Part shown: positions 1 to 64,000 of the stretch, one piece after another | Position numbering within the stretch: position 1 is the first letter of the stretch | Layout of the letters: the number at the start of each line of letters is the position of its first letter | Source of the DNA: an uncultured Alphaproteobacteria bacterium | GTDB taxonomy: Bacteria; Pseudomonadota; Alphaproteobacteria; RF32; CAG-239 | Length of the DNA stretch: 64,000 nt | Assembly (NCBI GenBank): GCA_934271715.1 | Contig: CAKQRZ010000001.1 | Location: 18,819 to 82,818 of the forward strand | Direction: 5' to 3' | Position numbers and translations under genes: made by a program | The notes under the pieces: model-generated | What the model was told of the DNA's origin: nothing | The model's database searches: none | Seen by the model: the letters and a program-made list of their open reading frames with translations, nothing else

Positions 1-162
1 ATAAAACTGGCTACAACTAAAGTTAATCATCTTCAAAACCTGTTAGTTAACGGCGGCAGTATAGGCAGTTATAATGAAGAAGTAACCTTGACCAAAGCAG
101 CAGACGCATGTAATAAAGGTTTAAATAATAAAGTTAATTTCAGTATTAAAGGTTTTTAATAA
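1..162 (+). CDS. Partial CDS (3' end only) of a hypothetical protein. The frame is open from the window edge to a TAA stop at 160-162.
   Basis: Frame 1 is open (IKLATTKVNHLQNLLVNGGSIGSYNEEVTLTKAADACNKGLNNKVNFSIKGF*). It lies immediately upstream of pilin gene 179..778. Confidence 0.3.
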
Positions 163-178
163 GTTAGGAGATTTTGAA

Positions 179-778
179 ATGAATACGGCAAATGAAAATG
201 GTCGCAGTATGATAGAAATGCTGGGCGTTCTGGCAATTATCGGCGTGCTGAGCGTCGGCGGTTTCAGCATGGTTAATAAAATGCAGACTTCTTATGAAAT
301 CAATCAGGTTTTAGACGCCGCCGGCGAGCTGGCAACCCGCACCCGCAATGTGATGCGCAACTATGATTTGGATGATGACAACAGCTCCAAAAACACTTCT
401 ATGAATGAATATCTGCTAAAAGCCAAAGCGGTGCCGGATGTATTTCTAAATTCGGGCGAATTTGAAGTCGGCGATGTAACCTATAACGTGCAGTATTTGG
501 GCGACAGCGTTACCTTTGTGGTGCAGGTGCAGAATCTGACCGAAGAAATGTGCATGCAAATGGTAACAACCAACTGGGGCGGACCAGGCACCAGCGGATT
601 TTTAGGCATGTCGGTTGACGATAGCGCAAATTCGGTTAATGAGGCTATAAAAAACAAAAGTTCGGGTTCTGCCACCGTTGCTCTTATCGGCAGCGCAGAC
701 CATCCGGCGCCTATGGGCATCGGTTCGGCAGCCACGGCTTGCGGCGATGGAAAAACTGTTAACCTGTCATTTAGATAA
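179..778 (+). CDS. Type IV pilin / pseudopilin-like protein with a canonical short leader (MNTANENG|RSMIEML)
   Basis: RBS aggag lies 7 nt upstream of the ATG. The N-terminus has a prepilin cleavage/methylation motif: Gly at -1, Glu at +5, then a hydrophobic helix LGVLAIIGVLSVGG that is shared with seven other genes in the window. Confidence 0.8.
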   Translation: MNTANENGRSMIEMLGVLAIIGVLSVGGFSMVNKMQTSYEINQVLDAAGELATRTRNVMRNYDLDDDNSSKNTSMNEYLLKAKAVPDVFLNSGEFEVGDVTYNVQYLGDSVTFVVQVQNLTEEMCMQMVTTNWGGPGTSGFLGMSVDDSANSVNEAIKNKSSGSATVALIGSADHPAPMGIGSAATACGDGKTVNLSFR

Positions 779-797
779 TCTAACAAAGTGAGGCTGC

Positions 798-2282
798 ATG
801 CTAAAGTTAAAACATATACCGGTTCAGTCTTTCGGCGAAAATATTGCCTATATACATAAAAACTGCGCGCTGTACAAGGTTGACGACCTGAAAAAGGCCA
901 CTCGTCTGGAAATTCATAAAGGCAGCAAAACTATTTATGCGTTTTTGCAGATTGTTGCCGAAGACGGAGTGCTGGCAGATGATGAAATCGGGCTTAATGA
1001 CGAAGCTTTTTCCGCGCTCAATATGTCGGAGGGAACAGAAGTTCATGTCAGCTTAGCGGCGCCGTCCGAAAGCACAAAAGCTCTGCACCGCAAGATATCC
1101 GGTGATGTCTTGACTTCCGGCGAATATGCGACAATTATCGGCGATATTGCGGCCGGACGCTATTCTAAGGCTGATATAGCCGCCTTTTTAGTGGCTTGCT
1201 CGTCTTCAATGAGTGCTACGGAGCTGGTTTCTTTTACCGAAGCTCTGGTTACTAAAAAAGTTTTGCATTGGGATGAAAAAAGCATGGTCGTAGACCAGCA
1301 TTGCTTGGGCGGCGTGCCTGCCGATAAGACTGATTTAGTGGTTTTGGCAATTACGGCGGCGTATGGTTTGCCTATGGCTAAGCCAAGCATCCGCTCGCTG
1401 ACCTCCTGCGCCGGCGTGGCTGATACTATGGGTGTTTTGACCGAGGTTGACTATAACGCGGCAAAATTTCAGAAATTTGTGCGGGCTAACAACGGAGCAA
1501 TCGTAAACTATGACGCTATGGAAGAAACAAAAGTCAACCACTTGCTGCATGATGTGCGCAGCCAGCTGGGCATCAACCAAAATGAGCTGGTTATAGCCTC
1601 TATTCTGGCGATGATGATTTCTGCCGGAGTCAGCCATTTAGTGCTGGATATTCCGGTCGGCGCTAATGCGCGGGTGCGTTCGGCTAATGAGGCAATCCGT
1701 ATCCGCAAGCAGGTTGAATATGTCGGCGATATGCTGGGAATTTCGGTTGACGCGGTGGTTACCGACGGCAGCGAGCCGGTCGGCAGCGGTATTGGGGCGG
1801 TTTTAGAAGCCCGCGATGTACTGAAAATTTTGCAAAACGCGGCAGATGCTCCGATAGACCTCCGCGAAAAGTCTCTGTTTTTGGCGGGGCGGGTGCTTGA
1901 ATTTGATCCGCAGCTGAGGGGCGGGCAGGGCTATGCCGTTGCCAAAGAAATTTTGGAAAGCGGTCGCGCTTTTGAAGCCTTTCAAAAAATTATTTCCGCT
2001 CAAGGGGCAAAGCAAATGCCGGAGCTGGGGCAGTATGTGCGCGAAGTTGTGGCGCCGTATGACGGTGTTGTCAGCGCCATAAACAATGTGACAATCAATA
2101 AAATAGGCGTATATGCCGGCGCCACTCAATGTCTGGGTTCCGGTTTGGACTTAAAAAAGAAAACCGGCGACCGTGTAAAAGCCGGCGAAGTTCTTTACAC
2201 CATCTATTCCTGCAATGCTGCGGATTTTGACGTTGTTTCGCAGCTGGTGGAAGTGGATAGCGGCTATTCTATAGACATATAG
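798..2282 (+). CDS. Thymidine phosphorylase family protein (long roughly 500-aa form, AMP/pyrimidine-nucleoside phosphorylase-like)
   Basis: 494 aa. Its architecture parallels deoA at 62665..63975: a glycosyltransferase-family-3-like core (HCLGGVPADKTDLVVLAITAAYGLPMAKPSIRSLTSCAGVADTMG) followed by a C-terminal PYNP-like domain. Confidence 0.55.
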   Translation: MLKLKHIPVQSFGENIAYIHKNCALYKVDDLKKATRLEIHKGSKTIYAFLQIVAEDGVLADDEIGLNDEAFSALNMSEGTEVHVSLAAPSESTKALHRKISGDVLTSGEYATIIGDIAAGRYSKADIAAFLVACSSSMSATELVSFTEALVTKKVLHWDEKSMVVDQHCLGGVPADKTDLVVLAITAAYGLPMAKPSIRSLTSCAGVADTMGVLTEVDYNAAKFQKFVRANNGAIVNYDAMEETKVNHLLHDVRSQLGINQNELVIASILAMMISAGVSHLVLDIPVGANARVRSANEAIRIRKQVEYVGDMLGISVDAVVTDGSEPVGSGIGAVLEARDVLKILQNAADAPIDLREKSLFLAGRVLEFDPQLRGGQGYAVAKEILESGRAFEAFQKIISAQGAKQMPELGQYVREVVAPYDGVVSAINNVTINKIGVYAGATQCLGSGLDLKKKTGDRVKAGEVLYTIYSCNAADFDVVSQLVEVDSGYSIDI

Positions 2283-2426
2283 CTTAGCGCAACATGTCTA
2301 ACGGCACATCTAAAGGCAACTTACGTTCATTCAGAAAATTCATGTACTATTATGTGCACTAGGATTTTCTCTGCGTTGGAGATAGATTTTATTTATCTGA
2401 TTTCTATGCAGTAGATAAAAATATAT

Positions 2427-2846
2427 CTATAGTGTATAAAATTTTTTTTCGGCAGGAGAAAATGTTTTTGAAGAACAGATTGAATATTTTACTTTTGTCT
2501 GAATAGCTTCAGGCAGAGTGCCAATTATTTTAAATTTTCCATTATTATACAACTCGTTAATTTGTTGCTTTTCAATTTTTTGCATACCGCTTTTACCGCA
2601 ATGAATGCAGCAATTTTTAGTTAATTCTTCAGGCCAATCTTTTGTTGATAACTCTACAACTGAGGCTGCATCATATCTTGCGCGCAGTTTTACTTTTTCT
2701 ACTTTTGAAGTAATGTATAAATATTCCATTGTTTCGGCGTTTACCATTATAATTAAGCGATGCTCTTTATCGCTGCCTATGGGGAAGAGCGCCTTGTAAA
2801 CTTTCCATCTGTCCAATGGAATCATCTTAAATGGCAAATCAATCAA
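2427..2846 (-). CDS. Hypothetical protein. It is the downstream partner of a Panacea-domain gene, overlapping it by 8 nt, and is a candidate toxin.
   Basis: 139-aa ORF that overlaps 2839..3441 by 8 nt in the same orientation. I recognise no family. Confidence 0.4.
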   Translation of the reverse strand: MIDLPFKMIPLDRWKVYKALFPIGSDKEHRLIIMVNAETMEYLYITSKVEKVKLRARYDAASVVELSTKDWPEELTKNCCIHCGKSGMQKIEKQQINELYNNGKFKIIGTLPEAIQTKVKYSICSSKTFSPAEKKFYTL

Positions 2847-3441
2847 TTTTATCTCTTAACGCATTTAAAAAATCTTCGTCCATGGTAAATACATCGTCAT
2901 GCAAGCCTTTTGTTTTAGATTTTTCTAAAGTATCAGGGTTTAGTAAAAAGTCTTTTTCATCCATTAAAAAACGATTTCCATCAACACCCAATTTTTTCTC
3001 AAATTTTTTCCATTCTGGGTAATCATGTGAAATATCACTCAAATCAAATTGGCAGAACTTTCCAAAATTTGAAATAGAAAAATCCAAAGCTTCTTTAAAA
3101 CTTTCTGAAAGTTCATCATCACTTTGTGGTTTAATATAAACAGAATATTCATCAAGACTTTCAACGTCTTTTAATAAATTTGCATCCGAAACTGCTGCAC
3201 ACTCAGGCAATTTATTATTCATAATGTCTTTAGCAGCAGAGGCAACAGGTCCGTTTTTCATTGCGTAATAAGAATCATCAGAAGCTAAGCATCCATAATG
3301 CCGCATATGATAACGATCTGCAAAGAATAAAATTTTTAAAAAATACATAACAGTTTGCTTGCTGTTGTTTGTAGCAGGAGCATGGTTTTGAATATAAAAA
3401 AGCGCTTGCAAAATTTTGCGCATAGAAATTGTATAAGACAT
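2839..3441 (-). CDS. Panacea-domain (DUF4065, SocA-like) antitoxin-like protein
   Basis: The N-terminus KILQALFYIQNHAPATNNSKQTVMYFLKILFFADRYHMRHYGCLASDDSYYAMKNGPVASAAKDIM resembles the DUF4065/Panacea signature (KLQKLLYYAQ...GPV). The C-terminus is acidic. Confidence 0.5.
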   Translation of the reverse strand: MSYTISMRKILQALFYIQNHAPATNNSKQTVMYFLKILFFADRYHMRHYGCLASDDSYYAMKNGPVASAAKDIMNNKLPECAAVSDANLLKDVESLDEYSVYIKPQSDDELSESFKEALDFSISNFGKFCQFDLSDISHDYPEWKKFEKKLGVDGNRFLMDEKDFLLNPDTLEKSKTKGLHDDVFTMDEDFLNALRDKID

Positions 3442-3522
3442 TTTTCTTCCTTTTCTTTTTTTATTATATATTATTTTTATATAAAAATCAATATGTTTTG
3501 TATTTGCTTGTTTTTTACATCA

Positions 3523-4308
3523 TTATTCCATTTCTACAGTAACTGAGCAGCTTTCGGTTGCGCCTGTGCATTTTTTGCAAACTTCATTGATTTGCTGAGG
3601 GGTAATGCTTGTTAAACACTGTTTATTAGAATCCTTGCAATATTTGTCGCCATACCAATAATTTGCGGAGTCATTATTACCTTTGCCGGAGCGCCATACA
3701 CCGGTAAATCTGATAAAGCTGTGCAATGGCGTAAAAACATTAGCCATGATTTCTTCGCAGAATTTTGAAGAAAATGCCGGAGTTGTGGCAGCTCCGTCTG
3801 CGTCATAGTTTGCACCGCCTATTTCTATGCTGAATACAACTCTGTTCCAGCGGGAAAATAAAGCGCTGTTGTTGCCGTAAGCATCTAAAAAAGATGTGTT
3901 GTGATATGCGGCGGCGTTTTGTTCTATAGGCCAATTATCAGGGACTAAGCCTAAGGCTTGTATGGTATCAGCTATGCCGTATACATCGCCTCCGGAATTT
4001 AGTTTTTTAAAGTCTGAAAGATGTTCTACTAACCCCTGCACAAGCTGGTTATATTCTCCGACTGCCTTGGTTAGCTTAAATTTTTCCATGGCTTTGGAAT
4101 AACCTGCGATTCCGCCGACTGATAATACGCCGATAATCGCCAGAACGCCGAGCATTTCTATCATACTCCGCCCGGATTGAGAATAAGCACTTACTCTGCG
4201 TCCCCGGCACCAGTCATTCTTGGGTTTATCCCAAGAATCTTCTCTCAACCAACACTTATGCAATAATAAGGCTAATTTATTGACTAGGTTAGGGACTCGC
4301 TGCAACAA
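3523..4308 (-). CDS. Type IV pilin-like protein with an A-module 5' region. The pilin frame is open upstream to 4506, and the ATG at 4515-4517 is 2 nt out of frame.
   Basis: Mature N-terminus ...SQSG|RSMIEMLGVLAIIGVLSVGGIAGYSKAMEKFK. The C-terminal Cys-rich tail is CKKCTGATESCSVTVEME. The annotated start at 4308 is a TTG artefact of the ORF track. Confidence 0.75.
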   Translation of the reverse strand: MLQRVPNLVNKLALLLHKCWLREDSWDKPKNDWCRGRRVSAYSQSGRSMIEMLGVLAIIGVLSVGGIAGYSKAMEKFKLTKAVGEYNQLVQGLVEHLSDFKKLNSGGDVYGIADTIQALGLVPDNWPIEQNAAAYHNTSFLDAYGNNSALFSRWNRVVFSIEIGGANYDADGAATTPAFSSKFCEEIMANVFTPLHSFIRFTGVWRSGKGNNDSANYWYGDKYCKDSNKQCLTSITPQQINEVCKKCTGATESCSVTVEME

Positions 4309-4480
4309 GATTCTAGGTACAAGACCTAGAATGACTGGTGCTTGAGGCGCTAGCTTAGTGCCGTCTGTTATTTTAGTTTTTACTGTATTATTTCCGAAAG
4401 TGTTATTTTTTCTACCAAACCCTGCAAAAATGTGCTGAACAGCAGAAAAAGTGCCTTTAATCAGATGTTTAGGGTTTGCA

Positions 4481-4494
4481 GAGAGAGAGAGAGA
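4481..4494. repeat. (GA)7/(CT)7 dinucleotide tract between the A-module ATG and the pilin reading frame
   Basis: Direct reading: gca gagagagagagaga cc. The ATG frame reads MKNKLFKGLSLSLQTLNI* and the pilin frame is shifted by +2. Confidence 0.9.
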
Positions 4495-4553
4495 CCTTTG
4501 AATAGCTTATTTTTCATATTTCTTTCCTCTTAAATTATGTTGTTTACACTCCA

Positions 4554-4584
4554 ATTCTATAACAGGCACGCTCAATATGTCAAT
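4554..4584 (-). promoter_or_regulatory. Sigma70-like promoter of A-module (TTGACA-N18-TAGAAT)
   Basis: On the minus strand: TTGACAtattgagcgtgcctgttaTAGAAT, then about 35 nt, the RBS aagaggaaag and the ATG at 4517. The promoter is conserved in module copies at 26.6 kb, 39.1 kb and 55.07 kb. Confidence 0.55.
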
Positions 4585-4603
4585 CTTAAATATTGGCGGA
4601 ATA

Positions 4604-5479
4604 TTAAATTCCGCAGCCTTCTTTTTTACGGTCTTCGCGTTTGCGCAAAATTTCCAAATCTCGGTCGGTGGCAATTTTATTCAAAATTGTTTTCACAACG
4701 CAGTCAATTTCTTTGCCCTCGCGGTAGTCGGCGGCCAAAGCAAAGTTTACGCGGTTGTCTTTCAGCAGCTTAACGGCCTTTTCTTTGTGATGGCTGCGGG
4801 GTTTATAAACCGCAATCGCCGTGCCGTTATGTTCTTTTACCATGCGCATTGACGGAATATCGGTCAGCCCGTCGCCGAAATAAATAATGCGGCTGAACGG
4901 GATGCGGCGCTTATCGTCCGGAGTGTAGTCATTTACGGCCTTGTCTTCAAATTTGCCCAAACCTTTATTGATTTTAGAAAGATACTGCACCTTGCCGGAA
5001 TAATTAACCACGCGCGCCGGCCAAACCGGCAAGCCCTCATCGTTATAGGCAAAAGCGCAGCCGTAGACGTCTTTGAAAAACTTGCGGATGCTGCAGCCCT
5101 CAATAATTTCTTCATAGCCGGAAGAAATTATATAATGCTCAATATCCAGCCCCAGAGTTTTACCGTAGGCGTTGATACGCTCAAACCACTCGTTCACGCC
5201 TTTGAAAAAAACAATAAACTCGCCGCAGCAGAACATATTTTCTTTGGTCAGTTTCAGGCCGGTTTCTTCCGCCGTTTTTTTAAAGTAATACATGCTTCCG
5301 GTCACTTGATCCACGCCGTTTGCCTCTGACCAAGCGTTAGCCTCTTTCCAAAAATTTTCCGGTTTCATTCCCAATTCAGGAATCAAAAAATAATCCTGCA
5401 TATAAGTTGTACTTAGCGTTTCATCAAAATCATAAGCAAACGCCACTTTTGTTCTCTTCATCTTTAATCCCTCTTGCAT
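4604..5479 (-). CDS. HAD-superfamily hydrolase
   Basis: Motif I is AYDFDETLS (DxDxT) and motif IV is FGDGLTD. Confidence 0.6.
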
Positions 5480-5545
5480 TTTCTAAAATTATACAGTAAA
5501 ACAAACTTATTAAAAAACATTAAAGAGAAAGAAGGATTTAAAATT

Positions 5546-6904
5546 ATGGTAGCAACTTCTATGGACCAGCTGGTTTCTTTGTGCAAAAGAAGAGGTTTTA
5601 TTTTTCAAAACGCCGATATTTACGGCGGTATGCAAGGCGTTTATGATTACGGTCCGCTCGGTGTGGAACTCAAAAATAACCTAAAAGCCGCTTGGTGGCG
5701 CGCTATGGTTTATGAACGCGACGACGTAGAGGGTTTGGACGCCGCTATTTTAACTAACCGCAAAGTTTTGAAATATTCCGGTCACGAAGATACTTTTTCT
5801 GACCCGATGGTTGATTGCAAAAAGTGCAAAGGCCGTTTTCGTGCAGACCAAATCGGCGGCAAATGTCCTGTTTGCGGTTCAACCGATTTAACCGAGCCGC
5901 GTCCGTTTAACCTGATGTTTAAAACTCAGGTCGGGCCGGTGGAAAGCGATGAAAATATTGCCTATCTGCGTCCGGAAACTGCTCAGGCTATTTTTACGCA
6001 GTTCAAAAATGTGGTAGATTCCACTTCTCGCAAACTGCCTTTCGGTATTGCGCAAATCGGCAAGTCTTTTCGCAATGAGATTACTCCGCGTAACTTTATT
6101 TTCCGCGTGCGTGAGTTTGAGCAAGCCGAATTGGAATATTTTGTTGCGCCGGGTACCGATATGGAATGGCATGAAAAGTGGAAAGAAACCCGTATTCAAT
6201 GGTGGCTGGATCAAGGCTTGGTTAAAGAGCACATGAATATCTATAAAACTCCGGATGACGATTTAGCACACTACGCCAAAGCCTGCTATGATATTGAATA
6301 TCAATTCCCGCATGGTATGGAAGAGCTGGAGGGTATTGCCAACCGCCGCGACTATGATTTGGGGAATCACACCAAAAATCAAGGCGAGTTTCAGCTTGAG
6401 GCTCATTGTCACGCTAATCCGGATTCTACCACAAAATTGTGCATTCAAGATGAAAACGGTAAATGGGTGATTCCATTTGTGATTGAACCTTCTATGGGCG
6501 TTGACCGCGGTGTTCTGGCAGTGTTGACAGAGGCTTATACCGAAGAAGATTTGGGCGATGGCAACAGCCGTGTTGTTTTGAAGCTCAAAAAGCATTTGGC
6601 TCCGATTAAAGTGGCGATTATTCCGCTGAAAAAGAATAACGAGCAAATTATGGCTAAATGCCATGAGCTGAAAAAACAGCTGATGAAACTGGGTATCGGC
6701 CGCGTGGCTTTGGAAAACACCGGCAACATCGGCAAGGCTTACCGCCGCCATGATGAAGTAGGTACGCCGCTGTGCTTGACTGTTGACTTTGAAACTATTG
6801 AACAGCAGCCGGAAAGCGTAACTTTGCGCGACCGCGACACCATGGAGCAAATCCGTGTTAATACCGCTGATTTAGCTGATTATCTGCGCAACTACTTTTT
6901 ATAA
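5546..6904 (+). CDS. glyQS: Glycine--tRNA ligase (class II homodimeric type)
   Basis: N-terminus [51 protein letters not shown]. The start at 5546 has a GGA RBS. The ORF-track start at 5474 is an upstream extension. Confidence 0.85.
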
Positions 6905-7008
6905 GCGATAGGCAGATTTAAGCAAAAGGTTTGGAGCAAAATCCAAGCCTTTTTTATTGCTTTAAATTGGGGCGGCAATGACTATCTTTGAATAAAAAGG
7001 AGGTCAAA

Positions 7009-7320
7009 ATGCGTTTTATTAAGCCGATAAACTTAAATGAAAAGTCGTTTATTTTGGATGTGCGTTTGCCGGAAGAGCGAGCGGTGGAAGAGCTGGGGCT
7101 GCCGCATGTAAATCAGGATTTAGAAAATCTGAATCCGCTGGAATTTATCAAAGAAAATAACATTAAAAAAGACCAGATTATCAATATTTTGTGTTCGTCG
7201 GGCGGCAGGGCGTCGCAGGCAGCGGAAATGTTTGAAAAAGCCGGCTTTAAAAATGTGGCGGTTATTATCGGCGGGCTGGTGGAAGCTGAATACGAGGGGC
7301 TGCCGATTATCCGCCATTAA
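7009..7320 (+). CDS. Rhodanese-like domain protein
   Basis: RBS aaaaaggagg precedes the ATG at 7009. The active-site-like motif CSSGGRASQAAE (Cx4R) is present. Confidence 0.6.
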   Translation: MRFIKPINLNEKSFILDVRLPEERAVEELGLPHVNQDLENLNPLEFIKENNIKKDQIINILCSSGGRASQAAEMFEKAGFKNVAVIIGGLVEAEYEGLPIIRH

Positions 7321-7370
7321 GGCTTGCGTTTTGCGCGGCTTGTGCTATAGTTCCGGCAAAGGAGAAAATT

Positions 7371-8000
7371 ATGCCGGATTGGAAAATTGAAGACGGACAC
7401 CGCGGTTTGATTTGCGGAATTGACGAGGCGGGGCGAGGCCCTTGGGCGGGGCCGGTGGTGGCCGGAGCGGCGGTGTTTTTAACGCGTGAAGTCAGCCCGG
7501 AACTGTTAGCGCAGCTTAATGATTCTAAAAAACTTTCAGCTAAAAAAAGAGAATATTTGTATGAACTTTTGCGGCAGGAAGAGCAAGCCGGACATATTTT
7601 GTGCGGCATAGGCGAGGCGAGTGCGGCGGAGATAGACGAGCTGAATATTTTGCAGGCGACATTTATGGCAATGCGCCGCGCGGTGGAAAATTTGCCGCAA
7701 AAACCGGATATCGCGCTGATAGACGGCAACCGGTTGCCTAAGGATTTTCCGTGTGCTAATGAATGTTTTATCGGCGGCGACGGGCGCTCATATTCTATTG
7801 CCGCGGCCAGTATTTTAGCCAAAGTTTACCGTGACCGGCTGATGAGCGAGATGGCAAAGCAGTATCCGCATTACGGCTTTGAAAAAAACGCCGGTTACGG
7901 CACTAAAGCGCATATAGAAGGCTTGCGGCAATATGGAGTGACGCCGCAGCATCGGCGCAGCTATCGCCCGATTAAAGAGTTTTTAGCAACCGGAAAATAA
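7371..8000 (+). CDS. rnhB: Ribonuclease HII
   Basis: GIDEAGRGPWAGPVVAGA and IDGNRLP motifs. Confidence 0.85.
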   Translation: MPDWKIEDGHRGLICGIDEAGRGPWAGPVVAGAAVFLTREVSPELLAQLNDSKKLSAKKREYLYELLRQEEQAGHILCGIGEASAAEIDELNILQATFMAMRRAVENLPQKPDIALIDGNRLPKDFPCANECFIGGDGRSYSIAAASILAKVYRDRLMSEMAKQYPHYGFEKNAGYGTKAHIEGLRQYGVTPQHRRSYRPIKEFLATGK

Positions 8001-8124
8001 ATCCGGCTTGCATTTTGCAATAAAGTGCAGTATAAAGCTTTTTGTGTGAAATGGAGTTGTACACAAGTTGTACACTAACTGATTGGAAAATTATTAAGTC
8101 ATTGTTTTTACTAACAATATTGTT

Positions 8125-8201
8125 GCAGGCGTAGCTCATCAGGATAGAGCGACTTCCTCCTAAGAAGTAGGCAGGCGGTTCGAGTCCGCCCGCTTGTACC
8201 A
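8125..8201 (+). tRNA. tRNA-Arg (anticodon CCT)
   Basis: Cloverleaf: D-stem GCTC/GAGC, anticodon stem ACTTC/GAAGT with loop ctCCTaa, T-arm GGCGG-TTCGAGT-CCGCC, and a 3' ACCA. The acceptor stem has two G-U pairs. Confidence 0.75.
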
Positions 8202-8365
8202 TTTAGCTTTTCCGCCCTTTCATTTAGTTGAGTTGTATATATTACCATACCATGGTTACCATGCAGTGGCTTTTTCCATTAAGGCATTTTTTATAAGCTT
8301 CATCAATTTCCGTCAATGTCATATTTATAAAATATGCAAAATCAAAGCATAGGAAAAGCCGGAAA

Positions 8366-8541
8366 TGTGTAAAAAAAACGACCGTTTAAAAGGGACAGTT
8401 TTTAGGCTGTTTTTAGTAATGTATCACGGTTTGCTGCAAAATGCAATAACATAATAATTTTGCGTTATTTTTTTCATAATTTTGCAACATTTCAGCAGCT
8501 TGTTTTGAGTGTGTAAAAATAACGGTCGTTTTTTTTACACA
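8366..8541 (+). repeat. B-module element bounded by 21-bp perfect inverted repeats (tgtgtaaaaaaaacgaccgtt ... aacggtcgttttttttacaca), copy 1
   Basis: Inverted repeats at 8366-8386 and 8521-8541. It is followed by taataggaggaataagATG and the conserved 18 codons. Similar copies lie at 26687-26862 and 55125-55300; the inverted repeats are identical in all three, while the internal segment diverges. Confidence 0.8.
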
Positions 8542-8557
8542 TAATAGGAGGAATAAG

Positions 8558-10195
8558 ATGTTGAAGAGTATGAATTTTTTAAGAGGAAAGAGCAGGGAAA
8601 GAGTAAGTGGAGGCGGCACTTCCGTTTGCAGCGTCATTCTTCGCCGGTACTCCCAGCTGGAAGTACCATGGCGGAGAATCCATAACGTCATTGCGCATGC
8701 AATGTCAGTATGCGTTGCCGTTGGCAACAAAGTCATGGATACTCGTCTGCCACAGCCTGCGGGGTGTGGCGACAAGTATGACGTTTCGGGTCGGTGCCGG
8801 GGACGAGGGGTTAGTGCATTTAGCACCTTTACTATTAAAGCAATGTCAATATTAGCATTTCTTTGCTTATTCGCAACCGCGGCGGAGGCGAAGATTTGCT
8901 TTTTGCCGGACGGCAGCTGCGGCACTAGTAAAACAACCGGATTTAAGCAGAATCCAAACGGAAGCGGATGTATGTATAAATCGGAAGCTGAAGCCCGAAA
9001 CGGCTTAGGCGCCTGCGAAACCACATATAAGCAAAACATGTGCTATTATCGGCGCTGCAAGACTGAAGACAATAATATATTTGCAGACGAGGCAAGCTGC
9101 AAAAAGAAAGCCAAAGCAGATAATTTAATCTGCGTAAGCTGCGGCGGCTGCTATAAAGTTACGCCGAAAACATGCCCGAGTGGGTACACGGCAGGCTTAA
9201 CCGCCTGCGCAGAAAAAGCAGGCTATACGGCAAGTTATTCAAGCAACGGCTATGTAGGATATAGCGTCTGCGGCAAGTGCAAATATACCATAAAATCATG
9301 TGAAAGCGGCTATACTGTGGGCTTGGCCAGCTGTCCGGAAAAACAAGGTTATACTTCTAACTATTCCAGAAACGGAGTTTCCGGCGAGCAGGTCTGCGGC
9401 AAGTGCGACTACACGGCAAAGAGCTGTGCCGGAGGTTATACAGCGGGTCTGACAAGCTGCAGCGAGCGCCAAGGCTACACAGCAAGTTTAGTCAGCAATG
9501 GCTATGCCGGGGAGTTGGCTTGCGGAAAATGCAGTTATACGGCAAAAAGCTGTGCCGGAGGTTATACAGCAGGTCTGACAAGCTGCAGCGAACGGCGCGG
9601 CTATAATGCAAGCTATGCCAGCAACGGGTATGCCGGTGAGAAAATTTGCGGAAAATGCGACTATACGGCAAGAACTTGCCCAGATGGATATTCTACAAGA
9701 TATAGCAGCGTCAGCGCCTGCGGAAAAACAGGAAGTAACGGCTGGAATTATTATACTAATGGCTATTCAGGGGAAGCTGTGTGCGGGCAATGTAAAAGTA
9801 AAGCCTGTCCTAATGGGTATACTTGTACGTATTCTAGTAATATCAAGGCTCCTTGTAATAAAAGTATGGGATGTCCAGGCGATAGTGGGTATTATATTTA
9901 TGGTGGTATATTGGAACTAGGCTGGAGTAATGGATGTTTTGAGCGAGGGTATTATGTATATGTTATCTCTAATCGTTGCGGAGACGGGGTATGTGTCAGC
10001 AAATATGCAGCACGCACATGTCCTAGTGGTACAATGTTAAGAGATAGTGTAGATAATATTTATATATATTGCCAAAATAAAAATGCTACATCTTTTTGGG
10101 ATAAATATAATTGGTCGGCAAGGGCTGCAAAAGATGCAAACGGAGATACAGTTTGTTCAGGTTCAGAAATATGTATGGAATGCTATAAAAAATAA
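8558..10195 (+). CDS. Cys-rich tandem-repeat secreted protein with a B-module N-terminal extension. The signal-peptide-like MSILAFLCLFATAAEA starts at 8822.
   Basis: The ATG at 8558 (RBS aggagg) reads the conserved MLKSMNFLRGKSRERVSGGG and runs in frame, with no stop, into a signal peptide and five roughly 42-aa repeats of the form K.C..GYTAGLTSC.E..GYTAS..SNGYAGE..CGKC.YTA. At DNA level the repeats have a 126-bp period (9416-9541 and 9542-9667 are near-identical). Confidence 0.6.
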   Translation: MLKSMNFLRGKSRERVSGGGTSVCSVILRRYSQLEVPWRRIHNVIAHAMSVCVAVGNKVMDTRLPQPAGCGDKYDVSGRCRGRGVSAFSTFTIKAMSILAFLCLFATAAEAKICFLPDGSCGTSKTTGFKQNPNGSGCMYKSEAEARNGLGACETTYKQNMCYYRRCKTEDNNIFADEASCKKKAKADNLICVSCGGCYKVTPKTCPSGYTAGLTACAEKAGYTASYSSNGYVGYSVCGKCKYTIKSCESGYTVGLASCPEKQGYTSNYSRNGVSGEQVCGKCDYTAKSCAGGYTAGLTSCSERQGYTASLVSNGYAGELACGKCSYTAKSCAGGYTAGLTSCSERRGYNASYASNGYAGEKICGKCDYTARTCPDGYSTRYSSVSACGKTGSNGWNYYTNGYSGEAVCGQCKSKACPNGYTCTYSSNIKAPCNKSMGCPGDSGYYIYGGILELGWSNGCFERGYYVYVISNRCGDGVCVSKYAARTCPSGTMLRDSVDNIYIYCQNKNATSFWDKYNWSARAAKDANGDTVCSGSEICMECYKK

Positions 10196-10250
10196 TCCTT
10201 ATAAGGAGGTGATGGAAAACATAAAATAAATAAAAAAATCCTAATTATAT

Positions 10251-10285
10251 CTGCACTCTGCCGCACCCCAATGCGGCGGAGTGTT
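10251..10285 (+). terminator. Rho-independent terminator
   Basis: cactctgccgca-cccca-atgcggcggagtg followed by ttttgg. Confidence 0.6.
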
Positions 10286-10331
10286 TTGGTTGGGGAAGGG
10301 GATAAATAAAATGTTAGGCTTTCTGCGGGCA

Positions 10332-10368
10332 AAAAAGAAACCGCCTTAAAAAATAAGACGGTTTCTAA
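10332..10368 (-). terminator. Rho-independent terminator of pepF
   Basis: Stem agaaaccg/cggtttct with a T-run on the minus strand. Confidence 0.55.
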
Positions 10369-10373
10369 TTAGT

Positions 10374-12146
10374 TTATCTTTCTTTTGAGATTTGTGCATA
10401 AAGCTGCTCAAGTTCAGAAAGATATTCAGCCCCCAGATTCAAGCCTTTCTGCCAAAAATCCGGTTTTGAAGCGTCAACGCCGAAATGCGCCAAGGCTTCG
10501 CGGTAGTTTTCTACACCGCCGCGGCGCAGCATCTGCATATACTTTTCCGCGAATCCGTCTACTGTTCCCTTGAGATAAATCTCATACAGCGTATTGACTA
10601 CGCAGCAGGCAAAGCAATAGGAATAGACATAGAACGGATATTGGAAAAAGTGCAGAATTCCCGCCCACATCGGTGCTAAATCGGAAGTGTCAATGCCGTC
10701 TCCCAGATAGGCTTTCATATCCTGAAGCCACCATTTTTCAAGCTGGTCGGCCGAAACTTCTCCTTTGAGGCGTTTCTCGGCGGCATAGCTTTCAAAACAA
10801 TGAAAAGCAATCTGCCGGTAAGCGGTGGCAATCATATCTTCAAGATGTGCTGCCAGCAGGCAAAAGCGCTCTTTCGGAGTTTTGGCCTTTTTCAGCAGCA
10901 AGTTGAACACCAGCTGTTCGGCAAAAATAGAAGCCGTCTCGGCCTGAGCGCAGGCTTTGCGGCGTCCGAGTTCGCCTTGTTCTTTGCTCAAATACTCATG
11001 CACCGCGTGTCCAAGCTCGTGCGCCATAGTGATGACGCTGCCGGTAGTTCCCGTAAAGTTAAGGAAAACCATCGGCATGGCATCGCCGGCCATTTCTATG
11101 CAGTAAGCCCCGCTGTCTTTACCCTTGTAAGGATAGTAGTCAATCAAATTTTCATCAAAGAATCTTTGAGCGATGCGGGCAAATTCCGGAGAAAAAGCCG
11201 TAAATGCTTCAAGCACCAAGTCTTTGGCTTGTTCTATGGTGTAGGTTTGAGTTTCAGCCTCTGCGGCAAACGGATATGGCGCAACTCGGTCCCAGTAGGA
11301 AATCTGCTCAGCTCCGAAAGCCTTGGCTTTCAGCTTGTAATAGCGCTGTGAAACGGCGATGTTGTTGGCAAGCACCGTGTCAACCAGATTATTCAAATCG
11401 GCAGCCACAATGTTATTTTCTAACACGGATTGTTCTTCCGGATAGTCGTAGTTATGCCATTGAGAGTCAATCTGGCGTCCGCGAAGCAAAGCGTTGTAAA
11501 TCAGCGTAAAAACTGAGCGCTTTTCAGCGTATTTCTTAGACAGAGCCGCACCGGCTAAATGTCGTATATCGGCATCGGCAGAACTCAGCAGAGCCAAAGC
11601 GCCGCCCTCGGTGTATTTTTTGCCGCGGACTTTGAATGTCATCGCCGCGCGGGTTTCGTCATAAAGGCGAATCCAATACTGCGTTACGCTGTTCTCATCT
11701 TCAAACAGCTGCTGGAGCTTGGTTTCAATGGTGTGCTTCTTGAAACGGCGGATTTGCTTGAGCCAAGCAAAAGTACCGGCCGGTAGAACTGTCTGCAATT
11801 CCGTCAAATTGATATTTTCGCCGGTTTTGAGCCAGTTAACAAAAAACACCAGCTGTTTTTCCAAAGCGCCGGTTTGGTCGCAGACATTCTGATAAAACGC
11901 CGAAATTTTGCCGTCGTTCAGACTGGTGGAATGCAAAAGATAAGCATAGTCATTTACTCTGCCGGCGTCAATCTGCAGCTGAATATAGCGCTTTAAGGCT
12001 GTATCAATAGCCGGTGCAGAAAGTTCGCGCAGGCGGTATTCGTAAAAAACACGAAAATCTTTTACATCCTGCATAACTAGTTCCATAGTTTTTTCGGCCA
12101 TAGACTGAGATGCGAAAACCACATTTAAATTCCAATTTTTATTCAT
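10374..12146 (-). CDS. pepF: Oligoendopeptidase F (M3B family), paralog 1
   Basis: HELGHAVH zinc motif. Length is 590 aa. Confidence 0.8.
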   Translation of the reverse strand: MNKNWNLNVVFASQSMAEKTMELVMQDVKDFRVFYEYRLRELSAPAIDTALKRYIQLQIDAGRVNDYAYLLHSTSLNDGKISAFYQNVCDQTGALEKQLVFFVNWLKTGENINLTELQTVLPAGTFAWLKQIRRFKKHTIETKLQQLFEDENSVTQYWIRLYDETRAAMTFKVRGKKYTEGGALALLSSADADIRHLAGAALSKKYAEKRSVFTLIYNALLRGRQIDSQWHNYDYPEEQSVLENNIVAADLNNLVDTVLANNIAVSQRYYKLKAKAFGAEQISYWDRVAPYPFAAEAETQTYTIEQAKDLVLEAFTAFSPEFARIAQRFFDENLIDYYPYKGKDSGAYCIEMAGDAMPMVFLNFTGTTGSVITMAHELGHAVHEYLSKEQGELGRRKACAQAETASIFAEQLVFNLLLKKAKTPKERFCLLAAHLEDMIATAYRQIAFHCFESYAAEKRLKGEVSADQLEKWWLQDMKAYLGDGIDTSDLAPMWAGILHFFQYPFYVYSYCFACCVVNTLYEIYLKGTVDGFAEKYMQMLRRGGVENYREALAHFGVDASKPDFWQKGLNLGAEYLSELEQLYAQISKER

Positions 12147-12572
12147 AATCGTAAAAGTTAAAAATAAAACATAAAAAAATTCTTACAAAAGGCAGAGTAG
12201 TGCATTTTTTGTCTAAAGTCAAGTTTTATAAGCAAAAATGTCATAGCAAATATTAAACTTGACTTGAAGATATTTATTTTCTACTATTTACATAGCTTGA
12301 AATAAAGTTCAAGTCAGCGCCTTATGTGGTGCGGAGTTTCAAAGGCTCTTTTTTACATCACGGTGTTAGGATATAACATCGTTAAATTGTCAGCTGCGCA
12401 AAACAGCTCGCAATAAATATATCCCCGATTGTAGCAATATGGTCGGGGAGCTTTTAGCGTATGTTCAGGGCTTTGCTCAAAGGCTAAAAGAATCATTTTG
12501 ATGTAGTGATCTTTGTACTCTCCGACCACCTTTTTCAGGTGGTTTAATTTTATTTTCAGGAAAGGAAAAATT

Positions 12573-13151
12573 ATGTCACTAAAACATAACATATTATATA
12601 GTTCGCTGTTGCTTCTTGGTGCTTGCGGTACAATTTTCAGCGGCTCATCACAAACAATCACATTTGATTCTAACATAAAAGAAAATATAGACATTTATGC
12701 AAACGGAGCTTTAGTCTGCACAAAAACTCCTTGCGTTGTAGATATTGACAGAGGCTCCGCGCCTTTGACAATTATCGCCAAAGCCAAAGGCTATGAAGAT
12801 TCTGTAATGCAAGATAAAGCCAAAATCAATACGGTCTCTTGGGGAAATTTGCTGAGTGTTTATAGCTGGACTACAGATTTTGCCACCAGTTCAATGTGGA
12901 AATATTCCGAAAGCGGCGTTTACATCAATATGCGCAAAAAAGATATGACCACGGCTGAACTGAATAAGTATAACCATGACGCCAAAATCAAAGCTTTTGC
13001 TTTATATAATTTTGCTGAACTTAAGTTGGAAAATCCGGAATATACTGAAGCTTTGCAAGTTTTGGCTTCTAAAAATCAACATGATTTAAATAATGTTATT
13101 CAACGCTCTGATACAGAGGTTGAATTGGCAAATAATTTGACTAATTCTTAA
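12573..13151 (+). CDS. Lipoprotein, function unknown
   Basis: RBS aggaaaggaaaaatt precedes the ATG. Signal peptide and lipobox: MSLKHNILYSSLLLLGAC. Confidence 0.55.
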   Translation: MSLKHNILYSSLLLLGACGTIFSGSSQTITFDSNIKENIDIYANGALVCTKTPCVVDIDRGSAPLTIIAKAKGYEDSVMQDKAKINTVSWGNLLSVYSWTTDFATSSMWKYSESGVYINMRKKDMTTAELNKYNHDAKIKAFALYNFAELKLENPEYTEALQVLASKNQHDLNNVIQRSDTEVELANNLTNS

Positions 13152-13166
13152 AATATGCTTTATACA

Positions 13167-13205
13167 AAAAGAGAGAAAGTCCGTTTAGAATTTTCTCTCT
13201 TTTTT
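13167..13205. terminator. Bidirectional rho-independent terminator
   Basis: aaaagagagaaagtccgtttagaattttctctctttttt. It lies between convergent genes. Confidence 0.65.
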
Positions 13206-13220
13206 CATTGCTGCTAAAAT

Positions 13221-14360
13221 TTATTTAAACAAGTCTTTTATGCGGTCAAAAAAGCTTTTCAGCTCCGGCTGGCACGAATCGTCTTTATTTTCGGCGCGGA
13301 AAGCCTCAATCAATTCTTTCTGTTTAGCGTTAAGCTTGGTCGGAATAATTACTTTCGTGCTGACATACAAATCGCCGCGGCGTTCCGAATCATAAAGGTG
13401 CATGCCTTGACCTTTGACTTTTATCAGGGTGTCGTTTTGAGTGCCGGCCGGAACTTCTACTTTAACTTTTGTCCCGTCAATCGCCGGAATTTCCACCGTG
13501 CCGCCCAAAATAGCGCAGCTGACAGAGATTGGAATCGCCGTGTATAAATCATCACCGTGACGTTCATAGAGTTTATGCGGCTCAACCACGATACCAACAT
13601 ACAAGTCACCGTTTTCACCGCCATGCACACCGGCCATGCCCTCGCCGGCAACGCGGATACGCATATTACTTTCAATACCGGCTTTAATATTTATTTTCAG
13701 CTTTTTATTGATTTTAACCTGACCGGCGCCGCGGCAATCCGGACAAGGCTCTTTAATCACACGCCCTGTGCCTTTGCAGTTTGGACATGTGGTTTCAAAA
13801 ACAAAAAATCCGCCTTGCTGAGTGCGGACTTTGCCGCTGCCTTTGCAAGTCGGGCAAACTTCCGGCTCTTTGCCGTCTTTAGTGCCGTGGCCGTGACAGG
13901 TTTCACATTCTTTGGTAGTCGGAATAACAATTTCTTTTTCCACGCCGTTAAAAGCTTCTTCCAGCGTGATATTCAGATTATAGCGCAGGTCGCTGCCGCG
14001 CTGGCTGTAGGAGCGCTGACGTCCGGCGTTTCCGCCCATAAACTCCGAGAAAATATCGTTAAACACATCGGCAAACCCGCCGCCGCTAAAGTCAAATCCG
14101 CCGCCAAACGGATTGCCTCCGCCCATTCCGCCGCCGGTAAATGCGTTTTTGCCGTATTGATCATAAGCCGCGCGTTTTTGCTCGTCTTTCAAAACCTCAT
14201 ACGCTTCATTTATTTGTTTAAACTTTTGTTCAGCCTCTTTATTATCAGGATTTCTATCCGGATGATATTTCATCGCTTGTTTTCTAAATGCTTTTTTAAT
14301 TTCATCAGCGCTGGCTGTCGTACTCACTTCCAGCAGGTCATAATATTCTGTTTCAACCAT
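13221..14360 (-). CDS. dnaJ: Chaperone DnaJ
   Basis: J-domain (YYDLLEV...HPDRNP), a G/F-rich region, and four CxxCxGxG zinc-finger repeats. Confidence 0.9.
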
Positions 14361-14496
14361 TTTTCTCGTCCAAAAATTTCATATACCATCTACTTAGTTT
14401 TTTTATTTGCCGAATGCAAGACTAAAACAAAATCTTACACGATTTTAAAGCAAAAACAGCTCTGAAAATCAATTTCAGAACTGTTTTTTGCAATTA

Positions 14497-15204
14497 TCAC
14501 TCAGAATCCGCCTCACGCAAATCAGCTGCAATCTGATTATCAATTTTTATCTTTTCCAACCCATCCAGAAACTGCCCCTTCTTTTCAGGAAGTTTCATAG
14601 CTAAGACCGGATAGACAAATTTTTCCTCTATTGTATTGTCACCAAACAAGGCGTCATCTGTCATCCAATAGGGACTTGCTTCTTTCCAAAAGTCCAGCCA
14701 AACATAATAGAGACAATCCGCAGTGCTGAACGCATCGCTGCGAACTGTTTTATGCAGTTTTATGCAGGCGTCATCAATTTTTTTCTGCGACTTTGCCACC
14801 TTTAAATGCTGAAAACTGTCATACATGCAAATTTTTGAGTTAGGTTTTATTGTGTAATTATTCTTATACTCGATAAATTCAGCAATAAAACTCTCGGTTT
14901 GCCGAAACGTAAAAATTTTCACCATCTTATCATATAAGACCTGCCGCACCAAAGAATCCGGCATCTGGCAAAACTCGTTAAAGAATTTGATATATTTCAA
15001 AGCCTCTGAATAGAGCATTCTTTTTGCCTGAACAAAAATGTCGCCATAAACAACACCTAAGCTCGTATCCACCAACTCAACGACGGCTTTAACTTTTTTA
15101 TCTGCAATTAAATCAGCTGAAAAAGTATCGTCGTCATACCAAAACATACCGGCTTTAATTTTCGGGATGTTTTTCTGCGAAAATTTAATAATATTGTTTG
15201 TCAT
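14497..15204 (-). CDS. Hypothetical protein located between dnaK and dnaJ
   Basis: 235-aa ORF in the same orientation. I recognise no motifs. Confidence 0.4.
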   Translation of the reverse strand: MTNNIIKFSQKNIPKIKAGMFWYDDDTFSADLIADKKVKAVVELVDTSLGVVYGDIFVQAKRMLYSEALKYIKFFNEFCQMPDSLVRQVLYDKMVKIFTFRQTESFIAEFIEYKNNYTIKPNSKICMYDSFQHLKVAKSQKKIDDACIKLHKTVRSDAFSTADCLYYVWLDFWKEASPYWMTDDALFGDNTIEEKFVYPVLAMKLPEKKGQFLDGLEKIKIDNQIAADLREADSE

Positions 15205-15325
15205 AAAAATTAAGAATTAAAAATTTAACATCTAACTTGAGTATATGTTTTTCAGGATAAATGTCAATAAGCAAAAAAATATCCGTTTCATTACTGAAAC
15301 GGATATTTTCTTTGACAAAGCAACG

Positions 15326-17242
15326 TTATTTAACTTCTTCAAAATCAGCATCAACCACGTTGTCATCTTTCTTTGGCTGTTCGCCAGAAGCCGCACCGGT
15401 ATCAGCACCCTGTGCCGCACCTTGAGCGCCTTGAGCCTGCTGTGTTTTATACATAGCTTCGCCCAGTTTCATAGAAGCCTGCATCAAAGCGTCGGTCTTA
15501 GACTTCAAGTCTTCAAGGTCTTCTTTTTCCATGCTGGCTTTTACGGCATCAACAGCGGCTGTAATGCTGTTTTTATCAGCTTCGGCAACCTTGTCGCCAA
15601 ATTCCTTCAAGTTCTTTTCAACTTCATGAACCAGACTTTCGGCACGGTTTTTAGCATCTACCAATTCTTTTTGCTTTTTATCTGCTTCGGCATTGGCTTC
15701 GGCGTCTTTAACCATTTGGTCAATTTCGGCATCGCTCAAACCGCCGGAAGCTTGAATACGAATGGCTTGCTCTTTGTTGGTAGCCTTATCTTTGGCCGAT
15801 ACGTTTACAATACCATTGGCGTCAATATCAAAAGTTACCTCAATTTGCGGCATACCACGCGGTGCAGGCGGAATACCTACCAAATCAAACTGACCAAGCA
15901 ATTTGTTGTGTGCGGCAATTTCACGCTCGCCCTGGAACACTCTGATTGTCACAGCGGTTTGCCCATCTTCGGCCGTAGAGAATACTTGAGATTTTCTGGT
16001 CGGAATAGTAGTGTTACGGTCAATCAAACGAGTAAACACGCCGCCCAAAGTTTCAATACCCAAAGACAATGGGGTAACATCCAACAGCAACACGTCTTTG
16101 ACATCGCCCATCAAAACACCGCCTTGAATAGCAGCACCGACAGCCACAACTTCATCAGGGTTTACGCCTTTATGAGGCTCACGTCCGAAAATTTCTTTAA
16201 CTTTTTCTTGAACTTTCGGCATACGAGTCATACCGCCGACCAAAATAACTTCGCTGATGTCGCTGGCTTTTAATCCGGCGTCTGCCAAAGCTTTCTGGCA
16301 AGGAATAGCGGTTTTTTCAATCAAATCGTCAACCAAAGATTCCAATTTAGCGCGGGTCAATTTGATGTTCAAGTGTTTAGGACCTGTTGAATCCGCAGTA
16401 ATAAACGGCAAGTTGATTTCAGTTTGAGTTGTTGAAGACAATTCAATTTTAGCTTTTTCGGCAGCCTCTTTCAAACGTTGTAAAGCAAGTCTGTCGCCGC
16501 GCAGGTCAATGCCGTTTTCTTTTTTGAACTCATCAGCCAAATAGTTGACAATACGTTGGTCAAAGTCTTCACCGCCCAAGAACGTATCGCCGTTTGTGGC
16601 TTTAACTTCAAACACGCCGTCGCCGATTTCCAAAATGGAAACATCAAATGTACCGCCGCCGAGGTCATAAACCACGATTGTGCCGGAAGCTTTTTTATCC
16701 ATACCATAAGCCAAAGCAGCAGCTGTCGGCTCGTTGATGATACGCAGAACTTCCAATCCGGCAATTTTACCGGCATCCTTAGTAGCCTGACGCTGTGAGT
16801 CATTGAAGTAAGCCGGAACCGTAATAACAGCTTTTTCTACTTTCTCGCCCAAATAGCTCTCGGCATATTCTTTAATTTTTTGCAAAACGATAGCAGAAAT
16901 TTGAGACGGAGCATATTTTTGTCCTTTAACTTCTACCCAAGCATCGCCGTTGTCGCCCGGAATAATTTTAAACGGACAATGTTCCTTAAATTTTTCTACT
17001 TCCGGCGAATCATAACGACGGCCAATCAATCTTTTAATAGCAAACAAGGTATTTTCCGGATTGGTAACAGCCTGACGCTTTGCCGGATAGCCGACCAAAC
17101 GTTCTGTATCTGTAAAAGCAACCATAGACGGCGTTGTGCGCGCGCCTTCGGAGTTTTCCAAAACTTTTGCGTCTTTGCCTTCCATAACGGCAAAGCAAGA
17201 GTTTGTTGTACCGAGGTCAATACCTATAACTTTATTACTCAT
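15326..17242 (-). CDS. dnaK: Chaperone DnaK (Hsp70)
   Basis: N-terminus [19 protein letters not shown]. An RBS ggagga precedes the start at 17242. The ORF-track start at 17305 is an upstream extension. Confidence 0.9.
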
Positions 17243-17402
17243 AATTTTAAATCCTCCTTTTTCATTTCTAAAAATGTATATAGGGAGCGATTTTTGCCTA
17301 TGCAAGAGCGGGCAGTATTTTTTTGAAAAAATTTTAATAAAGCCGTTTTAAAAATAAAAAGACACCCTTTCTGCCAAAACAGAGAGGGTGCCTGATAAAA
17401 GA

Positions 17403-18500
17403 TTACTTAACGGTGCGTTTGAGAACTTCAAGCAGCAGACAGGTGTTAAAGCTTGCGTCGGTGCTGTGGTTTTTCAAATACATTTCCACATAGTCAAAGC
17501 GGCAATTATTAACCCATTGCATCAGCACAGAATTTTTGAGTTTCTGATACTGAGCCAAAAGCTGCATTTCTTCATGGACATTGCGCTTAAACAAAGCCTC
17601 AACAACTTCATCGCTCAAAGAGTTCTGCTGCTTTATAAGGCGCTTAATTTCGTCCATATCGCCTTTAGCAACAACCGCCAGCTGAGCTTGTTCGCAAAGT
17701 TCGCTGTTGTTTTCAAGCAAACTCATCACGGCGCTGTGGCTGAAATTCTTGATGATTTCCAGCTGGAGCTTATCAGGAATATCATTGTTATAGATATAGT
17801 CATCCAGCATGTCTATGTCATCAGCATAGCGGTGCAGATATTTCCAAGCTAACTCATCGTGCAAACGATTATTTTCGGCCAGATAGCTGCTGGCTTTTTC
17901 ATAGCCGCTGATGATAATCGTTTCAAGGATGGAGTTTGGAACAGCAATATTATGATTCTGCAGCTGCAGCATCATGGCGATTTCATCGTCATTGACGCGG
18001 TTGATAAGCAGACGCATCTGTGCTTCAGTAAGCCTAAGGCTGTTCACATTCAGAACTTCCATCATTTGAAAATGGGTGAAATTCAGCAAAATATAGTTCA
18101 TATCTTCCTCAGATATTTCACCTTTTTGCAGCAAACTTAAAAGAGCTTTAAAGTGTCCTTGCCGAATAATATCTGCAGCCGGAACATCATGGTTGTTTTG
18201 GCACAGCAGAGATATTTCATAGCTCTGATTGCGGTCAATTATAAGCTGTTTCAGCTTGCGGGTGGCGATAACTTTGTTTTTAAGCAAAGCCTCAATTTCC
18301 TTGGCGTCTCCTCTTTTTATCAAAGCTTCCTGCGCCTTGGCCGGAAAATCAAAACGGTATTCGGTTTTCAATCGCTCCATGATGTGTTCATGATTGCCGT
18401 TCAAGACAAGATAATAGCCGTTTACCTCAAGGCGGGTCAGGATAAAAGTAAAGAATTTTACCAGAAACGCCCAGAATCTTTTAAATAAATTTGTAACCAT
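17403..18500 (-). CDS. Hypothetical alpha-helical repeat protein, paralog of 18623..19849
   Basis: Contains about 8 degenerate repeats of roughly 28 aa with the core (I/L)(I/V).(R/K)G...E(I/M)..LL. The family is not recognised. Confidence 0.45.
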   Translation of the reverse strand: MVTNLFKRFWAFLVKFFTFILTRLEVNGYYLVLNGNHEHIMERLKTEYRFDFPAKAQEALIKRGDAKEIEALLKNKVIATRKLKQLIIDRNQSYEISLLCQNNHDVPAADIIRQGHFKALLSLLQKGEISEEDMNYILLNFTHFQMMEVLNVNSLRLTEAQMRLLINRVNDDEIAMMLQLQNHNIAVPNSILETIIISGYEKASSYLAENNRLHDELAWKYLHRYADDIDMLDDYIYNNDIPDKLQLEIIKNFSHSAVMSLLENNSELCEQAQLAVVAKGDMDEIKRLIKQQNSLSDEVVEALFKRNVHEEMQLLAQYQKLKNSVLMQWVNNCRFDYVEMYLKNHSTDASFNTCLLLEVLKRTVK

Positions 18501-18622
18501 AAATATAAGTATTAAAGTTAATAATAAAATTTCAGCCTAAACTATACATTAAAAGGTAAATTTTGTCAATAATATAAAAAAACTTCCGCCGCATAAAATC
18601 GGAGGAAGTTTTTTTGCTTAGT

Positions 18623-19849
18623 TCAGCGATGGGCTTTCATATACTTTGTCAGCAAATAGAAAGTCGGATTGTTCGGCACGCAGCGGGCGTAATTTTCCAG
18701 CAAATCATAGCGCTGTAAGTCTATCAGCTTATAGATATGGGCGTCGCTGATGTTTTTGCCGTCAATCAAAGCCTTGATTTCCTGCCCGACGTTGCGGCGC
18801 AAGATTTCGTCAACCGTATAGTCCGAAACCTTATAAATCCGCGCCAGACTGGAAATCTCATCTTTAGAGCCGCGGGTAAGAATTTGTTTTTCAAACCATT
18901 CCTGCTTATTCCAATGTTTCAGCAGATGAGGCAGCTGGCCGGTGTGGCGCAGCAAAGCGAGAACTAATAATTCATCGCCTTTTTCCAGAACAGCCGCAAC
19001 GACTTTTTCCGTAATCGGAGAGTAGCCGCGGCAATCAAGGTTAATAAACTTTGCGGCGCAAGAGTACAATTCAAGGTCAATCAAATGAACAATACCTTTT
19101 TCGGTGGCCAGAAAATCATTTTCTATAAACGCTTTAATCTCTTCCAGATTTCCGCGGAAAATAATTTTGTCACGGTCTTCAGGACTCAAATGAACCGGCG
19201 AGTTGCATTTTATTGACTGCATCAGAGCCATAATTGCCTCATGATGTCCGCAATCAATTATTTGAGAAACGCTTTCCTGCCTTTGCAAGCCGGACTTAAT
19301 TGCCAAAGTTTGTTCAGCAGCTTTGCCGCGGGCAACGAGTGATTGTTCCAGCTCTTTAGAAACAGTAATATTCTTTGTTAGGAGAATTTCTATCTCGTCC
19401 TCAACACCTCTTTCAACAATGATGTTAGCAATCTCGGCAGAAATGCTTTGACAAAGGAGCAATGCTTTTATTTCATCGCTGATGTTTCGCTTAACAATCA
19501 TATTCTTCAGTTTCTCAGAAACTTTCTGGTTATACAGCAATAATCTGATACAGTCGCTGTTGCCTTGCTGCACAATCATTTCCGCAGCTTTGCCGCAAAC
19601 AGACTGATGTGAAATCATATCTAAAGTCTCGGCAGGCAGCTGTTCTATTAAAAGAACTTGGTTTGCGTCGCTCAGGGTGCGTTTTCTGACAAAATAGCCT
19701 CTTAACTCAGCTTCATTATAGCGTAAAATAAGAGCCTTCTGCATTTTTTCCGAAAAATCATAGTCAGAATCCAGCAGCTGAAAAACTTCATCTACAGTAC
19801 CTTTTTGCACTAGCTTTGCAAAGCGGTTATTAAAATAATTCCAAAACAT
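18623..19849 (-). CDS. Hypothetical alpha-helical repeat protein, paralog of 17403..18500
   Basis: Same repeat core, for example MIVKRNISDEIKALLL, IIVERGVEDEIEILL, QILTRGSKDEISSLA and EILRRNVGQEIKALI. Confidence 0.45.
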   Translation of the reverse strand: MFWNYFNNRFAKLVQKGTVDEVFQLLDSDYDFSEKMQKALILRYNEAELRGYFVRKRTLSDANQVLLIEQLPAETLDMISHQSVCGKAAEMIVQQGNSDCIRLLLYNQKVSEKLKNMIVKRNISDEIKALLLCQSISAEIANIIVERGVEDEIEILLTKNITVSKELEQSLVARGKAAEQTLAIKSGLQRQESVSQIIDCGHHEAIMALMQSIKCNSPVHLSPEDRDKIIFRGNLEEIKAFIENDFLATEKGIVHLIDLELYSCAAKFINLDCRGYSPITEKVVAAVLEKGDELLVLALLRHTGQLPHLLKHWNKQEWFEKQILTRGSKDEISSLARIYKVSDYTVDEILRRNVGQEIKALIDGKNISDAHIYKLIDLQRYDLLENYARCVPNNPTFYLLTKYMKAHR

Positions 19850-19935
19850 AATGATAAAATTTTAGTGAAACAATAATAAAAAAAACACAGCCATTATATA
19901 TCATGACTGTGCTTTTTTGTCAAGCTAATGTTTGT

Positions 19936-22080
19936 CTAAATTATGCCGATAAGATTTTGCTTTATGTTTTCGGCAGCGTCCAAGCGGTAATAGTTTTTGT
20001 TAGAGACATTCTGCGGATAGTATTCAGAAATGCCCAAAGCAAAAATATTGGCCTGCTGGTTGATAAAATCACGGCTCAGGTTGATGGCGTCGGCGCTGGA
20101 AATCAGATATTCCTTAAAGCTGCCGATAGAATCTTTAGCCTCGTTTACAAAATTGTTGTGCTGGTTAAAGATAAACGAAAACTTGAAGATTGTGGCTATC
20201 ATGGCAATCAGCAAAAACGAGGTTATGCCGCCGATGTAAATGCTGCAAAAAAGCCAAACAAAAAACAGCGCGGCTAAGGCAAACAGCTTAAACGGCAGAC
20301 CGACAAGCATATGCTTGAATCTGTGGCACAAAATCCAGATATAAAAAGCAAAAAGCAAACTGCAGGAAAGCATGATAATCAGGCTTTGCGCCATGTTGGT
20401 GCTGATATTGGCAATAAAAATTTCGGTCAGAATCAGCATAGCGGTGCTGAACAGAACATAGCTGATGTTTTGCAAAAGACGGTATTTTTTTATTTGTTTT
20501 TTAATGCCTTTTTCAAAAATACGCTTAGCTTTTTTCAGTTTCAGATTGTTGGACGCATTAACTTCAAGCTGTGTTGTTTTTTTAGAAAACAGCTGACCCA
20601 GCGCCTTTTTTTCTATTTTAGTAAGCTTGCTGTTTTTGAGGCTTTTGGCGGCCAAAAAGCAGCGTCCGCCGTCGCAAACCAGGTCTATGGCGTTTTTGCG
20701 GTACAAATCCAAAAGCTGCGCTACATAGGCGATACGGTCAAATTTGCCGATAGCAATGCTGCGGGCAAGCGCGCCGCTGTATGACGGCTTGTATTTGTTT
20801 CTGCGTTCTTTTTTCAGCCCGAAAAGCGATAGGATAAAGGAAATTAAAATCGCGGCAAAACCGGCTCCGGCATAAATAATATTGCCCCAGTCGGTTAAAA
20901 ATAAGGTAATGTTTTTGTCGTAATCTTTTATAAATACGCTGCGGCTCATCACGGTAATCACATCCATTTTTTCGCCGTTCAGCAAAGGCGTAACGTTTGA
21001 AAACGCCAAAACGTTTTTAGCCAGATTAAACACATTGGTTCTTTGATTGGTTGCATTATCGCTGCTGCCGACCAGCGGCATGGCGTCGCGGAAAGAATGT
21101 CCCTCCGGCAGCGTAACAATGGCGTTGGCCGAAGTTATAAAGGCGTTGAGCGGACGTCCGGTCAGGCTCCAGTCCATAAATACTTTATTTCCGGCGGTTT
21201 GCAGCTTGTTGTTAACCATATAGCTGAATTTATAGGTATAAACCCCGGGTTCCAGCTGCTGGTTATATTTAGGCTTCAGCAAAATATTGCTGCCGTTTTC
21301 TTCTGCGGTGTAGGGAACTTTGGTGTTGTTTACAGTCACCTCATCCAAAATAAGCTCTATGCGGTGGCCGCGTTTGCCCTGATAATAGGTGTATTTAGGA
21401 AAAACGCGCTCCAAGCCTTTGGCAAATTTTTTGCCGTTGGCGACAATGGTTATAGTGTCTTCAACTTTGATATAGCCGTTAGACTGAATATCTATATAGC
21501 TCAAAAAATATGGAATATGTTCCAGTGCCGGAGCCAAAATTTTACGTCCGTTCGGCAGGGTTACGCTCACGGTTGGAATACGCTCTTCCTGCGGCATGGC
21601 TTGAGTCTGTTGCTGAGCTTTTACAAAAAAGCGCGTGGCCGAGCGGGCGGCTTGCTCTTCCTGTGAAGCGGCGCTGTTTTCGGCCTGCGGCTCGTCTTTT
21701 TTGTCATTTTGGTGCAGAGCTTTTAAGGTTTCTTCATAAATTTTTTCAAAAGTGCTTTTACTTTCTTCTTTTTGGCGGTCATAAAATTCCGGAGGCGGCA
21801 CCACGCTGGAAGAGGACGCTTTATCCCATTGCGTGCTTTCATCCATTTTCATTTTAGCGGTTTCTTCAAATCTTTTTTTAAAGAATTCGCGGACGGCTTC
21901 TTCATCATTCGGGTCCGGCATTCCGGGCGGCAAAGCCAGCGGGTCTTTCGGCTGTTCGTGATTTTTTGCCTGCTGCGCCTCAAATTCCGGCAGTCCGGCC
22001 AGCGGAATTACCGAAGCGGCGGCAGATTCTGCCAGACAGCCTAACGCCAAAATAAAAGCAAATGAAAAAAATCTATTCAT
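19936..22080 (-). CDS. Membrane protein: signal peptide, a large extracytoplasmic domain, then a C-terminal multi-TM region (DUF2207-like architecture)
   Basis: N-terminal MNRFFSFAFILALGCLAESAAA. Hydrophobic segments lie around aa 400-420 and aa 540-660. Confidence 0.4.
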   Translation of the reverse strand: MNRFFSFAFILALGCLAESAAASVIPLAGLPEFEAQQAKNHEQPKDPLALPPGMPDPNDEEAVREFFKKRFEETAKMKMDESTQWDKASSSSVVPPPEFYDRQKEESKSTFEKIYEETLKALHQNDKKDEPQAENSAASQEEQAARSATRFFVKAQQQTQAMPQEERIPTVSVTLPNGRKILAPALEHIPYFLSYIDIQSNGYIKVEDTITIVANGKKFAKGLERVFPKYTYYQGKRGHRIELILDEVTVNNTKVPYTAEENGSNILLKPKYNQQLEPGVYTYKFSYMVNNKLQTAGNKVFMDWSLTGRPLNAFITSANAIVTLPEGHSFRDAMPLVGSSDNATNQRTNVFNLAKNVLAFSNVTPLLNGEKMDVITVMSRSVFIKDYDKNITLFLTDWGNIIYAGAGFAAILISFILSLFGLKKERRNKYKPSYSGALARSIAIGKFDRIAYVAQLLDLYRKNAIDLVCDGGRCFLAAKSLKNSKLTKIEKKALGQLFSKKTTQLEVNASNNLKLKKAKRIFEKGIKKQIKKYRLLQNISYVLFSTAMLILTEIFIANISTNMAQSLIIMLSCSLLFAFYIWILCHRFKHMLVGLPFKLFALAALFFVWLFCSIYIGGITSFLLIAMIATIFKFSFIFNQHNNFVNEAKDSIGSFKEYLISSADAINLSRDFINQQANIFALGISEYYPQNVSNKNYYRLDAAENIKQNLIGII

Positions 22081-22164
22081 AAAATGCGTCCTTCGTGTTT
22101 ACAAATTAAATAGTTTTGTTTAATATAACGGCTAAAGATTAAAAAAGTTATAAGGAGACATCCC

Positions 22165-22890
22165 ATGAAACAAAAAGTTGCAGCAGTTATTTTGGGCGCC
22201 GGAAAAGGCACCCGCATGCATTCGGATAAACCGAAAGTTTTGATGCCGGTTTGCGGAAAATCTATGATTAAGCGTATTATTGATACGCTGGAAAGCATTC
22301 CGGTTGATGAAATTGTTACGGTAATTTCTCCGGACGGCAAAGACGTGGCTAAAGAGGTTGCGCCGTATCCTACCTGCGTGCAGGAATTGCAGCTCGGCAC
22401 CGGACACGCCGTAAACTGCGCCAAGGATTTCTTGAAAGATTTTGACGGCACGGTTTTAGTGATTTTCGGCGATACTCCGCTGATTACCCGCCGCACTTAT
22501 GAACGCGCCATAGAAAAAGTTGAAAGCGGCTATGCCGTTGTGGTGCTGGGTTTCCGCCCGAAAGACGCCGCCCGCTACGGACGCTTGGTTATGGACGGCG
22601 ACGAGCTTGACCGCATTGTGGAATTTAAAGACGCCACAGACGCCGAAAAAGCTATTGATTTTTGCAATTCAGGGTTTATGTCTTTCAGCGGCAGGCACCT
22701 GTTTTCTATTCTGTCAAAAATCGGCAATAAAAACGCTTCCGGCGAATTTTATTTGACAGACGCGGTTGCGGTTGCCAAGCAAATGGGGCTGAAATGCACG
22801 GCGTTTGAGAGCGATGCCGAAGAAGTTGCCAGCGCCAACACCTTAGAAGAATTGGCTCAGTTGGAAGAATTTTGCCGAAAGAACAGTTAA
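22165..22890 (+). CDS. Sugar-phosphate nucleotidyltransferase (GlmU N-terminal-like domain only)
   Basis: N-terminus AAVILGAGKGTRMHSDKPKVL and the motif LVIFGDTPLI. There is no LbH acetyltransferase domain. Confidence 0.55.
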   Translation: MKQKVAAVILGAGKGTRMHSDKPKVLMPVCGKSMIKRIIDTLESIPVDEIVTVISPDGKDVAKEVAPYPTCVQELQLGTGHAVNCAKDFLKDFDGTVLVIFGDTPLITRRTYERAIEKVESGYAVVVLGFRPKDAARYGRLVMDGDELDRIVEFKDATDAEKAIDFCNSGFMSFSGRHLFSILSKIGNKNASGEFYLTDAVAVAKQMGLKCTAFESDAEEVASANTLEELAQLEEFCRKNS

Positions 22891-23582
22891 TGGAACGCTT
22901 TTTTAAGTTATTGTACTATTATTGCTTGGGACTGCTGGTGTTTGTCACGGTTTATATGGTGGCAATGCTGGCGGCTGCGCCGAAAAACGACGCCTTAAAC
23001 CGCGGCTTTATTCCCTGCACGCGTGATTTTGTAACCAAGGTTTCGGACTGCGGACGCGGCGAACTGAGCTGTATGGCAGCCGGAATCTGGCAAGATACAA
23101 AATGCAATCTGTATGTTATTTTTGACGGGGCAGGGGCTTGGCTGCGCGGCAAACAGCCGACGCCGTGGGCAAACTATTTGTTTGAACCAAAAAGCGAAGC
23201 CGAAATTGATACCGAAAATCAATATATCGGCGTGATCAGTCAGGATGTCGGAGTTTTGGAAGCGCAGCGGCAGTTCATGGAAAATCGCCAGAAAGAGCTG
23301 GAAGAGGCTAAGCACCGCAGCTTGAATCTGGATAAAAATGTTCTGCCGGCCGATGACGCGGAGCCAAACGGCAAGTATGATACAAAAGAAGAAGCGGAAC
23401 CGGCTCAGCCGGATGAAAATTCTGATATTGACGAGGAAGCGTTTTTAGAGGATTTTGAACCGGAGGCGGAAAATGCTCAGAAAGCTGAAACTCCGGTTTC
23501 GGAAAATGAAAAAACTAAGGCTTTGCTGAAACAAAATGCTCAAAAAAGCACAGAGAAAAAAGGAGAAATAAATGACAAATAA
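22890..23582 (+). CDS. Hypothetical membrane-anchored protein with an acidic C-terminal tail
   Basis: N-terminal TM segment (LLYYYCLGLLVFVTVYMVAMLAAA) and a D/E-rich C-terminus. Confidence 0.35.
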   Translation: MERFFKLLYYYCLGLLVFVTVYMVAMLAAAPKNDALNRGFIPCTRDFVTKVSDCGRGELSCMAAGIWQDTKCNLYVIFDGAGAWLRGKQPTPWANYLFEPKSEAEIDTENQYIGVISQDVGVLEAQRQFMENRQKELEEAKHRSLNLDKNVLPADDAEPNGKYDTKEEAEPAQPDENSDIDEEAFLEDFEPEAENAQKAETPVSENEKTKALLKQNAQKSTEKKGEINDK

Positions 23583-25353
23583 AATGCCGGCCTGGGACTT
23601 AAGCGACTACTATACAAGTATTGAAGACCCGAAAATTGCTGCAGATTTGGAAGAATACCGCCAAGGCACGGAAGAATTTGCCAAACGCTATAAAGGCAGA
23701 TTGGCGGAATTGTCAGCTGAAGAATTTTTGACAGCGGCAAAAGATATTGAACGCCGCTCCAAAATCGCCAGTCGTTTGGGCGGGTTTGCCTACCTTAATA
23801 TGGTTACGCAGATGAAAAATGTGGAAGCCGTGGCGTTTTATCAGGATATTCAGGAAAAACTGACGGATTACTGCAAGCCGGCAATTTTCTTTTCGCTGGA
23901 ATTTAACGCTTTGCCGGATGCAAAAATAGACGAATGGCTGCAAAATAAAGATGTGGCGTTCTATAAATATTGGATAAAGCGTATGCGCAAGTTTAAAGAT
24001 TATGAGCTTTCGGAGCCTGTGGAAGAAATTTTGGTTGAAAAATCTTTGACTTCTTCCGAAGCTTGGGTGCGTTTGTATGAAGAAACATCTTCCCGCTTGG
24101 TGTATACGGTTGACGGTCAAGAATATAACGATGCCGAACTTTCTAAACTGATGCTGGATAAAGACCCGAAAATCCGCGAAAAAGCCGGTAAAGAGCTGAA
24201 CCGTGTTTTGAAAGAAAACGGACATCTCATGACCTTTATTTATAATATGGTGATGAAAGATAAAGCCATTGAAGATGAAAAACGTGGCTTTAAAACTCCG
24301 GTTTCTTCCCGCAACTTAAGCGAGGATGTCAGCGATGAAACAGTTGAAGTTTTGGCGCAGACCGTGAAAAAGCACTATAAAGATATTTCTGAGCGTTTTT
24401 ATAAGCTTAAGGCAAAATGGCTCGGAGTTGAAAAAATTGCCTATTGGGACCGAAACGCTCCTCTGCCGTTTGCCGATGACACCACATACAGCTGGGACGA
24501 GGCGGTGCAGATTGTGCTGAATGCCTATAAAGAATTTTCGCCGAAGCTGTACAATATCGCTAAAGATTTCTTTGACCACAACTGGATAGACGTTCCGCCT
24601 CGTGACGGCAAGCGCAGCGGCGCTTTCTGCAGCGGACCGATTAGCGATGAGCACCCTTATTTGATGCTGAATTTTGTGGGCAAGCAGAATGATGTTTTGA
24701 CTTTGGCGCATGAGCTGGGACACGGCTGCCATCATCAGCTGCGTTTGAAAAACGGCGAGCTGAATGAGCATTCGCGCATGACTTCAGAGGAAGTGGCTTC
24801 GGTGTTTGGGGAAATGATGGTGTTCCAGTCCATGCTGCGCAATTTGAAAGACGACAAAGCTAAACTGTGCCTCATTGCTTCTAAAGTCGGCGATATGATT
24901 AACACCGCCATTCGTCAGATTGCTTTTCACTTTTTTGAAACCCGCGCCCATGATGAGCGTAAAAACGGCGAGGTTTCGGAAGAGCGTCTGTGCGAAATCT
25001 GGCTGGAAGAAATGCGCGACAGTTTGGGCGAATATGTGGAAGTAACCGATGACAGCAAGCATATTTGGTCTATGGTCGGACACTTCTTCTTCCTGCCATT
25101 CTATGTTTACGCCTATTCATTTGCCGATTGTTTTGTAAACTCGTTGTATCAGGTCAGCCAATCCGGCAAGGTGGAAAATTTTGCCGACAAATATTTGGAT
25201 ATGCTTTCTAAAACTGCATTGGAAGACTATGACAAGATTTTGGCTCCGTTTGGTTTAAATCCGAACAGTCCGGATTTTTGGGAATATGGTCTATCCCTGA
25301 TTTCATCGTATATTGATATGTTGGAAGAGCTGGATAGAAAAATAGACTGGTAA
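23572..25353 (+). CDS. pepF: Oligoendopeptidase F (M3B family), paralog 2
   Basis: HELGHGCHH motif. Collinear similarity to 10374..12146. Confidence 0.8.
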   Translation: MTNKMPAWDLSDYYTSIEDPKIAADLEEYRQGTEEFAKRYKGRLAELSAEEFLTAAKDIERRSKIASRLGGFAYLNMVTQMKNVEAVAFYQDIQEKLTDYCKPAIFFSLEFNALPDAKIDEWLQNKDVAFYKYWIKRMRKFKDYELSEPVEEILVEKSLTSSEAWVRLYEETSSRLVYTVDGQEYNDAELSKLMLDKDPKIREKAGKELNRVLKENGHLMTFIYNMVMKDKAIEDEKRGFKTPVSSRNLSEDVSDETVEVLAQTVKKHYKDISERFYKLKAKWLGVEKIAYWDRNAPLPFADDTTYSWDEAVQIVLNAYKEFSPKLYNIAKDFFDHNWIDVPPRDGKRSGAFCSGPISDEHPYLMLNFVGKQNDVLTLAHELGHGCHHQLRLKNGELNEHSRMTSEEVASVFGEMMVFQSMLRNLKDDKAKLCLIASKVGDMINTAIRQIAFHFFETRAHDERKNGEVSEERLCEIWLEEMRDSLGEYVEVTDDSKHIWSMVGHFFFLPFYVYAYSFADCFVNSLYQVSQSGKVENFADKYLDMLSKTALEDYDKILAPFGLNPNSPDFWEYGLSLISSYIDMLEELDRKIDW

Positions 25354-25610
25354 ACTCGTCTAATGCAGAAACTCGCCTAATGGCTTTCTGCTGGTAAGAT
25401 TTTTTCTTATGTACTAGTTTGTACACCGCGAAAAAATCTTACTTCGCATTAAGCTCATTATCCGAGTTTCTGCATGCTTGTACCGGTTGTGCTTGTGTAC
25501 CTCGTTGTATACTGCGAAAAAATCTTCGTATTAGCCTCATTATCCGCATTGCTTGACAGAGTGTGCTATTTAAAACCACGCCCCGTAAGGAGGTAAATAA
25601 TATTAGCCAA

Positions 25611-26339
25611 TTAAAATGTCAATACAACGGCACAGGCATCATCTTTAGCACATCCGGAACAATATTTGTTTATATCAGATAAAGATAATTGATTAAAACA
25701 TTTTTTATCGGCACCGTTGCAATAACTATCCCCATAAAAAGCGACAGCTATAGGAAATATCAAAACATATTTTAAGGATGAGTGTAAAGGAGTTGCTATA
25801 TTTTGCACAAACTTTTCACATAAGCTATGAGAAAAATTTGCAGATACAGATTTTCCATCCTCATTTGTTACCCAGCCGCCTAGGTACATATCAAATACTA
25901 AGTCATTGCTGCGAAGGTAAATATTGAAATAATTGCCTAAATTGTCGTGTAAATATGGCCATTCAGGCGGAAGCAGATTTATATTTCTAAAAAATTCATT
26001 AAAATGTGTGCCATTTTTTTGTTTTTTTATGTATTGCAGGTGTTCTGTTATGCCAAAAAGTATATGAGAATAACCATCAATAGCTTTATTGATTTTGTAT
26101 TGCTCCATAGCTTTGGAATATCCGGCAATCCCGCCCACGCTCAACACGCCGATAATGGCCAGCACGCCAAGCATTTCTATCATACTGCGGCCGGATTGAG
26201 AAAAAGTACCATACCTGCGTCCCCAGCACCCATCATTCTTTGGTTTATCCCAAGAATCTTGTGTGAACCAGCTTTTATTTAATAATAAGGCTAATTTGTT
26301 GACTAGGTTAGAGACTCGTTGCCACAAGATTCTAGGCAC
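25611..26339 (-). CDS. Type IV pilin-like protein with an A-module 5' region. The frame is open upstream to about 26576, and the ATG at 26585-26587 is out of frame.
   Basis: ...YGTFSQSG|RSMIEMLGVLAIIGVLSVGGIAGYSKAMEQYK. The C-terminal tail is CSGCAKDDACAVVLTF. Confidence 0.75.
   Translation of the reverse strand: MPRILWQRVSNLVNKLALLLNKSWFTQDSWDKPKNDGCWGRRYGTFSQSGRSMIEMLGVLAIIGVLSVGGIAGYSKAMEQYKINKAIDGYSHILFGITEHLQYIKKQKNGTHFNEFFRNINLLPPEWPYLHDNLGNYFNIYLRSNDLVFDMYLGGWVTNEDGKSVSANFSHSLCEKFVQNIATPLHSSLKYVLIFPIAVAFYGDSYCNGADKKCFNQLSLSDINKYCSGCAKDDACAVVLTF
26164..26291. repeat. 128-bp inverted repeat, left arm. It is 127/128 identical to 27023-27150 in inverse orientation.
   Basis: The reverse complement of 26164-26291 equals 27023-27150 except for one C/T difference. 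The arm covers the pilin leader/N-terminus coding region of both divergent genes. Confidence 0.9.
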
Positions 26340-26550
26340 AAGGCCTAGAATGACAGGTACTAGAGGCGCAGACTTAGTGTTGGTTAATAGATTGCTTCGC
26401 TTTGCTCGCAGTGACGGCAGAGCAAGAGGCGAGCCTGTTAGTTTTGTTCTTAATGCGTTATTACCGAAAGTATCATTTTTTCTGCCAAATCCTGTAAAAA
26501 CGTGCTGAACGGCAGAAAAAGCGCCTTTAATCAGATGTTCAGGATTTGCA

Positions 26551-26564
26551 GAGAGAGAGAGAGA
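26551..26564. repeat. (GA)7/(CT)7 tract of the A-module
   Basis: Direct reading. The ATG frame reads MKNKQSKGLSLSLQILNI*. Confidence 0.9.
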
Positions 26565-26624
26565 CCTTTGGATTGCTTATTTTTCATCTTTCTTTCCTCT
26601 ATATTTAAGTTATTTTATACCTTT

Positions 26625-26654
26625 ATTCTACAACAGCCTCACTCCATAAGTCAA
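26625..26654 (-). promoter_or_regulatory. Sigma70-like promoter of the A-module (TTGACT-N18-TAGAAT)
   Basis: Minus strand: TTGACTtatggagtgaggctgttgTAGAAT. Confidence 0.55.
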
Positions 26655-26686
26655 CCGTAAAATCAAAGCATTGGAAGAATCGGAAG

Positions 26687-26862
26687 TGTGTAAAAAAAAC
26701 GACCGTTTAAAATGGACAGTTTTTAGGCTGTTTTTAGTAATGTAGCAGAGGTTGTTAAAATTTGCAATAACTTTTTATATTTGCGATGTTTTTTGCGGTT
26801 TTATAAAAATTTACAGCGTCTTGTTTTGAGTGTGTAAAAATAACGGTCGTTTTTTTTACACA
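26687..26862 (+). repeat. B-module IR-bounded element, copy 2
   Basis: Inverted repeats at 26687-26707 and 26842-26862, followed by taataggaggaataagATG at 26879. Confidence 0.8.
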
Positions 26863-26878
26863 TAATAGGAGGAATAAG

Positions 26879-27760
26879 ATGTTTAAGAGTATAGAATTTT
26901 TAAGAGGAAAGAGCAGGGGGAGAGTAGGTGGATGCGGTGGACTCTCGCCTCTAGCACCAGTCATTCTAGGTCTTGTACATAGAATCCTATTGCAACAAAT
27001 CTCTAACCCAGTCAATAAATTTGCCTTATTATTAAATAAAAGCTGGTTCACACAAGATTCTTGGGATAAACCAAAGAATGATGGGTGTTGGGGACGCAGG
27101 TATGGTACTTTTTCTCAATCCGGCCGCAGTATGATAGAAATGCTTGGCGTATTAGCTATAGTAGCTGTTCTCTCAGTCGGCGGGATTGCTGGATATTCCA
27201 AAGCTATGGAAAAGTGGAAAGAAAATAAAGTCATCGGCGAATACAGTTACTTAATACAGGGAATTATAGAGCATTTGAGCGACTTTGAAAAACTGAAAGA
27301 CGAGGAAGTCCGCTATGATTTATTGCCGACCTTAGCGGCAATGAATTTGCTCCCCGGCAACTGGAAAAATACAGACGAATATGAAGGGCATAAAAATGTA
27401 TCAGATACCTTAGGCAATACTTTGTCTGTTTTCAGCCGCAGCGACAGAGTGGTTATGACTATATTGTTTGGCGCTAGTTCGGTTTCCGAAAGCGGAGATA
27501 CCGTTTCGCAAACTTTTTCCGGACAATTATGCAAAGCATTTTGGCAAAATATTTTAGTTCCCTTACATAATCAAATTTATTATGCAGGAGTTTATCGCAG
27601 TAAATATTATGAGCGTGCAAATTATTATTTTAATGATAAATATTGCGGCGGCAAAAATCAATGCTTCAGTGAAATCAAATTGAATGATATAGAAAGAATA
27701 TGCAGCGCCTGCGCTTCCGGGGAAGAATATTGCGTGCTTACTTGGGAGTTTGATTATTAG
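26879..27760 (+). CDS. Type IV pilin-like protein with a B-module N-terminal extension, in frame
   Basis: MFKSIEFLRGKSRGRVGG...(81 aa)...SQSG|RSMIEMLGVLAIVAVLSVGGIAGYSKAMEKWK. The C-terminal tail is CSACASGEEYCVLTWEFDY. Confidence 0.75.
   Translation: MFKSIEFLRGKSRGRVGGCGGLSPLAPVILGLVHRILLQQISNPVNKFALLLNKSWFTQDSWDKPKNDGCWGRRYGTFSQSGRSMIEMLGVLAIVAVLSVGGIAGYSKAMEKWKENKVIGEYSYLIQGIIEHLSDFEKLKDEEVRYDLLPTLAAMNLLPGNWKNTDEYEGHKNVSDTLGNTLSVFSRSDRVVMTILFGASSVSESGDTVSQTFSGQLCKAFWQNILVPLHNQIYYAGVYRSKYYERANYYFNDKYCGGKNQCFSEIKLNDIERICSACASGEEYCVLTWEFDY
27023..27150. repeat. 128-bp inverted repeat, right arm
   Basis: See 26164-26291. Confidence 0.9.
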
Positions 27761-27990
27761 AATGTAAAAAAGCCGGATTCAAATTAATGAAACCGGCACT
27801 TACTCTCGGAAACTCGGATAATGAGGCTAATACGCATTAACTTTTTTGCGCCGTGTACAAACTAGTACACAATAGACTAGCAGAAACTCGTATAGCGGGC
27901 GTAGATGCGACGGAATTTTTAAGCGACGTGTACACAATAGTACACAAGCGCAAAAATCCCTAGCAGATACCAGCTAGACGAGTTTCTTCA

Positions 27991-28533
27991 CTAATAAAAA
28001 TAGTAGCGGGCGCCGATTGTAAATTCCTTGCTGTTGTTATAGGCGTCGCCGTCAGCCAAAGAATAGCGGTACATTGCGCGGAAACCCCATTCCGGAGTCG
28101 GGTTAATTTCTCCGCCGATACCCAGACGCAGGGCGTTTGCCGTATCTTTGTCGTTTTTGCCGTTGTATTTTAAGTTAGAAGTAATACGTCCGTAACCGAC
28201 AGAACCTAAAATCGTAGCGTCAGAAACATTGTACATATCAACCAAAACATCGGCGCCATAGCCATAAAAACGGCTGCGGGCTACGTTTGAACCTAAAACT
28301 TTCTTTTCTTGTGCAGAGCGTTCGGTAAAAAATTCTATTGAGCCATAATCAACAAATTTTACACCGGCGGTCAGGCTGCCCAAATCATAGTTATCAGCGT
28401 GAGTATTTTCATATCTGCCTTTTAAATTCGGTGTCATATTAACATAATCAAAGCCGACATACGGGCGGAATTCTCCGGCATTGGCGGAAACAGCGGCCAG
28501 CAGACCGGCGGCAATCAACAAATATTTTTTCAT
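27991..28533 (-). CDS. Outer-membrane beta-barrel protein (OmpW/Opa-like small porin family)
   Basis: Signal peptide MKKYLLIAAGLLAAVSANA. Alternating amphipathic strands and a C-terminal ...YYFY. Confidence 0.55.
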   Translation of the reverse strand: MKKYLLIAAGLLAAVSANAGEFRPYVGFDYVNMTPNLKGRYENTHADNYDLGSLTAGVKFVDYGSIEFFTERSAQEKKVLGSNVARSRFYGYGADVLVDMYNVSDATILGSVGYGRITSNLKYNGKNDKDTANALRLGIGGEINPTPEWGFRAMYRYSLADGDAYNNSKEFTIGARYYFY

Positions 28534-28616
28534 TTTGCATTCTCCTTTTAATCTATTATCGCTTTTATACGACACAATTTATGACTGAAAGGTTAATACA
28601 TACTTTTTTTGTTATT

Positions 28617-31325
28617 TTAGTGTGCGGAAGCCCAAGTGTCGCCGATACCGGTTTCCACCACCATTTTTACGGCGGTATTGGCGACATCTTCCATAATTTT
28701 CTGCAGCAAAGCCGCGGTTTGTCCGGCGTGTTCGGCCTTGACTTCAAGCACCAGTTCATCATGTACTTGCAGCAATAGACGCCCATCCAGCTGATGTTCC
28801 TGCATGGCTTGATAAACCTTTTGCATCGCCAGTTTTACGATGTCCGCCGCACCGCCCTGTATCGGCGCGTTAATCGCTGCCCGCTCGGCAAACGAAACAA
28901 TGCGGTGATTTTTGTCGTTGATTCCCAGCACGGCGCATTTACGCCCCAGCGGCGTCAGCACATAGCCGTGGCTGCGGGCAAAAGCTATGGTCTTTTCCAT
29001 ATAGGTTTTGACTTCCGGCATCGCGGCAAAATACGAATCTATATATTGCTTGGCAATTTCTTTAGTGGTGCCGATTTGCTTGGCTAAGCCAAACTGAGAG
29101 ATTCCGTAAACAATTCCGAAATTTATGGCCTTGGCGCGGTTGCGGTGTTCTCGGTCAACTTCTTCCGGCTTCAGCCCAAACACCCGGGCAGCTGTAGCGG
29201 CGTGAATATCCACACCGGCGGCAAAGGCTTCTTTGAGGGCTTTAACATCGGCAACCGACGCCAGCAGACGCAGCTCCATCTGGCTATAGTCCGCCGCCAC
29301 AATTTTATAGCCCTTGCGCGCCACAAAGCAGGCGCGGATTTTACGCCCGATTTCCGAGCGGTTCGGAATATTCTGCAAATTCGGATTAGATGACGCCAAA
29401 CGCCCCGTATTCACTACCGTTTGCGAAAAAGTGGTATGCACGCGGTTGTTTTGGTCTTTTACTTCCAGCAGGGCGGTGGTGTAGGTAGATTTGAGCTTGG
29501 CATAGCTGCGCCATTCCAAAATATTGGCGGCGATTTCGTGTTCTTCCGCCAGCTGTTCCAAAACTTCGGCGCTGGTGTTATAGTTGCCTGTTCCCGCCGT
29601 TTTTTTCGCCCCGCTGAAACCCAGCTTGTCAAAAAGAACTTCGCCGATTTGCTTGGGCGAACTTAGGTTGAAAGTTGTGCCGGCCAGCGCAAAAATCTCG
29701 TTTTCACATTGGCTCATCTGGCGGGCAAACTCATCGTTTAGTTCTGCCATGCAGTTTTCGTCAATAACAATCCCTTCATCTTCCATTTTCAGCAGCACCT
29801 GAATCAGGCGGCGGTCAAGCATTTCATAAACATACATTTTGCGCTCGTGAAACAGGCTGTCTTTCAAAATGTGATAAAGCCGCAAAGCATAGTCTGCGCT
29901 TTCATAAACATAATTGCCGTATTCTTCATTAAAAAAGTCTATTTTTTTGATTTTCTGCGTCAGTTTCGGCAGGGCGATTTTTTTATCCAGCAGCATATCG
30001 CTCAAAACCTGCAATGTATGTTCGTGCAGCGAGCTGTCCACATCATACGACATAACAGCGGCATCGTGATACGGCCACAAATCCAGCTGTTTGCCGCAAA
30101 TTTTATCTAAATAATGCCATTGTGTTTTTAAGTCTAGGGCAATTTTAAGGATATTTTTGTTTTCCATAACTGAAAGCAAAAATTTTTTAACCGTTTCATT
30201 ATCCAGCTGCGAATATTCGTGATGGGCAAACAAATCAGCTTCGCCCGCTACTTGCGGAATCGGTAGATAGCAGGTGCTGTTTTCGGCGGTGCAGATGCTC
30301 AGGGCTTCCGGTTCAACACCGTTATGCAGAACCTGAAAACTGAATTGCTGCGCGGTGCAGATTTCCTGATACAACGCCTTTAAATCATCGCGGTTTTGAA
30401 TTTTAAAGTAGCGCGCCGGTTCTTCTTTTTTAGCCGCTGCCGGAGCGCCGCCCAAGGCGCAGCAGCGCTCTTCAATCCATTTCTGCAGCTTAGGCAGAAT
30501 GCTCTTAAAGCCAAGCTCGTTGACAAAGTTAATTAAGGTTGCGGCATCCGGCGCCTGACACTTAAAATCTTCAAGCGGATGTTCAACCGGAACGTCATCT
30601 TTAAGCGTTACTAATTTCAGCGAAAGCTCGGCCGATTCCTTATTTTGCATTACCAGTTCGCGGCGTTTGGTCTGTTTGATGTTTTCGGCATTATCCAGCA
30701 CGCCCTGCAGCGAGCCGTACAAATTAACCAGCTCCGCCGCCGTTTTGGGACCAATTCCCGGAATCCCCGGAATATTATCTATTTTATCGCCGGAAAGCGC
30801 CTGCACGTCAATAACCTTATCCGGATAAACGCCGAATTTTTCATGCACGTCATCCGGCGTAAAAAAGCGGTCTTTCATACCGTCATAAAATTCCACATGC
30901 GGGCGAATAAGCTGCATAAGGTCTTTATCCGCCGACACCACAACAGCGTCATGGCCGGCTTCTACCGCCTGTTTGGCATAGGTGGCAATCAGGTCGTCCG
31001 CTTCATAGCCCTCTTGCAGAATGCACGGCAGATTCAGCTTTTCTACAGTTTTATAAATCAGTTCAAACTGCGGAATTAAAAGTTCCGGAATCTCGGCGCG
31101 CGTTGCTTTGTAATCGGCAAAAAAATTGTTGCGGAAGTTTTTGCGCTTGGCGTCAAACAGCACTACGCAGTAATCGCAGGGAATAGCCTTTATCAGCCGC
31201 ATGAACATTGTCAAAAAGCCGTATACAGCGTTGACCGGCGTGCCGTCCGGCGCCGTCATGGTCGGCAAGGCGTAAAATGCTCTGAAAATATATCCTGAAC
31301 CGTCAATCAAACAAACTTTTGCCAT
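28617..31325 (-). CDS. polA: DNA polymerase I
   Basis: 5'-3' exonuclease N-terminus (MAKVCLIDGSGYIFRAFYALP), a 3'-5' exonuclease-like middle region, and the polymerase motifs DYSQIELR and QVHDELVLE. Confidence 0.9.
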   Translation of the reverse strand: MAKVCLIDGSGYIFRAFYALPTMTAPDGTPVNAVYGFLTMFMRLIKAIPCDYCVVLFDAKRKNFRNNFFADYKATRAEIPELLIPQFELIYKTVEKLNLPCILQEGYEADDLIATYAKQAVEAGHDAVVVSADKDLMQLIRPHVEFYDGMKDRFFTPDDVHEKFGVYPDKVIDVQALSGDKIDNIPGIPGIGPKTAAELVNLYGSLQGVLDNAENIKQTKRRELVMQNKESAELSLKLVTLKDDVPVEHPLEDFKCQAPDAATLINFVNELGFKSILPKLQKWIEERCCALGGAPAAAKKEEPARYFKIQNRDDLKALYQEICTAQQFSFQVLHNGVEPEALSICTAENSTCYLPIPQVAGEADLFAHHEYSQLDNETVKKFLLSVMENKNILKIALDLKTQWHYLDKICGKQLDLWPYHDAAVMSYDVDSSLHEHTLQVLSDMLLDKKIALPKLTQKIKKIDFFNEEYGNYVYESADYALRLYHILKDSLFHERKMYVYEMLDRRLIQVLLKMEDEGIVIDENCMAELNDEFARQMSQCENEIFALAGTTFNLSSPKQIGEVLFDKLGFSGAKKTAGTGNYNTSAEVLEQLAEEHEIAANILEWRSYAKLKSTYTTALLEVKDQNNRVHTTFSQTVVNTGRLASSNPNLQNIPNRSEIGRKIRACFVARKGYKIVAADYSQMELRLLASVADVKALKEAFAAGVDIHAATAARVFGLKPEEVDREHRNRAKAINFGIVYGISQFGLAKQIGTTKEIAKQYIDSYFAAMPEVKTYMEKTIAFARSHGYVLTPLGRKCAVLGINDKNHRIVSFAERAAINAPIQGGAADIVKLAMQKVYQAMQEHQLDGRLLLQVHDELVLEVKAEHAGQTAALLQKIMEDVANTAVKMVVETGIGDTWASAH

Positions 31326-31479
31326 TTTTATTTTCTCCTTGTCCGTCAATATAGCGGCTTTTTAAGCATTCGCCAAGCATTAAAAATTTTTCTTTGCGCT
31401 TTTGTTTATAAAAACTTCTTTAACTTATTTTATATATAGTGCAGGCTAAGAGATTTTGGACTGAAAATGAGAGAATAAA

Positions 31480-33549
31480 ATGCCGCAAAACGTAAAACAA
31501 AAAATCCGCCGCAAACTCAAAAAAGGTTTGGTAATTTTAGAAGATACCGTGCGCAAAACCAAAGCGAAAAGCGCTGCCAAAAAGAAATCGGCGCCTAAGA
31601 AAAAACGCTCGTCAAAAAAGAAAAAAGGCGGTTCTTCGCTATGGAAAGTTTTGTTTATTCTCGGCTTGTGGCTGGGACTGTTTTTGTTTATTGCTGTCGG
31701 CTCTTATGTGGCGTATTGCTACTTTACCATGCCGGATATTGCCAAGGCCGTGGCGCAGACACGCCAGCCGTCAACCACGATTATGGCAGAAAACGGCAGT
31801 GATATCGCTTCATTCGGCAATGTCTATGCTGAAGTGATATATCCGGATAATCTGCCGAAAAATTTGACCAACGCCATTATTGCCACCGAAGACCGCCGCT
31901 TTTACAAACACTTCGGCTTTGATGTCTGGGGCTTTGGGCGCGCCATGGTTACCAATCTGTTCCGCGGCCGCTATGCTCAAGGCGCCTCCACTATTACGCA
32001 GCAGGTGGCGAAAAACATCTTTTTAACGCCGAACAAAAATATTAAACGTAAAGTTCAGGAGCTGCTGCTGGCATTTTGGCTGGAAAATAAGCTGACGAAA
32101 AATCAGATTATGGCGCTGTATTTGAACCGTGTATACTTTGGCTCCGGCACCTATGGCGCGGAAGCGGCCGCCAACTGGTATTTCAATAAAAGCGCCGGCG
32201 ATTTAAACCTGCGCGAGGCGGCGATTTTGGCGGGCATGCTTAAAGCCCCGAACAGCTACAACCCGATTTTAAACCGTGAAAAATCGCTGGAACGCGCCAA
32301 TGTGGTTCTGCACAATATGCTGGAATGCGATTATATAAATCAAAAGCAATACGCTTCCGCCAAAACTTTGCCTGTCAGCAACGGCCAGCAATACCGCGTC
32401 AGCGGCGGCAAGCACTTTGCTCAATATGTTTATGACGAAGTCAACAGCTATATCGGCGAACGTTCGGTTGATATAAATGTTATGACAACTCTGGACCAAA
32501 AACTGCAGGAAAGCGCCGAAAAAATCCTGCGTTCGCATATTTGGGGCGCTAAAGGCAAAAACGTCAGCGAGGGCGCGGTTGTGGTTATAGACTACAGCGG
32601 TGCTATTAAAGCCATGGTCGGCGGCATGGATTATAACCGCAGCCAATTTAACCGCGCGGTGCAGGCTATCCGCCAATCAGGCTCGGCGTTCAAGCCTTTT
32701 GTTTATCTCACGGCTTTGCAATACGGCTTTGCGCTGGATAGTATGGTTAATGACGCACCGCTCAAAATCGGCAAATGGCAGCCGTCAAATTACAGCAAGC
32801 GCTATTACGGCAATGTTACTTTGGATTTTGCCCTCACCCATTCACTAAACGTGGCGACAGCGGCGCTTTCTAAGGAACTGTATCTAAAGGATATTGCCGC
32901 CAACGCCCGCAAAATGGGTATCAGCACCAAGCTAAACTTGACTCCGTCCATGGTTTTGGGAACAAACGGCGTTAAAGTATTAGATATGGCGGCAGCATAC
33001 GCCGTGCTGGCTAACGGAGGCTATGCGGTTTGGCCGCATGCAATTAACGAGATTTCCAGCAAAGACGGCCATCAGCTTTATGTGCGCCAGCCTGACAAGC
33101 AAAAGCAGATTATCGCCGGCAATATTGTTAAGCAAATGGCGCAGATGCTAAGTCACGTTATTACCCGCGGTACCGGTAAAAAAGCGCAGCTTCCGTATTT
33201 TGCCGCCGGAAAAACCGGAACCACGCAAAACTACCGCGACGCTTGGTTTGTGGGCTGGGCCGGCGGCTATGTGGCGGCGGTTTGGGTCGGCAACGACAAC
33301 GAAAAGCCGATGAATAAAGTCGGCGGCGGCACTATTCCGGCGGAAATTTGGCACGATGTAATGCTGGCGGCGCACAATATCAGACCGCTTTCCGATGAAA
33401 CTGACGACATCGGCGCGCTGATTGATGACAATGCTTCAGCTGACAGTATCGGCGACTTGATAGAGGAAGAAGATTTAGCCGACGAACCGAAGGTAAAAAC
33501 TAAGTCATCTCCCTCTACTTTAGAGGGCTTGCTGGACAGCATTTTTTAG
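31480..33549 (+). CDS. Penicillin-binding protein 1A family (bifunctional transglycosylase/transpeptidase)
   Basis: N-terminal TM segment. GT51 motifs EDRRFYKH and GASTITQQ. Transpeptidase motifs SGSAFKP and KTGTT. Confidence 0.85.
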   Translation: MPQNVKQKIRRKLKKGLVILEDTVRKTKAKSAAKKKSAPKKKRSSKKKKGGSSLWKVLFILGLWLGLFLFIAVGSYVAYCYFTMPDIAKAVAQTRQPSTTIMAENGSDIASFGNVYAEVIYPDNLPKNLTNAIIATEDRRFYKHFGFDVWGFGRAMVTNLFRGRYAQGASTITQQVAKNIFLTPNKNIKRKVQELLLAFWLENKLTKNQIMALYLNRVYFGSGTYGAEAAANWYFNKSAGDLNLREAAILAGMLKAPNSYNPILNREKSLERANVVLHNMLECDYINQKQYASAKTLPVSNGQQYRVSGGKHFAQYVYDEVNSYIGERSVDINVMTTLDQKLQESAEKILRSHIWGAKGKNVSEGAVVVIDYSGAIKAMVGGMDYNRSQFNRAVQAIRQSGSAFKPFVYLTALQYGFALDSMVNDAPLKIGKWQPSNYSKRYYGNVTLDFALTHSLNVATAALSKELYLKDIAANARKMGISTKLNLTPSMVLGTNGVKVLDMAAAYAVLANGGYAVWPHAINEISSKDGHQLYVRQPDKQKQIIAGNIVKQMAQMLSHVITRGTGKKAQLPYFAAGKTGTTQNYRDAWFVGWAGGYVAAVWVGNDNEKPMNKVGGGTIPAEIWHDVMLAAHNIRPLSDETDDIGALIDDNASADSIGDLIEEEDLADEPKVKTKSSPSTLEGLLDSIF

Positions 33550-33612
33550 TTTGCTATTGTGCAAAATTTTTTATAATATTGCTAAAAGTATTATTTATGA
33601 AGAGAAATAAAA

Positions 33613-34200
33613 ATGAAAAAATATATTTTGGCTATTGCCCTGTTTATATCAGCCTGCTTACCGGCTTATGCCGACAGCACTGCTAAAATGGGCGAAGACT
33701 GGCAGAAAATTTCAATTTACGATGTGAAAAATCCGGCTGTTTTGTTTGGCGAAGATTGGGCAGCCTTGGCTTCCGGTAATAAAGACAGCCTGAACGCTAT
33801 GACTATCGGCTGGGGACAATTCGGTATGCTGTGGGGGCGTCCTATTGTTACGGTTTATGTGGCACCGGAAAGATATACCAATGAATTTATGCAGAAAAAT
33901 GAATATTTTACGGTTATCGGTTTTCCTAAAGCTAAAAAAGAAGCTTTAACCTATATCGGTTCCCATTCCGGACGCGACGGCGATAAACTGAAAGCGGCTG
34001 GCTTGACTCCTGAATTTACAGATTTAGGCAACCCGATTTTCAAAGAGGGAAATCTAGCCATTGAATGCAAAATAATTTATAAAGAAAGTTTTAAGCCGGA
34101 ACTTATGGATGAAAAAGCCAAAGCTTTTTATGAAAGAACCAAACTTTCTCCGCATGTTGCTTATATCGGCGAAGTCATCAACGTTTGGCAAAAGAAGTAA
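33613..34200 (+). CDS. Flavin reductase-like (FMN-binding split-barrel) lipoprotein
   Basis: Signal/lipobox ALFISAC. Motif NAMTIGWGQFGMLWGRPIV. Confidence 0.5.
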   Translation: MKKYILAIALFISACLPAYADSTAKMGEDWQKISIYDVKNPAVLFGEDWAALASGNKDSLNAMTIGWGQFGMLWGRPIVTVYVAPERYTNEFMQKNEYFTVIGFPKAKKEALTYIGSHSGRDGDKLKAAGLTPEFTDLGNPIFKEGNLAIECKIIYKESFKPELMDEKAKAFYERTKLSPHVAYIGEVINVWQKK

Positions 34201-34263
34201 TGGAGAGCAGCTAAACACCCCGTGTCAACCGAAAATGACTTGCGTTTTAGAATATGTATCCGG

Positions 34264-34524
34264 TTACAAAGTATGTGTGTGCGTGCCGGTTGCAGCTAGC
34301 AAAACTATTTTATTATCCTTAATTTGATAAATTAAAATCCAGTCCGGTTCAATATGCAAATCGCGGTAGCCTTGCCAATTATGTTTCAGCGGGTGGTCTT
34401 TATATTGCGGAGGTATTGCTTCTTCAGTTTCTAACATTTTTAATATGGTGTGCAATTTACCCATATTTTTACCTTGTTTTTTACATAATTTATAATCTCG
34501 TAAAAAAACGATTGGAATATTCAA
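34264..34524 (-). CDS. yafQ: Type II toxin YafQ (RelE/ParE superfamily)
   Basis: HPLKHNWQGYRDLHIEPDWILIYQIKDNKIVLLAATGTHTHTL closely matches the YafQ consensus. Confidence 0.75.
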   Translation of the reverse strand: MNIPIVFLRDYKLCKKQGKNMGKLHTILKMLETEEAIPPQYKDHPLKHNWQGYRDLHIEPDWILIYQIKDNKIVLLAATGTHTHTL

Positions 34525-34534
34525 ATGTCCGCAC

Positions 34535-34834
34535 TTAATTATCCTTTTCTAAGTCAGCTATTAACTCTTCTGCACTATTGAACGGACCGTGAATGCGTCC
34601 GGCTTTTATGTCATCTTCAGAATCAGCAACTGCTTGGGCAATAAATTCATCTTCTGCCGGAAGTTTAGGCTGAAAAGGCAAAGCGCGGCTGTGAATAATT
34701 TGATTTACCATCATTCTTACGGCGTCATTAAGTGTTATGCCAAGCTGCTTTAAAATTTCTTCAGCCTGTTTTTTGCTTTTTGCGTCTACGCGCGCTTGAA
34801 TCATTGCATTCATATCTTTTGTTCCTCTGCTCAT
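34535..34834 (-). CDS. dinJ: Antitoxin DinJ (RelB family)
   Basis: NAMIQARVDAKSKKQAEEILKQLGITLNDAVRMMVNQIIHSRALPF. It lies immediately upstream of yafQ. Confidence 0.7.
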   Translation of the reverse strand: MSRGTKDMNAMIQARVDAKSKKQAEEILKQLGITLNDAVRMMVNQIIHSRALPFQPKLPAEDEFIAQAVADSEDDIKAGRIHGPFNSAEELIADLEKDN

Positions 34835-34974
34835 TTTACTGCCTCTATATTATTATAAAATTATTTATAAGTCAATAATAATATAATAATATAAGACGAG
34901 ATAACAACTTTAAATAAAACAAAAAATACCGGCTGATATTTTTAACAGCCGGTATTTTTTAGAGGTTCTGCGTA

Positions 34975-36213
34975 CTAGAATTTGTACTGATACTGCAGGG
35001 CGTACATGTTGCTGTAGCTTTTGTATTTTGCGTTAGCGTCATGTTCCGGAGAATTCCAAACTTTGCCGTGCATCATAAACAGATGAGCATAGCCTAAGTC
35101 AAACTGATGATTTCCGGTTGCATAGCTTACGCCGAAAGATGTCCACAAACGGTCGGTATCAGGAATACGGTTTGTACGGTAGGTGTTGTTTGGAACCGGA
35201 GATTGATCCCAAGCGATACCGGCGCGCAAAGTCCAGTTGTCATTCAGGTAATAGTCTTGTCCTAAAGCAAAATTCCAAGCGTCTTTCCAGCGATAGTCAA
35301 CATCAAGATTGCCGTTTTTAATCGGAGCAGTCGTGCTGGCCGGAAATACATAAAAACGATGCCATTGCGTATATTTAACGGTTGCGGTTGTACCCCATTT
35401 TTCACCAAACTTGTGATAACCGGATAAAATCCAGCTTGCCGGAAGTTCCGGGTCAGAAACAGAATCATAACGGCCGAATATATTTCCTAACGGGGTGTAA
35501 TAAGTCACATCGTGGTCGCCTGTGGTGCGCTGAGTGCTCTTAAAACGATAGGATAAACCGATTCTGGTGTTTTCGTTAAATTCGTACATTGCACCCAAAT
35601 TCATTGTTCCCGCCCAGCCGGAAACCTTAAAATCACTGTAACCGATGCGGCTGCCGGTAAGAGGATTATTTAAATTTGAAGTAAGTTTACCTTTAATATA
35701 GCGTAAAATTCCGCTTATGCCTAAAGATAAATGATTGTCCAATTTATAAGCGGCGGAAAGATTGGTGTCAATCACTTCCAGTTCCGAACGGCGGACACCG
35801 GTTGCTCCGTTGGCCACAAAGCCGTCATGATTGTAACGGGTAGCCAAACCAAACGGCACATAGACGCCTGCGCCTAAAAACAGTTTGTCGTTGACATTAT
35901 ATTGCCCAAACATACTCGGCAGCGGAATCATAAAATCCATATCTGTTTTTTTACCGGCCGTATTGCCAACACCGCGGATTTTAGAAGCAACCTCGGTCAT
36001 TGTCAAACCGGCTTGCATACCTGAGCGTTTCATTAAAGTCATACCGGCAGGATTGTACCCCAAAGCCGAATAATCATCTCCGGCGACACCGATTCCGGCG
36101 AAAGAACGCCCCAAATTGGTTACGGAAAATTCATTTAATTGATAGCCTGCGGCATTAGCGTTACCAGCGCTTGCCAATAATGCCACAGCAGCAGCTACGG
36201 ATATTTTTTTCAT
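34975..36213 (-). CDS. fadL: Outer-membrane long-chain fatty acid / hydrophobic compound transporter (FadL/OmpP1 family)
   Basis: Signal peptide. N-terminal AAGYQLNEFSVTNLGRSFAG. C-terminal aromatic ...YQYKF. Confidence 0.7.
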   Translation of the reverse strand: MKKISVAAAVALLASAGNANAAGYQLNEFSVTNLGRSFAGIGVAGDDYSALGYNPAGMTLMKRSGMQAGLTMTEVASKIRGVGNTAGKKTDMDFMIPLPSMFGQYNVNDKLFLGAGVYVPFGLATRYNHDGFVANGATGVRRSELEVIDTNLSAAYKLDNHLSLGISGILRYIKGKLTSNLNNPLTGSRIGYSDFKVSGWAGTMNLGAMYEFNENTRIGLSYRFKSTQRTTGDHDVTYYTPLGNIFGRYDSVSDPELPASWILSGYHKFGEKWGTTATVKYTQWHRFYVFPASTTAPIKNGNLDVDYRWKDAWNFALGQDYYLNDNWTLRAGIAWDQSPVPNNTYRTNRIPDTDRLWTSFGVSYATGNHQFDLGYAHLFMMHGKVWNSPEHDANAKYKSYSNMYALQYQYKF

Positions 36214-36468
36214 AACAGTTCCTTTATAAAATTTGATTACTGCCTATACGTTTACCATATTATGACAGTATCGTAAACCCTTGCAACCCGACAATTTATA
36301 GTTTCTCTCAAGATACTAATATATATTTTGGGGGATATAGCTAAAAAATATCTTGATTTAACTGTGGATAACTGAAATATTTATCCTGAAGCTATAGGTT
36401 TAACAAAAATTTAAGATAAAACATACTATGTCTTAAAGTATTAACAATTTAGTGATTGAGGAAAGAAA

Positions 36469-37422
36469 ATGGCAACAGTAAATGATACAGAATTTTCGGA
36501 TATTTATATTATTCCGGATGGCACGGCCTACATTTGGGGGCGTCAGACACCAAGCGGATTGATTCAGGTTCAACCGGATGATTATGATGAATTTTTGCAA
36601 CAAGTTATGAATACATATGACGGTCATAATCCAAGTTATCAAGTAAAATTTAAAGGTTTGAACTACCGTGTTGAAAGAACCGTAACGCTGGAAGGACAGC
36701 AATACTGCGCCCGTAAAATGCCTCACTCTGTGCCGGATATTAACAAACTTGGTATAGAAGAACATTTGCTCAAATACTTAAAATCACTAAGCGGCGCTCC
36801 CGGACTTATTTTGCTTGCCGGTACAACCGGTTCCGGTAAAACCACCACTCTATCAGCTTTGCTGCGTGAATTTTTGATTCGCGACGGCGGCTATGCTTTT
36901 ACGCTGGAAGACCCGGTGGAAATGCCGCTGGACGGCACTTATCATACGGTAAACGGCGAGCTTGGCATTTGCAAACAGATGACGCCTCCGGGAGGTTCTT
37001 GGGAAGCCGGTCTGAAATCAATGCTGCGTTCTAAGCCGCGTTATGTATATCTGGGTGAGATTCGTGACCCTGAAATTGCCTCTGAAGCTTTGCGTGCAGC
37101 TATTTCAGGCCACCTTGTTATGTCCACAATTCACGCCAGCACCGTTACTGATGCTATTCAGTCTATTGTAAAATACGCCGCGGCAACCGGTATTTCCGAA
37201 GAAATGGCCTATGACTTGGTGGGCAACGGTATTTTGGCGGTGCTGCACCAAAGCTTGGTCGGCGTTCCTAAGCGCGCTAAAATTGAATATGTGTTTGCTA
37301 ATCCGGACGGCTCTAAAGGCGACCAAGTGCGCGGTATTATCAAAAGCGGCAAGATGAACTTGTCTACCACGATTGAAACTCAGCGCATTCGTTTGTCACG
37401 CGGCGTGCCGTTGTTTGAATAA
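36469..37422 (+). CDS. PilT/PilU-family secretion ATPase (type IV pilus retraction ATPase-like), short form
   Basis: Walker A GTTGSGKTTT, Asp box TLEDPVE, Walker B YVYLGEIRD and His box HLVMSTIHA. At 317 aa it is shorter than canonical PilT. Confidence 0.65.
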   Translation: MATVNDTEFSDIYIIPDGTAYIWGRQTPSGLIQVQPDDYDEFLQQVMNTYDGHNPSYQVKFKGLNYRVERTVTLEGQQYCARKMPHSVPDINKLGIEEHLLKYLKSLSGAPGLILLAGTTGSGKTTTLSALLREFLIRDGGYAFTLEDPVEMPLDGTYHTVNGELGICKQMTPPGGSWEAGLKSMLRSKPRYVYLGEIRDPEIASEALRAAISGHLVMSTIHASTVTDAIQSIVKYAAATGISEEMAYDLVGNGILAVLHQSLVGVPKRAKIEYVFANPDGSKGDQVRGIIKSGKMNLSTTIETQRIRLSRGVPLFE

Positions 37423-37550
37423 GCAATCCGCAGGAATTATGCAAAAAGCTGCTCTTTTCAGGGCAGTTTTTTTATAATATTTACTTTTTTTCAATATATT
37501 TTCGGTATCTTAGCAAAAAATGTTGGTTTTATTGTTAGAGGATTAAAAAA

Positions 37551-38144
37551 ATGACAGAGCAAACACCGCAAACCGATGAATTGAATCCGGAAAGCCTGCT
37601 GGAAAAAGCAAAAACCGTTGGGGCTTTAGTTAAAGAAAAAAAATATTTCAGAGCCGTTAAAGAAATTTTTGTTCTTTTGATTGCCGTTTATAAAAAATAT
37701 ATTAAAGGCAAATATGTTTCCGTAAAAGGCAAAAAAGTTCCTTTGATTGCCGTTATTTTGGTGGTATTGGCCGGCGGCTGGGCTGCAATTCCGTCGGATA
37801 ACACAGCAGCGGTAGAAGATAAAGCTCCGGTTGCCGAAGAAGCTAAAAAAGCCGAAGATGTTAAGGAAAAAGAAGATGTTAACACTTATGATAAAGACGG
37901 TGTCAAAGTTTATGGCTTAGTAAAATGCGAAAACGCAATTTGCGGCTATTTGGAAAACGACAGCGAAAATGATATTTCGCGCATTTTGATTTCGGTAACC
38001 TTTAATGATAAGTCCGGCGCGGTTATTTATGAGGGCGGTGCAGAGGCTACGGCCATGGTTGCCAAAAGCCGCAGCCGTTTTCAAATTCCGGCAGACGGCG
38101 AATTTGACAGTTTTCATTTAACCGATGTCACAGTAGAAAGATAG
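37551..38144 (+). CDS. Hypothetical membrane protein
   Basis: TM segment VPLIAVILVVLAGGWAAIP. An RBS is present. Confidence 0.4.
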   Translation: MTEQTPQTDELNPESLLEKAKTVGALVKEKKYFRAVKEIFVLLIAVYKKYIKGKYVSVKGKKVPLIAVILVVLAGGWAAIPSDNTAAVEDKAPVAEEAKKAEDVKEKEDVNTYDKDGVKVYGLVKCENAICGYLENDSENDISRILISVTFNDKSGAVIYEGGAEATAMVAKSRSRFQIPADGEFDSFHLTDVTVER

Positions 38145-38166
38145 TTTTATCTGCTTATTAAAAAAA

Positions 38167-38197
38167 ATCCCTGAAGCTGTTGTTTCAGGGATTTTTT
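38167..38197. terminator. Bidirectional rho-independent terminator
   Basis: atccctgaagctgttgtttcagggat followed by ttttt. Confidence 0.65.
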
Positions 38198-38209
38198 AGT
38201 TTATAAAGC

Positions 38210-38890
38210 CTAAGGCCAGAGATGAATGGAATAGTGCGCCGCACCGCTGCTTTTAGACAATATGTGGCAGCGTTTTTGAATATCGCTCAGTTTGGCGTCG
38301 GCTAAATCTGTATAGTTAAATAGTATAGCATCATTCACCCCTTCTCCAAAATTTTGCCTAAAATTTGATTTCTTAATTTCCAGTGCTACCGGTTGGATTG
38401 CTAAGACTAAATTGCGGCAAAATTCTTCATTATCCTGCGGCAGATAGGCGTCTTTATTAGCCATAAAATATATTTCCATAACATAATATTTACAGTCTTT
38501 CATATTATATTTATGGATTTCTATATGGTTTCCGCTTTTATCATAAATGGCGTTATTTTCAAAAGTTGTTCCCTCCGGCAGATATCCAAGGTCATTAACT
38601 AAATATGTGATATTTTGAAAGTCTCCTAAATTGCTGCCGAGTTTGGGCTTGATTTCTATCATTGCATGAATAAGTTCTGTAATCATATTGCGCTGAATGT
38701 TTGATTTCCACATATTCATAGCTTTAGAATATCCGGCAATCCCTCCAACAGACAGAACAGCTATTATCGCCAATACACCCAGCATTTCTATCATACTTCT
38801 TCCAAAAAAATTTGCGCCTCTGCCGCCAGTCATCCTAGGCCGTGACGCACGGTCTGTGCCTAGGATCTTGTCGCACCAAGGGCGGTGCAA
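38210..38890 (-). CDS. Type IV pilin-like protein with an A-module 5' region. The frame is open upstream to about 39056, and there is an internal in-frame ATG (leader MTGGRGANFFG).
   Basis: ...RPRMTGGRGANFFG|RSMIEMLGVLAIIAVLSVGGIAGYSKAMNMWK. The C-terminus contains Cys. Confidence 0.75.
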   Translation of the reverse strand: MHRPWCDKILGTDRASRPRMTGGRGANFFGRSMIEMLGVLAIIAVLSVGGIAGYSKAMNMWKSNIQRNMITELIHAMIEIKPKLGSNLGDFQNITYLVNDLGYLPEGTTFENNAIYDKSGNHIEIHKYNMKDCKYYVMEIYFMANKDAYLPQDNEEFCRNLVLAIQPVALEIKKSNFRQNFGEGVNDAILFNYTDLADAKLSDIQKRCHILSKSSGAAHYSIHLWP

Positions 38891-39029
38891 ACCCTCTCCC
38901 TCAAGGGGCGAGGTTGTTAGTTTACTTCTTAATGCGTTATTACCGAAAGTGTTATTTTTTCTGCCAAACTCTGTAAAAACGTACTGAACGGCAGAAAAAG
39001 CGCCTTTAATCAGATGTTCAGGATTTGCA

Positions 39030-39045
39030 GAGAGAGAGATAGAGA
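39030..39045. repeat. Interrupted CT/GA tract of an A-module: (GA)5-TA-GAGA, 16 nt
   Basis: gca gagagagagatagaga cc. It is 2 nt longer than the other four copies and is still out of frame. Confidence 0.9.
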
Positions 39046-39105
39046 CCTTTGGATTGCTTATTTTTCATCTTTCTTTCCTCTTATTTTAAGTTATTTTACA
39101 TTTTT

Positions 39106-39135
39106 ATTCTATACCAGCCGCACTCCATAAGTCAA
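39106..39135 (-). promoter_or_regulatory. Sigma70-like promoter of an A-module (TTGACT-N16/18-TAGAAT)
   Basis: Minus strand: TTGACTtatggagtgcggctggtaTAGAAT. Confidence 0.5.
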
Positions 39136-39145
39136 CCATAAAAAA

Positions 39146-39176
39146 GCAAGGATTTTGTCCTTGCTTTTTTTGATAA
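39146..39176. terminator. Bidirectional terminator hairpin
   Basis: aaaagcaaggattttgtccttgctttttt. Confidence 0.6.
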
Positions 39177-39188
39177 AACAGTCTGATT

Positions 39189-39797
39189 CTATTTTCTGCG
39201 GCTGGCAGATGAAGAGCTTGCCTTTTCAGACTTCTTATTAAATTTAAATAAGTTCTCGCTTAATTTTTTATCTTGTTCCGCATCAAATAAAGAAATTGTA
39301 ACTTCAATATTTTGCTGGTCAATAACTTTCCATTGCTTTAAGCGGAACGGCGCATTGTCAAAAATTAAAGTAATCGGCTTAACTCCCGGAGAGTTCGGCA
39401 TTTCTACCGTAACAGAAGTTTGACCGCTGTCTTTATAAAAATCGGTAACTTTCAGATTTTTGCCGTCAAATTTGATTTTGTTGCTCAAAATCATGGTCGC
39501 CGGAATATCTTTATAGTCTATGTTGGTAATTTGATCCAGCTCTTTATCATTATAAATGATATATTCGCCGTTGCCGACAATCAAAAGCGGATCCGGAGCA
39601 GTATATTCCATACGGATTTTGCTTGGCTTTTCAATATAGATTTTGCCTTCGGCCGAACCGCCGTTGCTGGACATCTGCACAAAATTTGCTTCTAAGGTGC
39701 TGATGTTGTTCAAATAGCTTTCAATTTTGCCGAGGTCGGCATTTTCAGCATGAGCAGAACCGGCAATCAGCAGAGCAGCGAACAAAAGTTTTTTCAT
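39189..39797 (-). CDS. lolA: Outer-membrane lipoprotein carrier protein LolA
   Basis: Signal peptide, then LEANFVQMSSNGG...GKIYIEKPSKIRMEY. Confidence 0.7.
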   Translation of the reverse strand: MKKLLFAALLIAGSAHAENADLGKIESYLNNISTLEANFVQMSSNGGSAEGKIYIEKPSKIRMEYTAPDPLLIVGNGEYIIYNDKELDQITNIDYKDIPATMILSNKIKFDGKNLKVTDFYKDSGQTSVTVEMPNSPGVKPITLIFDNAPFRLKQWKVIDQQNIEVTISLFDAEQDKKLSENLFKFNKKSEKASSSSASRRK

Positions 39798-39826
39798 TTT
39801 ACAATTCCTTTACCAAAAAGGGAAAA

Positions 39827-40366
39827 CTACCATTTTTCCCAATGAACTTTTTGCGGGTTATAGCGGCTGGCTGCAGGCTGTTTAGGCTCTTCGGCCGGCA
39901 CGCCCATCGGAATAATGGCAACCGGGCGCATGTTAGCCGGAATATGCAGTTTTTCCTGCAGATTCTCAATAATTACCGGCATTGGAGCAGCGCCGCAAAA
40001 ACATGCGCCGTAGCCCAAAGCATGAGCCGCCAGCAGCACGCCGTAAGCGGCAATAGTGCCGTCAACATCGGCATACGACCATTTTTCATTTTCTTTATCG
40101 CGGTGAAAGGCTTCATCGGTGTTGCTGCAGACAATGATGGCGCAGGAGGCGTTTTTAGCAAACGATGTCCACGGCTGAATTGTGCGCAGAGAAGCTAATT
40201 TTTCAGCATCTTCAATTACTAAAAATTCCCACGGCTGCTTATTGTGGGCAGACGGCGAATATGAAACGGCATCTAAAATTTTTTCTATATCTTCATGCGG
40301 AATTTTTTTGGTTGTGTCATATAAACGAACCGAACGGCGGGTTTTCAGACCTTCTAACAATTCCAT
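39827..40366 (-). CDS. Nitroreductase family protein
   Basis: LKTRRSVRLYD...SPSAHNKQPWEFLVI. Confidence 0.7.
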   Translation of the reverse strand: MELLEGLKTRRSVRLYDTTKKIPHEDIEKILDAVSYSPSAHNKQPWEFLVIEDAEKLASLRTIQPWTSFAKNASCAIIVCSNTDEAFHRDKENEKWSYADVDGTIAAYGVLLAAHALGYGACFCGAAPMPVIIENLQEKLHIPANMRPVAIIPMGVPAEEPKQPAASRYNPQKVHWEKW

Positions 40367-40382
40367 TTTTTTCTCCTTAATA

Positions 40383-40982
40383 TTAGTTAACAACGCGGCG
40401 CAGGCTGTCAATATGCGGTAAAACATAGTGTTCTATCAGCATATTGATTGATTTAGCCGCCATTTTATCACATTGAATAATTGCGTCAAAAACATTTTTA
40501 TTGCTTTTTTCGGGGCTGATTTTGCCGACCAGCGAGCGGTATACCTCAGCCAGCTGAGTCAGAGAATCTATCACTTCGGCAATATAAGCCGGCACTTTGA
40601 TATCTTCTTTGCCGCCCCAAAAGCCCTCTACAAAACCGAGCTCCAGCTCATTGTAGCGGTCTTCGCAGACGGTTATAAGGTCGTCTGCCGGCTCTATGCG
40701 CGGCAAAACAATGCTGTTGGCCGAAACCAGCTCAAACATTTCATCCCATAACCCCATGAAAAATTTAAAGAACAGTTCGGCTTCGTTTTTAGTTTCCAGA
40801 CGCGGCGCCAGATTATTCTGCCAAAAAGAGGCTATTACGTCGGTCGGGCGCAGCTCGCTGTTGGGGCTGCAGACAGCACCGGCAAAACGCAGCTTTACTA
40901 CCTCTAAGGGAGTAGGGCAATTATAGTGTTCCAAAAATTTTTTGAACTTATCATCACCAATATATTTATTTTCGCTTTTCAT
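40383..40982 (-). CDS. Hypothetical protein
   Basis: 199-aa ORF with no recognised motif. Confidence 0.35.
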   Translation of the reverse strand: MKSENKYIGDDKFKKFLEHYNCPTPLEVVKLRFAGAVCSPNSELRPTDVIASFWQNNLAPRLETKNEAELFFKFFMGLWDEMFELVSANSIVLPRIEPADDLITVCEDRYNELELGFVEGFWGGKEDIKVPAYIAEVIDSLTQLAEVYRSLVGKISPEKSNKNVFDAIIQCDKMAAKSINMLIEHYVLPHIDSLRRVVN

Positions 40983-41028
40983 TTTAATATTCTTTGTATA
41001 TTATACCTTTTACTGAAAGTATAATTTA

Positions 41029-41397
41029 ATGGAGTTTTTTAAATTGTCTAGTCTAAAATTTGCAATAAGCACGATATTTATGCTGAGTTTGTGCGGATGC
41101 AGTCTTTTAAATCCCTATATTGACCGCCGCCGCAACCCCGGAGTTCAGGATGCGGCCTTGCTGTACAGCGGTCCCTCAAAGCCGGAAGCCCCTGTGGTCT
41201 GCTATAACGGTTTATGGAGCAGCGATGAGGAATTACAAGAACTTGCCACGGCAGAGTGTATTAAACAAGGGACAGGAGACTATGCGGAATTTTTGCAAAA
41301 AACTCATCTGGACGGCAAATTGCTGCTGCCAAGCCATGCTTATTATAAATGTGTAAATAAAAAAGGAATAAAAAATGAATCTTCAACCGGAAAATAA
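41029..41397 (+). CDS. Small lipoprotein
   Basis: Lipobox MLSLCGCSL. Confidence 0.4.
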   Translation: MEFFKLSSLKFAISTIFMLSLCGCSLLNPYIDRRRNPGVQDAALLYSGPSKPEAPVVCYNGLWSSDEELQELATAECIKQGTGDYAEFLQKTHLDGKLLLPSHAYYKCVNKKGIKNESSTGK

Positions 41398-43126
41398 ATT
41401 AAATGCTGACTTAACAAAGATTTTTGAAAAATTGGGCTTAGACACCCGTTTTGCGGCCGTAAAAGTCTCCGACCGCGCCGATTTAAGCGATTTTCAATGC
41501 AACGGTGCATTGGCGCTGGCGAAAATTGCCCATAAAAATCCGCGGGAAATAGCTCAGGCGATTGCTGATGAGTTGAAAAACTGTCCGGAAATTATCGCTG
41601 TTTCGGTTGACGGACCGGGCTTTATCAATATTAAACTGACTAATGATTTTATTGCCGAAACTATGGATAAAATGGCGGCGGATGAGCGTCTGGGCTGCGG
41701 CATGATTGAGAATCCGCATAAGGTGGTTTTGGATTTCGGCGGTCCGAATGTGGCTAAGGAAATGCACGTCGGACACCTGCGTTCCGGTGTTATCGGCGAG
41801 AGTATTCAGCGCATAGAGCGTTTTGCCGGCAATGAAGTTGTTTCGGATGTTCACTTGGGCGACTGGGGAACGCCGATGGGAATGATTTTGGCGGAAATTA
41901 TTCATCAGGACGGCGATTTATCCAAAGTAAACAGCTATAATATTGAAGAAATTACAGTTTTTTATAAAAAAGCCAATATCCGCTGCAAAGAAGATGAAGC
42001 CGCCAAAGAAACCGCGCGCAAAATTACCGCCGCTTTGCAAGAGGGCAATCCGGAATATCGCAAGGCTTGGCAGCATTTGCGCAGCGAATCGGTAAACGCC
42101 ATTAAAAAGAACTATGAGCAGCTGGATGTGCATTTTGATTTGTGGTGGGGCGAAAGCGACGCTCATGAAACTTGCGGCGAGATTGTAAAGCTTGCCCGCG
42201 AAAAAGGTATTTCTGAGGTTGACAACGGGGCGGAAATTATCCGTCTGGAAGAGGGCAATAAGCCGAAACCGCCAGTAATTTTGATTAAGTCCGACGGCGG
42301 CTACACTTATCACACTACCGACATTGCCACCATTAAAATGCGGGTTGACCAGCTGCAGGCGCAAGAAATTGTTTATTTTACCGACAGCCGCCAAGCCCTG
42401 CACTTTGAACAGGTTTTTGAGGGTGTGGCTAAACTGGGTATTGCGCCGAATGTTGAGCTGGAGCATATCGTATTCGGCACGGTCAACGGCGCGGACGGCA
42501 AGCCGTTCAAAACCCGCGACGGCGGCGTGATGAATCTGGAAACTTTAATTGAAATGTCAAAGGATAAAGTGCGTCAATCTCTGCCGAAAGCCGGAGAAGT
42601 TGCCGGTTACGGCGAAGCAGAAATTGAAAAGCTGGTTTCGCAGATTGCCGTTGCCGCCATTAAGTTCCAAGATTTGAAAAATACCATTGCTTCCGGCTAT
42701 GTGTTTGAGCTGGAAGACTTTGCTAAGTTTGAGGGCAAAACCGGCCCGTATATTCAATACGCCGTCGCCCGCATTAACTCTATTTTGCGCAAGGCCAAGG
42801 CTAATAATCTGACTGCCGGCAAAGTTATTTTGCAAGCTAACGAAGAGCGGGTTTTGGCTTTGAAATTGGCGCAGGTGCATAGTGTGGTAATGCGCGCATT
42901 AAAAGACAAAGAACCGAGCATTATCGCCGACTATGCCTACACTTTGGCGCAAACATTCAGCACATTTTACAACGCTTGCCCGATTATGACTGCCAAAACG
43001 CAAGAGCTGGCGGCCTCTCGTTTGAAAATGGCTAAGCTGGTGCGCGACGTGCTGACCTTAATGCTGTATTTATTGGGTATTGAAGCACCGGAAGTTATGC
43101 TGAAAGCCGCAAATCAAGGAGAATAA
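41375..43126 (+). CDS. argS: Arginine--tRNA ligase
   Basis: 583 aa. HIGH-like HVGHLRSG. Class I tRNA-synthetase architecture with a DALR-like C-terminus. Confidence 0.85.
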   Translation: MNLQPENKLNADLTKIFEKLGLDTRFAAVKVSDRADLSDFQCNGALALAKIAHKNPREIAQAIADELKNCPEIIAVSVDGPGFINIKLTNDFIAETMDKMAADERLGCGMIENPHKVVLDFGGPNVAKEMHVGHLRSGVIGESIQRIERFAGNEVVSDVHLGDWGTPMGMILAEIIHQDGDLSKVNSYNIEEITVFYKKANIRCKEDEAAKETARKITAALQEGNPEYRKAWQHLRSESVNAIKKNYEQLDVHFDLWWGESDAHETCGEIVKLAREKGISEVDNGAEIIRLEEGNKPKPPVILIKSDGGYTYHTTDIATIKMRVDQLQAQEIVYFTDSRQALHFEQVFEGVAKLGIAPNVELEHIVFGTVNGADGKPFKTRDGGVMNLETLIEMSKDKVRQSLPKAGEVAGYGEAEIEKLVSQIAVAAIKFQDLKNTIASGYVFELEDFAKFEGKTGPYIQYAVARINSILRKAKANNLTAGKVILQANEERVLALKLAQVHSVVMRALKDKEPSIIADYAYTLAQTFSTFYNACPIMTAKTQELAASRLKMAKLVRDVLTLMLYLLGIEAPEVMLKAANQGE

Positions 43127-43127
43127 A

Positions 43128-44345
43128 ATGGAAAAAACATCAACACAAACGCCGGAAAAATTGCACGATGAAAATTATTGGCTGATGATTTTAGCCTATT
43201 TTTCCGCTTTTTTAATCGGCTTGGGAATTATCGCTTTGGTTGCCGCCAACTGGGAACAAATTCCAAACAATGTAAAACTTGGCGGCGCAATAGTTTTGAT
43301 GATAGCCAACGCTTCTGCGGTGATACTATCTATAAAATTCAAAAAAAACATACTGACTCAAGTGCTGTGCGGAGTGTTCGCCGCTTTGATTATGGCGGTA
43401 ATCGGACTGATTGGGCAAATATTCCAACTGCGTTCAGATGTCAGCGGAGCTTGCCTGTTGTGGGCGGTATGCGCTTGGCCGCTGTTTTTAATCACGCCGC
43501 GTCTGCTCTGGCTTTGGATACCACTGCTTTTTGTCGGCACAAAATCATTCACGCTCTATAACACTTTTGCTGAAGATATATTGATAATTGACAGAGGCTG
43601 GAGCTACACTACAGCAAACTGTATCTGCAGCCTGACTGTTTTTTATGGTCTAATATTTGCCTATGAACTTTGGATGATTTACGCCAAACCGGCAAATAAA
43701 ACCGTAGAACGTCCGCTGCGTTTTTATTGCGGAACTTTGCTGCTGTCGGCCGCTCCGCTAAGCTGCCGTCCCTTGTTTACCAATGTTGCTTTTGCGGATA
43801 TTCCGTGGTCAACTATTGCTCTGTCTTCTTACGGATATATTTTAGCGGCGTTTCTTATTTATGCCTTAAACCGCAAACACCGCAGAGTTAGCTTTATGCC
43901 TTTGTTTTTACTAGGATTTGTGGTTGAAAGCGTACTGCTAAAACTGGGAATTCTTCAAGACAATGTGGAATCTGTTTTGGCGCTGACTAGCTTGTTGCTG
44001 ATGTGGGGCTACGCTTATTATCACAAAATGCCGCGTTTCAGATATTTGACTTTGTTCGCGCTGTTGGTGTGGTTCTTTGCCACTTTCAGCTGGGATGTAT
44101 TCAATCTTGTTCCGTCTTTGCTTATTTGCGCGGCTTTGGCTGTTTACGCCTATCTGAACAACAGCCGCCGCTTGTTTAATGTTGCGGTGTTGGCGGCGGT
44201 TATCCGTCTGCTTTACTATTATGCCGACGCAAGCAATTTAACCTATTTAGGAATATATCTTATTGGCTCCGGCTTACTGCTGCTGGCAACGATTTTTGCT
44301 CTGGTTAAATATGGTAAGTTATTGTGGGAGAAAAAACATGACTAA
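43128..44345 (+). CDS. Multi-pass membrane protein (DUF2157-like)
   Basis: About 11 predicted TM helices. It overlaps the GDYXXLXY gene by 8 nt. Confidence 0.45.
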   Translation: MEKTSTQTPEKLHDENYWLMILAYFSAFLIGLGIIALVAANWEQIPNNVKLGGAIVLMIANASAVILSIKFKKNILTQVLCGVFAALIMAVIGLIGQIFQLRSDVSGACLLWAVCAWPLFLITPRLLWLWIPLLFVGTKSFTLYNTFAEDILIIDRGWSYTTANCICSLTVFYGLIFAYELWMIYAKPANKTVERPLRFYCGTLLLSAAPLSCRPLFTNVAFADIPWSTIALSSYGYILAAFLIYALNRKHRRVSFMPLFLLGFVVESVLLKLGILQDNVESVLALTSLLLMWGYAYYHKMPRFRYLTLFALLVWFFATFSWDVFNLVPSLLICAALAVYAYLNNSRRLFNVAVLAAVIRLLYYYADASNLTYLGIYLIGSGLLLLATIFALVKYGKLLWEKKHD

Positions 44346-44742
44346 ATTTGCTAAAATCTGCGCTGTTTTATTGTTTGTGCCGGTTGTAATTTTGTCGGTG
44401 TATATGCTGCGGCTGACATATTTAACCCATTTTGAAAAAGTGGAAATTGCGGTAAAAGGCTATGACCCCAAAGACTTTTTTTCCGGTTATTATGTCGCTC
44501 TGCAGCCGAATTGGCAAAAAACCGATTGTTCACAATTTGTCGGCAATACTTGCCCTAAAAAAGAATTTGCCGAAGTTTATTCTTTTTATGTAAAAGAAGA
44601 CAATGCCAGAAAGTTGGAAAAAGCCATTGCTGCTAAAAATGTGGTGCTGGAATTTTCATATCAATCCGGTTATCAGCCATTGATTACAAACTTAAAAATA
44701 GACGGCGTGTCTTATAAAGATTATCTGAAAGAAGAAAACTGA
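44338..44742 (+). CDS. GDYXXLXY domain protein
   Basis: KGYDPKDFFSGYYVAL matches the GDYxxLxY signature. An N-terminal TM segment is present. Confidence 0.55.
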   Translation: MTKFAKICAVLLFVPVVILSVYMLRLTYLTHFEKVEIAVKGYDPKDFFSGYYVALQPNWQKTDCSQFVGNTCPKKEFAEVYSFYVKEDNARKLEKAIAAKNVVLEFSYQSGYQPLITNLKIDGVSYKDYLKEEN

Positions 44743-44824
44743 AAATATTTCTGGACAAATATGGAATTTTAGACTAAATTAAAAGGCATAGAATTATATT
44801 TATGTCTTTTAATTTTTATGCCTT

Positions 44825-45037
44825 ATGAAAAAGTTTTTATTCTTTTTGTTTGCTGCTATCGGTATTTGTACTTTGAGCAGCTGCGGCAGTATTGGTATTG
44901 AGTGGATTGATACTGATTATTATAACGGATATTACAATAATCCTTACGGCACGGTAATCTACTACAACTCTCCGGTTGTGACAAGATACACATATCCGTT
45001 GCCGCCGCCACCGCCGCCAAGATACCGCTATCGTTGA
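44825..45037 (+). CDS. Small lipoprotein with a C-terminal PPPPPP tract
   Basis: MKKFLFFLFAAIGICTLSSCGS. Contains a Y/N-rich region. Confidence 0.45.
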   Translation: MKKFLFFLFAAIGICTLSSCGSIGIEWIDTDYYNGYYNNPYGTVIYYNSPVVTRYTYPLPPPPPPRYRYR

Positions 45038-45043
45038 AGTAAA

Positions 45044-45075
45044 AAAACGCTTTCTTAATTAAGAAGGCGTTTTTC
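45044..45075. terminator. Palindromic terminator
   Basis: aaacgctttcttaattaagaaggcgttttt. Confidence 0.6.
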
Positions 45076-45095
45076 TTATATAAGTATGGCTATGT

Positions 45096-45929
45096 TTAAA
45101 AAGTCATAACAATATGGCACCACGGAGATTTATCTGTACAAGATTTACACATCTCATCAATTTTATTTAAGGTAAGTTCGTTAAGACATTTATTTTCTCC
45201 GCCGCAATAATTGTCTCCATAATATGCGTAGTCCGAAGCCACCGTATGACGATAAAAACTGACATAATATAGGGCGCTATGCAAAGGTTTCATTACATTA
45301 TTGTATAGAGCTCGGCAATATTCAAGATTAGTTTTGTCCGGCAGAATTATACCCTTTTGTTGGTCAATAATACCTATTTCAAAAACCAAATGGCCGTTGC
45401 GAACAAAAGGCCAAACCCAATGATTTTGGGAATCAATAAGCGTAAGTCCCGAATTAGACCATGTTGTTGGAGTTAAATTTGCAGCAATGGCAAATTCAGT
45501 TAAATAGAGCTGAGAACCGTTTGAATTTAATTTTTCATAGTCTGGCAGATGCTCAATCAATCCGGTAATAAAATAAGTGTATTCTTCTATAATTTTATTG
45601 ACCTTAAATTTTTCCATTGCTTTGGAATATCCGGCGATGCCGCCGACTGATAGAACACCAATAATCGCCAGAACGCCCAGCATTTCAATCATTGACCGAC
45701 CGGCTGAAACCGCGTATAGCGGCGCATCTAAAGCAGTTTTACGCTGTCTCAAAAAATTCATGTACCTCCAATGTACACTAGGATTTTTTTCGCAGCTAGA
45801 AACCACTTTATCTACACCACTCTCCGCAGTTTCGAGGAGTTTTGAGGTGTATTGACGCACGACATCCAAACCCTTAAATGTGATGTTGTTTCTTTCGGCG
45901 TCATTGCGAGGAGTGTAACGACGAAGCAA
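45096..45929 (-). CDS. Type IV pilin-like protein with an A-module 5' region. The frame is open upstream to 46082, and the ATG at 46091-46093 is out of frame.
   Basis: ...YAVSAG|RSMIEMLGVLAIIGVLSVGGIAGYSKAMEKFK. An internal in-frame M would give a 21-aa leader. The C-terminal tail is CKSCTDKSPWCHIVMTF. Confidence 0.75.
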   Translation of the reverse strand: MLRRYTPRNDAERNNITFKGLDVVRQYTSKLLETAESGVDKVVSSCEKNPSVHWRYMNFLRQRKTALDAPLYAVSAGRSMIEMLGVLAIIGVLSVGGIAGYSKAMEKFKVNKIIEEYTYFITGLIEHLPDYEKLNSNGSQLYLTEFAIAANLTPTTWSNSGLTLIDSQNHWVWPFVRNGHLVFEIGIIDQQKGIILPDKTNLEYCRALYNNVMKPLHSALYYVSFYRHTVASDYAYYGDNYCGGENKCLNELTLNKIDEMCKSCTDKSPWCHIVMTF

Positions 45930-46056
45930 TCCAGAACCCTTTATAGAGTAGCTACTGAATGTGTTTTTTCCGAATGTGTGATTTTTTGCGCCGAACTCTG
46001 CAGAAACACGCTGAGCGGCGAAAAATGCGCCTTTAATCAGATGTTTAGGATTTGCA

Positions 46057-46070
46057 GAGAGAGAGAGAGA
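46057..46070. repeat. (GA)7/(CT)7 tract of an A-module
   Basis: Direct reading. The ATG frame reads MKNKLFKGLSLSLQILNI*. The pilin frame reads ...SLSLSANPKHLIKGAFFAAQRVSAEFG... Confidence 0.9.
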
Positions 46071-46251
46071 CCTTTGAATAGCTTATTTTTCATCTTTCTT
46101 TCCTCTTATTTTAAGTTAACTACGACATTTATTTTAACTAAATAAAACCGGAAAGTAAAGATAATTTTGGTATCGTCATGCGTTGTTTTAAGTGTCAGTA
46201 AAAACAGTAAAAGCCTGTCTTTTATAAGACAGGCTTTTAAAAAGGATTTGT

Positions 46252-47148
46252 TTAGATAGCTACATCCAAAGCATTGCTTAAGCAGGTTGCATAGCGTTCG
46301 CGTTCGGCAAAACGCTCAAATTCGCGGGGATAGTCGTTAACCACAGCCTTGAACTGATTTTCCATTAACGCTATAGTGCCGAAACAATCTTCCTGCATCA
46401 AGAAATCCAGCCCCAGCGGATGAATCGCAAAAATACGGAAGTTTGCCGTATCGTCTGGAGATTCTGCCGTAGAGTTCAGATATTCCTGCATGTCTTTGGC
46501 CGGAATCAGCGCTGCCCAGCGGCAAATAACGTTTTTCACTTTCGGAGCAGCTGTGCTCATGTCAAACTTATTAAGAAAATGAATGACATAGTAGCTTTTT
46601 CCTTCATCAACCAGCGTTTCAATTTCGCCGCAATGCAAAAGAGTTTCGTCAGACGCATCGCGGCGCAGCTGCTGTATCGGGAAAATTCCTTTCCAAGATT
46701 CGGCTGTCAGCACCGTAGACTTGCGGGCGATGTCAAAGGCGCTCAGCTTGTCCGGATGCTGGGCTGCAAAGCAGCGCCACCAATCGTAAAGCAGTTTGTC
46801 TGCACCGTCATCAGTATCAGCCTCCGTTTTGCCGGATAACTGCATAAAACAGCGCAAAAGCTGATTCCACTCACGCACATCATCTGCCGAAGCCAGCTGC
46901 TGCGGGATGGCGTTATGCTGAAAAATCAGATTTTCAACACAAGCAGCGGCAGCCGGAACCGGGTGTTGCTTCTTCATGCGCTTGTACATGCCAACCAACA
47001 CTTTGAGCGCCGGAACAGTCAATTTTTGCTCACAAGAACAAAAATCTGCGAGTACCTGCCATTTACGGGTGCAGCTGATAGACTTAAGGTGTGCCAAAGA
47101 TGCATCGTTAACCTTAGATTTGCTAAAAACTTTTGAATCCATACACAA
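46252..47148 (-). CDS. Hypothetical protein
   Basis: 298-aa ORF. Confidence 0.35.
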   Translation of the reverse strand: MCMDSKVFSKSKVNDASLAHLKSISCTRKWQVLADFCSCEQKLTVPALKVLVGMYKRMKKQHPVPAAAACVENLIFQHNAIPQQLASADDVREWNQLLRCFMQLSGKTEADTDDGADKLLYDWWRCFAAQHPDKLSAFDIARKSTVLTAESWKGIFPIQQLRRDASDETLLHCGEIETLVDEGKSYYVIHFLNKFDMSTAAPKVKNVICRWAALIPAKDMQEYLNSTAESPDDTANFRIFAIHPLGLDFLMQEDCFGTIALMENQFKAVVNDYPREFERFAERERYATCLSNALDVAI

Positions 47149-47227
47149 AAATATTAAATGAGTGAATAATTAAAATTTGCCTCAATATAATATATTTTGT
47201 ATTTTCTGTCAACTTTATAATAAAAAA

Positions 47228-47542
47228 TTATTCATCGTCCAAAATGATAAACTCATCATCGCCGATAACGTTTAAAACGGCGCGGGCGCGCTCGTCCAGC
47301 AAGTCTAAATCCAGATTAGAAGAGGAGAGAAGCTTTACTTTCTGCTCCCAGTTTTGGCGCTGCTTATCATAATTTTCATTAACTTTTTCGGCCTCTGCCA
47401 CTTTATCCATTAAATACATATAACGGAAAAAGCCGCGGTCGCCTTTAATGGCAAAATATGTGAAATATGAAAATAAGGCCATTAGCAGCACAATAAAGCC
47501 GGAGCTTTTACATTTGGCAACTATATATGACCAGAATCCCAT
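47228..47542 (-). CDS. Septum formation initiator (FtsB/DivIC-like)
   Basis: N-terminal TM segment followed by a coiled coil. Length is 104 aa. Confidence 0.5.
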   Translation of the reverse strand: MGFWSYIVAKCKSSGFIVLLMALFSYFTYFAIKGDRGFFRYMYLMDKVAEAEKVNENYDKQRQNWEQKVKLLSSSNLDLDLLDERARAVLNVIGDDEFIILDDE

Positions 47543-47625
47543 TTTTTCCTCGTTTCACTATTATAGATTTCGCTGTTTTTGTAATTAGAACCTATCTTAG
47601 TTAAAAAAAAGTTAGTTTCAGCAGC

Positions 47626-48345
47626 TTAATAAAAATTTTCTGTAGTCTTTAGAAAACGGCTGTTTTTGTTGTCTATCAGCTTTCCGTCTTTCAGGCTGAC
47701 GACTCTGTCCATTTTGTTCGCTAAATCAATATTATGCGTGGCAATCAGCGCCGAAAGTCCGGTTTCTTTCACCACTTCCAGCAAAGTTAAAAAAACATTG
47801 TCTGAAGTGTTGGGGTCAAGATTCCCGGTCGGTTCATCCGCCAAAAGCAGCTTCGGAGTGTTTGCCAGCGCGCGGGCAATCGCGACTCGCTGCTGTTCGC
47901 CGCCGGAAAGCTCTGCCGGACGGTGATGCTCCCGCTCGTTCAGCCCCAAACGCTGCAGCAGCCACATGGCTTTGTCGCGGGCTTCTTTATACTTAACTCC
48001 GGCAATCAGCTGCGGAATAATCACATTTTCGGCTGCGTCAAAATCCGGCAGCAGGTTATGATACTGATAAACAAAGCCTAAATAGTCGCGGCGCAGGGCT
48101 GTGCGGACATTATCGGAATTTCCGGTGCAGTTTTCGCCGTCAATATAAACTTCTCCCTCGGTCGGATTTTCAAGCAAGCCGGCAATCTGCAGCAGGGTGG
48201 ATTTTCCAGAGCCGGACGGACCGATTAAAGCCACTACTTCTTTAGGGCGGATTTCTAAGTTTACATCTTTCAAAACTTCAAGAATTTCATTGCCCTGTCT
48301 GAAAGTTTTGTTAATATTTTTTAGGGTTAAGGTTGTATTATTCAT
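47626..48345 (-). CDS. lolD: Lipoprotein-releasing ABC transporter ATP-binding protein
   Basis: Walker A GPSGSGKST, signature LSGGEQQRVAIARAL, Walker B LLLADEPTGNLD. Confidence 0.8.
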   Translation of the reverse strand: MNNTTLTLKNINKTFRQGNEILEVLKDVNLEIRPKEVVALIGPSGSGKSTLLQIAGLLENPTEGEVYIDGENCTGNSDNVRTALRRDYLGFVYQYHNLLPDFDAAENVIIPQLIAGVKYKEARDKAMWLLQRLGLNEREHHRPAELSGGEQQRVAIARALANTPKLLLADEPTGNLDPNTSDNVFLTLLEVVKETGLSALIATHNIDLANKMDRVVSLKDGKLIDNKNSRFLKTTENFY

Positions 48346-49582
48346 AGCGCAAAGCCTCCGACGGGTCTAATTTTGCAGCGCGGTAAGCCGGATATAAGGT
48401 TGCTAAAAACGACAGCACCAGCGTCAGCACTACCACCAAAGTTACTTCCATAGCGTCTACTTTTGCCGGCAGCTGCGATAAAAAGTAAATTTCGGCCGAA
48501 AACAAATCGCGTCCGGAAATTGTCTGCAGAAATTGGCGGATATTTTCTATATTATCGCAAAACAGCAAGCCCAAGGCAACGCCGATGCCCGTCCCGACAA
48601 AGCCGATAAACGCGCCGTCCAGACAGAATATGCGCATAATCATGCCGCGGGTTGCCCCCATGGTGCGCAGCACCGCCACATCGCGGCTTTTGTCTTTTAC
48701 CAGCATGATTAAGCCGGTGATAATATTAAACGCCGCCACTAAAATAATCAGCGTTAAAATCAAAAACATCACATTGCGTTCCACGTCAAGCGCGTTGAAA
48801 AACGCCGAATTTGATTGTTTCCAATCATAAACATAGGCGTCCAGACTCACGCTTTTTTCAATGACCGCCCGCAGCTTCGGCAGTTCGTTTTCATTATGCA
48901 GGCTGACATCTATCACGGTTGCCGAATCTTTAAGCCCGAAATATTTCTGTGCAGCTTCCAGCGGCATAAAAATGTAGTTGGCGTCATATTCATACATGCC
49001 CATGCTGAAAGTGCCGATAACCGGATAAGATTTGATTCTCGGAACGGAGCCGAAAGCCGTAACTTTGCCGTTCGGCGATATAAGCGTGATTTCATCGCCC
49101 ACAAAAACTCCAAGCTTATTAGCCAGCTTGTCGCCCAAAACCACGACATCGCCCTCAAAACCCTCTATATCCATGTGGGCAAAGCCGTCGCGCATAACTT
49201 TCTTTTTTAAGATATCATTTTTTTCTATACCGCGGACCATGGCGCCCTCGGCTCCGCGCGGAGATGACACCAGCAGCTGTTTTTCTATCAGCGGCAGCGC
49301 AATATCTATGCCGTCTATGCTTTCCAGCGCCGTGACGGCTTTTTTGTAGTTGTTAAACGGAAAACCCGCCGAAGCCACAATGGAAATATGTCCGTTAATG
49401 CCCAAAATACGGTTTAAAAGCTCGGCCTTAAAACCGTTCATTACCGACATAACAATAATCAAAGTCGCCACGCCTAAAGCGATTCCCGTAAAAGCAAAGC
49501 CGGTAATTACCGAAATAAAGCCCTCTTTGCGCTTTGCCCGCAGATACCGCCAAGCAGCTAAACGTTCAAATTTAGAAAACAA
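48338..49582 (-). CDS. Lipoprotein-releasing system permease (LolC/LolE, FtsX-like)
   Basis: A likely TTG start at 49582 sits 6 nt after aaggag. The protein has 4 TM segments plus a periplasmic domain, and its stop overlaps the lolD start. Confidence 0.7.
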   Translation of the reverse strand: MFSKFERLAAWRYLRAKRKEGFISVITGFAFTGIALGVATLIIVMSVMNGFKAELLNRILGINGHISIVASAGFPFNNYKKAVTALESIDGIDIALPLIEKQLLVSSPRGAEGAMVRGIEKNDILKKKVMRDGFAHMDIEGFEGDVVVLGDKLANKLGVFVGDEITLISPNGKVTAFGSVPRIKSYPVIGTFSMGMYEYDANYIFMPLEAAQKYFGLKDSATVIDVSLHNENELPKLRAVIEKSVSLDAYVYDWKQSNSAFFNALDVERNVMFLILTLIILVAAFNIITGLIMLVKDKSRDVAVLRTMGATRGMIMRIFCLDGAFIGFVGTGIGVALGLLFCDNIENIRQFLQTISGRDLFSAEIYFLSQLPAKVDAMEVTLVVVLTLVLSFLATLYPAYRAAKLDPSEALRYE

Positions 49583-49673
49583 AATACATCTCCTTATATT
49601 TTTGTTGAATGTAGCCAAAAGCAATGAGTTTTGCAACTTTTTCAAAAGGATATGCACAAGGATAATCGGCGGG

Positions 49674-50666
49674 CTATAATCCGGTTTTTTGATTTAATTT
49701 CAGAATATCAACTACCGAAAAAACAGTATAAAACTGCTCAAAAACCCGAAAAATTTTCTTTTTGTTGACATTGCTGCGGAAAAATGAACAAGCTTCAAAC
49801 ATATCTTGGCCGGTCGGAATCGCCAGCAGCAGCTGATTGTTGTTAAAGCTGAACTGAATAGATTTTCCGCCGTAAAGCTCAGACAGTTTCAGCATCCGTT
49901 CCATAAACGCCGTTGTCAGCAAATAGCGGGCTTCTATTTGGTCGGAAGAATAAACCTCAAACAAATCTTCAAAATACATATCCTCCAGCTTGACGCGCTC
50001 CAAGCCGGAAATATGCTTAAACATATTGAAAATGCCGCGGTCTTTCAGCACCACGGTGCGTCCTTTGAAGTTTTTGTTCATAGTCAGCAAAATGCAAATA
50101 CCCTTAAATATGTTTTTTTTGCGGCTGCGGCTTGATGAGGCAGCATTGCCGAATTTTTCATCAAACTCGGTGTACACAATTTTTTTTTGCAGCAGTTCTT
50201 CCGAAATAGTAACAGCTACGTCTTTATAACTGCCGCAAAAATAATCATCGCCTTTATGAATATTAAATTTGCCGAATAAATCAGAGTTACGCAGCAAATC
50301 ATCGGGCAAATGCTGTTCGTTATGATAAGAAAAAGTGCCGAAAAATCCGGCAAAATCCGCCATGATTGTGTTTTTAGCTTTCTTTTTATATAGATAAATC
50401 GGTCCGCGCAGCGTCAAAATAACAAAGCCGGAAGCGCACAGAATCGCACCGATATCTACAGTATTGTCATCAGGCAGCGTTAAAATAGCCCAGATGACCA
50501 GCGGATAAAAGATAAGCGCCAGCAAAAGCAATATGACAAACATCAAAAAATAGCGGCGGCGGATTTTGTCGTTTTCCTGCAGCTTAGGCAGCAGCACGCT
50601 TTCATAATAGGCTTCAAAAGTTGCCTTTTGCTTGATAAAATTTTCATCTTCCGCCGGCTTAAACAT
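49674..50666 (-). CDS. DUF3137-like membrane protein, paralog 1
   Basis: Two N-terminal TM helices. Paralogous to 50667..51578. It lies downstream of lemA. Confidence 0.4.
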   Translation of the reverse strand: MFKPAEDENFIKQKATFEAYYESVLLPKLQENDKIRRRYFLMFVILLLLALIFYPLVIWAILTLPDDNTVDIGAILCASGFVILTLRGPIYLYKKKAKNTIMADFAGFFGTFSYHNEQHLPDDLLRNSDLFGKFNIHKGDDYFCGSYKDVAVTISEELLQKKIVYTEFDEKFGNAASSSRSRKKNIFKGICILLTMNKNFKGRTVVLKDRGIFNMFKHISGLERVKLEDMYFEDLFEVYSSDQIEARYLLTTAFMERMLKLSELYGGKSIQFSFNNNQLLLAIPTGQDMFEACSFFRSNVNKKKIFRVFEQFYTVFSVVDILKLNQKTGL

Positions 50667-51578
50667 TTATCTTGCCGCCTCTGTCAAAGCCTCGGCCACT
50701 CCCAGCATATTAAACAGTTTTTCAATTTGCTGATGAGTTTGCTCAAACTGTTTTTCCGTACCGGCCGACTTCCACATGTTGTCATTCGGCTCATAGAAAA
50801 AATGACCGTTCTGCAAGAAAATATACAGCTGATTCTGCGATATTTTCAAATAAACTTTGCTGGCTTTAAATTCATCGCGCAGGTTTAAGACATTTTCAAA
50901 CAAAGCGGCGCAGATTACATAGTTTTTAGCGGCGTCGTTGTCGGAAAATGTATAAAAATAGTTGGCGGCCGGAATAGAGGACTGATATTTATCTAAATCC
51001 ATGTATTTTTTTTGCTTAAAAAATCCGCCTTTTTCAAACATCATAACCATGCCGTTCAGCGTATGCTGCAAAGTATAGCTAATCAGCAGGCCGCCTCCGG
51101 TTCTGCGCTTTTTATTTTTGCCGCTGTTTTTTAAAAAAACGAGATTCTGCAGCTCTAAATTTCCGTTGCTGCCGGTTATATCAAACTGCTGGACGGTTTC
51201 GTCATACTCAGGCAGAAAATCCGCCTTAATATTTGCAGTTTCGTTATGGCAGTTTTGCCAATTGCCGTAAAATTTGATAAATTCATCTAAAATAAACAGA
51301 TGCTTGCTTTTGGCGCGGCGGGCTAAAAAATATAAAACAGCTGCCGACATCAGCACCAAAATGGTTAGCTGTTCCCAAGAAAACGGCTTGCCGTTTATTA
51401 AATGGTTAAACAGCACAATCAAAATATTGGCGCAGTTGGCAAAAAGCAAAATCCCGAAATAAAGCCAGAATTTGCTTCTGAAAGTTTGGCGGCGCTTGTT
51501 TTCTTCTTGCAGCAGCGGACTGATGTTTTGCTTTAAAAAGTTCTGCAATTCTTCTTGCTTATTATTTTCTTCTGTCAT
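50667..51578 (-). CDS. DUF3137-like membrane protein, paralog 2
   Basis: Same architecture. Its stop abuts the start of the next gene. Confidence 0.4.
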   Translation of the reverse strand: MTEENNKQEELQNFLKQNISPLLQEENKRRQTFRSKFWLYFGILLFANCANILIVLFNHLINGKPFSWEQLTILVLMSAAVLYFLARRAKSKHLFILDEFIKFYGNWQNCHNETANIKADFLPEYDETVQQFDITGSNGNLELQNLVFLKNSGKNKKRRTGGGLLISYTLQHTLNGMVMMFEKGGFFKQKKYMDLDKYQSSIPAANYFYTFSDNDAAKNYVICAALFENVLNLRDEFKASKVYLKISQNQLYIFLQNGHFFYEPNDNMWKSAGTEKQFEQTHQQIEKLFNMLGVAEALTEAAR

Positions 51579-51587
51579 AACAAACCT

Positions 51588-52169
51588 TTATTTAAAATAG
51601 TCGCTGCTGTTAACCGGCTTTCTTTCTGCCTCGCTGATTTCAAAAAACGGCGTATCTTTATAGTTTACGCCAACCATGGCGGCAACAATATTTCCCGGAA
51701 AAATCTCGGCAGCGTTTTTCAGGCGGTTAACATTGGAGTTGTAAAAGCGGCGGGCGGCCGAAATATGCTCCTCCACCTCATTCATGCTCTGCATGGCGGC
51801 TATCATGGTTTGGTTAGACTTTAAGTCCGGATAATTTTCCAGCGATACTTTGAAGTCATTAAGCTTTTGATTAAGCAGACTTTCTAGCTCCATTTTTTCT
51901 TTAGGAGCGCCGGCAAAAGTATTAGCCATGGCTTTGGTGCGCAGTTCCGTCAGCTCTGTCATCAAAGATTTTTCGTGTTCCATAAATTTTGCCGCCATCT
52001 GCAGCATATTCGGAATCAGGTCATAGCGTTTTTTCAGCTGCACATCAATATCCGCCGCCGATTCTTTGACTTTGTTGCGGACCGAAATCAAGCGCACATA
52101 CTGGGCGTAAAACAAAATAACGACAGCGATTCCGCCGATTATCCACGGATTAGACCAATCTATTTCCAT
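51588..52169 (-). CDS. lemA: LemA family protein
   Basis: N-terminal TM segment, then ...YVRLISVRNKVKESAADIDVQLKKRYDLIPNM. Confidence 0.7.
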   Translation of the reverse strand: MEIDWSNPWIIGGIAVVILFYAQYVRLISVRNKVKESAADIDVQLKKRYDLIPNMLQMAAKFMEHEKSLMTELTELRTKAMANTFAGAPKEKMELESLLNQKLNDFKVSLENYPDLKSNQTMIAAMQSMNEVEEHISAARRFYNSNVNRLKNAAEIFPGNIVAAMVGVNYKDTPFFEISEAERKPVNSSDYFK

Positions 52170-52298
52170 AATTTTCTCCTGTTTATTGTTTTTTATAGAT
52201 CTTAACGCCTTAATCTTAAAAAATCCCTAAAAATTTTGATTGCAGCTCTTGCAGAGCCAGCGATTTTGTGATATCTTTATAAATAAGGAGAAAATGTT

Positions 52299-52655
52299 AT
52301 GGAAAATTCGCAAAGAAATCCGATGTTTGAACGCCGCATTCAAAAACTGCTGAAAAAGATGAACCGCCTCAACAAGATTTACCGCCAGCAGATGCATGAG
52401 CAGAAAGCTCAGGAAAATAACCGGCAAAATACAGAGCAGAAACACTATCAGCCTAAGGCTAAAAGAGAAATCAGCCGCGCCGATTTGCTGAACGGTCTGC
52501 GTATGGGGCAGTCTTATGCCATGCAGCGCAAATTGCTGGAGCGTTTGAGCAATACCCGCAGCGAGCGCCAGCTTCCGCCGAAAGAACGCGAGCGTATGCG
52601 CGAACGTACCCGCGAGCGTCTGCGTCAGCGCGAAAGAGACGGCTATACTCGCTGA
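52299..52655 (+). CDS. Hypothetical Arg/Glu-rich protein
   Basis: ERERMRERTRERLRQRERD at the C-terminus. Its status as a real gene is uncertain. Confidence 0.3.
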   Translation: MENSQRNPMFERRIQKLLKKMNRLNKIYRQQMHEQKAQENNRQNTEQKHYQPKAKREISRADLLNGLRMGQSYAMQRKLLERLSNTRSERQLPPKERERMRERTRERLRQRERDGYTR

Positions 52656-52739
52656 TTTTTCAGTTTTCAATACTTGACAAAATTTATTTTTTTTTATACA
52701 AAGACAGTTAAATCATAATTATTATTTAAATTTTTTTGT

Positions 52740-53234
52740 ATGGATAATATTTTTCATTTGATTCATGTTAATGCGTTTGATGAGTTAAACGAGATTGTGT
52801 TTAACAAAAAATTGTCAGCGAACTGTTTCAGAGGCTATGCCTCTTGTTTGAGCAGCGAAGAAGAAAAATTTCTGATTCAGAAATTTTTAGAGACTAAAGG
52901 CGAGGATTGGTTTGCTTTTATCAAAAAGTACATCGGTCATTTTCCGCTTTCATCTGACGCGGTATTGCTTTTGCTTGAAAATTCTGCAAACAGCGAGATT
53001 AAAACGCTTTTGGCAGAAGAGTGGAAAAAGTACGGTGCTTGCGAAAAAGAAAGCTTGGCTTTTTGTGACAGACTTCATGGTCAAAATGAGATTGATGAGA
53101 ACTTGCTGGCTGTTTTCTGCGACAGCGCCCGTCTGGCTTATGATGATGCAGCTTATAAGCTTTCGCTTATAGACAGCAAATGGAGTGAACGTTACATAAA
53201 CGCTTCTAAGCGCTACATGCAAAACACGCATTAA
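52740..53234 (+). CDS. Hypothetical protein
   Basis: 164-aa ORF. Confidence 0.3.
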   Translation: MDNIFHLIHVNAFDELNEIVFNKKLSANCFRGYASCLSSEEEKFLIQKFLETKGEDWFAFIKKYIGHFPLSSDAVLLLLENSANSEIKTLLAEEWKKYGACEKESLAFCDRLHGQNEIDENLLAVFCDSARLAYDDAAYKLSLIDSKWSERYINASKRYMQNTH

Positions 53235-53370
53235 GTAAGAAAATGCCCTGACTGTTAGATGGTCAAGGGCATTTTTGTTGCAGAATTATGACATTTTGGC
53301 CTCATTTTATAAAAATATTTGCACTTTTTTTAATTCAATGATACTTTTAGTAATTAAAGCGGAGGCTGAA

Positions 53371-53811
53371 ATGCGAAATTTATATAATGCAGTTCCTTTA
53401 ACCGATGAACAAAAAATTTCATACATTCGCGTGCTGGCATATTTAGCCAAAGCCGACCGCAATCCGGCGTATATTGAACGCGATTTTATGGGCAAAATGT
53501 TTGACCGGATGAAACTTTCCGTCGATGTTTTGAAAAAAATTTATATTCCGCGCAATAATGAAGAGCTTTACCGCGCCCTGATGCCGATTTGCACGCGGGC
53601 GATTGCCATAGATTTGCTGCATTGCCTGTGGTTTGCCGCATCGGTTAACACCATTATCTCGGATGAAGAAATCATGATTATCCGCAAAATAGCCCAGATT
53701 CTCCGCATTGATAATGATACTTTGCTGAATATTCATCACTTTGTGACCGATGAAATTATGTTTTTGCAGCATGCCCGCGAGGTTTTGGAAGCAGATGACA
53801 TCCGCTGCTGA
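53371..53811 (+). CDS. TerB-like (tellurite-resistance TerB / DjlA N-domain-like) protein
   Basis: RBS ggagg. Motif SYIRVLAYLAKADRNPAYIERDFM...LLHCLWFAASVNTIISDEE. Confidence 0.45.
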   Translation: MRNLYNAVPLTDEQKISYIRVLAYLAKADRNPAYIERDFMGKMFDRMKLSVDVLKKIYIPRNNEELYRALMPICTRAIAIDLLHCLWFAASVNTIISDEEIMIIRKIAQILRIDNDTLLNIHHFVTDEIMFLQHAREVLEADDIRC

Positions 53812-53918
53812 TTTATGAATATAATAAAAAGGCTCTAAATATAAATTTTCGCACAAAAAGAAAAAAAGTTGTTGCAAATAAAAATATTATGTTTTATACA
53901 ATACCTACATTGTTGATA

Positions 53919-53995
53919 TGCGTGCGTAGCTCAGTTGGCTAGAGCAACTGACTCTTAATCAGTGGGTCCAGGGTTCAAATCCCTGCGCGCGTACC
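53919..53995 (+). tRNA. tRNA-Lys (anticodon CTT)
   Basis: D-stem GCTC/GAGC, anticodon stem ACTGA/TCAGT with loop ctCTTaa, T-arm CAGGG-TTCAAAT-CCCTG, and a 3' ACCA. Confidence 0.75.
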
Positions 53996-54012
53996 AATAA
54001 CAAAGTAACAAA

Positions 54013-54037
54013 GAAACTCCCTTATGGGAGTTTTTTT
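54013..54037 (+). terminator. Terminator hairpin after tRNA-Lys
   Basis: aaactcccttatgggagttt followed by ttttt. Confidence 0.6.
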
Positions 54038-54177
54038 GTTATATGCGCAGTAATGGAAAGAATCCAGAGAAAAGGGGGCAACAATGACGAGAGGCGGACG
54101 GGAGTACGCCGGTAAGCGTCTGCGAGTAAGGACGCAGCGGCGAGAGAAATGAAGCCAATCCCTGCGCGAAACATAAA

Positions 54178-54804
54178 TCATACATTATTATCAAAAAGGA
54201 TTTGAATTAAACAGTAATCGTCTTTGCAGATTTTACAAGCTTCGCTGACTTCCGGCAAATTATAATCTTCTCTTACGCATTCAGCAACAGCATAATCTGC
54301 CGGTCTGGCATTTCCGCAGATTCTATAATCCCAACTGCTGCATGTTCCGCTGCACAATACTATAGTCCAAATAATATCAGTATAAACCGGCAATAAATGG
54401 AATAATTCGCGGCAGTTATATTCGGCTATACTGTTTGGCAATATTTCAAATTGTAAATTTAAACGAGTGTAAATATCATAAGGTTTCATAGTAACAGATA
54501 CTCTGTTTCTAAACAAATCTCTGTTATCATCATCTAACAAGCCTTGAGGCACAATGCCGATTTCTTTTAAGGTGGGCAGAATGTCTTCACTGCGTTTTCC
54601 ATATTGTTTTTCTAATTTATATGTATCTTTGATGTTAAAAATCAGCTCTTCTACTTGCTGAATCCATTTATCTTGCTTCCACTTCTCCATAACCTTGGAA
54701 TAACCGGCGATTCCACCTACTGATAATATACCAACAATCGCCAGAACTCCGAGCATTTCAATCATGCTTCTCCCTAAGAAATTTGCGCTTCTAGCACTCG
54801 TCAT
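54178..54804 (-). CDS. Type IV pilin-like protein with an A-module 5' region. The frame is open upstream to about 55014, and an in-frame ATG gives the short leader MTSARSANFLG.
   Basis: MTSARSANFLG|RSMIEMLGVLAIVGILSVGGIAGYSKVMEKWK. The C-terminal tail is CKICKDDYCLIQILFDNNV. Confidence 0.75.
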   Translation of the reverse strand: MTSARSANFLGRSMIEMLGVLAIVGILSVGGIAGYSKVMEKWKQDKWIQQVEELIFNIKDTYKLEKQYGKRSEDILPTLKEIGIVPQGLLDDDNRDLFRNRVSVTMKPYDIYTRLNLQFEILPNSIAEYNCRELFHLLPVYTDIIWTIVLCSGTCSSWDYRICGNARPADYAVAECVREDYNLPEVSEACKICKDDYCLIQILFDNNV

Positions 54805-54988
54805 ACTAGGCCCTGTGCCTAGTATCTTGTGGCACCAAGGGCGGTGTAATCCATCGCCCCGTGAGGGAGAGGTTATTATTTTTGTTCTTAATGCGTTATT
54901 TCCGAAAGTATCATTTTTTCTGCCAAACCCTGCAAAAACGTGCTGAACAGCAGAAAAAGTGCCTTTAATCAGATGTTCAGGATTTGCA

Positions 54989-55002
54989 GAGAGAGAGAGA
55001 GA
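54989..55002. repeat. (GA)7/(CT)7 tract of an A-module
   Basis: Direct reading. Confidence 0.9.
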
Positions 55003-55062
55003 CCTTTGCTTAGCTTATTTTTCATCTTTCTTTCCTCTTATTTTAAGTTAATTTACATCTTT

Positions 55063-55092
55063 ATTCTACACCAGCCATACTCCATAAGTCAA
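55063..55092 (-). promoter_or_regulatory. Sigma70-like promoter of an A-module (TTGACT-N18-TAGAAT)
   Basis: Minus strand: TTGACTtatggagtatggctggtgTAGAAT. Confidence 0.55.
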
Positions 55093-55124
55093 CCGTAAAA
55101 TCAAAGCGTTGGAAGAGGCGGAAG

Positions 55125-55300
55125 TGTGTAAAAAAAACGACCGTTTAAAAGGGACAGTTTTTAGGCTGTTTTTAGTAATGTAACAGAGGTTGCTAAAATT
55201 TGCAATAACTTTTTATATTTGCGATGTTTTTTGCAGATTTGTGAGACTTTTCAGCGTCTTGTTTATAGTGTGTAAAAATAACGGTCGTTTTTTTTACACA
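55125..55300 (+). repeat. B-module IR-bounded element, copy 3
   Basis: Inverted repeats at 55125-55145 and 55280-55300. An internal putative promoter TTGCTA-N18-TATATT lies at 55209-55238. Confidence 0.8.
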
Positions 55301-55316
55301 TAATAGGAGGAATAAG

Positions 55317-56084
55317 ATGTTGAAGAGTATAGAATTTTTAAGAGGAAAGAGCAGGGGAAGAGTAGGTGGATTGCTTCGCTGCACTCGCAATGACGGTGCA
55401 GGTAACGGCGAGGGATTGCACCGCCCTGGGTGCGACAAGATCCTAGGCACAGACTGTGCGTCACGGCCTAGGATGACTGGTGGCAGAGGCGCAAATTACT
55501 TTGGCCGCAGTATGATAGAAATGCTGGGAGTTCTCGCAATTATCGGAGTGCTGAGTGTCGGCGGAATTGCCGGATATTCTAAAGCTATGATGATGTGGAA
55601 AGTTGATAAATGGAGTGCCGGGTTAATTCAAATGATGCAGGAAGCGCAAACTCTGTATTTGAATCAAAAATCATTCGGCGATACTGTGAAAATTATCACT
55701 CCTCAGCTGGTAGATACCGGAGTTATTCCGCAGGGAATGCTGGATGAAAATTACCGCGATATGTTCGGCAATCGGCTTACTGTTTTAACTCGTTATTGGG
55801 ATGTGTTTGGACTTCGCCTGAATGTTTATCATGAAATGCCTGCCGGTAAAGACGCGGTGGAATGCTGTAAAAAGCTATATGAGATGGGACAGCAGTTTCC
55901 CAGCAACTGGGTAGTAGTAACTGAAAATTTCGGCTATTCAGTCTGCGGCAGAGCGGCGCCGGATAGTTATGTGCAGGCGATGGGCTGTCAGCCTTATAGT
56001 TTAGCTAAGGTCGCAGAACTGTGCAAAAATTGCGAAACCAATAACTGCAATATAATATTTTTATTGGATAATACTAAATATTAA
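55317..56084 (+). CDS. Type IV pilin-like protein with a B-module N-terminal extension
   Basis: MLKSIEFLRGKSRGRVGG...RPRMTGGRGANYFG|RSMIEMLGVLAIIGVLSVGGIAGYSKAMMMWK. The C-terminal tail is CKNCETNNCNIIFLLDNTKY. Confidence 0.75.
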   Translation: MLKSIEFLRGKSRGRVGGLLRCTRNDGAGNGEGLHRPGCDKILGTDCASRPRMTGGRGANYFGRSMIEMLGVLAIIGVLSVGGIAGYSKAMMMWKVDKWSAGLIQMMQEAQTLYLNQKSFGDTVKIITPQLVDTGVIPQGMLDENYRDMFGNRLTVLTRYWDVFGLRLNVYHEMPAGKDAVECCKKLYEMGQQFPSNWVVVTENFGYSVCGRAAPDSYVQAMGCQPYSLAKVAELCKNCETNNCNIIFLLDNTKY

Positions 56085-56098
56085 AAAGATAAAGAAAA

Positions 56099-56120
56099 AC
56101 GCCCTGAAAAGGGCGTTTAA
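56099..56120. terminator. Bidirectional terminator
   Basis: aaacgccctgaaaagggcgttt. Confidence 0.65.
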
Positions 56121-56138
56121 AATTTATAGCGGCAAATA

Positions 56139-57029
56139 TTAAATATCCATTGTGTCCAGCAGTTCGCGGGTATAAGCGCGTAGCTCGCCGCTGTTCATCA
56201 GACTCAGTTTAATATTGGAACGCTGCAGGTCGGCATTAGTTCCGCAGTCAAAGCGCATGCCTTTGCACAATACGCCGTAAATCGGCATTCCGCGCAAGGC
56301 TGCCAAGTTCAGCGCATCGGTCAGATTGATTTCTCCGTTTGTGCCTTTGGTAACTTCCGGCAGAATATCCAAAACTTCATTAGGGATAATGTACGGTCCC
56401 ATAGAAGCGTAGTTGGACGGCACTTCTTCAAGTTTCGGCTTTTCTATTAAACCGGTGGCTCTGACAACATTGCCGTCGCGCTTAGCGCCGACTAAAGCGC
56501 CGTAACGCACCATGTCTTGACGCGGACATTCCATAATGTTTTCTACAATGCCGCCTTTCTGCTCATAGACTTCGCTCAGCTGCTTCAAAACGCCGTCGCC
56601 GTGCAGATTGATATAAACATCATCAACCCACATTACGGCAAAATCGCGCTTGCCGATAATGTCTTTAGCCATTAAAATCGCATGGCCGTTGCCTTTAGGC
56701 TCGCTTTGGCAGGCAAAAGAAAACTTCATCCCCGCCGGAATAATCTTGCGGACGGTTTCCAATAAATCAAGCTTATTTTTTTCTTTCAGATGCGCTTCCA
56801 ATTCCGGAGCCGGAGCATAATATTTTTCAAACATATGCTTGCAGGCGTCATCACTGTAAATAAAAACAATTTCTTTAATTCCGGCTTCGGCGCAGCTGTC
56901 TACGGCGTATTGAATTACCGGAATGTTATCCAAGGTCATAAAGCCTTTATGCAAAACTTTGGTTGTCGGCAAATTGCGGGTAGACAAACCGGCGACCGGC
57001 AACACGCAAACTTCTGGTTTTCTGTTCAT
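56139..57029 (-). CDS. galU: UTP--glucose-1-phosphate uridylyltransferase
   Basis: N-terminus VLPVAGLSTRNLPTTKVLHKGFMTL... Length is 296 aa. Confidence 0.8.
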   Translation of the reverse strand: MNRKPEVCVLPVAGLSTRNLPTTKVLHKGFMTLDNIPVIQYAVDSCAEAGIKEIVFIYSDDACKHMFEKYYAPAPELEAHLKEKNKLDLLETVRKIIPAGMKFSFACQSEPKGNGHAILMAKDIIGKRDFAVMWVDDVYINLHGDGVLKQLSEVYEQKGGIVENIMECPRQDMVRYGALVGAKRDGNVVRATGLIEKPKLEEVPSNYASMGPYIIPNEVLDILPEVTKGTNGEINLTDALNLAALRGMPIYGVLCKGMRFDCGTNADLQRSNIKLSLMNSGELRAYTRELLDTMDI

Positions 57030-57099
57030 TTTACATCTCCATAATTATTATATACGGCTAATGTAGCACATTAAAAATATTTAACAAGCCTTGATTTTT

Positions 57100-60000
57100 T
57101 TATTTCACAACTATTGTGCCGGACGGTTTCTGCATGGCTCCCTCGGCTTCTTTCAGCAGACCGCCGGAAGTTTGAGCGCCGCTCTGAACCTTTTCTTCAT
57201 AAGATTTTTTTATGGTTCCGCTGACGCTGCCGCCGGATGTTTCTTCGGTAATTTTACGCAGAGTAGGGCGGTTATTCCCCTGCGGCTGGATTTTTACCGT
57301 TTGCTCCAGAGCGCCGTCGTCAATGTGGTTTTGCTTTACGTCCACAACCGGCAAAGCCTGCTCATTCGGCTGAGTTTCGGCAGCCGGAACCGGTGCTTGC
57401 GGATTATCTTTTGCTTTATCGGTATTTTCATCAGAATCCGGAAACTCGCCGTTTTCAAGCATTTCTTGTTCTTTTTGCTTTCTCTTTTTCTCTTCATAAA
57501 TTTTTTGCTGTTCGCTGATGATATCGTCAAGCAGAGCGGATGTTGATTTATAAAGGCCTTTCATGGTTTTATTATTGTCAGCATAAGCCTGCAGCAGCCG
57601 GCGCAGCTCGGCGGTTTTCTGCTCTAAAACCGGAATATTATCCTGCAGGGCTTTAGCTTCATCAATTTTTTGGCTGATAACGTCATACTGAGCATTTTGT
57701 GCGTCGTTCTGCTCGTTGAGGCTGGTTTGATAATTTTTTATATCTTCATTTTGCATCATGAATTGCGTGGCTTCAATTTTCAGCAGAGAATCAAATTTTT
57801 CCTGCAGCATTTTTTGATAGTCAGCAACCAGTTCGGCGCGTTTTTTATCATAATTTTCCACATCCTCGCCAATGCGGGCAAAACGGGCTGTTACATCTGT
57901 TTTATAATCGTTGTCTATATCATCCTGCCAGTTTTGCAGCTCTTGCTCAACTTCGGCGCAATATGTGTTTATGCCGCTGACATCATCCGCCGTAAAGTCC
58001 GGCAGGTGGGCTTTGCCTTTCATATTATCCAAAGTCTTGTTAATTTCGGCAATTCTATCCAGTTTTTGCTGATATTTGGCAGTATAAATCTCATCATCGC
58101 TGTTTTTCTGATGTTCTTCCAGCTGCGGAATATAGCCGTTAACCGAGGATGAAACCGAGGTTACATAGTTCTGCGCTTCCGCCATATTCTGGTTCAAAAT
58201 TCGGGTTTGCTCGGCTTTGCGGGCTTGTTCGGCAGCTTCTAGCTCTTCCCAATGCGCATCATATTTACGGGCGACGCTTTCAACATTGATATCCAACGCC
58301 GGTTTGTTGATTAAGCCGGATAGGCTGAATGTAAACGGCGGAATATTTTCCGGCTCCGACAATGTTACTGTAAAGTCGCTGTTCATTTTCCAATCAGAGA
58401 AGTTTACAAGACCGTTGACATCAAGCTGCGCGCTGTCATTCTGCATAACAAAATTTTCAAATTTCCAGCTGCCGCGTTCGGCATTGATTTTGCCTGAAAA
58501 TTCCGGAAATTTGGTTTCGCCGGACTGCAGGTTGTCGCGGATAACCTGAAACAGTCCTTTAGAATACTGGCGTTTGGCTAAATCTTCTTCAATAGCGGCA
58601 AAGTTAAAGCCGTAGACTTTAACATCATCTGCCTTAAAGCTGATGCTGCCGGTATAATTATTGACAAAGTCACTGACCGAAGCCGCCGGCATTTCAAAGT
58701 TGCCGGTTAAGGTCATGGTACCGGAGGCAAAGCCGTAAACGCTGCCGCCGGCATTGGCTAAATCTATATCGGACACCTGCAGGTTGCCTTTGACAATAGT
58801 GTCTTGAATGTAGTTAATCAGCAGATTGCCGTTGATTTTTTGATTATCCGCCGTCATGTTCAAATTATTCAGCTGCATGACGTTTTCGGAATTTAGGATT
58901 TTTACGCTCAAATCTTTAAAGGAATTGCCCTGATATGAAACTTTTGCCGCAGTTAAATTTATATCCAGATACAAATTGCGGTAAATATCAAAAATAAAGG
59001 TGTCGGCGTTCAGGTTAGGGCGCTGCAAAAAGTTATTTTCTTGCTGTCGGTTAATGGCCGGAACATTCTTAGAAGTTTGAATTTCCAGCAAGTTTTCCAG
59101 ATTTAAGTCATCGGCGCTTAGGTCTGCCGCTACTTTATAGGTATTTTTGCCGACCGTTACTTCGCCGCTGCCCTGATAGGTTACAATGCCCCACAGGCAG
59201 GAGGTTTGGTCAAACTTCCAGTTTTGGCTGTCTCCGCTTAAAAAGCCGTTGCAGTTGAGGGCACCGCGGGTGGCCGGAGTAAGCTTAAAACTGCCGCCGA
59301 CATTGTTGGCAAATTCGCCGAAGTTTGTAGTTTTAATATCTAATTTGCCGTCAAAGCCGAAATTTTCATCTTGCTTGACAAGTCCGTCGTATTCCAGCTT
59401 TACCTCATCGGCAATGCCTTTGGCTTTCAGCGTTCCCTCATGCAGATTGCCGTTATAGGTTCCGGAGGCTTCAAAATCGGCAGCCTTAAAAATTTTCCAA
59501 TCCGGCCACGGCAGTTTCAGCGAGTTTTTGACTTCGCTCATATTGGAAGAGCGGATATCAAAATTTAAATCCTTAAATCCGATATCCAAACTGCCTAAAT
59601 TGTTTACTTCAGTATTCAGCTTAAAATTGGTATTCAGCAGGTCTTCGCCGGAAAGTTCCGTAACATGCACAATTCCGTTTTTGGCTTCGGCCTTTAAAGT
59701 AACATTGTTAAGGCTGTTTTTGCGGAAAGTCAGGTTGTCGCTATGCAAATCGGCGTTGATGTTCAGCCACTTTAAAAAGCTCAGGCTTTGGATATCGCTT
59801 TTCAGATTGCCCATAAAGTTCTGTTCTTTTTCATTTTCCGGCAGATAGTTGTCCAAGTTCAGCTTGTCGCTGTTCAGATGCAGTTCATAAAAATTGCCTT
59901 TATCGTTAAAAGTGACACCGGCCACACCGCCGATATTCATTTTATCCATGGCAAATTTTATGTCGTTTACCGAAACTGCGTTGTTGTTGCCGCTCAGGTT

Positions 60001-61365
60001 GAATGAAGCCGCCGCATTGCGGTAGGTTGCCTGCGTGTAGGACTGCAGCTTAAGCCCTAAGCTGTTCAAAAACGGCAGAAAATCTTTGCTGTCTACCGAA
60101 ACTTTTACAAAATACTGCGGCGATTTTTTCTCTTCTACCAAGCTGCCTTCCATGGTTAAAACCGTGTTTCCGGCGCAGGCGGCATAAAATTCGTCCAGCG
60201 AAAGCGTGTTGTCTATCCAGCTGCCTTTCAGGCTGACGCTTTCCAAAGCGCCGGTGTCGCTGTTGTTTAACACCACGCGTTCCGAACTGATGTCGGCGTC
60301 TATATTGATATTCAGGTCAGGCTTATAAACGCTGCCTTTGGCTTTAAAGTTTTTGTATTCGGCTTTCAAAATAGAAAGCAGCGGGCGCAAATCCAGATTA
60401 ACCAGCTGATATTTCAGGCTGACGGTGCGGTTTTTGCCTTGTTCGGCATGCAATGGAATAACCATATTGCCCGAACCCTCCATTAAATTATCATATTTAA
60501 TGATAAAGCTGGAAAGTTTTATTTGCTTGTCGTCAGTTTCTATGCCGACGGAAAACTGCAGCGGAACATTATAAACATTGTCCAGAATCTGCATATCGGT
60601 CAAAACATTGGCAAAGTCGGCCGTCTGTTTGGAACCGCCGCTGAAATCGCCTTTATAATATTGCTCGTTCGGCATATACACGCCGTCAAAACGCAGAAAA
60701 CTTTCAGATTTCGGGTGGGTAATGGCAAAGTTTACCGGAACATCCGACAAACCGGAAAAGCTGCCCAGACTCAGCGCCAAGCCGAAATGGTCTTGATTTT
60801 TGATAAAGTTGCCGTCCAAACGATATGGTCCGGCCAAGGTTTCAGCCTGGATATCGGCATTAAACTGCGAAAGGTCAAATTTTATATTTTCCGTCGGATT
60901 TTCAAAGTGAACCAGCGCATTTTGAATATTCAGGCTCTGCAGGCGGGTGTTTTTATCCGAATCGCTGAAAGAAGTTTTGCTATAGTTTTTCCAGTTAACA
61001 GCTCCTTGGTCGTCCACATTTACCCAAACTTCGGCGCCGATAAGCGAAAGCGAGCGGATGTCCGGCGCGCCTTTCAGCAGCGACTGCAAAGAAACTTCGG
61101 TATTTAAATTGTCTATGGTTGCCAGCACCTCTGAAGAGCGGTTAGGGTTGATAATTTTGACATTTTTCGCGCTTAAAGTCGGCTGCGGCAGCAGCTCAAC
61201 GCTTATCGGACCGGAAAATTCAATTTTTTTGCCGGTGATTTCCGAAAATTTATCGGCAATTTCTTGGCGGTGCGTGTTCCAGTCCATCATTGAAACATAG
61301 GCTGTCAAACCGCCGCCAGCTACTAAGCAAATTCCCAAAAATATCAAAATTATTTTTTTAAACAA
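57100..61365 (-). CDS. AsmA/TamB-like giant envelope protein (1421 aa)
   Basis: N-terminal TM anchor (IILIFLGICLVAGGGLTAYV) followed by a long beta-rich body. The C-terminal third is a coiled-coil, Q/E-rich region. Confidence 0.5.
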   Translation of the reverse strand: MFKKIILIFLGICLVAGGGLTAYVSMMDWNTHRQEIADKFSEITGKKIEFSGPISVELLPQPTLSAKNVKIINPNRSSEVLATIDNLNTEVSLQSLLKGAPDIRSLSLIGAEVWVNVDDQGAVNWKNYSKTSFSDSDKNTRLQSLNIQNALVHFENPTENIKFDLSQFNADIQAETLAGPYRLDGNFIKNQDHFGLALSLGSFSGLSDVPVNFAITHPKSESFLRFDGVYMPNEQYYKGDFSGGSKQTADFANVLTDMQILDNVYNVPLQFSVGIETDDKQIKLSSFIIKYDNLMEGSGNMVIPLHAEQGKNRTVSLKYQLVNLDLRPLLSILKAEYKNFKAKGSVYKPDLNINIDADISSERVVLNNSDTGALESVSLKGSWIDNTLSLDEFYAACAGNTVLTMEGSLVEEKKSPQYFVKVSVDSKDFLPFLNSLGLKLQSYTQATYRNAAASFNLSGNNNAVSVNDIKFAMDKMNIGGVAGVTFNDKGNFYELHLNSDKLNLDNYLPENEKEQNFMGNLKSDIQSLSFLKWLNINADLHSDNLTFRKNSLNNVTLKAEAKNGIVHVTELSGEDLLNTNFKLNTEVNNLGSLDIGFKDLNFDIRSSNMSEVKNSLKLPWPDWKIFKAADFEASGTYNGNLHEGTLKAKGIADEVKLEYDGLVKQDENFGFDGKLDIKTTNFGEFANNVGGSFKLTPATRGALNCNGFLSGDSQNWKFDQTSCLWGIVTYQGSGEVTVGKNTYKVAADLSADDLNLENLLEIQTSKNVPAINRQQENNFLQRPNLNADTFIFDIYRNLYLDINLTAAKVSYQGNSFKDLSVKILNSENVMQLNNLNMTADNQKINGNLLINYIQDTIVKGNLQVSDIDLANAGGSVYGFASGTMTLTGNFEMPAASVSDFVNNYTGSISFKADDVKVYGFNFAAIEEDLAKRQYSKGLFQVIRDNLQSGETKFPEFSGKINAERGSWKFENFVMQNDSAQLDVNGLVNFSDWKMNSDFTVTLSEPENIPPFTFSLSGLINKPALDINVESVARKYDAHWEELEAAEQARKAEQTRILNQNMAEAQNYVTSVSSSVNGYIPQLEEHQKNSDDEIYTAKYQQKLDRIAEINKTLDNMKGKAHLPDFTADDVSGINTYCAEVEQELQNWQDDIDNDYKTDVTARFARIGEDVENYDKKRAELVADYQKMLQEKFDSLLKIEATQFMMQNEDIKNYQTSLNEQNDAQNAQYDVISQKIDEAKALQDNIPVLEQKTAELRRLLQAYADNNKTMKGLYKSTSALLDDIISEQQKIYEEKKRKQKEQEMLENGEFPDSDENTDKAKDNPQAPVPAAETQPNEQALPVVDVKQNHIDDGALEQTVKIQPQGNNRPTLRKITEETSGGSVSGTIKKSYEEKVQSGAQTSGGLLKEAEGAMQKPSGTIVVK

Positions 61366-61460
61366 CGTTTTTCTCCCACCGGATATAAAGATAAACTTGA
61401 CTTTTAGTGTATATTATCCCTACAATAAATCAATATTTTTTTATTATACGGGGTAAAACT

Positions 61461-61865
61461 ATGGAAAACACCAAAAAACTGTTAGAATCCGCGGCTTCCT
61501 GCCGCCTTAAGGCCTATGCGCCATATTCGCATTTTCTGGTCGGAGCGGCGATTTTAAGCGCTAACGGCAAAATTTTTTGCGGCTGCAATGTGGAAAATGC
61601 TTCTTATCCCTGCGGAACCTGCGCCGAAGCCGGTGCAATTTCTGCCATGGTTGCCGGTGGAGAAACTAAAATAAGCCGGATTTTGGTGATAGCCGACACA
61701 AAGCAGATTCTGCCTTGCGGCAACTGCCTGCAAAAAATTCTGGAGTTCGGCGATGAAAATACTTTAGTTATCAGCGCTGATTTATCCGGCATAGTTAAAA
61801 CCTACAAGCTTTATGAGCTTTTGCCGAATTTTTTCAAAGCTGGAGATATGAATAATGCTGAATAA
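61461..61865 (+). CDS. cdd: Cytidine deaminase
   Basis: Zinc-binding motif CAE...PCGTCAEAGAI..(PCGNC). Confidence 0.8.
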   Translation: MENTKKLLESAASCRLKAYAPYSHFLVGAAILSANGKIFCGCNVENASYPCGTCAEAGAISAMVAGGETKISRILVIADTKQILPCGNCLQKILEFGDENTLVISADLSGIVKTYKLYELLPNFFKAGDMNNAE

Positions 61866-62652
61866 CTCGTTAAATTATATAAAACAGCAGCTTAACGGGT
61901 TTATCCCAGATACTGCTTTAATTTTAGGCTCCGGACTGGACGGCGTCAGCCAAGCGATAGAAAATCCGCTGTATATAAATTATGCTGATATTCCGGATTT
62001 TCCACGGACGACGGTTGCCGGCCATAAAGGTCGTTTTGCCATCGGAAAAATCGGAAAACACCATGTTATTTGCATGGAGGGGCGTTTTCATTTGTATGAG
62101 GGAATCGCTCCGCAGCTGATTGATGAAGTTATTTCTCTGCTGGCGGCTTTGGAAGTTAAGCAGCTGATTATTACCAATGCCGCCGGTTCGCTGGATGTTA
62201 ATATGCCGGCGGGCAGCCTGATGCTGATAAAAGACCACATCAATTTCAGCGGGCGCAACCCGTTGACCGGACCGCATGAAGAACCGTATTTTCCGGATAT
62301 GAGCAATGCCTATGACGCCGAAACCCGTGAAATTATTAAAAATTTGGCGGCAGAACAGCAGACCGAGCTGTTTGAGGGCGTGTATCTGATTGCCATGGGA
62401 CCGAACTATGAAACTCCGAGCGAAGTTAAAATGTTTAGAATGTTCGGCGCTGATGCGGTCGGCATGTCTACGGTGCCGGAGGTTATATCGGCTGTGCATA
62501 AGGGCTTAAAGGTTTTGGCCTTTTCGGTTATTTCCAACTTGGGAACCGGACTTACCGCGGAAGTGCAAAATCATCAGGAAGTGCTGGCTCAGGTGGAAAA
62601 ATCATCGCAGAAGCTGGAAAAATTACTCAAAACTTATTTACAACAATATTAA
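61855..62652 (+). CDS. Purine nucleoside phosphorylase (PNP/MTAP family, inosine/guanosine type)
   Basis: GSGLDG...HKGRFAIGKIGKHHVICMEGRFHLYEG...MGPNYETPSE...GADAVGMSTVPE. Confidence 0.8.
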   Translation: MLNNSLNYIKQQLNGFIPDTALILGSGLDGVSQAIENPLYINYADIPDFPRTTVAGHKGRFAIGKIGKHHVICMEGRFHLYEGIAPQLIDEVISLLAALEVKQLIITNAAGSLDVNMPAGSLMLIKDHINFSGRNPLTGPHEEPYFPDMSNAYDAETREIIKNLAAEQQTELFEGVYLIAMGPNYETPSEVKMFRMFGADAVGMSTVPEVISAVHKGLKVLAFSVISNLGTGLTAEVQNHQEVLAQVEKSSQKLEKLLKTYLQQY

Positions 62653-62664
62653 GGAGATTGTCGC

Positions 62665-63975
62665 ATGATACCTCAGGAAATTATCCGCCGCAAGCGCAAT
62701 AAAGAAACTTTGGCACCGGAAGAAATCCGGAGCTTTATTAACGGCATGGCGCATAAAGAAGTGGCGGATATACAAGTTGCAGCGCTGACTATGGCGATTT
62801 TTTTGAACGGATTCAATGCCGCCGAAACTACGGCTTTGACTTTGGCTATGCGCGATTCCGGAGATATTCTGAACTGGGACGGCTACGACAAGCCGATAGT
62901 GGATAAGCATTCCAGCGGCGGCGTCGGCGACAAAGTGAGCCTTATGCTGGCTCCGCTTTTGGCGGTCTGCGATGTTTATGTGCCGATGATTGCCGGACGC
63001 GGCTTGGGGCATACTGGCGGCACGATTGATAAGCTGGAGGCGATTTCCGGCTATAATACTCAGGCGGATATAGATTTATTTAAAAAGACTGTAAAAAATG
63101 TGGGCTGCGCCATTATCGGGCAAACTGCAAATTTAGCTCCGGCCGATAAAAAAATTTACGCTATCCGCGATGTCTGCAGCACCGTGGAATCCATTCCTTT
63201 AATTACCGCTTCCATACTTTCTAAAAAACTGGCTGCCGGCTTGCAGTATCTGGTAATGGATTTAAAGTGCGGCAACGGTGCTTTTATGGGCAATTTTGAC
63301 GATGCAAAAGCGTTGGCGCAGTCTATTGTAGATGTGGCAAATCAGGCCGGTACCAAAACCCGCGCTGTTTTGACGGATATGAATCAGGTTTTGGGTTGGT
63401 CGGCGGGCAACGCGGTGGAAATCCGCGAAGCTTTGGATTATTTGAAAAATCAAAATATCAATATTCGTTTGGATATAATCACTAAAGAGCTGGGGGCGGA
63501 GCTGCTGCTGCAATGCGGGCGCTGCAAAACTTTTAACGAAGCTTTAGAACTGCTGAATAAAGCACAGGCTTCCGGCGCGGCTTTGGAAAAATTCGGACAG
63601 ATGGTTACAGCCTTGGGCGGTTCGCCGGAGTTTGCGGAAAATCCGGAAAAATATCTGCCGCAGGCAAAATATCAAAAGCCGGTATACGCCGAAACCGACG
63701 GCTATGTCTGCGGAATGGATACCCGTGCAGTCGGCGTCAGCATTATAAAGCTGCACGGCGGACGTACGGTTCCGGATCAAAAGCTGAATCTGGCTACCGG
63801 ATATACGGAATTTGCCCAAATCGGCGATGCAGCAGAGGCCGGACGCACTCCGCTGGCGGTTGTGCATTATGACGATGAAGCGGAGTATGAAGCCGCCAAG
63901 CAAGATTTGCTGGCCGCTATTGAAATCCGTGAGAAGCAGCCGCCGGTGCATAATCCGATTCTGATGAAAATCTAG
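62665..63975 (+). CDS. deoA: Thymidine / pyrimidine-nucleoside phosphorylase
   Basis: DKHSSGGVGDKVSLMLAPLLAVCDVYVPMIAGRGLGHTGGTIDKLE...SIPLITASILSKKLA. Confidence 0.85.
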   Translation: MIPQEIIRRKRNKETLAPEEIRSFINGMAHKEVADIQVAALTMAIFLNGFNAAETTALTLAMRDSGDILNWDGYDKPIVDKHSSGGVGDKVSLMLAPLLAVCDVYVPMIAGRGLGHTGGTIDKLEAISGYNTQADIDLFKKTVKNVGCAIIGQTANLAPADKKIYAIRDVCSTVESIPLITASILSKKLAAGLQYLVMDLKCGNGAFMGNFDDAKALAQSIVDVANQAGTKTRAVLTDMNQVLGWSAGNAVEIREALDYLKNQNINIRLDIITKELGAELLLQCGRCKTFNEALELLNKAQASGAALEKFGQMVTALGGSPEFAENPEKYLPQAKYQKPVYAETDGYVCGMDTRAVGVSIIKLHGGRTVPDQKLNLATGYTEFAQIGDAAEAGRTPLAVVHYDDEAEYEAAKQDLLAAIEIREKQPPVHNPILMKI

Positions 63976-64000
63976 CCTGCTCAGGTATGCACATAGTCGC

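Follow-up and report, generated by a model that had tools for sequence, protein, structure and literature searches.

A probable family of multi-copy invertible promoters linked to pilin and surface-protein genes in an uncultured human-gut alphaproteobacterium

Our analysis of a 64-kb stretch of DNA from an uncultured human-gut alphaproteobacterium (the whole of this stretch is hereafter called the window) indicates that a 176-bp element present there in three copies, the B-module, probably belongs to a multi-copy inverton family akin to the Mpi/fin system. In the mechanism that we propose, a small serine invertase would cut at the central dinucleotides of the two element ends and flip the 134-bp interior, which would bear an outward-facing sigma-70-type promoter. 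The right arm is followed by a strong Shine-Dalgarno (SD) sequence and a start codon, both outside the putatively flipped segment. Flipping would set dozens of pilin and surface-protein genes ON or OFF independently of one another, leading to combinatorial surface variation. Promoter inversion is a known route to surface variation in gut bacteria, and invertible promoters are a hallmark of the gut Bacteroidota, where they shape colonization, phage resistance, and immune interaction. If our reading is correct, the inverton strategy reaches another phylum: in a gut alphaproteobacterial lineage without cultured members, represented solely by metagenome-assembled genomes (MAGs), a dense family of identical sites on which an Mpi-type enzyme probably acts governs type IVb-like pili, not capsules. 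The identical 21-bp repeat also lends itself to profiling the ON/OFF state of this organism at read level in gut metagenomes that already exist, such as the Hadza and Nepali ones.

The original prediction, made from the window sequence, described three B-module copies bounded by perfect 21-bp inverted repeats, with identical arms and diverging interiors. Both statements were borne out. The 21-mer TGTGTAAAAAAAACGACCGTT is found exactly at all six arm positions, i.e., at 8366, 26687, and 55125 on the plus strand and at 8521, 26842, and 55280 on the minus strand, with 134 bp between the arms in all three copies (Table 1); the arms are 100% identical and the interiors 78%, 81%, and 91% identical in pairwise comparisons. 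Each element end is a hix-like site, made up of two 15-bp half-sites (TGTGTAAAAAAAACG) around a nonpalindromic dinucleotide that reads AC in one site and GT in its partner, the full site reading TGTGTAAAAAAAACG-AC-CGTTTTTTTTACACA. With inner half-sites of up to three mismatches included in the count, the window has 9 matches versus 0.02 expected in shuffles; at the left end of the pilin-type elements the inner half-site is degenerate. Judged by its half-sites and opposed cores, the site would be of the serine-recombinase (hix-like) type, a tyrosine recombinase with an 8-bp spacer being conceivable. Of 64 elements, 23 have an IHF-consensus motif on the outer side of the left arm, at a distance of 26 nt.

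Table 1. Positions of B-module features and associated sequences in the window
Feature	Position	Strand	Details
B-module copy 1, putative inverton	8366..8541	.	Arms 8366-8386, 8521-8541
Copy 1, left 32-bp site	8366-8397		Core AC at 8381-8382
Copy 1, right 32-bp site	8510-8541		Core GT at 8525-8526
B-module copy 2, 176-bp putative inverton	26687..26862	.	Arms 26687-26707, 26842-26862
B-module copy 3, 176-bp putative inverton	55125..55300	.	Arms 55125-55145, 55280-55300
IHF-consensus-like motif, copy 1	8340-8352		One mismatch
IHF-consensus-like motif AATCAAAGCATTG, copy 2	26661..26673	+	26 nt outside left arm
IHF-consensus-like motif AATCAAAGCATTG, copy 3	55099-55111		
Original promoter candidate, copy 1	8431..8460	+	TTGCTG-N18-TAATTT; weaker than in copies 2 and 3, uncalled by simple scan
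Original promoter candidate, copy 2	26752..26781	+	TTGTTA-N18-TATATT
Original promoter candidate, copy 3	55190..55219	+	TTGCTA-N18-TATATT
Family-conserved promoter candidate, copy 1	8418..8446	-	TTGCAT (8446-8441), 17-nt spacer, TG (8426-8425), TACATT (8423-8418)
Family-conserved promoter candidate, copy 2	26739..26767	-	TTGCAA (26767-26762), 17-nt spacer, TG (26747-26746), TACATT (26744-26739)
Family-conserved promoter candidate, copy 3	55177..55205	-	TTGCAA (55205-55200), 17-nt spacer including TG, TACATT (55182-55177)
Copy 1 start region	8547..8611	+	SD GGAGG (8547-8551), start codon 8558, 18-codon leader start MLKSMNFLRGKSRERVSG
Copy 1 cargo ORF	8558..10195	+	~95-aa pilin-type leader fused in frame to signal peptide and Cys-rich CFLPD repeat protein
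Copy 2 cargo, type IVb-like prepilin	26879..27760	+	Leader 81 aa; G|RSMIEMLG, predicted to be the cleavage motif, from 27122; SD 26868-26872
Copy 3 cargo, type IVb-like prepilin	55317..56084	+	Leader 62 aa; mature part from 55503

Beyond the window, where the original prediction had asked for copy number and site context, the repeat marks a family of dozens of elements, not three sites only. Scanning for the 21-mer revealed at least 80 genome loci, nearly all in human-gut Alphaproteobacteria MAGs (the MAG CAKQDU alone has at least 29), and another 49 loci with the identical 21-mer in metagenome contigs. Many dispersed sites share one repeat consensus, as in a global regulon of the Mpi type. 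The repeat bounds no fewer than 90 elements in MAGs of human-gut Alphaproteobacteria; the arms match perfectly in 76 of 90 and differ by no more than one base in 87 of 90, and column conservation is 0.99 in the arms versus 0.835 in the interior, one arm per locus being fixed by the search query and the other free. The polarity of the central dinucleotide is opposed between the two ends (AC/GT or GT/AC) in 89 of these 90 elements, which counts for inversion because inversion sites require opposed polarity and operators do not. Many contig ends in these MAGs fall at the repeated near-palindromic sites; such breaks were rejected as evidence of inversion since they are accounted for just as well by the near-palindromy of the repeats and their copy number.

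Reversed interiors were observed in sibling elements with the same repeats at orthologous loci of different MAGs. Between L008 and L067, the flanks are 98.5% and 95.2% identical and the interiors, which lie in opposite orientation, 95.5%; the pair L017 and L077 gives 88.8% and 87.0% for the flanks and 89% for the reversed interior. Opposite orientations also occur among paralogues of a single MAG (L031 versus L056 and L062), and at two loci, L006 and L034, the element has a gene with an RBS on either side, making them two-gene toggles. Among the RBS-side junctions, 97 face the same interior end and one, next to a non-pilin gene in L004, faces the other. For the pilin-type copies (~40 from genomes, 49 from metagenomes, and 5 from contigs carrying the window's own pilins), 0 of ~95 were flipped in consensus assemblies, where minority orientations are invisible. 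All five contigs with the window's own pilins have the same orientation. Flipped junctions of pilin-type copies would read GGAAG-TGTGTAAAAAAAACGACCGTT-ATTTTTACACAC and CTGTCCCTTTTA-AACGGTCGTTTTTTTTACACA-TAATAGGAGG; a pattern specific for the flipped junction gave 0 matches in metagenome contigs, and the orientation-neutral control scan of metagenome contigs detected 49 loci, in one orientation throughout. The proposal of an invertible promoter of the Bacteroides type remains the best fit to the hix-like sites, the inverted siblings, and the invertases of the clade; for the three window copies themselves, inversion is what we infer from these relatives.

Each of the three window copies holds two promoter candidates of opposite direction. 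The TTGCTA-N18-TATATT sequence originally predicted to drive the cargo exists, exactly in copy 3 and as variants in copies 1 and 2, but its role in directing transcription toward the cargo is doubtful. All element types share the minus-strand candidate, which in each of the window copies is directed away from the cargo, in copy 1 toward the left arm. Its T-12, A-11, T-7, and TG (in the arrangement TTGCAA, 17-nt spacer, TG, TAnAnT) show no variation in 61 of 61 copies, unlike the noncritical positions, and in the symmetric and two-gene element types it is the only good promoter. The plus-strand candidate is constrained too, with T1, A2, and T6 of its -10 hexamer invariant and TTG kept in 51 to 58 of 61 copies, so that ON and OFF are not confidently assignable. 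Similarity to consensus was dropped as the decider of direction, as the scores of 9/12 without TG for the original candidate and 8/12 for the opposite one, with TG in 26 of 31 copies, are not decisive. The pilin-type orientation that the window copies share, in which the family-conserved promoter faces away from the cargo, makes us lean slightly toward these copies being OFF. A terminator scan around the three copies called none.

The original prediction had proposed looking nearby for an invertase or tyrosine recombinase gene. In the window, no recombinase gene was found by Pfam analysis of ~40 ORFs or by tblastn, for which the queries were Hin, gamma-delta resolvase, FimB, and XerC. When ~0.97 Mb of sequence from related loci was queried by tblastn with the last two, only one XerC-like gene came up, in L095. 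In a sister strain, the homologue of copy 1 has at a distance of 1.7 kb a recombinase gene (L073 rec2, positions 1958 to 2605) whose product scores 275.8 bits against the NCBIfam model NF009949, "master DNA invertase Mpi family" (cutoff, 272). The Mpi-family gene near copy 1 in sister strains lies on a ~9.7-kb island integrated at tRNA-Arg, and the window strain is devoid of the island at that site. Homologues, 80 to 97% identical, are common in Alphaproteobacteria MAGs, some of them bearing the same name at NCBI, and other small serine recombinases are also present in the clade. Except for L073, the repeat was absent near Mpi-like or rec1-like genes in the contexts analyzed, so adjacency gives no enzyme-site link. 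Most plausibly, the repeats would be acted upon by an Mpi-family enzyme encoded elsewhere in the genome.

Could the B-module instead be a fixed promoter cassette? Its 32-bp near-palindromes would then be operators of a dimeric regulator, possibly looping the intervening 155 bp, or the pilin-type elements would be inverton relics locked one way. We regard this as unlikely, despite the single orientation of all ~95 pilin-type copies, the degeneracy of the left inner half-site, the lack of a recombinase gene in the window, and the near-perfect palindromy of each site, which is common in operators. Against both variants stand the elements with the same 21-bp repeats that are inverted at orthologous loci and the occurrence of Mpi-family invertases in the clade. 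The opposed asymmetric core of 89 of 90 elements would moreover be needless for an operator, and relics are difficult to reconcile with arms that remain perfect while interiors and flanks diverge by 10 to 20%. A role at the RNA level, with a long-range stem or local hairpins in the 5′ untranslated region attenuating or stabilizing the pilin mRNA, leaves these orthologous-locus DNA inversions and the opposed core polarity unexplained, and we consider it highly improbable. The right site can fold into a ~10-bp AU-rich hairpin just upstream of the SD, and the left end of the interior contains a weak stem with a T-run behind it, GGACAG...CTGTTTTT. However, no terminator-like sites were called, both arms would be in one transcript only if transcription started outside the element, and Rfam gave no match except tRNAs (whole window at gathering thresholds, positions 8300 to 8900 at permissive ones), which counts against a riboswitch or known leader RNA.

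The element also has the appearance of a MITE, one of the geometries put forward originally: it is short (176 bp), noncoding, has terminal inverted repeats, and is present in dozens of copies per genome. A nonautonomous transposable element of this type, carrying a promoter and spread by transposition, is nevertheless very unlikely to account for it. Target-site duplications are lacking, with none in 73 of 87 elements and 1 to 2 nt, i.e., chance level, in the rest, and the cargo start codon is held in a fixed register, 16 nt from the repeat, unlike what is seen with MITEs. In addition, no empty/filled site pairs were seen, and the flanks are conserved on both sides and derive from paralogous gene families, not unrelated contexts. 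Rather than by transposition, the element appears to have spread along with gene families.

The inverton reading can be set against several known systems. The B-module resembles the "fin" regions of Bacteroides fragilis Mpi (FinA) in having dispersed promoter segments of ~150 to 200 bp with one shared inverted-repeat family, as well as in the surface structures of a gut commensal that would be under control. [quoted passage not shown] There, one small serine recombinase, distant from most sites, exerts global control; here, the enzyme-site link is a candidate only. The systems also differ in that the host is alphaproteobacterial and not a member of the Bacteroidota, with SD-dependent translation and sigma-70-type hexamers; in the cargo, made up of paralogous type IVb-like pilins and of secreted proteins rich in Cys as opposed to capsule operons; in the copies per genome, far more numerous here given the loci counted in a single MAG; and in the fixed distance from repeat to start codon. 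The core ACG-NN-CGT presumably resembles the published Mpi repeat consensus.

With Salmonella Hin/hix, Gin, Cin, and Pin the B-module shares inverted half-sites (12 to 15 bp), a 2-bp asymmetric core, and an inverted site pair flanking a promoter. Hin inverts ~1 kb holding its own gene and a Fis-bound enhancer, whereas the 134-bp segment has no gene, no enhancer was identified, and the sites number in the dozens. A short invertible promoter directly upstream of a pilus-subunit gene is also what characterizes Escherichia coli fimS, a single locus with 9-bp repeats in which IHF serves as the accessory bending protein and the tyrosine recombinases FimB and FimE are encoded beside the switch. The fimS-type geometry entertained in the original prediction did not hold up in this respect, as there is no tyrosine recombinase gene beside these elements. 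Variation of type IV(b) pilus proteins by site-specific inversion is known from the R64 shufflon (Rci) and Moraxella Piv; these invert coding segments and swap pilin C termini, while here it is the promoter that would flip, each whole pilin gene having its own switch.

Behind each of the three elements we recovered the TAATAGGAGGAATAAG-ATG and conserved leader originally reported. The first 18 codons match at 47 to 52 of 54 nt among the three copies, compared to only 35 to 45 of 150 nt beyond. The start codon lies exactly 16 nt from the repeat in 81 of 81 copies. The frame of the 18-aa peptide, whose closure in orthologs had been named as a test, is open in all related copies but one: in 80 of 81 distinct copies the repeat-proximal ATG is in frame with GRSMIEMLG, without stops, and leader lengths range from 26 to 203 aa. 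Position 3 of the leader codons is less conserved (0.83) than positions 1 and 2 (0.91). The sequences themselves show a long modular prepilin leader, predicted to be translated through to G|RSMIEMLG, and the 18-aa peptide is the N terminus of this pilin-family leader. The idea of a portable promoter/RBS/start codon cassette had to be abandoned, the RBS, ATG, and 18-aa peptide being outside the invertible segment; genes of other cargo classes share the repeat-bounded promoter, yet their products start with a signal peptide of their own.

A wider reading, tentative and rather doubtful, would join these traits into a three-part surface-variation system of an uncultured gut alphaproteobacterium with a small genome. 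Variation of the type IVb-like pili would draw both on Mpi-type invertons, at least 30 in number, and on slipped-strand switches of the (CT)n type at pilin genes arranged in divergent pairs. Two overlapping back-to-back promoters would allow a flip to exchange promoter strength or partner gene, beyond simple ON/OFF; leaders of up to ~200 aa would be built from in-frame REP/RPE-like palindromic modules, tolerated since they are cleaved off; and a master invertase on a tRNA-Arg island would let strains gain or lose switching.

As regards the cargo, the signal peptide and Cys-rich repeat protein announced for copy 1 are present, although the former (MSILAFLCLFATAAEA) starts only at residue 96, a little beyond the 86 codons claimed; besides the start codon at 8558, an internal ATG at 8843 may serve as the start of copy 1. 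The copy 1 cargo is 70% identical to a protein that elsewhere starts directly at the signal peptide, 16 nt after the repeat, and copy 1 looks like a chimera. Copies 2 and 3 do encode pilins after extensions of 81 and 62 aa, with G|RSMIEMLG starting at residues 82 and 63, respectively. This cargo fits a type IVb pilin in its N-terminal class III signal (G at -1, E at +5), in its long N-terminal helix, and in its globular alpha-beta head of the TcpA/CofA kind; the copy 3 prepilin was modeled and matched to TcpA and CofA. Gene callers differ on the pilin start, giving 200 aa versus 255 aa.

The 21-bp repeat TGTGTAAAAAAAACGACCGTT matches the window exactly at three positions on each strand, compared to 0.02 chance matches expected from shuffles. 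The matches delimit three B-modules (the putative invertons, copies 1 to 3), each of 176 bp with a 134-bp interior between the repeat arms. The arms of the three copies are 100% identical and their interiors 78 to 91% identical, confirming the triplicate structure of the original prediction. Downstream of every element is TAATAGGAGGAATAAG-ATG followed by 18 conserved codons (47 to 52 of 54 nt), beyond which similarity among the copies is lost. The encoded peptide indeed reads in frame into different cargo genes at the right of the element, two prepilins and one Cys-rich protein.

Positions of B-modules and associated features (window coordinates unless a related locus is named)
Feature	Position	Strand	Remarks
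Copy 1	8366-8541		21-mer at 8366 (+), 8521 (-); ORF with signal peptide at residue 96, then Cys-rich repeat protein
Copy 2	26687-26862		21-mer at 26687 (+), 26842 (-); G/RSMIEMLG prepilin motif at residue 82 of ORF
Copy 3	55125-55300		21-mer at 55125 (+), 55280 (-); G/RSMIEMLG prepilin motif at residue 63 of ORF
Inner half-site, right site	8510-8524		One mismatch
GRSMIEMLG motifs	200, 27122, 55503	+	
GRSMIEMLG motifs	4173, 26192, 38803, 45701, 54774	-	
Short-leader pilin ORF	179-778		MNTANEN/GRSMIEMLG
Pilin ORFs, different 5' module	25611-26339, 54178-54804; also ~38803, 4173, 45701	-	
(AG)7	26550-26563, 54988-55001	+	Minus-strand ATGs at 26587, 55025
Leader palindromes	26215-26371, 4187-4361		
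Pilin C-terminus remnant	8242-8322	-	26 codons, MTLTEIDEAYKKCLNGKSHCMVTMVW*
PilT/PilU-like ATPase	36469-37422	+	
tRNA-Arg island site	8125-8234		
tRNA-Arg island, L134	3246-3293, 12957-13024		
tRNA-Arg island, L135, L136, L073			
Element of L006	3348-3534		Between divergent Cys-rich genes
Element of L034	1675-1861		Between divergent Cys-rich genes
Element of L004	1470-1645		
Short-leader pilin arrangement, L007	~2950-3330	-	

The B-module is a member of a large family in gut Alphaproteobacteria. Scanning with the 21-mer detected at least 80 loci in species-representative genomes, at least 29 being in MAG CAKQDU, plus 49 further loci in metagenome contigs. Nearly all listed loci are from human-gut MAGs named "uncultured Alphaproteobacteria" (Hadza, Nepali samples), the remainder coming from a few bins that are evidently misnamed and share the same sequences. 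The window's own pilins are present on Hadza gut metagenome contigs, and a related recombinase cluster is named in the alphaproteobacterial genus Candidatus Scatocola. MAGs labeled Bacteroidaceae, [Ruminococcus] gnavus, or Eubacteriales (loci L001, L005, L006, L008, L017, L028, and others; assemblies CAVKTH, CAVEOB, CAVGVF, and CAVIDY) contain the same alphaproteobacterial elements and pilin genes, and their public taxonomic labels look wrong.

Each element end reads TGTGTAAAAAAAACG-AC-CGTTTTTTTTACACA, i.e., two 15-bp inverted half-sites flanking a nonpalindromic dinucleotide, arranged as in hix and other serine-invertase sites. The ends may alternatively be read as tyrosine recombinase sites with an 8-bp spacer (ACGACCGT). 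In "symmetric" family members each end has two perfect half-sites; in the window's pilin-type elements (those ahead of a prepilin leader), the inner half-site has one mismatch at the right site and is degenerate at the left, where only TGT...AAACG is kept. One end has AC and the opposite end GT as core dinucleotide in 89 of 90 elements, the two arms match perfectly in 76 and with at most one mismatch in 87, and element length is 176 bp in 68 and 173 to 177 bp in 86. Column conservation across the 90 is 99% for the arms versus 83.5% for the interior, the arm figure coming from a search that fixed one arm per locus and left the other free. The MITE-like mobile element originally considered was rejected: target-site duplications are absent in 73/87 elements (the remainder share just 1 to 2 nt), the repeat lies exactly 16 nt from the cargo start codon in 81/81 pilin copies, and the flanks are paralogous on either side of the element.

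The originally suggested invertible promoter fared better, at least for sibling elements. Comparison of all elements with both flanks homologous revealed two cases in which orthologous loci of different MAGs hold the interior in opposite orientations: L008 and L067 (flanks 98.5%/95.2% identical, interior 95.5% identical but inverted) and L017 and L077 (flanks 88.8%/87.0%, interior 89%). Paralogues within a single MAG are also opposed (L031 versus L056 and L062), and in L006 and L034 an RBS-bearing Cys-rich protein gene is found on either side of the element, an apparent two-gene toggle. All these elements have the same 21-bp repeats. The divergent CFLPD genes of L006 and L034 encode products of ~720 to 780 aa, and their elements contain a single strong promoter, TTGAAA-N17-TATACT.

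No pilin-type element was found flipped among ~40 genome copies, 49 metagenome copies, and 5 contigs with the window's pilins, and the predicted flipped junction had 0 matches in the metagenome-contig scan. Across all junctions, counted from consensus assemblies that display the majority orientation only, the RBS side faced the same interior end 97 times and the other end once, in L004, whose cargo is a 404-aa multipass membrane protein, not a pilin. Because only majority orientations are seen, the uniform pilin-type orientation is compatible with rare switching. The three window copies would presumably invert as well. The L004 element is the only asymmetric one with its "A" end facing the RBS-bearing gene; its inverted repeat is lengthened to 37 bp, which places a copy of the RBS sequence CTTACGGAGGAACAAT on each side.

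The promoter originally predicted to point at the cargo (TTGnnn-N18-TATAWT, plus strand) was recovered in copies 2 and 3 with 9/12 consensus matches, is weaker in copy 1, and has a rival on the opposite strand. This minus-strand candidate, TTGCAA-N17-TGn-TAnAnT preceded by an A/T-rich UP-like block, has TTGCAA, TG, T-12, A-11, and T-7 invariant in 61 distinct pilin-type elements, with noncritical positions free, and is the only good promoter, at the same position, in the symmetric and two-gene element types. The plus-strand candidate is likewise constrained: T1, A2, and T6 of the -10 are invariant and TTG is kept in 51 to 58 of the 61 copies; its -35 is missing from the other element types. 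Alternatively to a main minus-strand promoter, all pilin-type copies would be ON, or the switch would carry two promoters. Given its invariance and its being the only good promoter in the other types, we lean toward the minus-strand promoter as ancestral and probably the main one. In that case the three window copies, like all other pilin-type copies, would more likely than not be OFF oriented, as is usually seen in large phase-variable families. An exact IHF consensus (WATCAANNNNTTR) 26 nt outside the left arm in 23/64 distinct pilin-type elements (copies 2 and 3 among them), and at -25 or -23 in 4 more (shuffles, 0.2), marks a possible accessory site, the count being a lead and not a statistic because pilin-type copies are paralogous.

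The peptide frame is open in relatives: from the start codon nearest the repeat, the frame runs into GRSMIEMLG without a stop in 80/81 distinct pilin-type copies, through leaders of 26 to 203 aa. This open frame, together with the variability of leader codon position 3 (conservation 0.83 versus 0.91 for positions 1 and 2), argues that the RBS, ATG, and M(F/L)K(S/G)IEF(L/F)(R/K)GKSRG form the true N terminus of an unusually long prepilin leader. They are all outside the invertible segment and belong to the pilin leader, not to a portable cassette as proposed. The variable mid-leader consists of recurring modules (e.g., LLRRYTPRND, GLHRPWCHKILG..RMTGG, and VAFGNKVMDTRLPQP.GCGDKYDVS) that are imperfect palindromes at the DNA level. 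Such palindromes in translated leader regions of window pilin genes (55 to 57 nt, 72 to 73% complementary) encode recurring peptide modules and recall the in-frame palindromic elements (RPEs) of Rickettsia.

Non-pilin cargoes, including Cys-rich CFLPD/CFLP proteins and a membrane protein, have their own signal peptide 16 to 39 nt past the repeat. Copy 1 departs from this: from residue 92, its cargo is 70% identical to a protein of related locus L032 that starts directly with its signal peptide after the repeat. Copy 1 looks like an in-frame fusion of a pilin-type leader to that gene. The pilins behind the B-modules are type IVb-like; their family comprises 6,943 database proteins (E <= 1e-5), mostly unannotated, with a few matching Pfam PilS, Bundlin, or N_methyl. 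Modeled with AlphaFold2 (pLDDT 85.8), the mature copy 3 pilin has a long N-terminal helix and an alpha-beta head. The window also encodes a homologue of PilT/PilU-like type IV pilus ATPases that scores below the cutoff of TIGR01420 (113 versus 319 bits), consistent with pilus machinery being encoded in the genome.

No recombinase gene was found in the 64-kb window, and in ~0.97 Mb of related loci small serine recombinases were found only in L073, from a sister strain, at 1.7 kb and 6.4 kb from the copy 1 homologue. One of the two, rec2, scores 275.8 bits (curated cutoff, 272) against NCBIfam NF009949, "master DNA invertase Mpi family serine-type recombinase." Its homologues (80 to 97% identity) are common in Alphaproteobacteria MAGs, some also named Mpi family by NCBI and some in ordinary chromosomal contexts. 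In sister strains, rec2 and rec1 are carried by a ~9.7-kb island that has an integrase and a repeated tRNA-Arg 3' end as its borders. Its insertion point is precisely where tRNA-Arg meets the copy 1 inverton, a site that is empty in the window. The target is tRNA-Arg(CCT), and the island further encodes one radical SAM/SPASM and one DUF3800 protein. In Bacteroides fragilis, Mpi is responsible for inverting 13 dispersed regions (PMC4747536), and FinA drives the polysaccharide promoters (PMC3090145). By this analogy an Mpi-family enzyme would be a well-motivated candidate for the B-module invertase; in the gene contexts examined, the 21-bp repeat was found near Mpi-like genes only in L073. In L154 and L155, a block with a 525-aa large serine recombinase lies on opposite sides of the adjacent Mpi-like gene, which suggests another rearrangement system.

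Overall, the elements are best read as invertible promoters of a new Mpi/fin-like family that control paralogous type IVb-like pilins along with other surface proteins, hosted by an uncultured gut alphaproteobacterium; flipping of the window copies, the promoter used, and the acting enzyme are what we infer within it.

Only two of the eight GRSMIEMLG paralogues in the 64 kb are behind B-modules. One has a short leader, and five have a different 5' module with its own promoter (TTGACT-N18-TAGAAT), start MKNK..KG, and a (CT)7 tract that leaves the downstream pilin frame one repeat unit off. The tract counts 7 or 8 units in related loci, and the five genes are candidates for slipped-strand phase variation. 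Two of them are divergent from, and adjoin, B-modules 2 and 3. Some pilin genes divergent from B-modules in related loci (L007, L053, and L123) have short leaders (MYKNFEKGRSMIEML) preceded by a ~330-nt untranslated leader ending in a strong intrinsic terminator, an arrangement like that of a riboswitch or attenuator, for which Rfam returned only a weak, subthreshold sRNA-Xcc1 match (27.9 versus 53 bits). Copy 1 has a truncated form of this arrangement as its left flank, and the pilin C-terminus remnant lying between it and tRNA-Arg suggests that the locus once underwent a deletion or rearrangement.

Follow-up and report, generated by a model that had tools for sequence, protein, structure and literature searches.

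In E. coli fimS, Salmonella hin/hix and the Mpi promoters of Bacteroides fragilis, a short promoter-bearing segment bounded by inverted repeats (IRs) lies upstream of genes for surface structures. The best-documented invertons are those of Bacteroidota, Akkermansia and Firmicutes. Neisseria opa genes carry CTCTT repeats that act as a slipped-strand translational switch in the leader peptide, and Giardia VSPs and furin-like repeats consist of tandem Cys-rich CxxC units of variable number, in a variable surface repertoire. The inverton groups of Bacteroides occur in multiple copies per genome with the same IR (PMC11892184, PMC11602134). On surface proteins, the ESPR is an N-terminal extension that precedes a classical n-h-c signal peptide (PMC2805444, PMC3153244), and Rickettsia palindromic elements are palindromic units of about 100-150 bp that lie in frame within alphaproteobacterial coding genes and are tolerated as extra peptide (PMC10969869).

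The locus analysed here lies in a window of 64,000 nucleotides (the whole stretch of DNA that was analysed), in which chromosomal housekeeping genes are mixed with pilin-like genes. The open reading frame at 8558-10195 on the forward strand is present as an earlier note on this DNA had described it; it is real, spans 545 residues and codes for a Cys-rich repeat protein. A tRNA-Arg gene (8125-8201) lies upstream and a terminator-like hairpin (10253-10284) downstream. A contig from a Hadza gut metagenome carries a gene for exactly this protein, and the named relatives of the Cys-rich protein, like those of ArgRS (78-83% identity), are all labelled "MAG: Alphaproteobacteria bacterium". Two M3-family oligopeptidase paralogs occur in the window (10374-12146 and 23572-25353), one of them directly downstream of the Cys-rich gene, an adjacency kept in loci L023 and L024. 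A PilT/PilU-like secretion ATPase of the T2SSE family (36469-37422), which scores far under the equivalog cut-offs, is the sole pilus-machinery gene seen within the window.

How does this locus compare with the systems described above? It shares with the Bacteroides inverton groups several module copies that have one IR in common, observed in both orientations; it differs from known invertons in its host, an uncultured gut alphaproteobacterium, and in the fusion of the switch to a shared Shine-Dalgarno (SD) sequence, ATG and leader-peptide cassette. We could assign the 21-bp IR (core AAACG-AC/GT-CGTT) to no published motif; the core may resemble the B. fragilis consensus. As with the ESPR of autotransporters and two-partner-secretion proteins, an extension precedes an n-h-c signal peptide, but the leader here is much longer and is assembled from palindromic cassettes that can replace one another, where the ESPR is a single conserved motif, and a Pfam search of the window protein for the ESPR motif gave no family at E <= 0.1. 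Rickettsia palindromic elements are the closest precedent for the cassette, which is likewise palindromic and in frame; they are dispersed in unrelated genes, however, whereas the cassette units are confined to leaders, and the likeness is one of description. The likeness to opa belongs to the (CT)n tract of a sister module, not to the Cys-rich gene, and sets a dinucleotide against a pentamer, while that to Giardia VSPs and furin-like repeats is an analogy only, the protein here being bacterial and without a Pfam, PDB sequence or fold match. With a probability of roughly 70%, we read the gene as encoding a phase-variable surface protein: a Sec-exported, disulfide-rich repeat protein under the control of a portable inverton module and equipped with a cassette-extended signal peptide.

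A 134-bp segment found in both orientations

A module of about 275 nt, the B-module, occurs three times in the window (8338-8611, 26659-26932 and 55097-55370), where it leads into the Cys-rich gene and two pilin-like genes. That one cassette is common to pilin-like genes and a non-pilin secreted repeat protein had been recognised in the earlier note and stands; the invertibility of the module had been missed. Within the module, a pair of IRs 134 nt apart is followed by AGGAGG and then by the ATG. Ahead of the Cys-rich gene its parts are:

8338-8365, no strand: left flank of the module, conserved, outside the inverted repeat (alignment of the three window copies and MAG copies)
8366-8386, no strand: left inverted repeat (IRL), TGTGTAAAAAAAACGACCGTT, perfect 21-bp reverse complement of 8521-8541
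8387-8520, no strand: invertible 134-bp segment, reversed in L022 and forward in L023, both 100% identical
8418-8446, reverse strand: promoter candidate, TTGCAT (8446-8441), 17 nt, TGn-TACATT (8423-8418), position and architecture conserved in 17 of 17 distinct interiors
8431-8458, forward strand: weaker promoter candidate, TTGCTG-16-AATAAT, among the best forward matches, scores within the shuffle range
8521-8541, no strand: right inverted repeat (IRR), AACGGTCGTTTTTTTTACACA, perfect 21-bp partner of IRL
8546-8551, forward strand: Shine-Dalgarno AGGAGG, 6 nt before the ATG
8558-8611, forward strand: start codon and 18 module codons, MLKSMNFLRGKSRERVSG, positively charged n-region, conserved in all module copies

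Read directly from the sequence, IRR and the preceding GTGTGTAAAAAT make up a site that is nearly palindromic around a central GT, which is AC in IRL. Rfam returned tRNAs alone at gathering thresholds and nothing credible for the module at E <= 1, and a riboswitch or known RNA in the module was rejected on this outcome.

The 134-bp segment between the perfect 21-bp IRs is an inverton, and both of its orientations occur in nature before near-orthologous genes, with the breakpoints at the IRs. The reverse complement of window 8387-8520 is matched at 100% identity by the interior of L022, and the IRs and the SD/ATG flank are identical to those of the window; this locus sits upstream of P0007, which is 92% identical to the window protein and has the same module N-terminus. 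L023 (P0001), where an M3 peptidase gene is the neighbour just as it is in the window, carries the segment in forward orientation at 100% identity. The other flipped copy, L019, lies upstream of the family member P0037. Its interior is 91% identical to the window segment when reversed and 50% when forward, and 87% identical to the reverse complement of L020 as against 28% in the same sense; the right flanks are homologous, so that on homologous flanks L020 and L021 are forward and L019 is reversed. Because L019 lies within a 43-kb contig assembled at k = 141, a 21-bp repeat would be unable to yield its flip as an artefact.

Among 21 complete copies, 19 have the orientation of the window and two are flipped. 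The initial 13 copies examined were all in one orientation, and a strict search of JGI metagenomes for the flipped junction, with a pattern that required the TAATAGG flank, gave 0 matches against 11 orientation-neutral ones; the flipped copies were recovered through protein-anchored loci from ENA assemblies. In a scan of species-representative genomes, a single MAG carried exact module copies (n = 3), all window-like. The contigs of this MAG (CAVKTH01; L002-L004) are titled 'Bacteroidaceae bacterium', whereas housekeeping genes in the window find their matches in Alphaproteobacteria MAGs, and the title is probably a labelling or binning problem. Contigs often end at or inside the module (L022:1-35, L024:1-100, L025:1-24, L013, L014, L008 and L003), which mixed orientations or a multi-copy module would explain equally well.

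Could the flipped copies be rare, fixed rearrangements between short IRs that have another role, as an operator or RNA stem, rather than the products of a programmed switch? The small share of flipped copies would fit such a history, as would the gene tables of the 64-kb window and of every fetched locus, in which no recombinase gene was found, and transcription from upstream would allow the IRs to pair as an RNA stem of 22 bp. The flipped segment of L022, however, is 100% identical to that of the window, so the inversion must be very recent; the IRs are invariant in all copies examined despite a divergence of 20-25% between interiors; two independent lineages have their breakpoints precisely at the IRs; and 21 bp is short for inversion driven by RecA. 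We consider fixed rearrangement unlikely and retain a programmed inverton, whose recombinase may be encoded elsewhere. Mpi of B. fragilis is encoded away from the promoters that it controls.

Which orientation would be the ON state? The reverse-strand candidate follows the consensus TTGCA(A/T)-17-TGn-TA(C/G/T)A(T/C)T, with variation at -10 positions 3 and 5 only and with TTGCAATAAC invariant. On the forward strand the best matches move among five positions between copies, and none passed in a promoter scan; scores on either strand were not above shuffled controls. In the state found in the window, the reverse-strand candidate is directed away from the Cys-rich gene. Since this positionally conserved candidate faces away from the gene, the window copy is probably phase-OFF, an assignment that we hold with somewhat better than even confidence, positional conservation being the one guide to the ON orientation. 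Inversion of the 134-bp segment would then turn transcription ON and OFF reversibly.

At L017:3809-4003, an IR-flanked module with GAGGAGG and ATG drives P0013, whose coding sequence opens directly with a plain signal peptide (MFNYLKKYNIF...). As P0013 lacks the module codons, the portable unit need not extend past the ATG and can do without the 18 module codons.

Translation start and the palindromic leader

Between the module codons and the mature protein lie two further elements:

8612-8842, forward strand: in-frame palindromic leader cassette, codons 19-95 (frame, fold and recurrence in family leaders)
8843-8890, forward strand: signal-peptide h- and c-regions, MSILAFLCLFATAAEA, residues 96-111, with predicted cleavage AEA↓K (hydropathy maximum of the N-terminal 130 aa)

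Comparison of the copies makes the module ATG (8558) the almost certain start of translation. The earlier note had left the choice between this ATG and an internal start at 8822, with an extension of 86 aa; position 8822 belongs to an AGC codon, the Met of the signal peptide, residue 96, begins at nt 8843, which makes the extension 95 aa long, and the comparative data favour the module ATG. The AGGAGG before 8558 is the only SD-like motif ahead of any in-frame ATG, GTG or TTG in the leader. Within the window leader (8612-8842), frame 0 has 0 stops, as against 5 and 5 in the other forward frames. We translated the complete copies from the module ATG without a gene caller and looked for a downstream landmark, the pilin G↓RSMIE or AEA↓KICF: frame 0 was stop-free and in phase with the landmark in 13 of 14, across leaders of 96-609 nt, whereas the other two forward frames had 1-19 stops. 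The exception, L010, is a module-driven pilin leader on the minus strand with a TGA point-mutation stop and a frameshift after the module ATG; it is a decayed leader copy and not evidence against translation.

Alternatively, the extension might be an untranslated, structured 5' leader, with translation from the internal ATG at 8843. This ATG does stand at the start of the hydrophobic core, and 8612-8842 is highly structured as RNA, folding as a nested palindrome of -95.9 kcal/mol (z = -3.8). Selection on the cassette could be read in the same way: its dS is low (0.10-0.11, with dN/dS of 0.26-0.49) beside that of the mature part (0.24-0.32, with dN/dS of 0.07-0.08), and this combination of dN/dS and low dS points to nucleotide-level constraint or homogenisation and not to a conserved peptide function. 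Position 8843 is, however, without an SD sequence, and a start there would leave an n-region of 'MS' without positive charge; an untranslated leader also sits badly with a frame 0 that is specifically open and in phase in nearly all copies, and with homologs that lack a Met at that position. Met does not occur within 35 residues of the cleavage site in P0010, P0030, P0021 or P0025; of these, P0010 (locus L018) and P0030 (L020) also offer no alternative start with an SD sequence before it. An untranslated leader is, in our estimation, very improbable, and we take the module ATG as the start in what follows.

What, then, is the extension? In P0037 the module peptide is joined straight to the hydrophobic core, MFRNINFLREKSRVRV-TVLAIVCLFSTMAEA↓, to give an ordinary 31-aa signal peptide. 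This fusion identifies the module peptide as the n-region and codons 19-95 as an insertion between the n-region and the h-region. The 18 module codons would accordingly supply the positively charged n-region of the signal peptide, with codons 19-95 placed between it and the hydrophobic core. The leader measures 111 aa here and reaches about 150 aa in Cys-rich relatives and about 200 aa in pilin paralogs; to our knowledge, a signal peptide of 111 aa is longer than documented extended signal peptides.

Sub-units of the cassette recur in other leaders, are duplicated in P0003 and P0004, and are substituted by other units in P0010 and P0030. Within 191 kb of related sequence, these units are a feature of leaders of this gene family alone; of 594 BLAST matches, 533 fall in family leaders, and most of the others are truncated leaders at contig ends. 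A reading of the cassette as a dispersed REP or MITE element was rejected because its units are restricted to leaders.

Homologs have mosaic 5' ends. In P0019 the signal peptide of the Cys-rich family follows a pilin-like remnant, GRSMIGKL, P0012 uses a different start module (MYKNLEYV...), and the 5' end of P0010 is a mosaic as well, a pattern that suggests frequent recombination within leaders. We speculate that the long leaders are functional, the cassettes serving either as recombination handles through which phase-variation modules are exchanged or as a cytoplasmic regulatory or targeting domain of up to about 200 aa; this is a tentative proposal, which we think has a minority chance of being correct. 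As recombination handles, the cassettes would allow the inverton and dinucleotide-repeat modules to be swapped among surface-protein genes with Sec and prepilin signals alike, and the mosaics P0010, P0012, P0019 and P0018 agree with this idea.

The Cys-rich repeat protein and its predicted export

By inspection, the ORF has the features of a Sec (signal peptidase I) signal peptide: n-, h- and c-regions followed by a conserved mature N-terminus. Hydropathy peaks at residues 96-108, AEA occupies residues 109-111, and the leader has a net charge of +11; cleavage is predicted between A111 and K112 (nt 8891), ahead of the conserved KICFLPD. Relatives with unrelated, ordinary signal peptides of 20-32 aa have the same AxA↓KICFLPD junction, and this junction after plain signal peptides suggests that the family is Sec-exported. 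It had been argued in the earlier note that a signal peptide made internal by the extension would lose its function; in this gene family an N-terminal extension is instead the norm. The prepilin class III signal (G↓xxxxE followed by a hydrophobic helix) is absent from the Cys-rich ORF.

It is conceivable that the hydrophobic segment is an uncleaved signal anchor, which would make the product a type II inner-membrane protein with a cytoplasmic leader of about 95 aa and a periplasmic Cys-rich domain. A very long pre-sequence with such a net positive charge has the topology typical of N-in anchors. The canonical AxA, on the other hand, stands right before a strictly conserved mature N-terminus, including in the relatives with unrelated ordinary signal peptides, while close relatives have exchanged or duplicated leader cassettes or none at all, and amino-acid constraint on the cassettes is weaker, which argues against a functional cytoplasmic domain. 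We regard an anchor as improbable and a cleaved Sec signal peptide as the better account. The long n-region would stay in the cytoplasm, Sec would be engaged by the core (residues 96-111), and cleavage at AEA↓K by signal peptidase I would release a protein of 434 aa in which an N-domain is followed by 4+1 four-Cys beta-hairpin units and then by a variable head. The corresponding features are:

8891-9163, forward strand: family-defining N-domain, KICFLPDGSCGT...CYKVT, conserved across homologs
9164-9667, forward strand: four type I units of 42 aa with four Cys, C-x2-GYT-x-G-x3-C ... CGKC (in-register cutting, TRF, AF2)
9668-9793, forward strand: one type II unit, CPDGYSTRYSSVSACGKTGSNGWNYYTNGYSGEAVCGQC, a subtype apart from the four others (in-register identity about 20%)
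9794-10195, forward strand: variable C-terminal Cys-rich 'head' and stop codon, differing among relatives
10253-10284, forward strand: intrinsic terminator-like hairpin with a 13-bp stem, 8 GC pairs, then a T-run

The mature part contains 42 Cys, an even number (9.7%). Where five units had been counted before, we find four clear ones (9164-9667, 58-64% DNA identity) and one that is divergent (9668-9793). TRF reports a period of 126 with 2.2 copies and 80% matches at 9395-9671. Units 3 and 4, previously called near-identical in DNA, are 81% identical in DNA and 83% in protein, their codon differences being 9 synonymous and 7 non-synonymous. The expected variability of repeat number is borne out among relatives, which have 0, 1, 3, 4 or 5 type I units. 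The family architecture consists of the N-domain, type I units (0-5), type II units (0-3) and a variable head, and the C-terminus is swapped between members: P0007 and P0008 have C-termini unrelated to the head found here, and P0018 and P0022 have a pilin-type head, that of P0018 matching the window pilin at E = 3e-14.

AlphaFold2 (AF2) predicts every unit to be a long beta-hairpin (pLDDT 85-94 in the repeats, mean 79.5), with confidence below 50 for mature residues 1-55. Searches with the Cys-rich protein gave no match in Pfam (at E <= 0.1) or NCBIfam, and none in the PDB by sequence or fold. The family is small, with 199 clusters at 50% identity among 1.84 billion representatives. Two large remote members, P0245 and P0260, are autotransporters whose passengers are built from the type II subtype and whose beta-domain scores 63 bits against a cut-off of 26; the C-terminal beta-barrel PF03797 is absent from the window protein. 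The occurrence of the unit in autotransporter passengers supports its display at the surface, and export of the family is supported by the plain signal peptides of relatives, by the autotransporter members, by the even Cys count and by the strong constraint on the mature part.

A sister module, pilin-like neighbours and a proposed surface repertoire

The leader of the B-module also precedes class III (prepilin) signals: two sister module-driven genes have the signal G↓RSMIEMLGVLAI, with N_methyl and TIGR02532 matches below cut-off. The B-module inverton is often placed back-to-back with a second switch of a different type. Copies of this A-module lie on the minus strand at 4480-4517, 26550-26587, 46056-46093 and 54988-55025, with a degenerate copy near 39029, and consist of a promoter-like TTGACT-17-TAGAAT, an SD sequence, ATGAAAAATAAG and a leader ORF that contains a (CT)n tract. 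Read-through into a pilin, of 281-429 aa, takes place only at n = 6 or 9, whereas n = 7 or 8 leads to a stop after 16-18 codons; since the A-module reaches the pilin in one (CT)n frame only, read-through from the module ATG is the expression route of these genes. All four copies in the window are at n = 7, with a stop after 18 codons, and one A-module locus differs across samples, with n = 7 in L020 and n = 6 in L021. From its sequence, the pattern is as expected for slipped-strand translational phase variation. We also observed inverted repeats of 285 nt (26084-26368 and 26946-27230, 86% complementary), which derive from the leaders and N-termini of divergent pilin genes and flank a 577-bp A+B control region; they could support a larger inversion that swaps the pairing of modules and genes.

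We propose that the Cys-rich protein is a phase-variable surface or adhesive protein that would belong to the same repertoire as the neighbouring pilin-like genes, a link drawn because the module is shared and because P0018 carries a pilin-type head. The locus provides direct evidence for an inverton family in uncultured gut Alphaproteobacteria, with a start codon and leader cassette that serve both pilin-like and Sec-secreted proteins, and a putative slipped-strand switch lies back-to-back with the inverton. A second outcome is a previously unannotated repeat, a four-Cys beta-hairpin, shared by secreted proteins and autotransporter passengers. The in-frame palindromic cassettes offer a testable case of n-regions enlarged to 60-200 residues, which challenge both signal-peptide prediction and the calling of gene starts in metagenomes. 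If the cassettes do act as recombination handles or as a cytoplasmic domain, they would represent a new logic for building a variable surface repertoire.

Follow-up and report, generated by a model that had tools for sequence, protein, structure and literature searches.

A dispersed palindromic repeat at the 3' ends of convergent genes flanks a pilin-like gene pair in uncultured gut Alphaproteobacteria

Results

Repeat arrays on both sides of a pilin-like gene pair

The 64 kb window, i.e. the whole stretch of DNA analysed here, contains a pair of pilin-like genes, A and B, located between pepF and an OMP gene. The gaps from the pepF stop (25353) to the pilin-like A stop (25611) and from the pilin-like B stop (27760) to the OMP stop (27991) are filled by repeats. 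The initial annotation had reported that imperfect inverted repeats carrying GCAGAAACTCG flank the pair on both sides, and this is indeed the case: the motif is found exactly at 25365-25375 (+), 25463-25473 (-) and 27880-27890 (+), and with one mismatch at 27979-27989 (-). When up to one mismatch is allowed, the whole window contains 7 occurrences against 1.06 expected, a number reached in 0 of 100 shuffles. The two flanks have an exact 20-mer in common (CGTATTAGCCTCATTATCCG), an 82 nt inverted match of 78% identity (25407-25488 versus 27791-27872) and, in a blastn comparison of one against the other, a 61 nt alignment at 85%, which bears out the 85% identical reverse-complement units described for the right flank. 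The left flank does comprise two tandem units (families D2 and D5), as had been described, with however a period of 82-86 nt instead of about 60 bp, and the basic unit is a palindrome of 103-104 nt.

In each flank, a dispersed non-coding repeat, an imperfect palindrome of 103-104 nt referred to hereafter as the element, forms a short array (Table 1). Covariance-model matches in the window comprise two full copies, L1 (113.9 bits on the + strand, 47 bits on the - strand) and R2 (110.6 bits on the - strand, 42 bits on the + strand), and partial units at 25472-25552 and 27850-27872. Neither blastn nor an unfiltered covariance-model search detected further copies in the 64 kb window beyond the two flanks, and no element copies were added by a search of about 20 kb beyond the window ends. 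The ~84 kb covered for the window organism thus contain 2 element clusters.

Table 1 Features of the two repeat arrays and of a related module in the window.
Feature	Position	Strand	Remark or basis
Related type D module	2283..2400	+	Begins at the stop codon of ORF 798-2282
Degenerate first 17-mer of the left array, TAAACTCGTCTAATGCA	25351..25367	+	Contains the pepF stop codon (TAA)
L1, full 103 nt element, arm subtype a	25368..25470	+	pepF-sense orientation
Linker TGCATGCTTGTACCGGTTGTGC	25471..25488	+	Left half of a GCCGG-type terminator hairpin
L2, partial hybrid unit	25489..25553	+	Covariance model, 15.5 bits
Degenerate copy of a second, G+C-rich repeat (GTGCTATTTAAAACC.CGCCCC...GGAGG)	25554..25610	-	Sequence
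Intrinsic-terminator-like hairpin GCCGGTTTCATTAATTTGAATCCGGC, then U6	27766..27797	-	RNA fold
R1, half unit (central hairpin and right arm, subtype b)	27809..27872	-	OMP-sense orientation
R2, full 104 nt element, arm subtype c	27883..27986	-	OMP-sense orientation
OMP gene stop codon (TAG)	27991..27993	-	Protein end ...GARYYFY

The 17-mer with which the left array opens, and in which the pepF ORF ends, differs from GAAACTCGNCTARYKG by 2 mismatches. L1 then reads GAAACTCGCCTAATGG, arm, TGTACTAGTTTGTACA, arm, CCGAGTTTC, and is predicted to fold at -44.6 kcal/mol (z -9.6). The linker downstream of it was compared with ...TGCAAGCTTGTGCCGGTTGC... at L013, L123 and other related loci, where a GCCGG-type hairpin follows many copies. 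L2 combines a central hairpin (TGTACCTCGTTGTATA) with a right arm that is first of type a and then of type b, and with the end of a type D module (ATTATCCGCATTGCTTG); alone it shows no significant fold (z -0.05), and the number of L2-like units differs from strain to strain. The type D module located elsewhere in the window has a central hairpin TGTACTATTATGTGCA between GCGCAAC..CATCTAAAGGCAACTTACG arms. The G+C-rich repeat, of which intact copies are found at L006, L024, L030 and L108, forms on the - strand a weak hairpin followed by TTTTAAAT directly 3' of the pilin-like A stop, and may be the pilin-like A terminator.

On the other side, the GAAACTCGTCTAGCTGG end of R2 begins 4 nt past the OMP stop codon, or 7 nt when counted from its first base. 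The OMP terminus, with the aromatic last residue that is typical of beta-barrel OMPs, looks intact, and the element therefore starts right after the OMP gene's own stop codon. R2 folds at -44.9 kcal/mol (z -7.1). R1 is 84-85% identical to the corresponding part of L1; at L006, L008 and L013, an identical copy of R1 lies 3' of a flavin-reductase gene, where another left arm is joined to it at the central hairpin. A separate hairpin with a U6 tract closes the OMP-side array and adjoins the pilin-like B stop codon. RNA folding of 27762-27812(-) yields -16.3 kcal/mol (z -4.6), and the hairpin is placed in the same way when the whole 3' region is folded.

Architecture and folding of the element

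The element is ordered as GAAACTCG, arm, GTGTAC-N6-GTACAC apical hairpin, arm, CGAGTTTC, its two ends forming terminal inverted repeats (TIRs). Among 48 distinct full copies, 46 are 103-105 nt in length and two are shorter (95 and 96 nt); a 121 nt copy bears an extra 17-mer. L1, read by eye, has stops in the three sense frames at +10, +27 and +47. The consensus contains 34 pairs, at 13 of which compensatory double changes are seen between arm subtypes, of which there are three, covarying. In 18 representative copies, six of the eight terminal pairs are invariant, with a double change at pair 1 and a wobble change at pair 2; pair 7 is broken in one of the 18. None of the Rfam searches returned a match to the element: Rfam 15 at gathering score over the whole window gave no hit, and the elements were left unmatched both in 25300-28050 at E<=5 and in L052, L042 and L086 at E<=1.

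Single copies fold with z-scores of -7 to -9.6 into a hairpin of about -45 kcal/mol, whichever strand is used. When the strands are compared, the means are -42.1 and -42.6 kcal/mol, the sense strand being the stabler in 18 cases and the antisense in 27, with 2 ties. Judged from folding energies, nothing points to the sense RNA as the form under selection, and a palindrome acting purely at the DNA level would look alike. The arms are near-identical across copies and species and the apical loop is the sole hypervariable stretch, a pattern that fits sequence-specific recognition, or recent spread and conversion, better than a constraint on RNA structure alone.

One end of the element abuts the stop codon of an owner gene

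Of 49 left-type ends, which read GAAACTCGNCTA(AT/GC)TGG, 43 adjoin a stop codon that closes an ORF of 90 codons or more, the stop lying between 12 nt upstream of the element and 10 nt within it; only 2 of 79 right-type ends do so. The GAAACTCG-N-CTA(AT/GC)TGG end overlaps a stop codon or lies no more than about 12 nt away from it, and the gene concerned is termed here the owner gene. The right end usually faces a terminator hairpin or more repeat modules: beyond ...CCGAGTTTC-TGAGAG there is commonly a GCCGG-type hairpin with a T-run, partial units or other modules, and a hairpin plus T-run follows 25 of 78 right ends under a strict test. Element clusters lie between convergent genes in 30/41 cases and between divergent genes in 0/41, while convergent gaps make up 51/325 of the background (binomial p = 4e-16 for the excess).

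The flanks in the window are owned by pepF (+ strand) and by the OMP gene (- strand). Since these two genes converge on the pilin-like pair, their facing 3' appendages look like inverted repeats. The flanks do lie between the pilin-like stops and pepF or OMP, as the initial annotation stated, but they belong to the latter genes. The symmetry that made the region resemble an inserted pilin island is thereby explained by two convergent housekeeping genes with like 3' appendages, and a false lead is removed: the polar end abuts the pepF and OMP stops, and the same junctions are found in related species. pepF carries an element in HGM16763 (L040), UMGS1578 (L118) and CAKQUE (L123), while in CAKQUG (L071) the order is pilin, elements, OMP. 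More generally, orthologous genes of several species carry the element at the same stop codon, and the arm subtype often differs between them.

No T-run follows the stems of the element, and a consensus scan predicts no terminator at L1 or R2. As the U-tract is missing after its stems, the element is not itself a terminator. The REP-like terminator or insulator that had also been put forward for the flanks nevertheless comes close to what was found, namely a dispersed intergenic hairpin repeat concentrated in convergent gaps and often followed by an intrinsic terminator.

The family is native to a group of gut Alphaproteobacteria

GTDB genomes were surveyed with the pattern TGTACNNNNNTGTACACN{30,45}CGAGTTTC, which matched more than 115 stretches, a lower bound. 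Among the matches listed, the window-type element is present in at least 55 blocks of 8 kb from at least 14 assemblies, and one MAG, CAKQUE, has at least 13 clusters with at least 33 central hairpins on 6 contigs. The related loci were picked by a pattern that needs an intact centre and right end, and their genes were called by a crude longest-ORF procedure. The element-bearing MAGs are relatives of the window organism, with 77-93% nucleotide identity over kilobases; the family is native to a group of uncultured human-gut Alphaproteobacteria. Its copy number looks like tens per genome, not hundreds. The possibility, raised at the outset, of an intergenic repeat unrelated to pilin loci is thus essentially what was found, with tens of copies per genome in place of hundreds.

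We conclude that the element is an undescribed repeat of the REP/ERIC/MITE kind, located at gene ends, and no pilin-specific boundary. In its identity and ownership, this conclusion is very probably correct.

Pilin-like genes are bystanders of the element

Both flanks adjoin pilin-like genes, and the pilin-like pair sits in a strain-variable region, as would be expected if the repeats were island boundaries or 3' recombination sequences of pilin cassettes, comparable to the Sma/Cla repeat located 3' of pilE and pilS in Neisseria. Moreover, L006, L008 and L013 have a second pilin-like gene with an identical R1 half unit and terminator 3' of it, and pilin-like neighbours are threefold enriched at element clusters over all gaps (13/41 versus 40/325, p = 0.003). 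This enrichment is lost, however, when the comparison is restricted to convergent gaps, where pilin-like neighbours are found in 12 of 31 gaps with an element and 8 of 30 without. In the 13 cases where the owner of the abutting stop could be determined, it was never a pilin-like gene (0/13) and always a non-pilin gene (13/13). Only 2 of the 8 pilin-like genes in the window have an element nearby, the other six ending in plain terminators. At L040, pepF carries its element with no pilin-motif ORF adjoining, and since pepF and OMP-polA are not adjacent in related species, there is no conserved 'empty site' for a pilin island. In contrast to Sma/Cla, the window repeat is an appendage of the non-pilin gene next door, and most pilin-like loci lack it. 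A pilin-linked function is therefore very improbable, and we regard the pilin-like genes as bystanders of the element.

The presence of inverted GCAGAAACTCG pairs next to pilin-like genes could also evoke a DNA-uptake sequence recognised during type IV pilus competence, all the more as inverted DUS pairs double as terminators in Neisseria. Known uptake sequences, however, occur roughly once per kilobase genome-wide, while GCAGAAACTCG has 3 exact copies in 64 kb, all within elements and 0 in coding sequence, and is simply the terminal inverted repeat of the 104 nt unit. We give this reading almost no credence. Neither of the pilin-specific roles proposed in the initial annotation, recombinase site or uptake site, is supported.

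Strain variation within the arrays

The number of units in arrays differs between strains, and chimeric copies are found in both combinations, left-c/right-b and left-b/right-c, joined at the centre. At L006 and L014, the copy 3' of the flavin-reductase gene has a common left half and diverges from its centre onward. A duplicated block containing a pilin-like gene and R1 stops at window position 27872, the centre of R1. Some strain breakpoints fall inside or at the arrays (25341, 25526/25546, 27788 and 27872), which is the one point in favour of the initial annotation; most, though, map to gene ends or to the conserved 5' region of pilin-like genes, outside elements. No inversion of the whole pair by recombination between L1 and R1 was seen in 14 strain loci. 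These observations partly show that the copies act as dispersed homology, at which arrays grow and shrink, halves swap at the central hairpin and some breakpoints fall.

A dedicated recombination site would account for the same centre-joined halves, for the divergence of L006 and L014 from the copy centre, and for the block ending at the centre of R1. GTGTAC and GTACAC would then be half-sites separated by a 6 nt spacer, to be bound or cleaved by either a recombinase or a hairpin nuclease, and the arrays would be places where gene-end modules and pilin-like cassettes exchange or invert. Inverted half-sites with a short spacer, with variation confined to the spacer, do resemble a recombinase core site, and the polarity and stop-codon abutment recall integron attC. 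Indeed, attC and the element are both palindromes of similar length placed right after a stop in fixed orientation, with conserved ends and a variable centre. On the other hand, the spacer differs at nearly every locus, and a tyrosine recombinase would be unable to exchange strands between copies with unlike spacers. Among the genes in window 15.5-44 kb, no integrase or recombinase domain (Pfam) is found, most strain breakpoints lie outside elements, and short conserved centres are also where ordinary homologous exchange, or breakage of the palindrome, would most obviously occur. Neither attC core motif (RYYYAAC/GTTRRRY) is present, the right end reading ...TATCCGAGTTTC and the left end GAAACTCGNCTAATGG, with no GTTRRRY; there is also no same-direction cassette array, the owners being convergent housekeeping genes. 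A site of this kind is hence improbable. A dif-like reading was likewise rejected, the defining motifs of dif being absent.

Relation to transposable elements

The element has much in common with MITEs: it is small, non-coding, multi-copy and dispersed, it has TIRs, and near-identical arms occur in different species. The copies could accordingly be selfish transposon remnants with GAAACTCG/CGAGTTTC TIRs, mobilised in trans and without host function, tolerated only just 3' of stops and between convergent genes; a 3'-end bias is expected from purifying selection on any insertion. In addition, the element has core motifs in common with a 146 nt MITE-like family that we found in Legionella, Legionellales and Rickettsiales MAGs, and of which a literature search on Legionella MITEs returned no description. 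That family has TA at both ends, 19 nt TIRs (TAGACTTCTTTCGAAACTC) and unrelated flanks, and shares with the window element subterminal GAAACTC/GAGTTTC and a central TGTAC-N-GTACA. The central and end motifs of the window element are also present in a 146 nt element of other Alphaproteobacteria.

Several results speak against this origin, and we judge it rather unlikely. Firstly, no clean empty site and no target-site duplication were found for the window-type family: no consistent direct repeat lies beside window-type copies, and the left end has 1-2 tandem 17-mers. L006 is without the pepF-side array, but the region is rearranged there (IS1595, truncated gene), and comparisons of the window with L086 and with L098 are not collinear beyond the common gene and thus say nothing on target duplication; between strains, a clean difference is seen only in how many units an array contains. 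Secondly, no transposase with matching ends was found nearby, the only IS seen being of the IS1595 family; IS1595 (L006/L008), considered as an autonomous parent, has TIRs, GGG(G/T)CATGCCTAGAT, that are unrelated to the element ends. Thirdly, selection against harmful insertions alone does not predict a polarity as strict as that described above (43/49 versus 2/79). Finally, the occupation of the same orthologous stop in several species, often by a different subtype, indicates long residence with conversion and not repeated insertion.

Discussion

Among known repeats, ERIC/IRU (127 bp) has an orientation-dependent effect on upstream mRNA, for which a ribosome-dependent mechanism has been proposed (PMC2229807). 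ERIC and the element are both imperfect palindromes of ~100-130 nt, intergenic and present in several related genera, and ERIC regions are transcribed. The element differs by its nearly constant polarity and its proximity (about 12 nt or less) to a stop codon, by its three covarying arm subtypes and hypervariable apical loop, and by its host clade; a sequence relation between the two is not expected. In Neisseria, the Correia/NEMIS repeats are co-transcribed with their neighbours and their hairpins are cut by RNase III (PMC2229807). With ~100-155 bp, TIRs and TA ends, they are built like the 146 nt Legionellales family, whereas the window-type element has neither TA duplication nor IHF site and takes one orientation relative to the stop codon.

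QMITE2 of Coxiella burnetii (150-190 bp, with small REP-like versions) is mainly found in 3' UTRs, overlaps the C-terminal codons of its neighbours by 1-10 bp, and forms a very stable, terminator-linked hairpin that is kept between strains (PMC5896051). The comparison is by description, PMC5896051 giving no sequence; Coxiella belongs to the Legionellales, home of the 146 nt family. Direct repeats of 7-11 nt and targeting by IS1111, both features of QMITE2, were not seen for the window element.

REP/BIME units are, according to PMC3733652, palindromes of 20-40 nt that carry at one end a GTAG or CGTC tag, thought there to stabilise mRNA, bind gyrase or aid termination. Like the element, they are extragenic palindromes at gene 3' ends and between convergent genes; REPs however number hundreds of copies, while the window unit is 103-104 nt long, has GAAACTCG ends in place of such a tag, and occurs in tens of copies. 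In E. coli, REPs located within ~15 nt of a stop reportedly cause terminating ribosomes to stall and reduce expression (Liang, Rudd and Deutscher, Mol Cell 2015).

By position and by analogy with these systems, we tentatively propose a function at the RNA level. The 3' UTR of the owner probably begins with the transcribed element, and the base of its ~-45 kcal/mol hairpin would lie within reach of the terminating ribosome. It might then set the stability or processing of the owner mRNA 3' end, in the manner of ERIC, NEMIS and stop-proximal REP. It might also separate the two convergent transcription units, each convergent transcript having to cross the palindrome before reaching the far-side terminator. 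Taken as a whole, i.e. identity, ownership, RNA-level function and behaviour as dispersed homology in DNA, we put this reading at a probability of about 0.6.

A more speculative version, which we consider unlikely, is that the element is something other than junk or a generic hairpin, namely a conserved module that acts in cis at gene ends and is recognised by a dedicated trans-acting factor, as the invariant GTGTAC/GTACAC stem with its free 6 nt loop, the invariant GAAACTCG ends and the fixed position relative to the stop might suggest. This factor could link the termination of translation to the formation of mRNA 3' ends between convergent genes or, alternatively, catalyse the exchange of gene-end modules at the central hairpin; either role, if true, would amount to a widespread undescribed system.

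The element adds to poorly known gut Alphaproteobacteria a new repeat family with unusually strict rules, namely one orientation, a start at the stop codon, three covarying arm types and a free apical loop, and with motifs in common with a MITE of intracellular Legionellales and Rickettsiales. If these rules reflect function, it would be a good model of how palindromic repeats shape mRNA ends at convergent genes. In these MAGs, the family also probably gives rise to assembly breaks and rearrangements, and it is a practical marker for mis-binned contigs.

Structure of the repeat

The initial annotation described inverted repeats with a GCAGAAACTCG motif in the two gaps beside the pilin-like ORFs A and B, and these are present as described. 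Three exact copies of GCAGAAACTCG and one with a single mismatch are confined to the two gaps; at one mismatch or fewer, there are seven matches window-wide against 1.06 expected. The left and right gaps match in inverted orientation over 82 nt (78%, with an exact 20-mer in common), and blastn aligns 61 nt at 85%. The two tandem units reported for the left gap also stand, but not their length of about 60 bp: the period is 82-86 nt, and the basic element is an imperfect palindrome of 103-104 nt made of GAAACTCG, a left arm, a central (G)TGTAC-N5/6-GTACA(C), a right arm and CGAGTTTC.

The left array starts with an extra degenerate 17-mer, TAAACTCGTCTAATGCA, whose TAA is the pepF stop codon, while R2, the full copy on the OMP side, starts 4 nt past the OMP stop codon, or 7 nt counted from that codon's first base; the OMP C-terminus, ...GARYYFY, appears to be the gene's own end. 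The end of L2 comes from a type D module, a related unit whose arms differ though its central hairpin is unchanged. A copy lies at window 2283-2400 and likewise begins at a stop codon. Neither blastn nor an unfiltered covariance-model search found further copies in the 64 kb, and the copy number for this organism rests on about 84 kb. A second, G+C-rich repeat (..ATTTAAAACCTCGCCCCCTGCGGGAGAGGTCGG..) recurs beside elements of the window type (family A): in the window at 25565-25600, where it is degenerate, at 1826-1875 in the compared locus L006, and in loci L024, L030 and L108.

Features of the pepF-OMP region and of the pilin-like gene family (window positions)
Feature	Position	Strand	Remark
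pepF	23572-25353	+	then 257 nt gap
L1	25368-25470	+	full copy; fold -44.6 kcal/mol, z -9.6
L2	25489-25553		partial unit after L1, in L1 orientation
Pilin-like ORF A	25611-26339	-	
Pilin-like ORF B	26879-27760	+	then 230 nt gap
Hairpin + U6	27766-27797	-	terminates OMP-side array; fold -16.3 kcal/mol
R1	27809-27872		partial unit after R2, in R2 orientation
R2	27883-27986	-	full copy; fold -44.9 kcal/mol, z -7.1
Beta-barrel OMP gene	27991-28575	-	next genes polA (-), PBP gene (+)
Inverted segment	27122-33549, up to 34215		compared with loci L001-L003, L006, L008
Eight paralogous pilin-like ORFs	215-778, 3523-4158, 25611-26177, 27137-27760, 38210-38788, 45096-45686, 54178-54759, 55518-56084		
(CT)n tracts	4480, 26550, 39029, 46056, 54988		+ coordinates
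Start codons of (CT)n modules	4517, 26587, 39068, 46093, 55025	-	

Polarity, ownership and gene context

The element recurs at dispersed sites, forms a hairpin and is polar, with one end anchored at stop codons; it is concentrated between convergent genes, often with a terminator behind it. In family A the two ends differ in what adjoins them. With genes at related loci called simply by longest ORF, the stop of a 90-codon or longer ORF precedes the left-type end, GAAACTCG(T/G/C)CTA(AT/GC)TGG, in 46 of 49 cases among the matches listed, and in 43 of these 49 the stop lies between 12 nt upstream of and 10 nt inside the element; in overlapping cases the element encodes the ORF tail -KL(G/V/D). 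Among the matches listed, such an ORF end is seen at 2 of 79 right-type ends, and a strict test finds a hairpin and T-run downstream of 25 of 78, the remainder being followed by another unit (13), a type D module (8) or other repeats (32). Clusters lie between convergent genes in 30/41 cases and between divergent genes in 0/41 (among the matches listed), against a same-loci background of 16% convergent (p = 4e-16).

Because left-type ends are stop-anchored, the owners in the window, i.e. the genes whose stop codons these ends abut, are pepF and the OMP gene, and since the two converge on the pilin-like pair, their appendages look like inverted repeats around it. The pepF-element junction recurs in the related gut MAGs HGM16763, UMGS1578 and CAKQUE, with no adjacent pilin-motif ORF in HGM16763; the order in CAKQUG is pilin, elements, OMP. 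The proposal that the repeats bound a pilin island did not hold, as pepF and OMP-polA lie apart in related species, which leaves no conserved site for an insertion.

A link of the repeat to pilin genes is not supported either. Eight window ORFs carry a GRSMIEMLGVLAI... motif, a borderline match to TIGR02532 (prepilin cleavage/methylation domain; 16.0 bits, cut-off 16.3). Six of the eight have no element and show plain terminators at their ends, and the stop-abutting owner is a non-pilin gene in all 13 determinable cases among the matches listed. A pilin-like neighbour is present at 13/41 clusters versus 12% of all gaps, and, for convergent gaps alone, at 12/31 with and 8/30 without the element (both among the matches listed).

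Subtypes and rearrangement

Three arm subtypes (a, b and c), each self-complementary, are seen among full copies, along with chimeras joined at the central hairpin. Of the 34 pairs in an RNAalifold consensus built from 18 representatives, 13 carry compensatory double changes. Copies of one subtype differ mainly in the first 4-5 bases of the apical loop; their arms are almost invariant, even across species. The subtype at pepF is a in the window and CAKQUE, b in HGM16763 and UMGS1578; at OMP it is c in the window and b in CAKQUG; and a 211-codon gene ending ...ADI is found with a, b and c. That one orthologous stop codon carries different subtypes by species argues for long residence with replacement or conversion between copies.

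The element is recombinogenic. Strains of the window species vary in left-flank unit number, and L006 has an IS1595 and a truncated gene in place of the pepF-side array. In some strains a second copy of a block comprising a pilin-like gene, a terminator and the R1 half unit lies beyond the flavin-reductase gene, with the central hairpin as junction. Several same-species strains have the OMP-polA-PBP segment (6-7 kb) in the opposite orientation to pepF, compared with the window. Strain breakpoints lie partly in the arrays (25341, 25526/25546, 27788, 27872) and more often in the conserved 5' part of pilin-like genes (26183-26213 and 27117-27131, many exactly at the GRSMIEMLGVLAI segment) or at gene ends.

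The IS1595-family IS (TIR GGG(G/T)CATGCCTAGAT; L006 2440-3260, L008 11771-12454) sits at the position of pilin-like gene A and adjoins a truncated pilin-like ORF. Between L006 and L008, the inverted block has a pilin-like gene at each end; these two genes, of 219 and 220 aa, are near-identical and inverted with respect to each other. The window has a YafQ/RelB toxin-antitoxin pair (34264-34834) downstream of the flavin-reductase gene. Other strains (L006 10645-11451, L014 10645-11434) have a replacement there, in some a family A element and a pilin-like gene, in one an element and a hexapeptide-repeat gene.

Distribution of the families

Window 15572-33353 is 100% identical to a Hadza gut metagenome contig, and kb stretches share 77-93% identity with MAGs from the human gut that bear the label uncultured Alphaproteobacteria (HGM16763, UMGS1578, CAKQUE, CAKQLP, CAKQUG). 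GTDB, with one genome per species, was scanned for a pattern of central hairpin plus right end, which needs both intact, does not require the left-hand GAAACTC and is blind to left ends and genes. More than 115 stretches were obtained, about seven of them isolated chance matches and the remainder families on one common plan. Family A accounts for at least 55 8-kb blocks in at least 14 gut assemblies; one MAG holds at least 13 family A clusters and at least 33 central hairpins. Family A elements also occur in bins labelled Eubacteriales, [Ruminococcus] gnavus, Bacteroidaceae, Clostridia or Gastranaerophilales (L024, L026, L030, L033, L036, L037, L044, L046, L051, L055, L065, L075, L092, L094-L096, L108, L115, L121, L124, L127). 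MAG labels are unreliable, and in the case tested, L065, the contig matches the window over 5.6 kb at 82% identity; these contigs are therefore probably alphaproteobacterial and the bins mis-binned, mislabelled or contaminated.

Family B, among the matches listed, is a 146 nt element of several Legionella species and of Legionellales, Rickettsiales and other MAGs (L021, L027, L031, L035, L041-L043, L047, L049, L050, L052, L057, L066, L067, L070, L079, L081, L087, L088, L104, L109, L113, L125, L126, L128). It has a central TGTAC-N-GTACAC hairpin. With TIRs of 19 nt (TAGACTTCTTTCGAAACTC), a TA at each end and flanks that are unrelated, it is a textbook MITE, and Coxiella QMITE2 may be a relative. 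Its hosts hold many copies, some inside called ORFs. Families A and B have in common the subterminal GAAACTC/GAGTTTC and a central TGTAC-N-GTACA on the palindrome axis. Other Alphaproteobacteria hold further variants (e.g. L019, L045, L077).

Proposed function

The element lacks the unit size and tag that define REPs, the density of uptake sequences and the ownership feature of pilin-linked repeats. No Rfam family matches it, no description was found in the literature searched, and it is unusual in its strict polarity, free apical loop and a core common across phyla.

The element would be transcribed as the first part of its owner's 3' UTR, and its outer stem would begin inside the mRNA stretch under the terminating ribosome; from this we infer that it may modulate 3'-end stability, processing or termination-coupled events. 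It may also serve as a buffer between two convergent transcription units: each transcript would cross the palindrome en route to the far-side terminator and, since both would do so, their ends would be complementary. Stop-proximal REPs are reported to cause ribosome stalling. By analogy, the element could work like ERIC, NEMIS, REP or QMITE2. The effect of ERIC on upstream mRNA depends on orientation and, by a proposed mechanism, on the ribosome, and NEMIS hairpins undergo RNase III processing (both PMC2229807). QMITE2 is located in 3' UTRs, where it overlaps stop codons (PMC5896051).

Both strands of the element fold equally well, and arm sequence is conserved, not pairing alone. Both observations count against a purely RNA-level view, and because of them two alternatives are retained. 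A selfish MITE, whose structural features the element has, is an unlikely though serious candidate; no target duplication, clean empty site or parent IS was found for the element at the loci compared. A recombination site is improbable; the element lacks attC core sites, and no integrase gene lies in window 15.5-44 kb.

Further features of the pilin-like genes

The eight paralogues have a near-identical GRSMIEMLGVLAI(I/V)(G/A)(V/I)LSVGG(I/F)... segment, and several also have upstream DNA in common. The leader of one is 86 aa in the window versus 7 aa (MKNNQIG) in L006, and a second head-to-head pair lies at 54178-56084. Five minus-strand genes have a common upstream module of RBS, ATGAAAAATAAGC... 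and then a (CT)n tract, with n = 7 at four loci and CTCTAT(CT)5 at the fifth. All five ORFs are out of frame as assembled; removing one CT (adding one at the interrupted locus) gives open ORFs of 281-331 aa running into the pilin-like ORFs. At the same locus the tract has 7 or 8 units depending on the strain, and all lengths observed are OFF. The arrangement suggests that this multigene family undergoes translational phase variation by strand slippage.

The divergent region between ORFs A and B holds an operator-like palindrome, TGTGTAAAAA.AACG..CGTT.TTTTTACACA, twice (26685-26708 and 26829-26862), including an inverted repeat that is perfect over 21 nt (26687-26707 with 26842-26862); the motif also lies upstream of L006 pilin-like genes. 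A weak Rfam sRNA-Xcc1 match (30.4 bits, gathering 53, E 0.09) in locus L086 at 6145-6232 (-), roughly window 4460-4550 by alignment offset, is probably due to chance; a search of window 25300-28050 gave no sRNA-Xcc1 match, and the site is a conserved region upstream of a pilin-like gene.

Follow-up and report, generated by a model that had tools for sequence, protein, structure and literature searches.

The locus studied here lies in a 64-kb stretch of DNA (64,000 nucleotides, hereafter the window) from an uncultured gut alphaproteobacterium. Two pilin-like genes, gA and gB, diverge from each other head to head, and the segment between them carries a start module for each. The features are listed below.

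25611..26163, minus strand: body A, which is the globular, variable portion of the gA pilin; adjoins pepF in every contig that has it
25611..26339, minus strand: gA open reading frame, from the list of open reading frames
26084..26368, minus strand: extended left arm of the inverted repeat, 285 nt long, with 86% identity to the arm it pairs with
26164..26291, minus strand: left core arm; its product, ALLLNKSWFTQDSWDKPKNDGCWGRRYGTFSQSGRSMIEMLGVLAI, covers the last part of the long leader and the prepilin cleavage motif
26292..26549, minus strand: A-module leader coding region, with the pilin frame open from the CT tract to the prepilin motif
26550..26563, minus strand: (CT)7 tract of the A-module; the plus strand reads (AG)7
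26585..26654, minus strand: A-module start, with promoter-like TTGACT-18-TAGAAT (26654-26625), GAGGAAAG as ribosome-binding site and ATG at 26587-26585
26687..26862, plus strand: B-module promoter region, 134 nt between perfect 21-nt inverted repeats (26687-26707 and 26842-26862)
26866..27022, plus strand: B-module, with AGGAGG as ribosome-binding site, start codon ATG at 26879 and then the portion of the long leader that is specific to B (MFKSIEFLRGKSRGRVGG...)
26879..27760, plus strand: gB open reading frame, intact and preceded by AGGAGG
26946..27230, plus strand: extended right arm, from the repeat finder
27023..27150, plus strand: right core arm, pairing with the left core at 127 of 128 positions
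27151..27760, plus strand: body B, the variable portion of the gB pilin; always adjoins the OMP and polA genes
27761..27872, plus strand: pilin 3'-flank repeat element, with a diverged inverted copy at 25407-25470, 3' of gA

The reading frames bear out the initial annotation of a head-to-head pair in which the A-module is OFF and the B-module is in frame. At gA, (CT)7 shifts the ATG at 26587-26585 out of the pilin frame, and the frame that begins there ends after 18 codons; by reading-frame arithmetic, 6, 9 or 12 CT units would regain it. Modules of the A type are common to at least five genes within the 64 kb, and (CT)7 is OFF at three further loci in the window as well as at gA. We compared tract lengths across assemblies. 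Lengths of 5, 7 and 8 units leave the pilin out of frame, (CT)8 being found in contig L009, and full-length MKNK...GLSLSA... proteins are encoded with (CT)6 in P0118, P0131, P0138 and P0145 and with (CT)12 in P0137. Judged by a frame-setting tract in the 5' coding region whose ON and OFF lengths differ among assemblies, the A-module qualifies as a genuine phase-variable start gated by a CT repeat, as had been proposed. Its leader contains an in-frame palindromic repeat unit, with an internal inverted repeat at 26215-26271 and 26315-26371.

The B-module promoter region holds a promoter-like TTGTTA-18-TATATT at 26752-26781; this promoter and that of the A-module are consensus matches only. The 5' UTR of the B-module is predicted to pair with its SD and AUG, and describing this module as constitutive is an assumption. 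The B leader is also found ahead of many other pilin bodies, and the window has three copies of the promoter region, which share one orientation. A small promoter switch at the 21-nt repeats, similar to fimS, was considered and rejected, as 6 of 6 copies examined share one orientation. The flipped pattern was found in neither genome_contigs nor metagenome_contigs, a search of low power because the element is nearly species-specific.

In translation, the prepilin motif reads ...SQSG/RSMIEMLGVLAIIGVLSVGG, with Gly at -1 and Glu at +5 followed by about 20 hydrophobic residues, and its residues are invariant or nearly so across 35 homologues. Profile scores fell below the cut-offs, at 16.0, 13.7 and 14.6 bits for TIGR02532 (cut-off 16.3) and 14.6-15.9 for PF07963 (cut-off 21.2). 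An AlphaFold model (pLDDT 86) has the long N-terminal helix on an antiparallel beta-sheet of the pilin fold. The leaders, 88 residues in gB and about 130 in gA when in frame, exceed the usual 6-30 residues; alleles of the same bodies with 8-residue leaders, such as MYKNFEKG, also exist. From the motif and the predicted fold, gA and gB probably encode type IVb-like pilins. The family is large, with 7853 database relatives at E <1e-5, and our literature search on the N-terminal motif and on RF32 pilins returned nothing. One PilT/GspE-family ATPase is encoded at 36469-37422, and no prepilin peptidase or platform protein was seen within the 64-kb window. The only Rfam matches in the window were two tRNAs.

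Identity of the inverted repeat

Direct comparison of 26164-26291 with the reverse complement of 27023-27150 gave 127 matches in 128 bases. The sole mismatch, G versus A at 26226, sits in the middle of the core, which limits the longest exact repeat to 65 nt. The core arms bound a segment of 731 bp (26292-27022). With a repeat finder the arms extend to 26084-26368 and 26946-27230 (285 nt, 86% complementary, spacing 577 nt), and beyond the core their identity is 75.8% over 157 nt. Against that background, the probability of at least 127 matches in 128 is approximately 1.6e-14. The one-mismatch repeat and the more diverged homology around it were thus both confirmed.

The core is identical at the DNA level and not merely at the protein level. 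Forty-one of its 42 codons are the same and the remaining one differs synonymously; the N-terminal helix just 3' of the core, equally conserved as protein, has 9 synonymous differences in 26 codons. Since the synonymous sites are identical too, recombination rather than selection on the protein accounts for the identity of the core, in agreement with the recent recombinational homogenisation that had been suggested. In our best explanation the 128-bp core has probably become identical through recent recombination between the two arms, by way of gene conversion or of a crossover accompanied by conversion.

Selection acting on the DNA or RNA, for example on the palindromic unit of the leader or on mRNA structure, could also preserve identity. 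The core does include a REP-like palindromic half-unit coding KPKNDGCWGRR, and in L006 and L007 this half-unit and its inverted copy would fold into a near-perfect hairpin. However, the same stretch has many substitutions in other paralogues and strains (identity is 87% in the gene at 3523-4308, and SNPs occur in the core of L004, L025 and L009), and identity down to third codon positions is restricted to these two neighbours. We consider selection of this kind very unlikely.

The arrangement is no assembly accident. An independent contig from a Hadza metagenome matches it at 4101 of 4101 nt, and contigs of up to 219 kb also carry the same gene. A repeat collapsed or duplicated by the assembler would be in keeping with sister contigs that break within the region and with modules that recur elsewhere in the genome, but the flanks are unique and the longest exact repeat is as short as noted above; the chance of such an artefact is minute.

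5' modules, pilin bodies and inversion in other assemblies

The related contigs derive from human gut metagenomes, with "Alphaproteobacteria bacterium" MAGs among the named sources, and their 5' modules are of several types. The A type has its own promoter, an ATG and the CT-repeat frame gate, and the B type has the promoter region between 21-nt repeats, a 5' UTR with predicted structure and a strong ribosome-binding site. Type C comprises promoterless leaders of repeat units, and type D is a classical 8-residue leader. Whichever module is present, the 3' neighbours are constant: pepF lies next to body A in every contig carrying that body, and OMP and polA lie next to body B. Body A is joined to A, to B (P0001), to B plus C (P0166, 6 contigs), to C (the P0002 cluster, 24 members) and to the short leaders MYKNFEKG, MSKNFQAG and MSKKSQIG. 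Body B is joined to B, to A with (CT)8 (P0108), to MYKNFEKG (P0155, in 67 blocks), to a short form of B or to no start, and in the L006/L007 allele neither gene has a usable start. Despite their differing 5' ends, the window, L004, L006 and L007 are 100% identical over nt 28-553 of body A. A scan of JGI metagenomes with a 41-mer from body A returned just two contigs, each with a C leader.

We mapped where the alleles diverge. In the left arm the breakpoints are at 26183 (L006, L007, L013, L014 and L020) and 26213 (L025 and L027), and in the right arm at 27122 (the L015/L026-type rearrangement) and 27057 (the L006/L007/L032 allele). Arms are also mosaic, with a crossover within the core in L004 and a gB arm of the gA type in L025. 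Crossover is therefore not confined to a single short site. This bears on the possibility of a programmed site-specific element of the Hin, Piv, Fim, shufflon or mycoplasma Xer type, in which a dedicated recombinase acts at a short core site. Pilin inversion systems of this kind exist, in Moraxella (Piv) and in the R64 shufflon, and the head-to-head geometry with promoters on the segment would suit one. Arms that consist of long coding homology, with breakpoints at four or more positions rather than one, argue against it, and we regard it as highly improbable. In the tested open reading frames of the 64-kb window and the neighbourhoods of related contigs we found no recombinase, integrase or invertase Pfam domain, with the single exception of an IS1595 transposase in one variant allele. 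Given that no invertase was found, a fast programmed switch is not indicated.

The comparison across strains that the initial annotation had called for thus yielded mosaic variants, with several modules per body and breakpoints in the arms, and did not yield the exact inverted allele. The prediction that a flip of the 731-bp segment would swap the modules is supported by the geometry, and no assembled contig has both inverted junctions of the window allele, although consensus assemblies cannot reveal flipping within a population. All complete contigs of the window type have one orientation. Exact look-up of the predicted recombinant proteins in a collection of ~15 billion proteins found none of them; a control, the window's own GTG-start open reading frame, was likewise absent, so the look-up is informative for the B::bodyA product only. 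Only L004 has a B::bodyA junction whose crossover lies in the core; it is a contig of 939 nt that has a 167-nt exact repeat in common with another allele, and given this repeat it may be an assembly chimera. L009, in which an A-module precedes body B, was dismissed as the reciprocal product, its A-module being only 81% identical to that of the window locus and its left flank different. Contig ends were also discarded as a sign of inversion: contigs of sister assemblies break at 26439 and 26829, inside the segment and away from the arms, and the recurrence of A and B modules elsewhere in the genome explains the breaks.

Other rearrangements were present. The A/B cassette is reversed beside body A in six contigs, and in L020-22 it is flipped relative to body A with different leader units. 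In L024, two perfect inverted copies (112/112) of the pilin 3'-flank element bracket a 6.4-kb segment whose orientation is opposite to that in L026. By this comparison of sequences, the perfect 112-nt pilin-flank repeat is a place where inversion mediated by inverted repeats does occur in the species. Divergence between L024 and L026 is ~4% within the inverted block, against 99.9% identity in the pepF flank, a contrast that indicates exchange between strains. Some re-assortments call for gene conversion or for transfer between strains instead of inversion; the D module on body A, with its direct-repeat geometry, is one of these.

These data bear on one-off concerted evolution, in which there was a single 128-bp conversion tract, inversion does not take place at a useful rate and the diversity of module-body combinations arises slowly, in part by recombination between strains. 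Gene-conversion tracts arise in any multigene family. The arms of a second A/B pair in the window, at 54178-56084, are 73-89% alike, and homogenised arms are therefore not general for A/B pairs. The single orientation of complete contigs, the absence of exact recombinant products from the protein collection and the exchange between strains indicated by L024 and L026 also favour this explanation. Against it, bodies that are 100% identical in nucleotide sequence carry at least seven different 5' ends, which implies that re-assortment outpaces point mutation; both orientations of the cassette relative to body A exist; and another, proven inversion also has perfectly homogenised inverted repeats. 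We view one-off conversion as possible but doubtful.

A putative recombination joint

Overall, we think it probable that the homologous 5' coding regions of the two divergent, chromosomal type IVb-like pilin genes act as a recombination joint, one at which modules are shuffled by RecA-type recombination and not a proven rapid switch; the inversion reading is partly supported. Each joint region would consist of the long leader, the prepilin cleavage motif and the N-terminal helix. General homologous recombination of the RecA type at the joint would re-assort 5' modules with pilin bodies, and the bodies would remain anchored to their 3' neighbours as the modules change. Crossing over between the arms would invert the 731-bp A/B cassette, leaving body A with the in-frame B start and body B with the CT-gated A start. 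We infer the inversion of 26292-27022 itself, its dependence on RecA and its frequency; the rate is likely to be that of strain-to-strain variation and not that of a fast programmed switch.

A broader and more tentative possibility is combinatorial "plug-and-play" variation of the pilus in uncultured human-gut Alphaproteobacteria, with portable 5' modules on fixed bodies. Taken as a whole, this would entail dozens of type IVb-like pilin bodies fixed among housekeeping genes, and modules (the CT-gated A, the B with its structured UTR and the short classical leaders) that are moved by recombination. The joints would be long leaders of in-frame palindromic repeat units, a two-faced A/B cassette would allot a stochastic or a standing start to neighbouring bodies, and at least one non-pilin secreted protein would also carry these modules.

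If the joint works as a switch, two classic variation mechanisms, repeat slippage and recombinational re-assortment, would be combined on one portable module in a common but uncultured lineage of human-gut commensals with a very large family of type IVb-like pilins. Surface variation of a sort known mainly from pathogens would then extend to gut Alphaproteobacteria, and palindromic repeat units kept in frame would be seen to act as joints for recombination. Such loci break metagenome assemblies, and their pilin genes are mis-called as truncated or "hypothetical".

Comparison with known systems

In Campylobacter fetus, promoter inversion has reportedly been described for the sap (S-layer) genes (Dworkin & Blaser 1997; Tu et al. 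2001; both in the reference list of PMC1950947). There, a promoter segment flips between opposed paralogues and chooses the body that is expressed, by homologous recombination and without a dedicated invertase. The pilin pair is likewise made up of opposed paralogues whose conserved 5' coding region forms the inverted repeat, with consensus-match promoters on the intervening segment. Unlike the sap segment, that of the pilin pair holds two different start modules, one gated by CT and the other in frame, so that a flip would swap regulation rather than switch one gene on and the other off; the arms are 128-285 bp compared with ~600 bp in sap, the products are pilins, and inversion of the pilin segment is a prediction.

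Inversion with crossover inside pilin coding sequence is known from the Q/I pilins of Moraxella bovis and M. lacunata (Piv) and from the R64 shufflon (Rci, acting on PilV of a type IVb pilus). In those systems the promoter and N-terminus are fixed and C-terminal parts are swapped, whereas here the bodies are fixed and the 5' modules move. They also depend on a dedicated recombinase and short specific sites, neither of which was found for the pilin pair. In Neisseria, variable body segments are copied by gene conversion from pilS into one expression locus, pilE. Promoterless copies, such as the startless gene pair of L006/L007, and recombination in conserved pilin sequence that alters expression are common to both, but here the bodies stay in place and several kinds of 5' expression module change, and no G4 element was identified.

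Palindromic elements inserted in frame in genes have reportedly been found in Rickettsia (Ogata et al. 2000). The pilin leaders are similarly built from in-frame palindromic units, in variable number, in alphaproteobacterial coding regions; in contrast to the Rickettsia elements, these units are concentrated in the N-terminal leaders of one family and coincide with recombination breakpoints.

The Ureaplasma MBA/UU172 inversions (PMC3047005) and the vsa, vsp and vpma systems of mycoplasmas (PMC5634654) concern multigene families of surface proteins. Inversion at repeats close to the sequence encoding the N-terminus links one 5' expression region to alternative bodies, giving chimeric genes. Those systems are site-specific, with an Xer-like recombinase, short repeats and clustered genes in wall-less hosts, whereas the alphaproteobacterial pilin genes are scattered among housekeeping genes and their crossovers fall at many positions. 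Finally, the CT gate of the A-module resembles that of oipA-type genes in Helicobacter pylori, whose frame is gated by a CT repeat within 5' coding sequence (PMC10564699). In the pilin genes, unlike oipA, the gate sits on a portable module and is coupled to recombinational re-assortment.

The inverted repeat shared by two pilin genes

The 128-bp inverted repeat reported in the initial annotation, lying in the 5' coding DNA of the head-to-head pilin genes gA (minus strand, 25611..26339) and gB (plus strand, 26879..27760), was borne out, with a single mismatch at 26226.

Inverted-repeat arms of gA and gB
26164-26291 and 27023-27150: core, each the reverse complement of the other
26084-26368 and 26946-27230: extended arms enclosing the core, 285 nt each, 86% complementary

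Outside the core the arms were 75.8% identical, which gives a run of 127/128 a chance probability of ~1.6e-14. Between gA and gB, 41/42 core codons were identical, yet the N-terminal helix directly 3' of the core, with protein conservation equal to that of the core, carried 9 synonymous differences in 26 codons; the identity of the core is therefore not due to selection on the protein. Recent homogenisation by recombination, as had been proposed, does account for it. That selection acts directly on the DNA or RNA is another explanation of the match, and a highly improbable one. That the arrangement is an assembly artefact is unlikely, indeed scarcely credible: an independent Hadza gut metagenome contig reproduced it base for base over 4101 nt, the gene was found on contigs of up to 219 kb, and, because the mismatch sits centrally in the core, the longest exact repeat between the arms is 65 nt.

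Both genes encode ...G|RSMIEMLGVLAI(I/V)(G/A)VLSVGGIAGYSKAME, with Gly at -1, Glu at +5 and a hydrophobic helix. The curated pilin N-terminus models scored 16.0 bits (TIGR02532, slightly under its cut-off of 16.3) and ~15 bits (PF07963, under its cut-off of 21.2), and the leaders, at least 88 residues long, are atypical for pilins. The host is an uncultured human-gut "Alphaproteobacteria bacterium" by its MAG names (Hadza and other gut metagenomes). Of the 8000 database candidates scored, 7853 proteins had E < 1e-5, which makes this a very large family; about 8 of its members are dispersed between housekeeping genes within the 64-kb window. We also observed in-frame palindromic (REP- or RPE-like) units in the leaders (window 26215-26371; P0024, P0038, P0042, P0087 and other retrieved proteins), such as ..VILGLVPRIL.., ..KPKNDGCWGR.., ..GEGLHRPWC.KILGT..MTGGRGA.., ..LLRRYTPRND.. 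and ..SKQRSVAVGNKVMDTRLPQPAGCGDKYDV... Unit number varied, giving predicted leaders of up to ~260 residues (P0042 has 3 tandem copies), and the predicted reading frames stayed open across all units.

The A and B start modules

Features of the start modules in the window
26654-26625, minus strand: promoter-like site of gA, TTGACT-18-TAGAAT
26587-26585, minus strand: ATG of gA, with ribosome-binding site GAGGAAAG
26550-26563, minus strand: (CT)7 tract of gA
4480-4493, 46056-46069 and 54988-55001: (CT)7 tracts
39029-39038: five-unit CT tract of an A-module
8366-8541, 26687-26862 and 55125-55300: perfect 21-nt inverted repeats (TGTGTAAAAAAAACGACCGTT, AACGGTCGTTTTTTTTACACA) around a 134-nt promoter region

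The OFF state ascribed to the A-module was upheld. The frame set by the gA ATG runs into a stop 18 codons on, whereas the CT tract and all that follows are open in the pilin frame; the two would join at 6, 9 or 12 CT units. Of the five window A-modules, four had seven units and one had five, and the three translated (CT)7 tracts (4480, 26550, 46056) were out of frame, as were the eight units of another contig, L009. In other assemblies, full-length proteins starting MKNK.SKGLSLSANP... (P0118, P0131, P0138, P0145) corresponded to six units and a further one (P0137) to twelve. Since tract lengths and full-length proteins match in this way, the A-module is, to judge from the sequences, a genuine repeat-gated start. 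For a tract that is supposedly hypermutable, it is striking that 4 loci of one genome have the same seven units.

The B-module of gB has an AGGAGG site and is in frame from the ATG at 26879, as annotated; its description as constitutive proved to be an assumption, because the 134 nt upstream are bracketed by repeats and the 5' UTR is predicted to pair with the Shine-Dalgarno sequence and start codon. The 21-nt pair lies directly upstream of the ribosome-binding site in every B-module, and all six arms were 100% conserved around an interior just 78-91% alike. All copies of the bracketed region were co-oriented, including 3 in a related GTDB genome, and no flipped form turned up in a search; the repeats may act as operators or as sites for a recombinase. 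A stable hairpin was predicted in the 5' UTR (26785-26895; -24.4 kcal/mol, z = -3.2), its outer stem pairing with the AUG and part of the Shine-Dalgarno sequence, which suggests translational control of a start that may not be constitutive. The non-pilin ORF at 8558-10195 (plus strand), which is Cys-rich and 545 residues long, likewise begins with a B-module and leader units; an internal Sec-like signal (MSILAFLCLFATAAEA) lies ~95 residues beyond the start in the B-module. Either the B-module may serve more than pilins, or this ATG may not be the true start.

Modules and bodies in other strains

Comparison of the locus across strains, which the initial annotation had called for, revealed the same variable bodies joined to different 5' modules. 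Body A (of gA) was 100% identical in nucleotides across alleles and always adjoined pepF; body B (of gB) always adjoined OMP and polA genes.

Starts joined to each body
Body A, A-module: window
Body A, B-module plus C units: P0166, six contigs, three samples
Body A, promoterless C-type leaders: P0002 and P0003 clusters, L006-8, L013, L014
Body A, short classical leaders: MYKNFEKG, MSKNFQAG, MSKKSQIG
Body B, B-module
Body B, A-module with (CT)8: P0108, L009
Body B, short B form: L028, L030
Body B, MYKNFEKG: P0155, the commonest form, 67 blocks
Body B, no start of any kind

Allele breakpoints fell inside the arms (26183, 26213, 27057 and 27122 in window numbering), and contig L025 joined a gA-type arm to body B.

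Were the 128-bp arms to cross over, 26292-27022 would be reversed, and each body would acquire the start (A or B) that the other has at present. Synthetic proteins expected from this inversion served as queries against ~5.8 billion protein clusters. The chimera of B-leader and body A retrieved P0001 (99% identity, full length), encoded on L004, a contig of 939 nt; L004 1-207 matches the gB 5' end and 321-939 body A, with 1 mismatch each, and the exchange point is inside the core, a junction exactly as predicted. L004 is a short contig, terminating in other repeats, and a 167-nt exact stretch is common to it and the gB arm of L025, so a short-read assembler could have misjoined two paths; we regard the junction as weak evidence, and the re-assortment on long contigs as stronger evidence for arm recombination.

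The module swap thus follows from the geometry, but the inverted form of the window allele was not found: its exact recombinant proteins were absent from the protein collection, and all its complete contigs had one orientation, consensus assemblies being blind to minority orientations. We infer both the occurrence and the frequency of inversion, and hold only tentatively that the segment inverts at a biologically meaningful rate. The single orientation would also suit a one-off conversion without switching, but body A occurs with several 5' modules on long contigs, and in L020-22 the A|B cassette is reversed relative to pepF and body A, its B side towards body A; we consider this explanation rather unlikely. 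The L020-22 contigs terminate at the A-side CT tract.

The divergent A|B cassette recurs as a unit: 26438-26933 was 92.9% identical to 54876-55371, between a second head-to-head pilin pair (54178-56084) whose arms were just 73-89% alike. The body of 55317-56084 was also seen elsewhere, in L031, beside LolA and with a short MKLNQSG leader. A frequent allele (L006, L007, L008, L032) lacks the entire cassette (window 26183-27057), and its two leaders meet to form a near-perfect palindrome (GCGTCCCCAGCACC.GTCATTCTTGG...CCAAAGAATGATGGGTGCTGGGGACGC); neither gene has a convincing start, so the two resemble silent cassettes. Among GTDB representative genomes, exact B-module matches came from one alone (CAVKTH01; L010-L012), which bears the label 'Bacteroidaceae bacterium'. 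The modules lie at the ends of its contigs, which had no other match to the window, and the label or binning looks doubtful.

Recombination at pilin-associated repeats and known systems

DNA inversion at pilin-associated repeats is demonstrable in this species. A 6.4-kb block of OMP, polA, PBP1 and flavin reductase genes in L024 lies between inverted copies of a pilin 3'-flank element (112/112; 4149-4260 and 10680-10791, equivalent to window 27761-27872), and this block is reversed in L026, from a different metagenome. In the commonest allele, the L015/L026 type (L015-L019, L026, L031), 27122-34215 of the window runs in the opposite direction with respect to the TolX/T2SSE flank, and one of the breakpoints is the base at which the GRSMIEML coding sequence begins; body B there has the 8-residue classical leader MYKNFEKG and lies beside a TolX/FadL-like gene, and the window has a YafQ/RelB toxin-antitoxin pair at the matching junction (~34.26-34.83 kb). 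Some strains carry an IS1595-family transposase between pepF and the pilin gene (L024 2486-3169, L026 11771-12454); in these alleles body A is absent and only a leader remnant is left.

Apart from this transposase, in one variant allele, no recombinase domain was detected in the tested window ORFs or the genes beside related loci. A dedicated invertase is very improbable on this ground and because the crossovers are dispersed. Since no such domain was found, crossovers occur at several points and the arms share a long stretch of coding homology, general homologous recombination (crossover and conversion) in the leader/N-terminal stretch and shared leader units is the best-supported candidate mechanism. 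Taken as a whole, the explanation of the arms as a recombination joint is probably correct.

The sap promoter inversion of C. fetus, which occurs between 5' conserved regions, is the closest analogue of arm recombination; the original papers on it are listed in PMC1950947. Piv and the shufflon are pilin inversion systems, and pilS provides silent pilin copies. The A-module resembles the start of H. pylori oipA, which is likewise repeat-gated (PMC10564699), and N-terminal modules are switched via inversion in Ureaplasma MBA (PMC3047005) and mycoplasma Vpma (PMC5634654). A literature search found no paper on this type IVb-like pilin family. The single parts are of known kinds; the combination appears new, on comparison with these systems, in joining a two-faced divergent cassette and portable modules common to many scattered type IVb-like pilin genes with leaders of 90 to >250 residues, composed of palindromic units that are in frame and fall at breakpoints, in an uncultured gut commensal.
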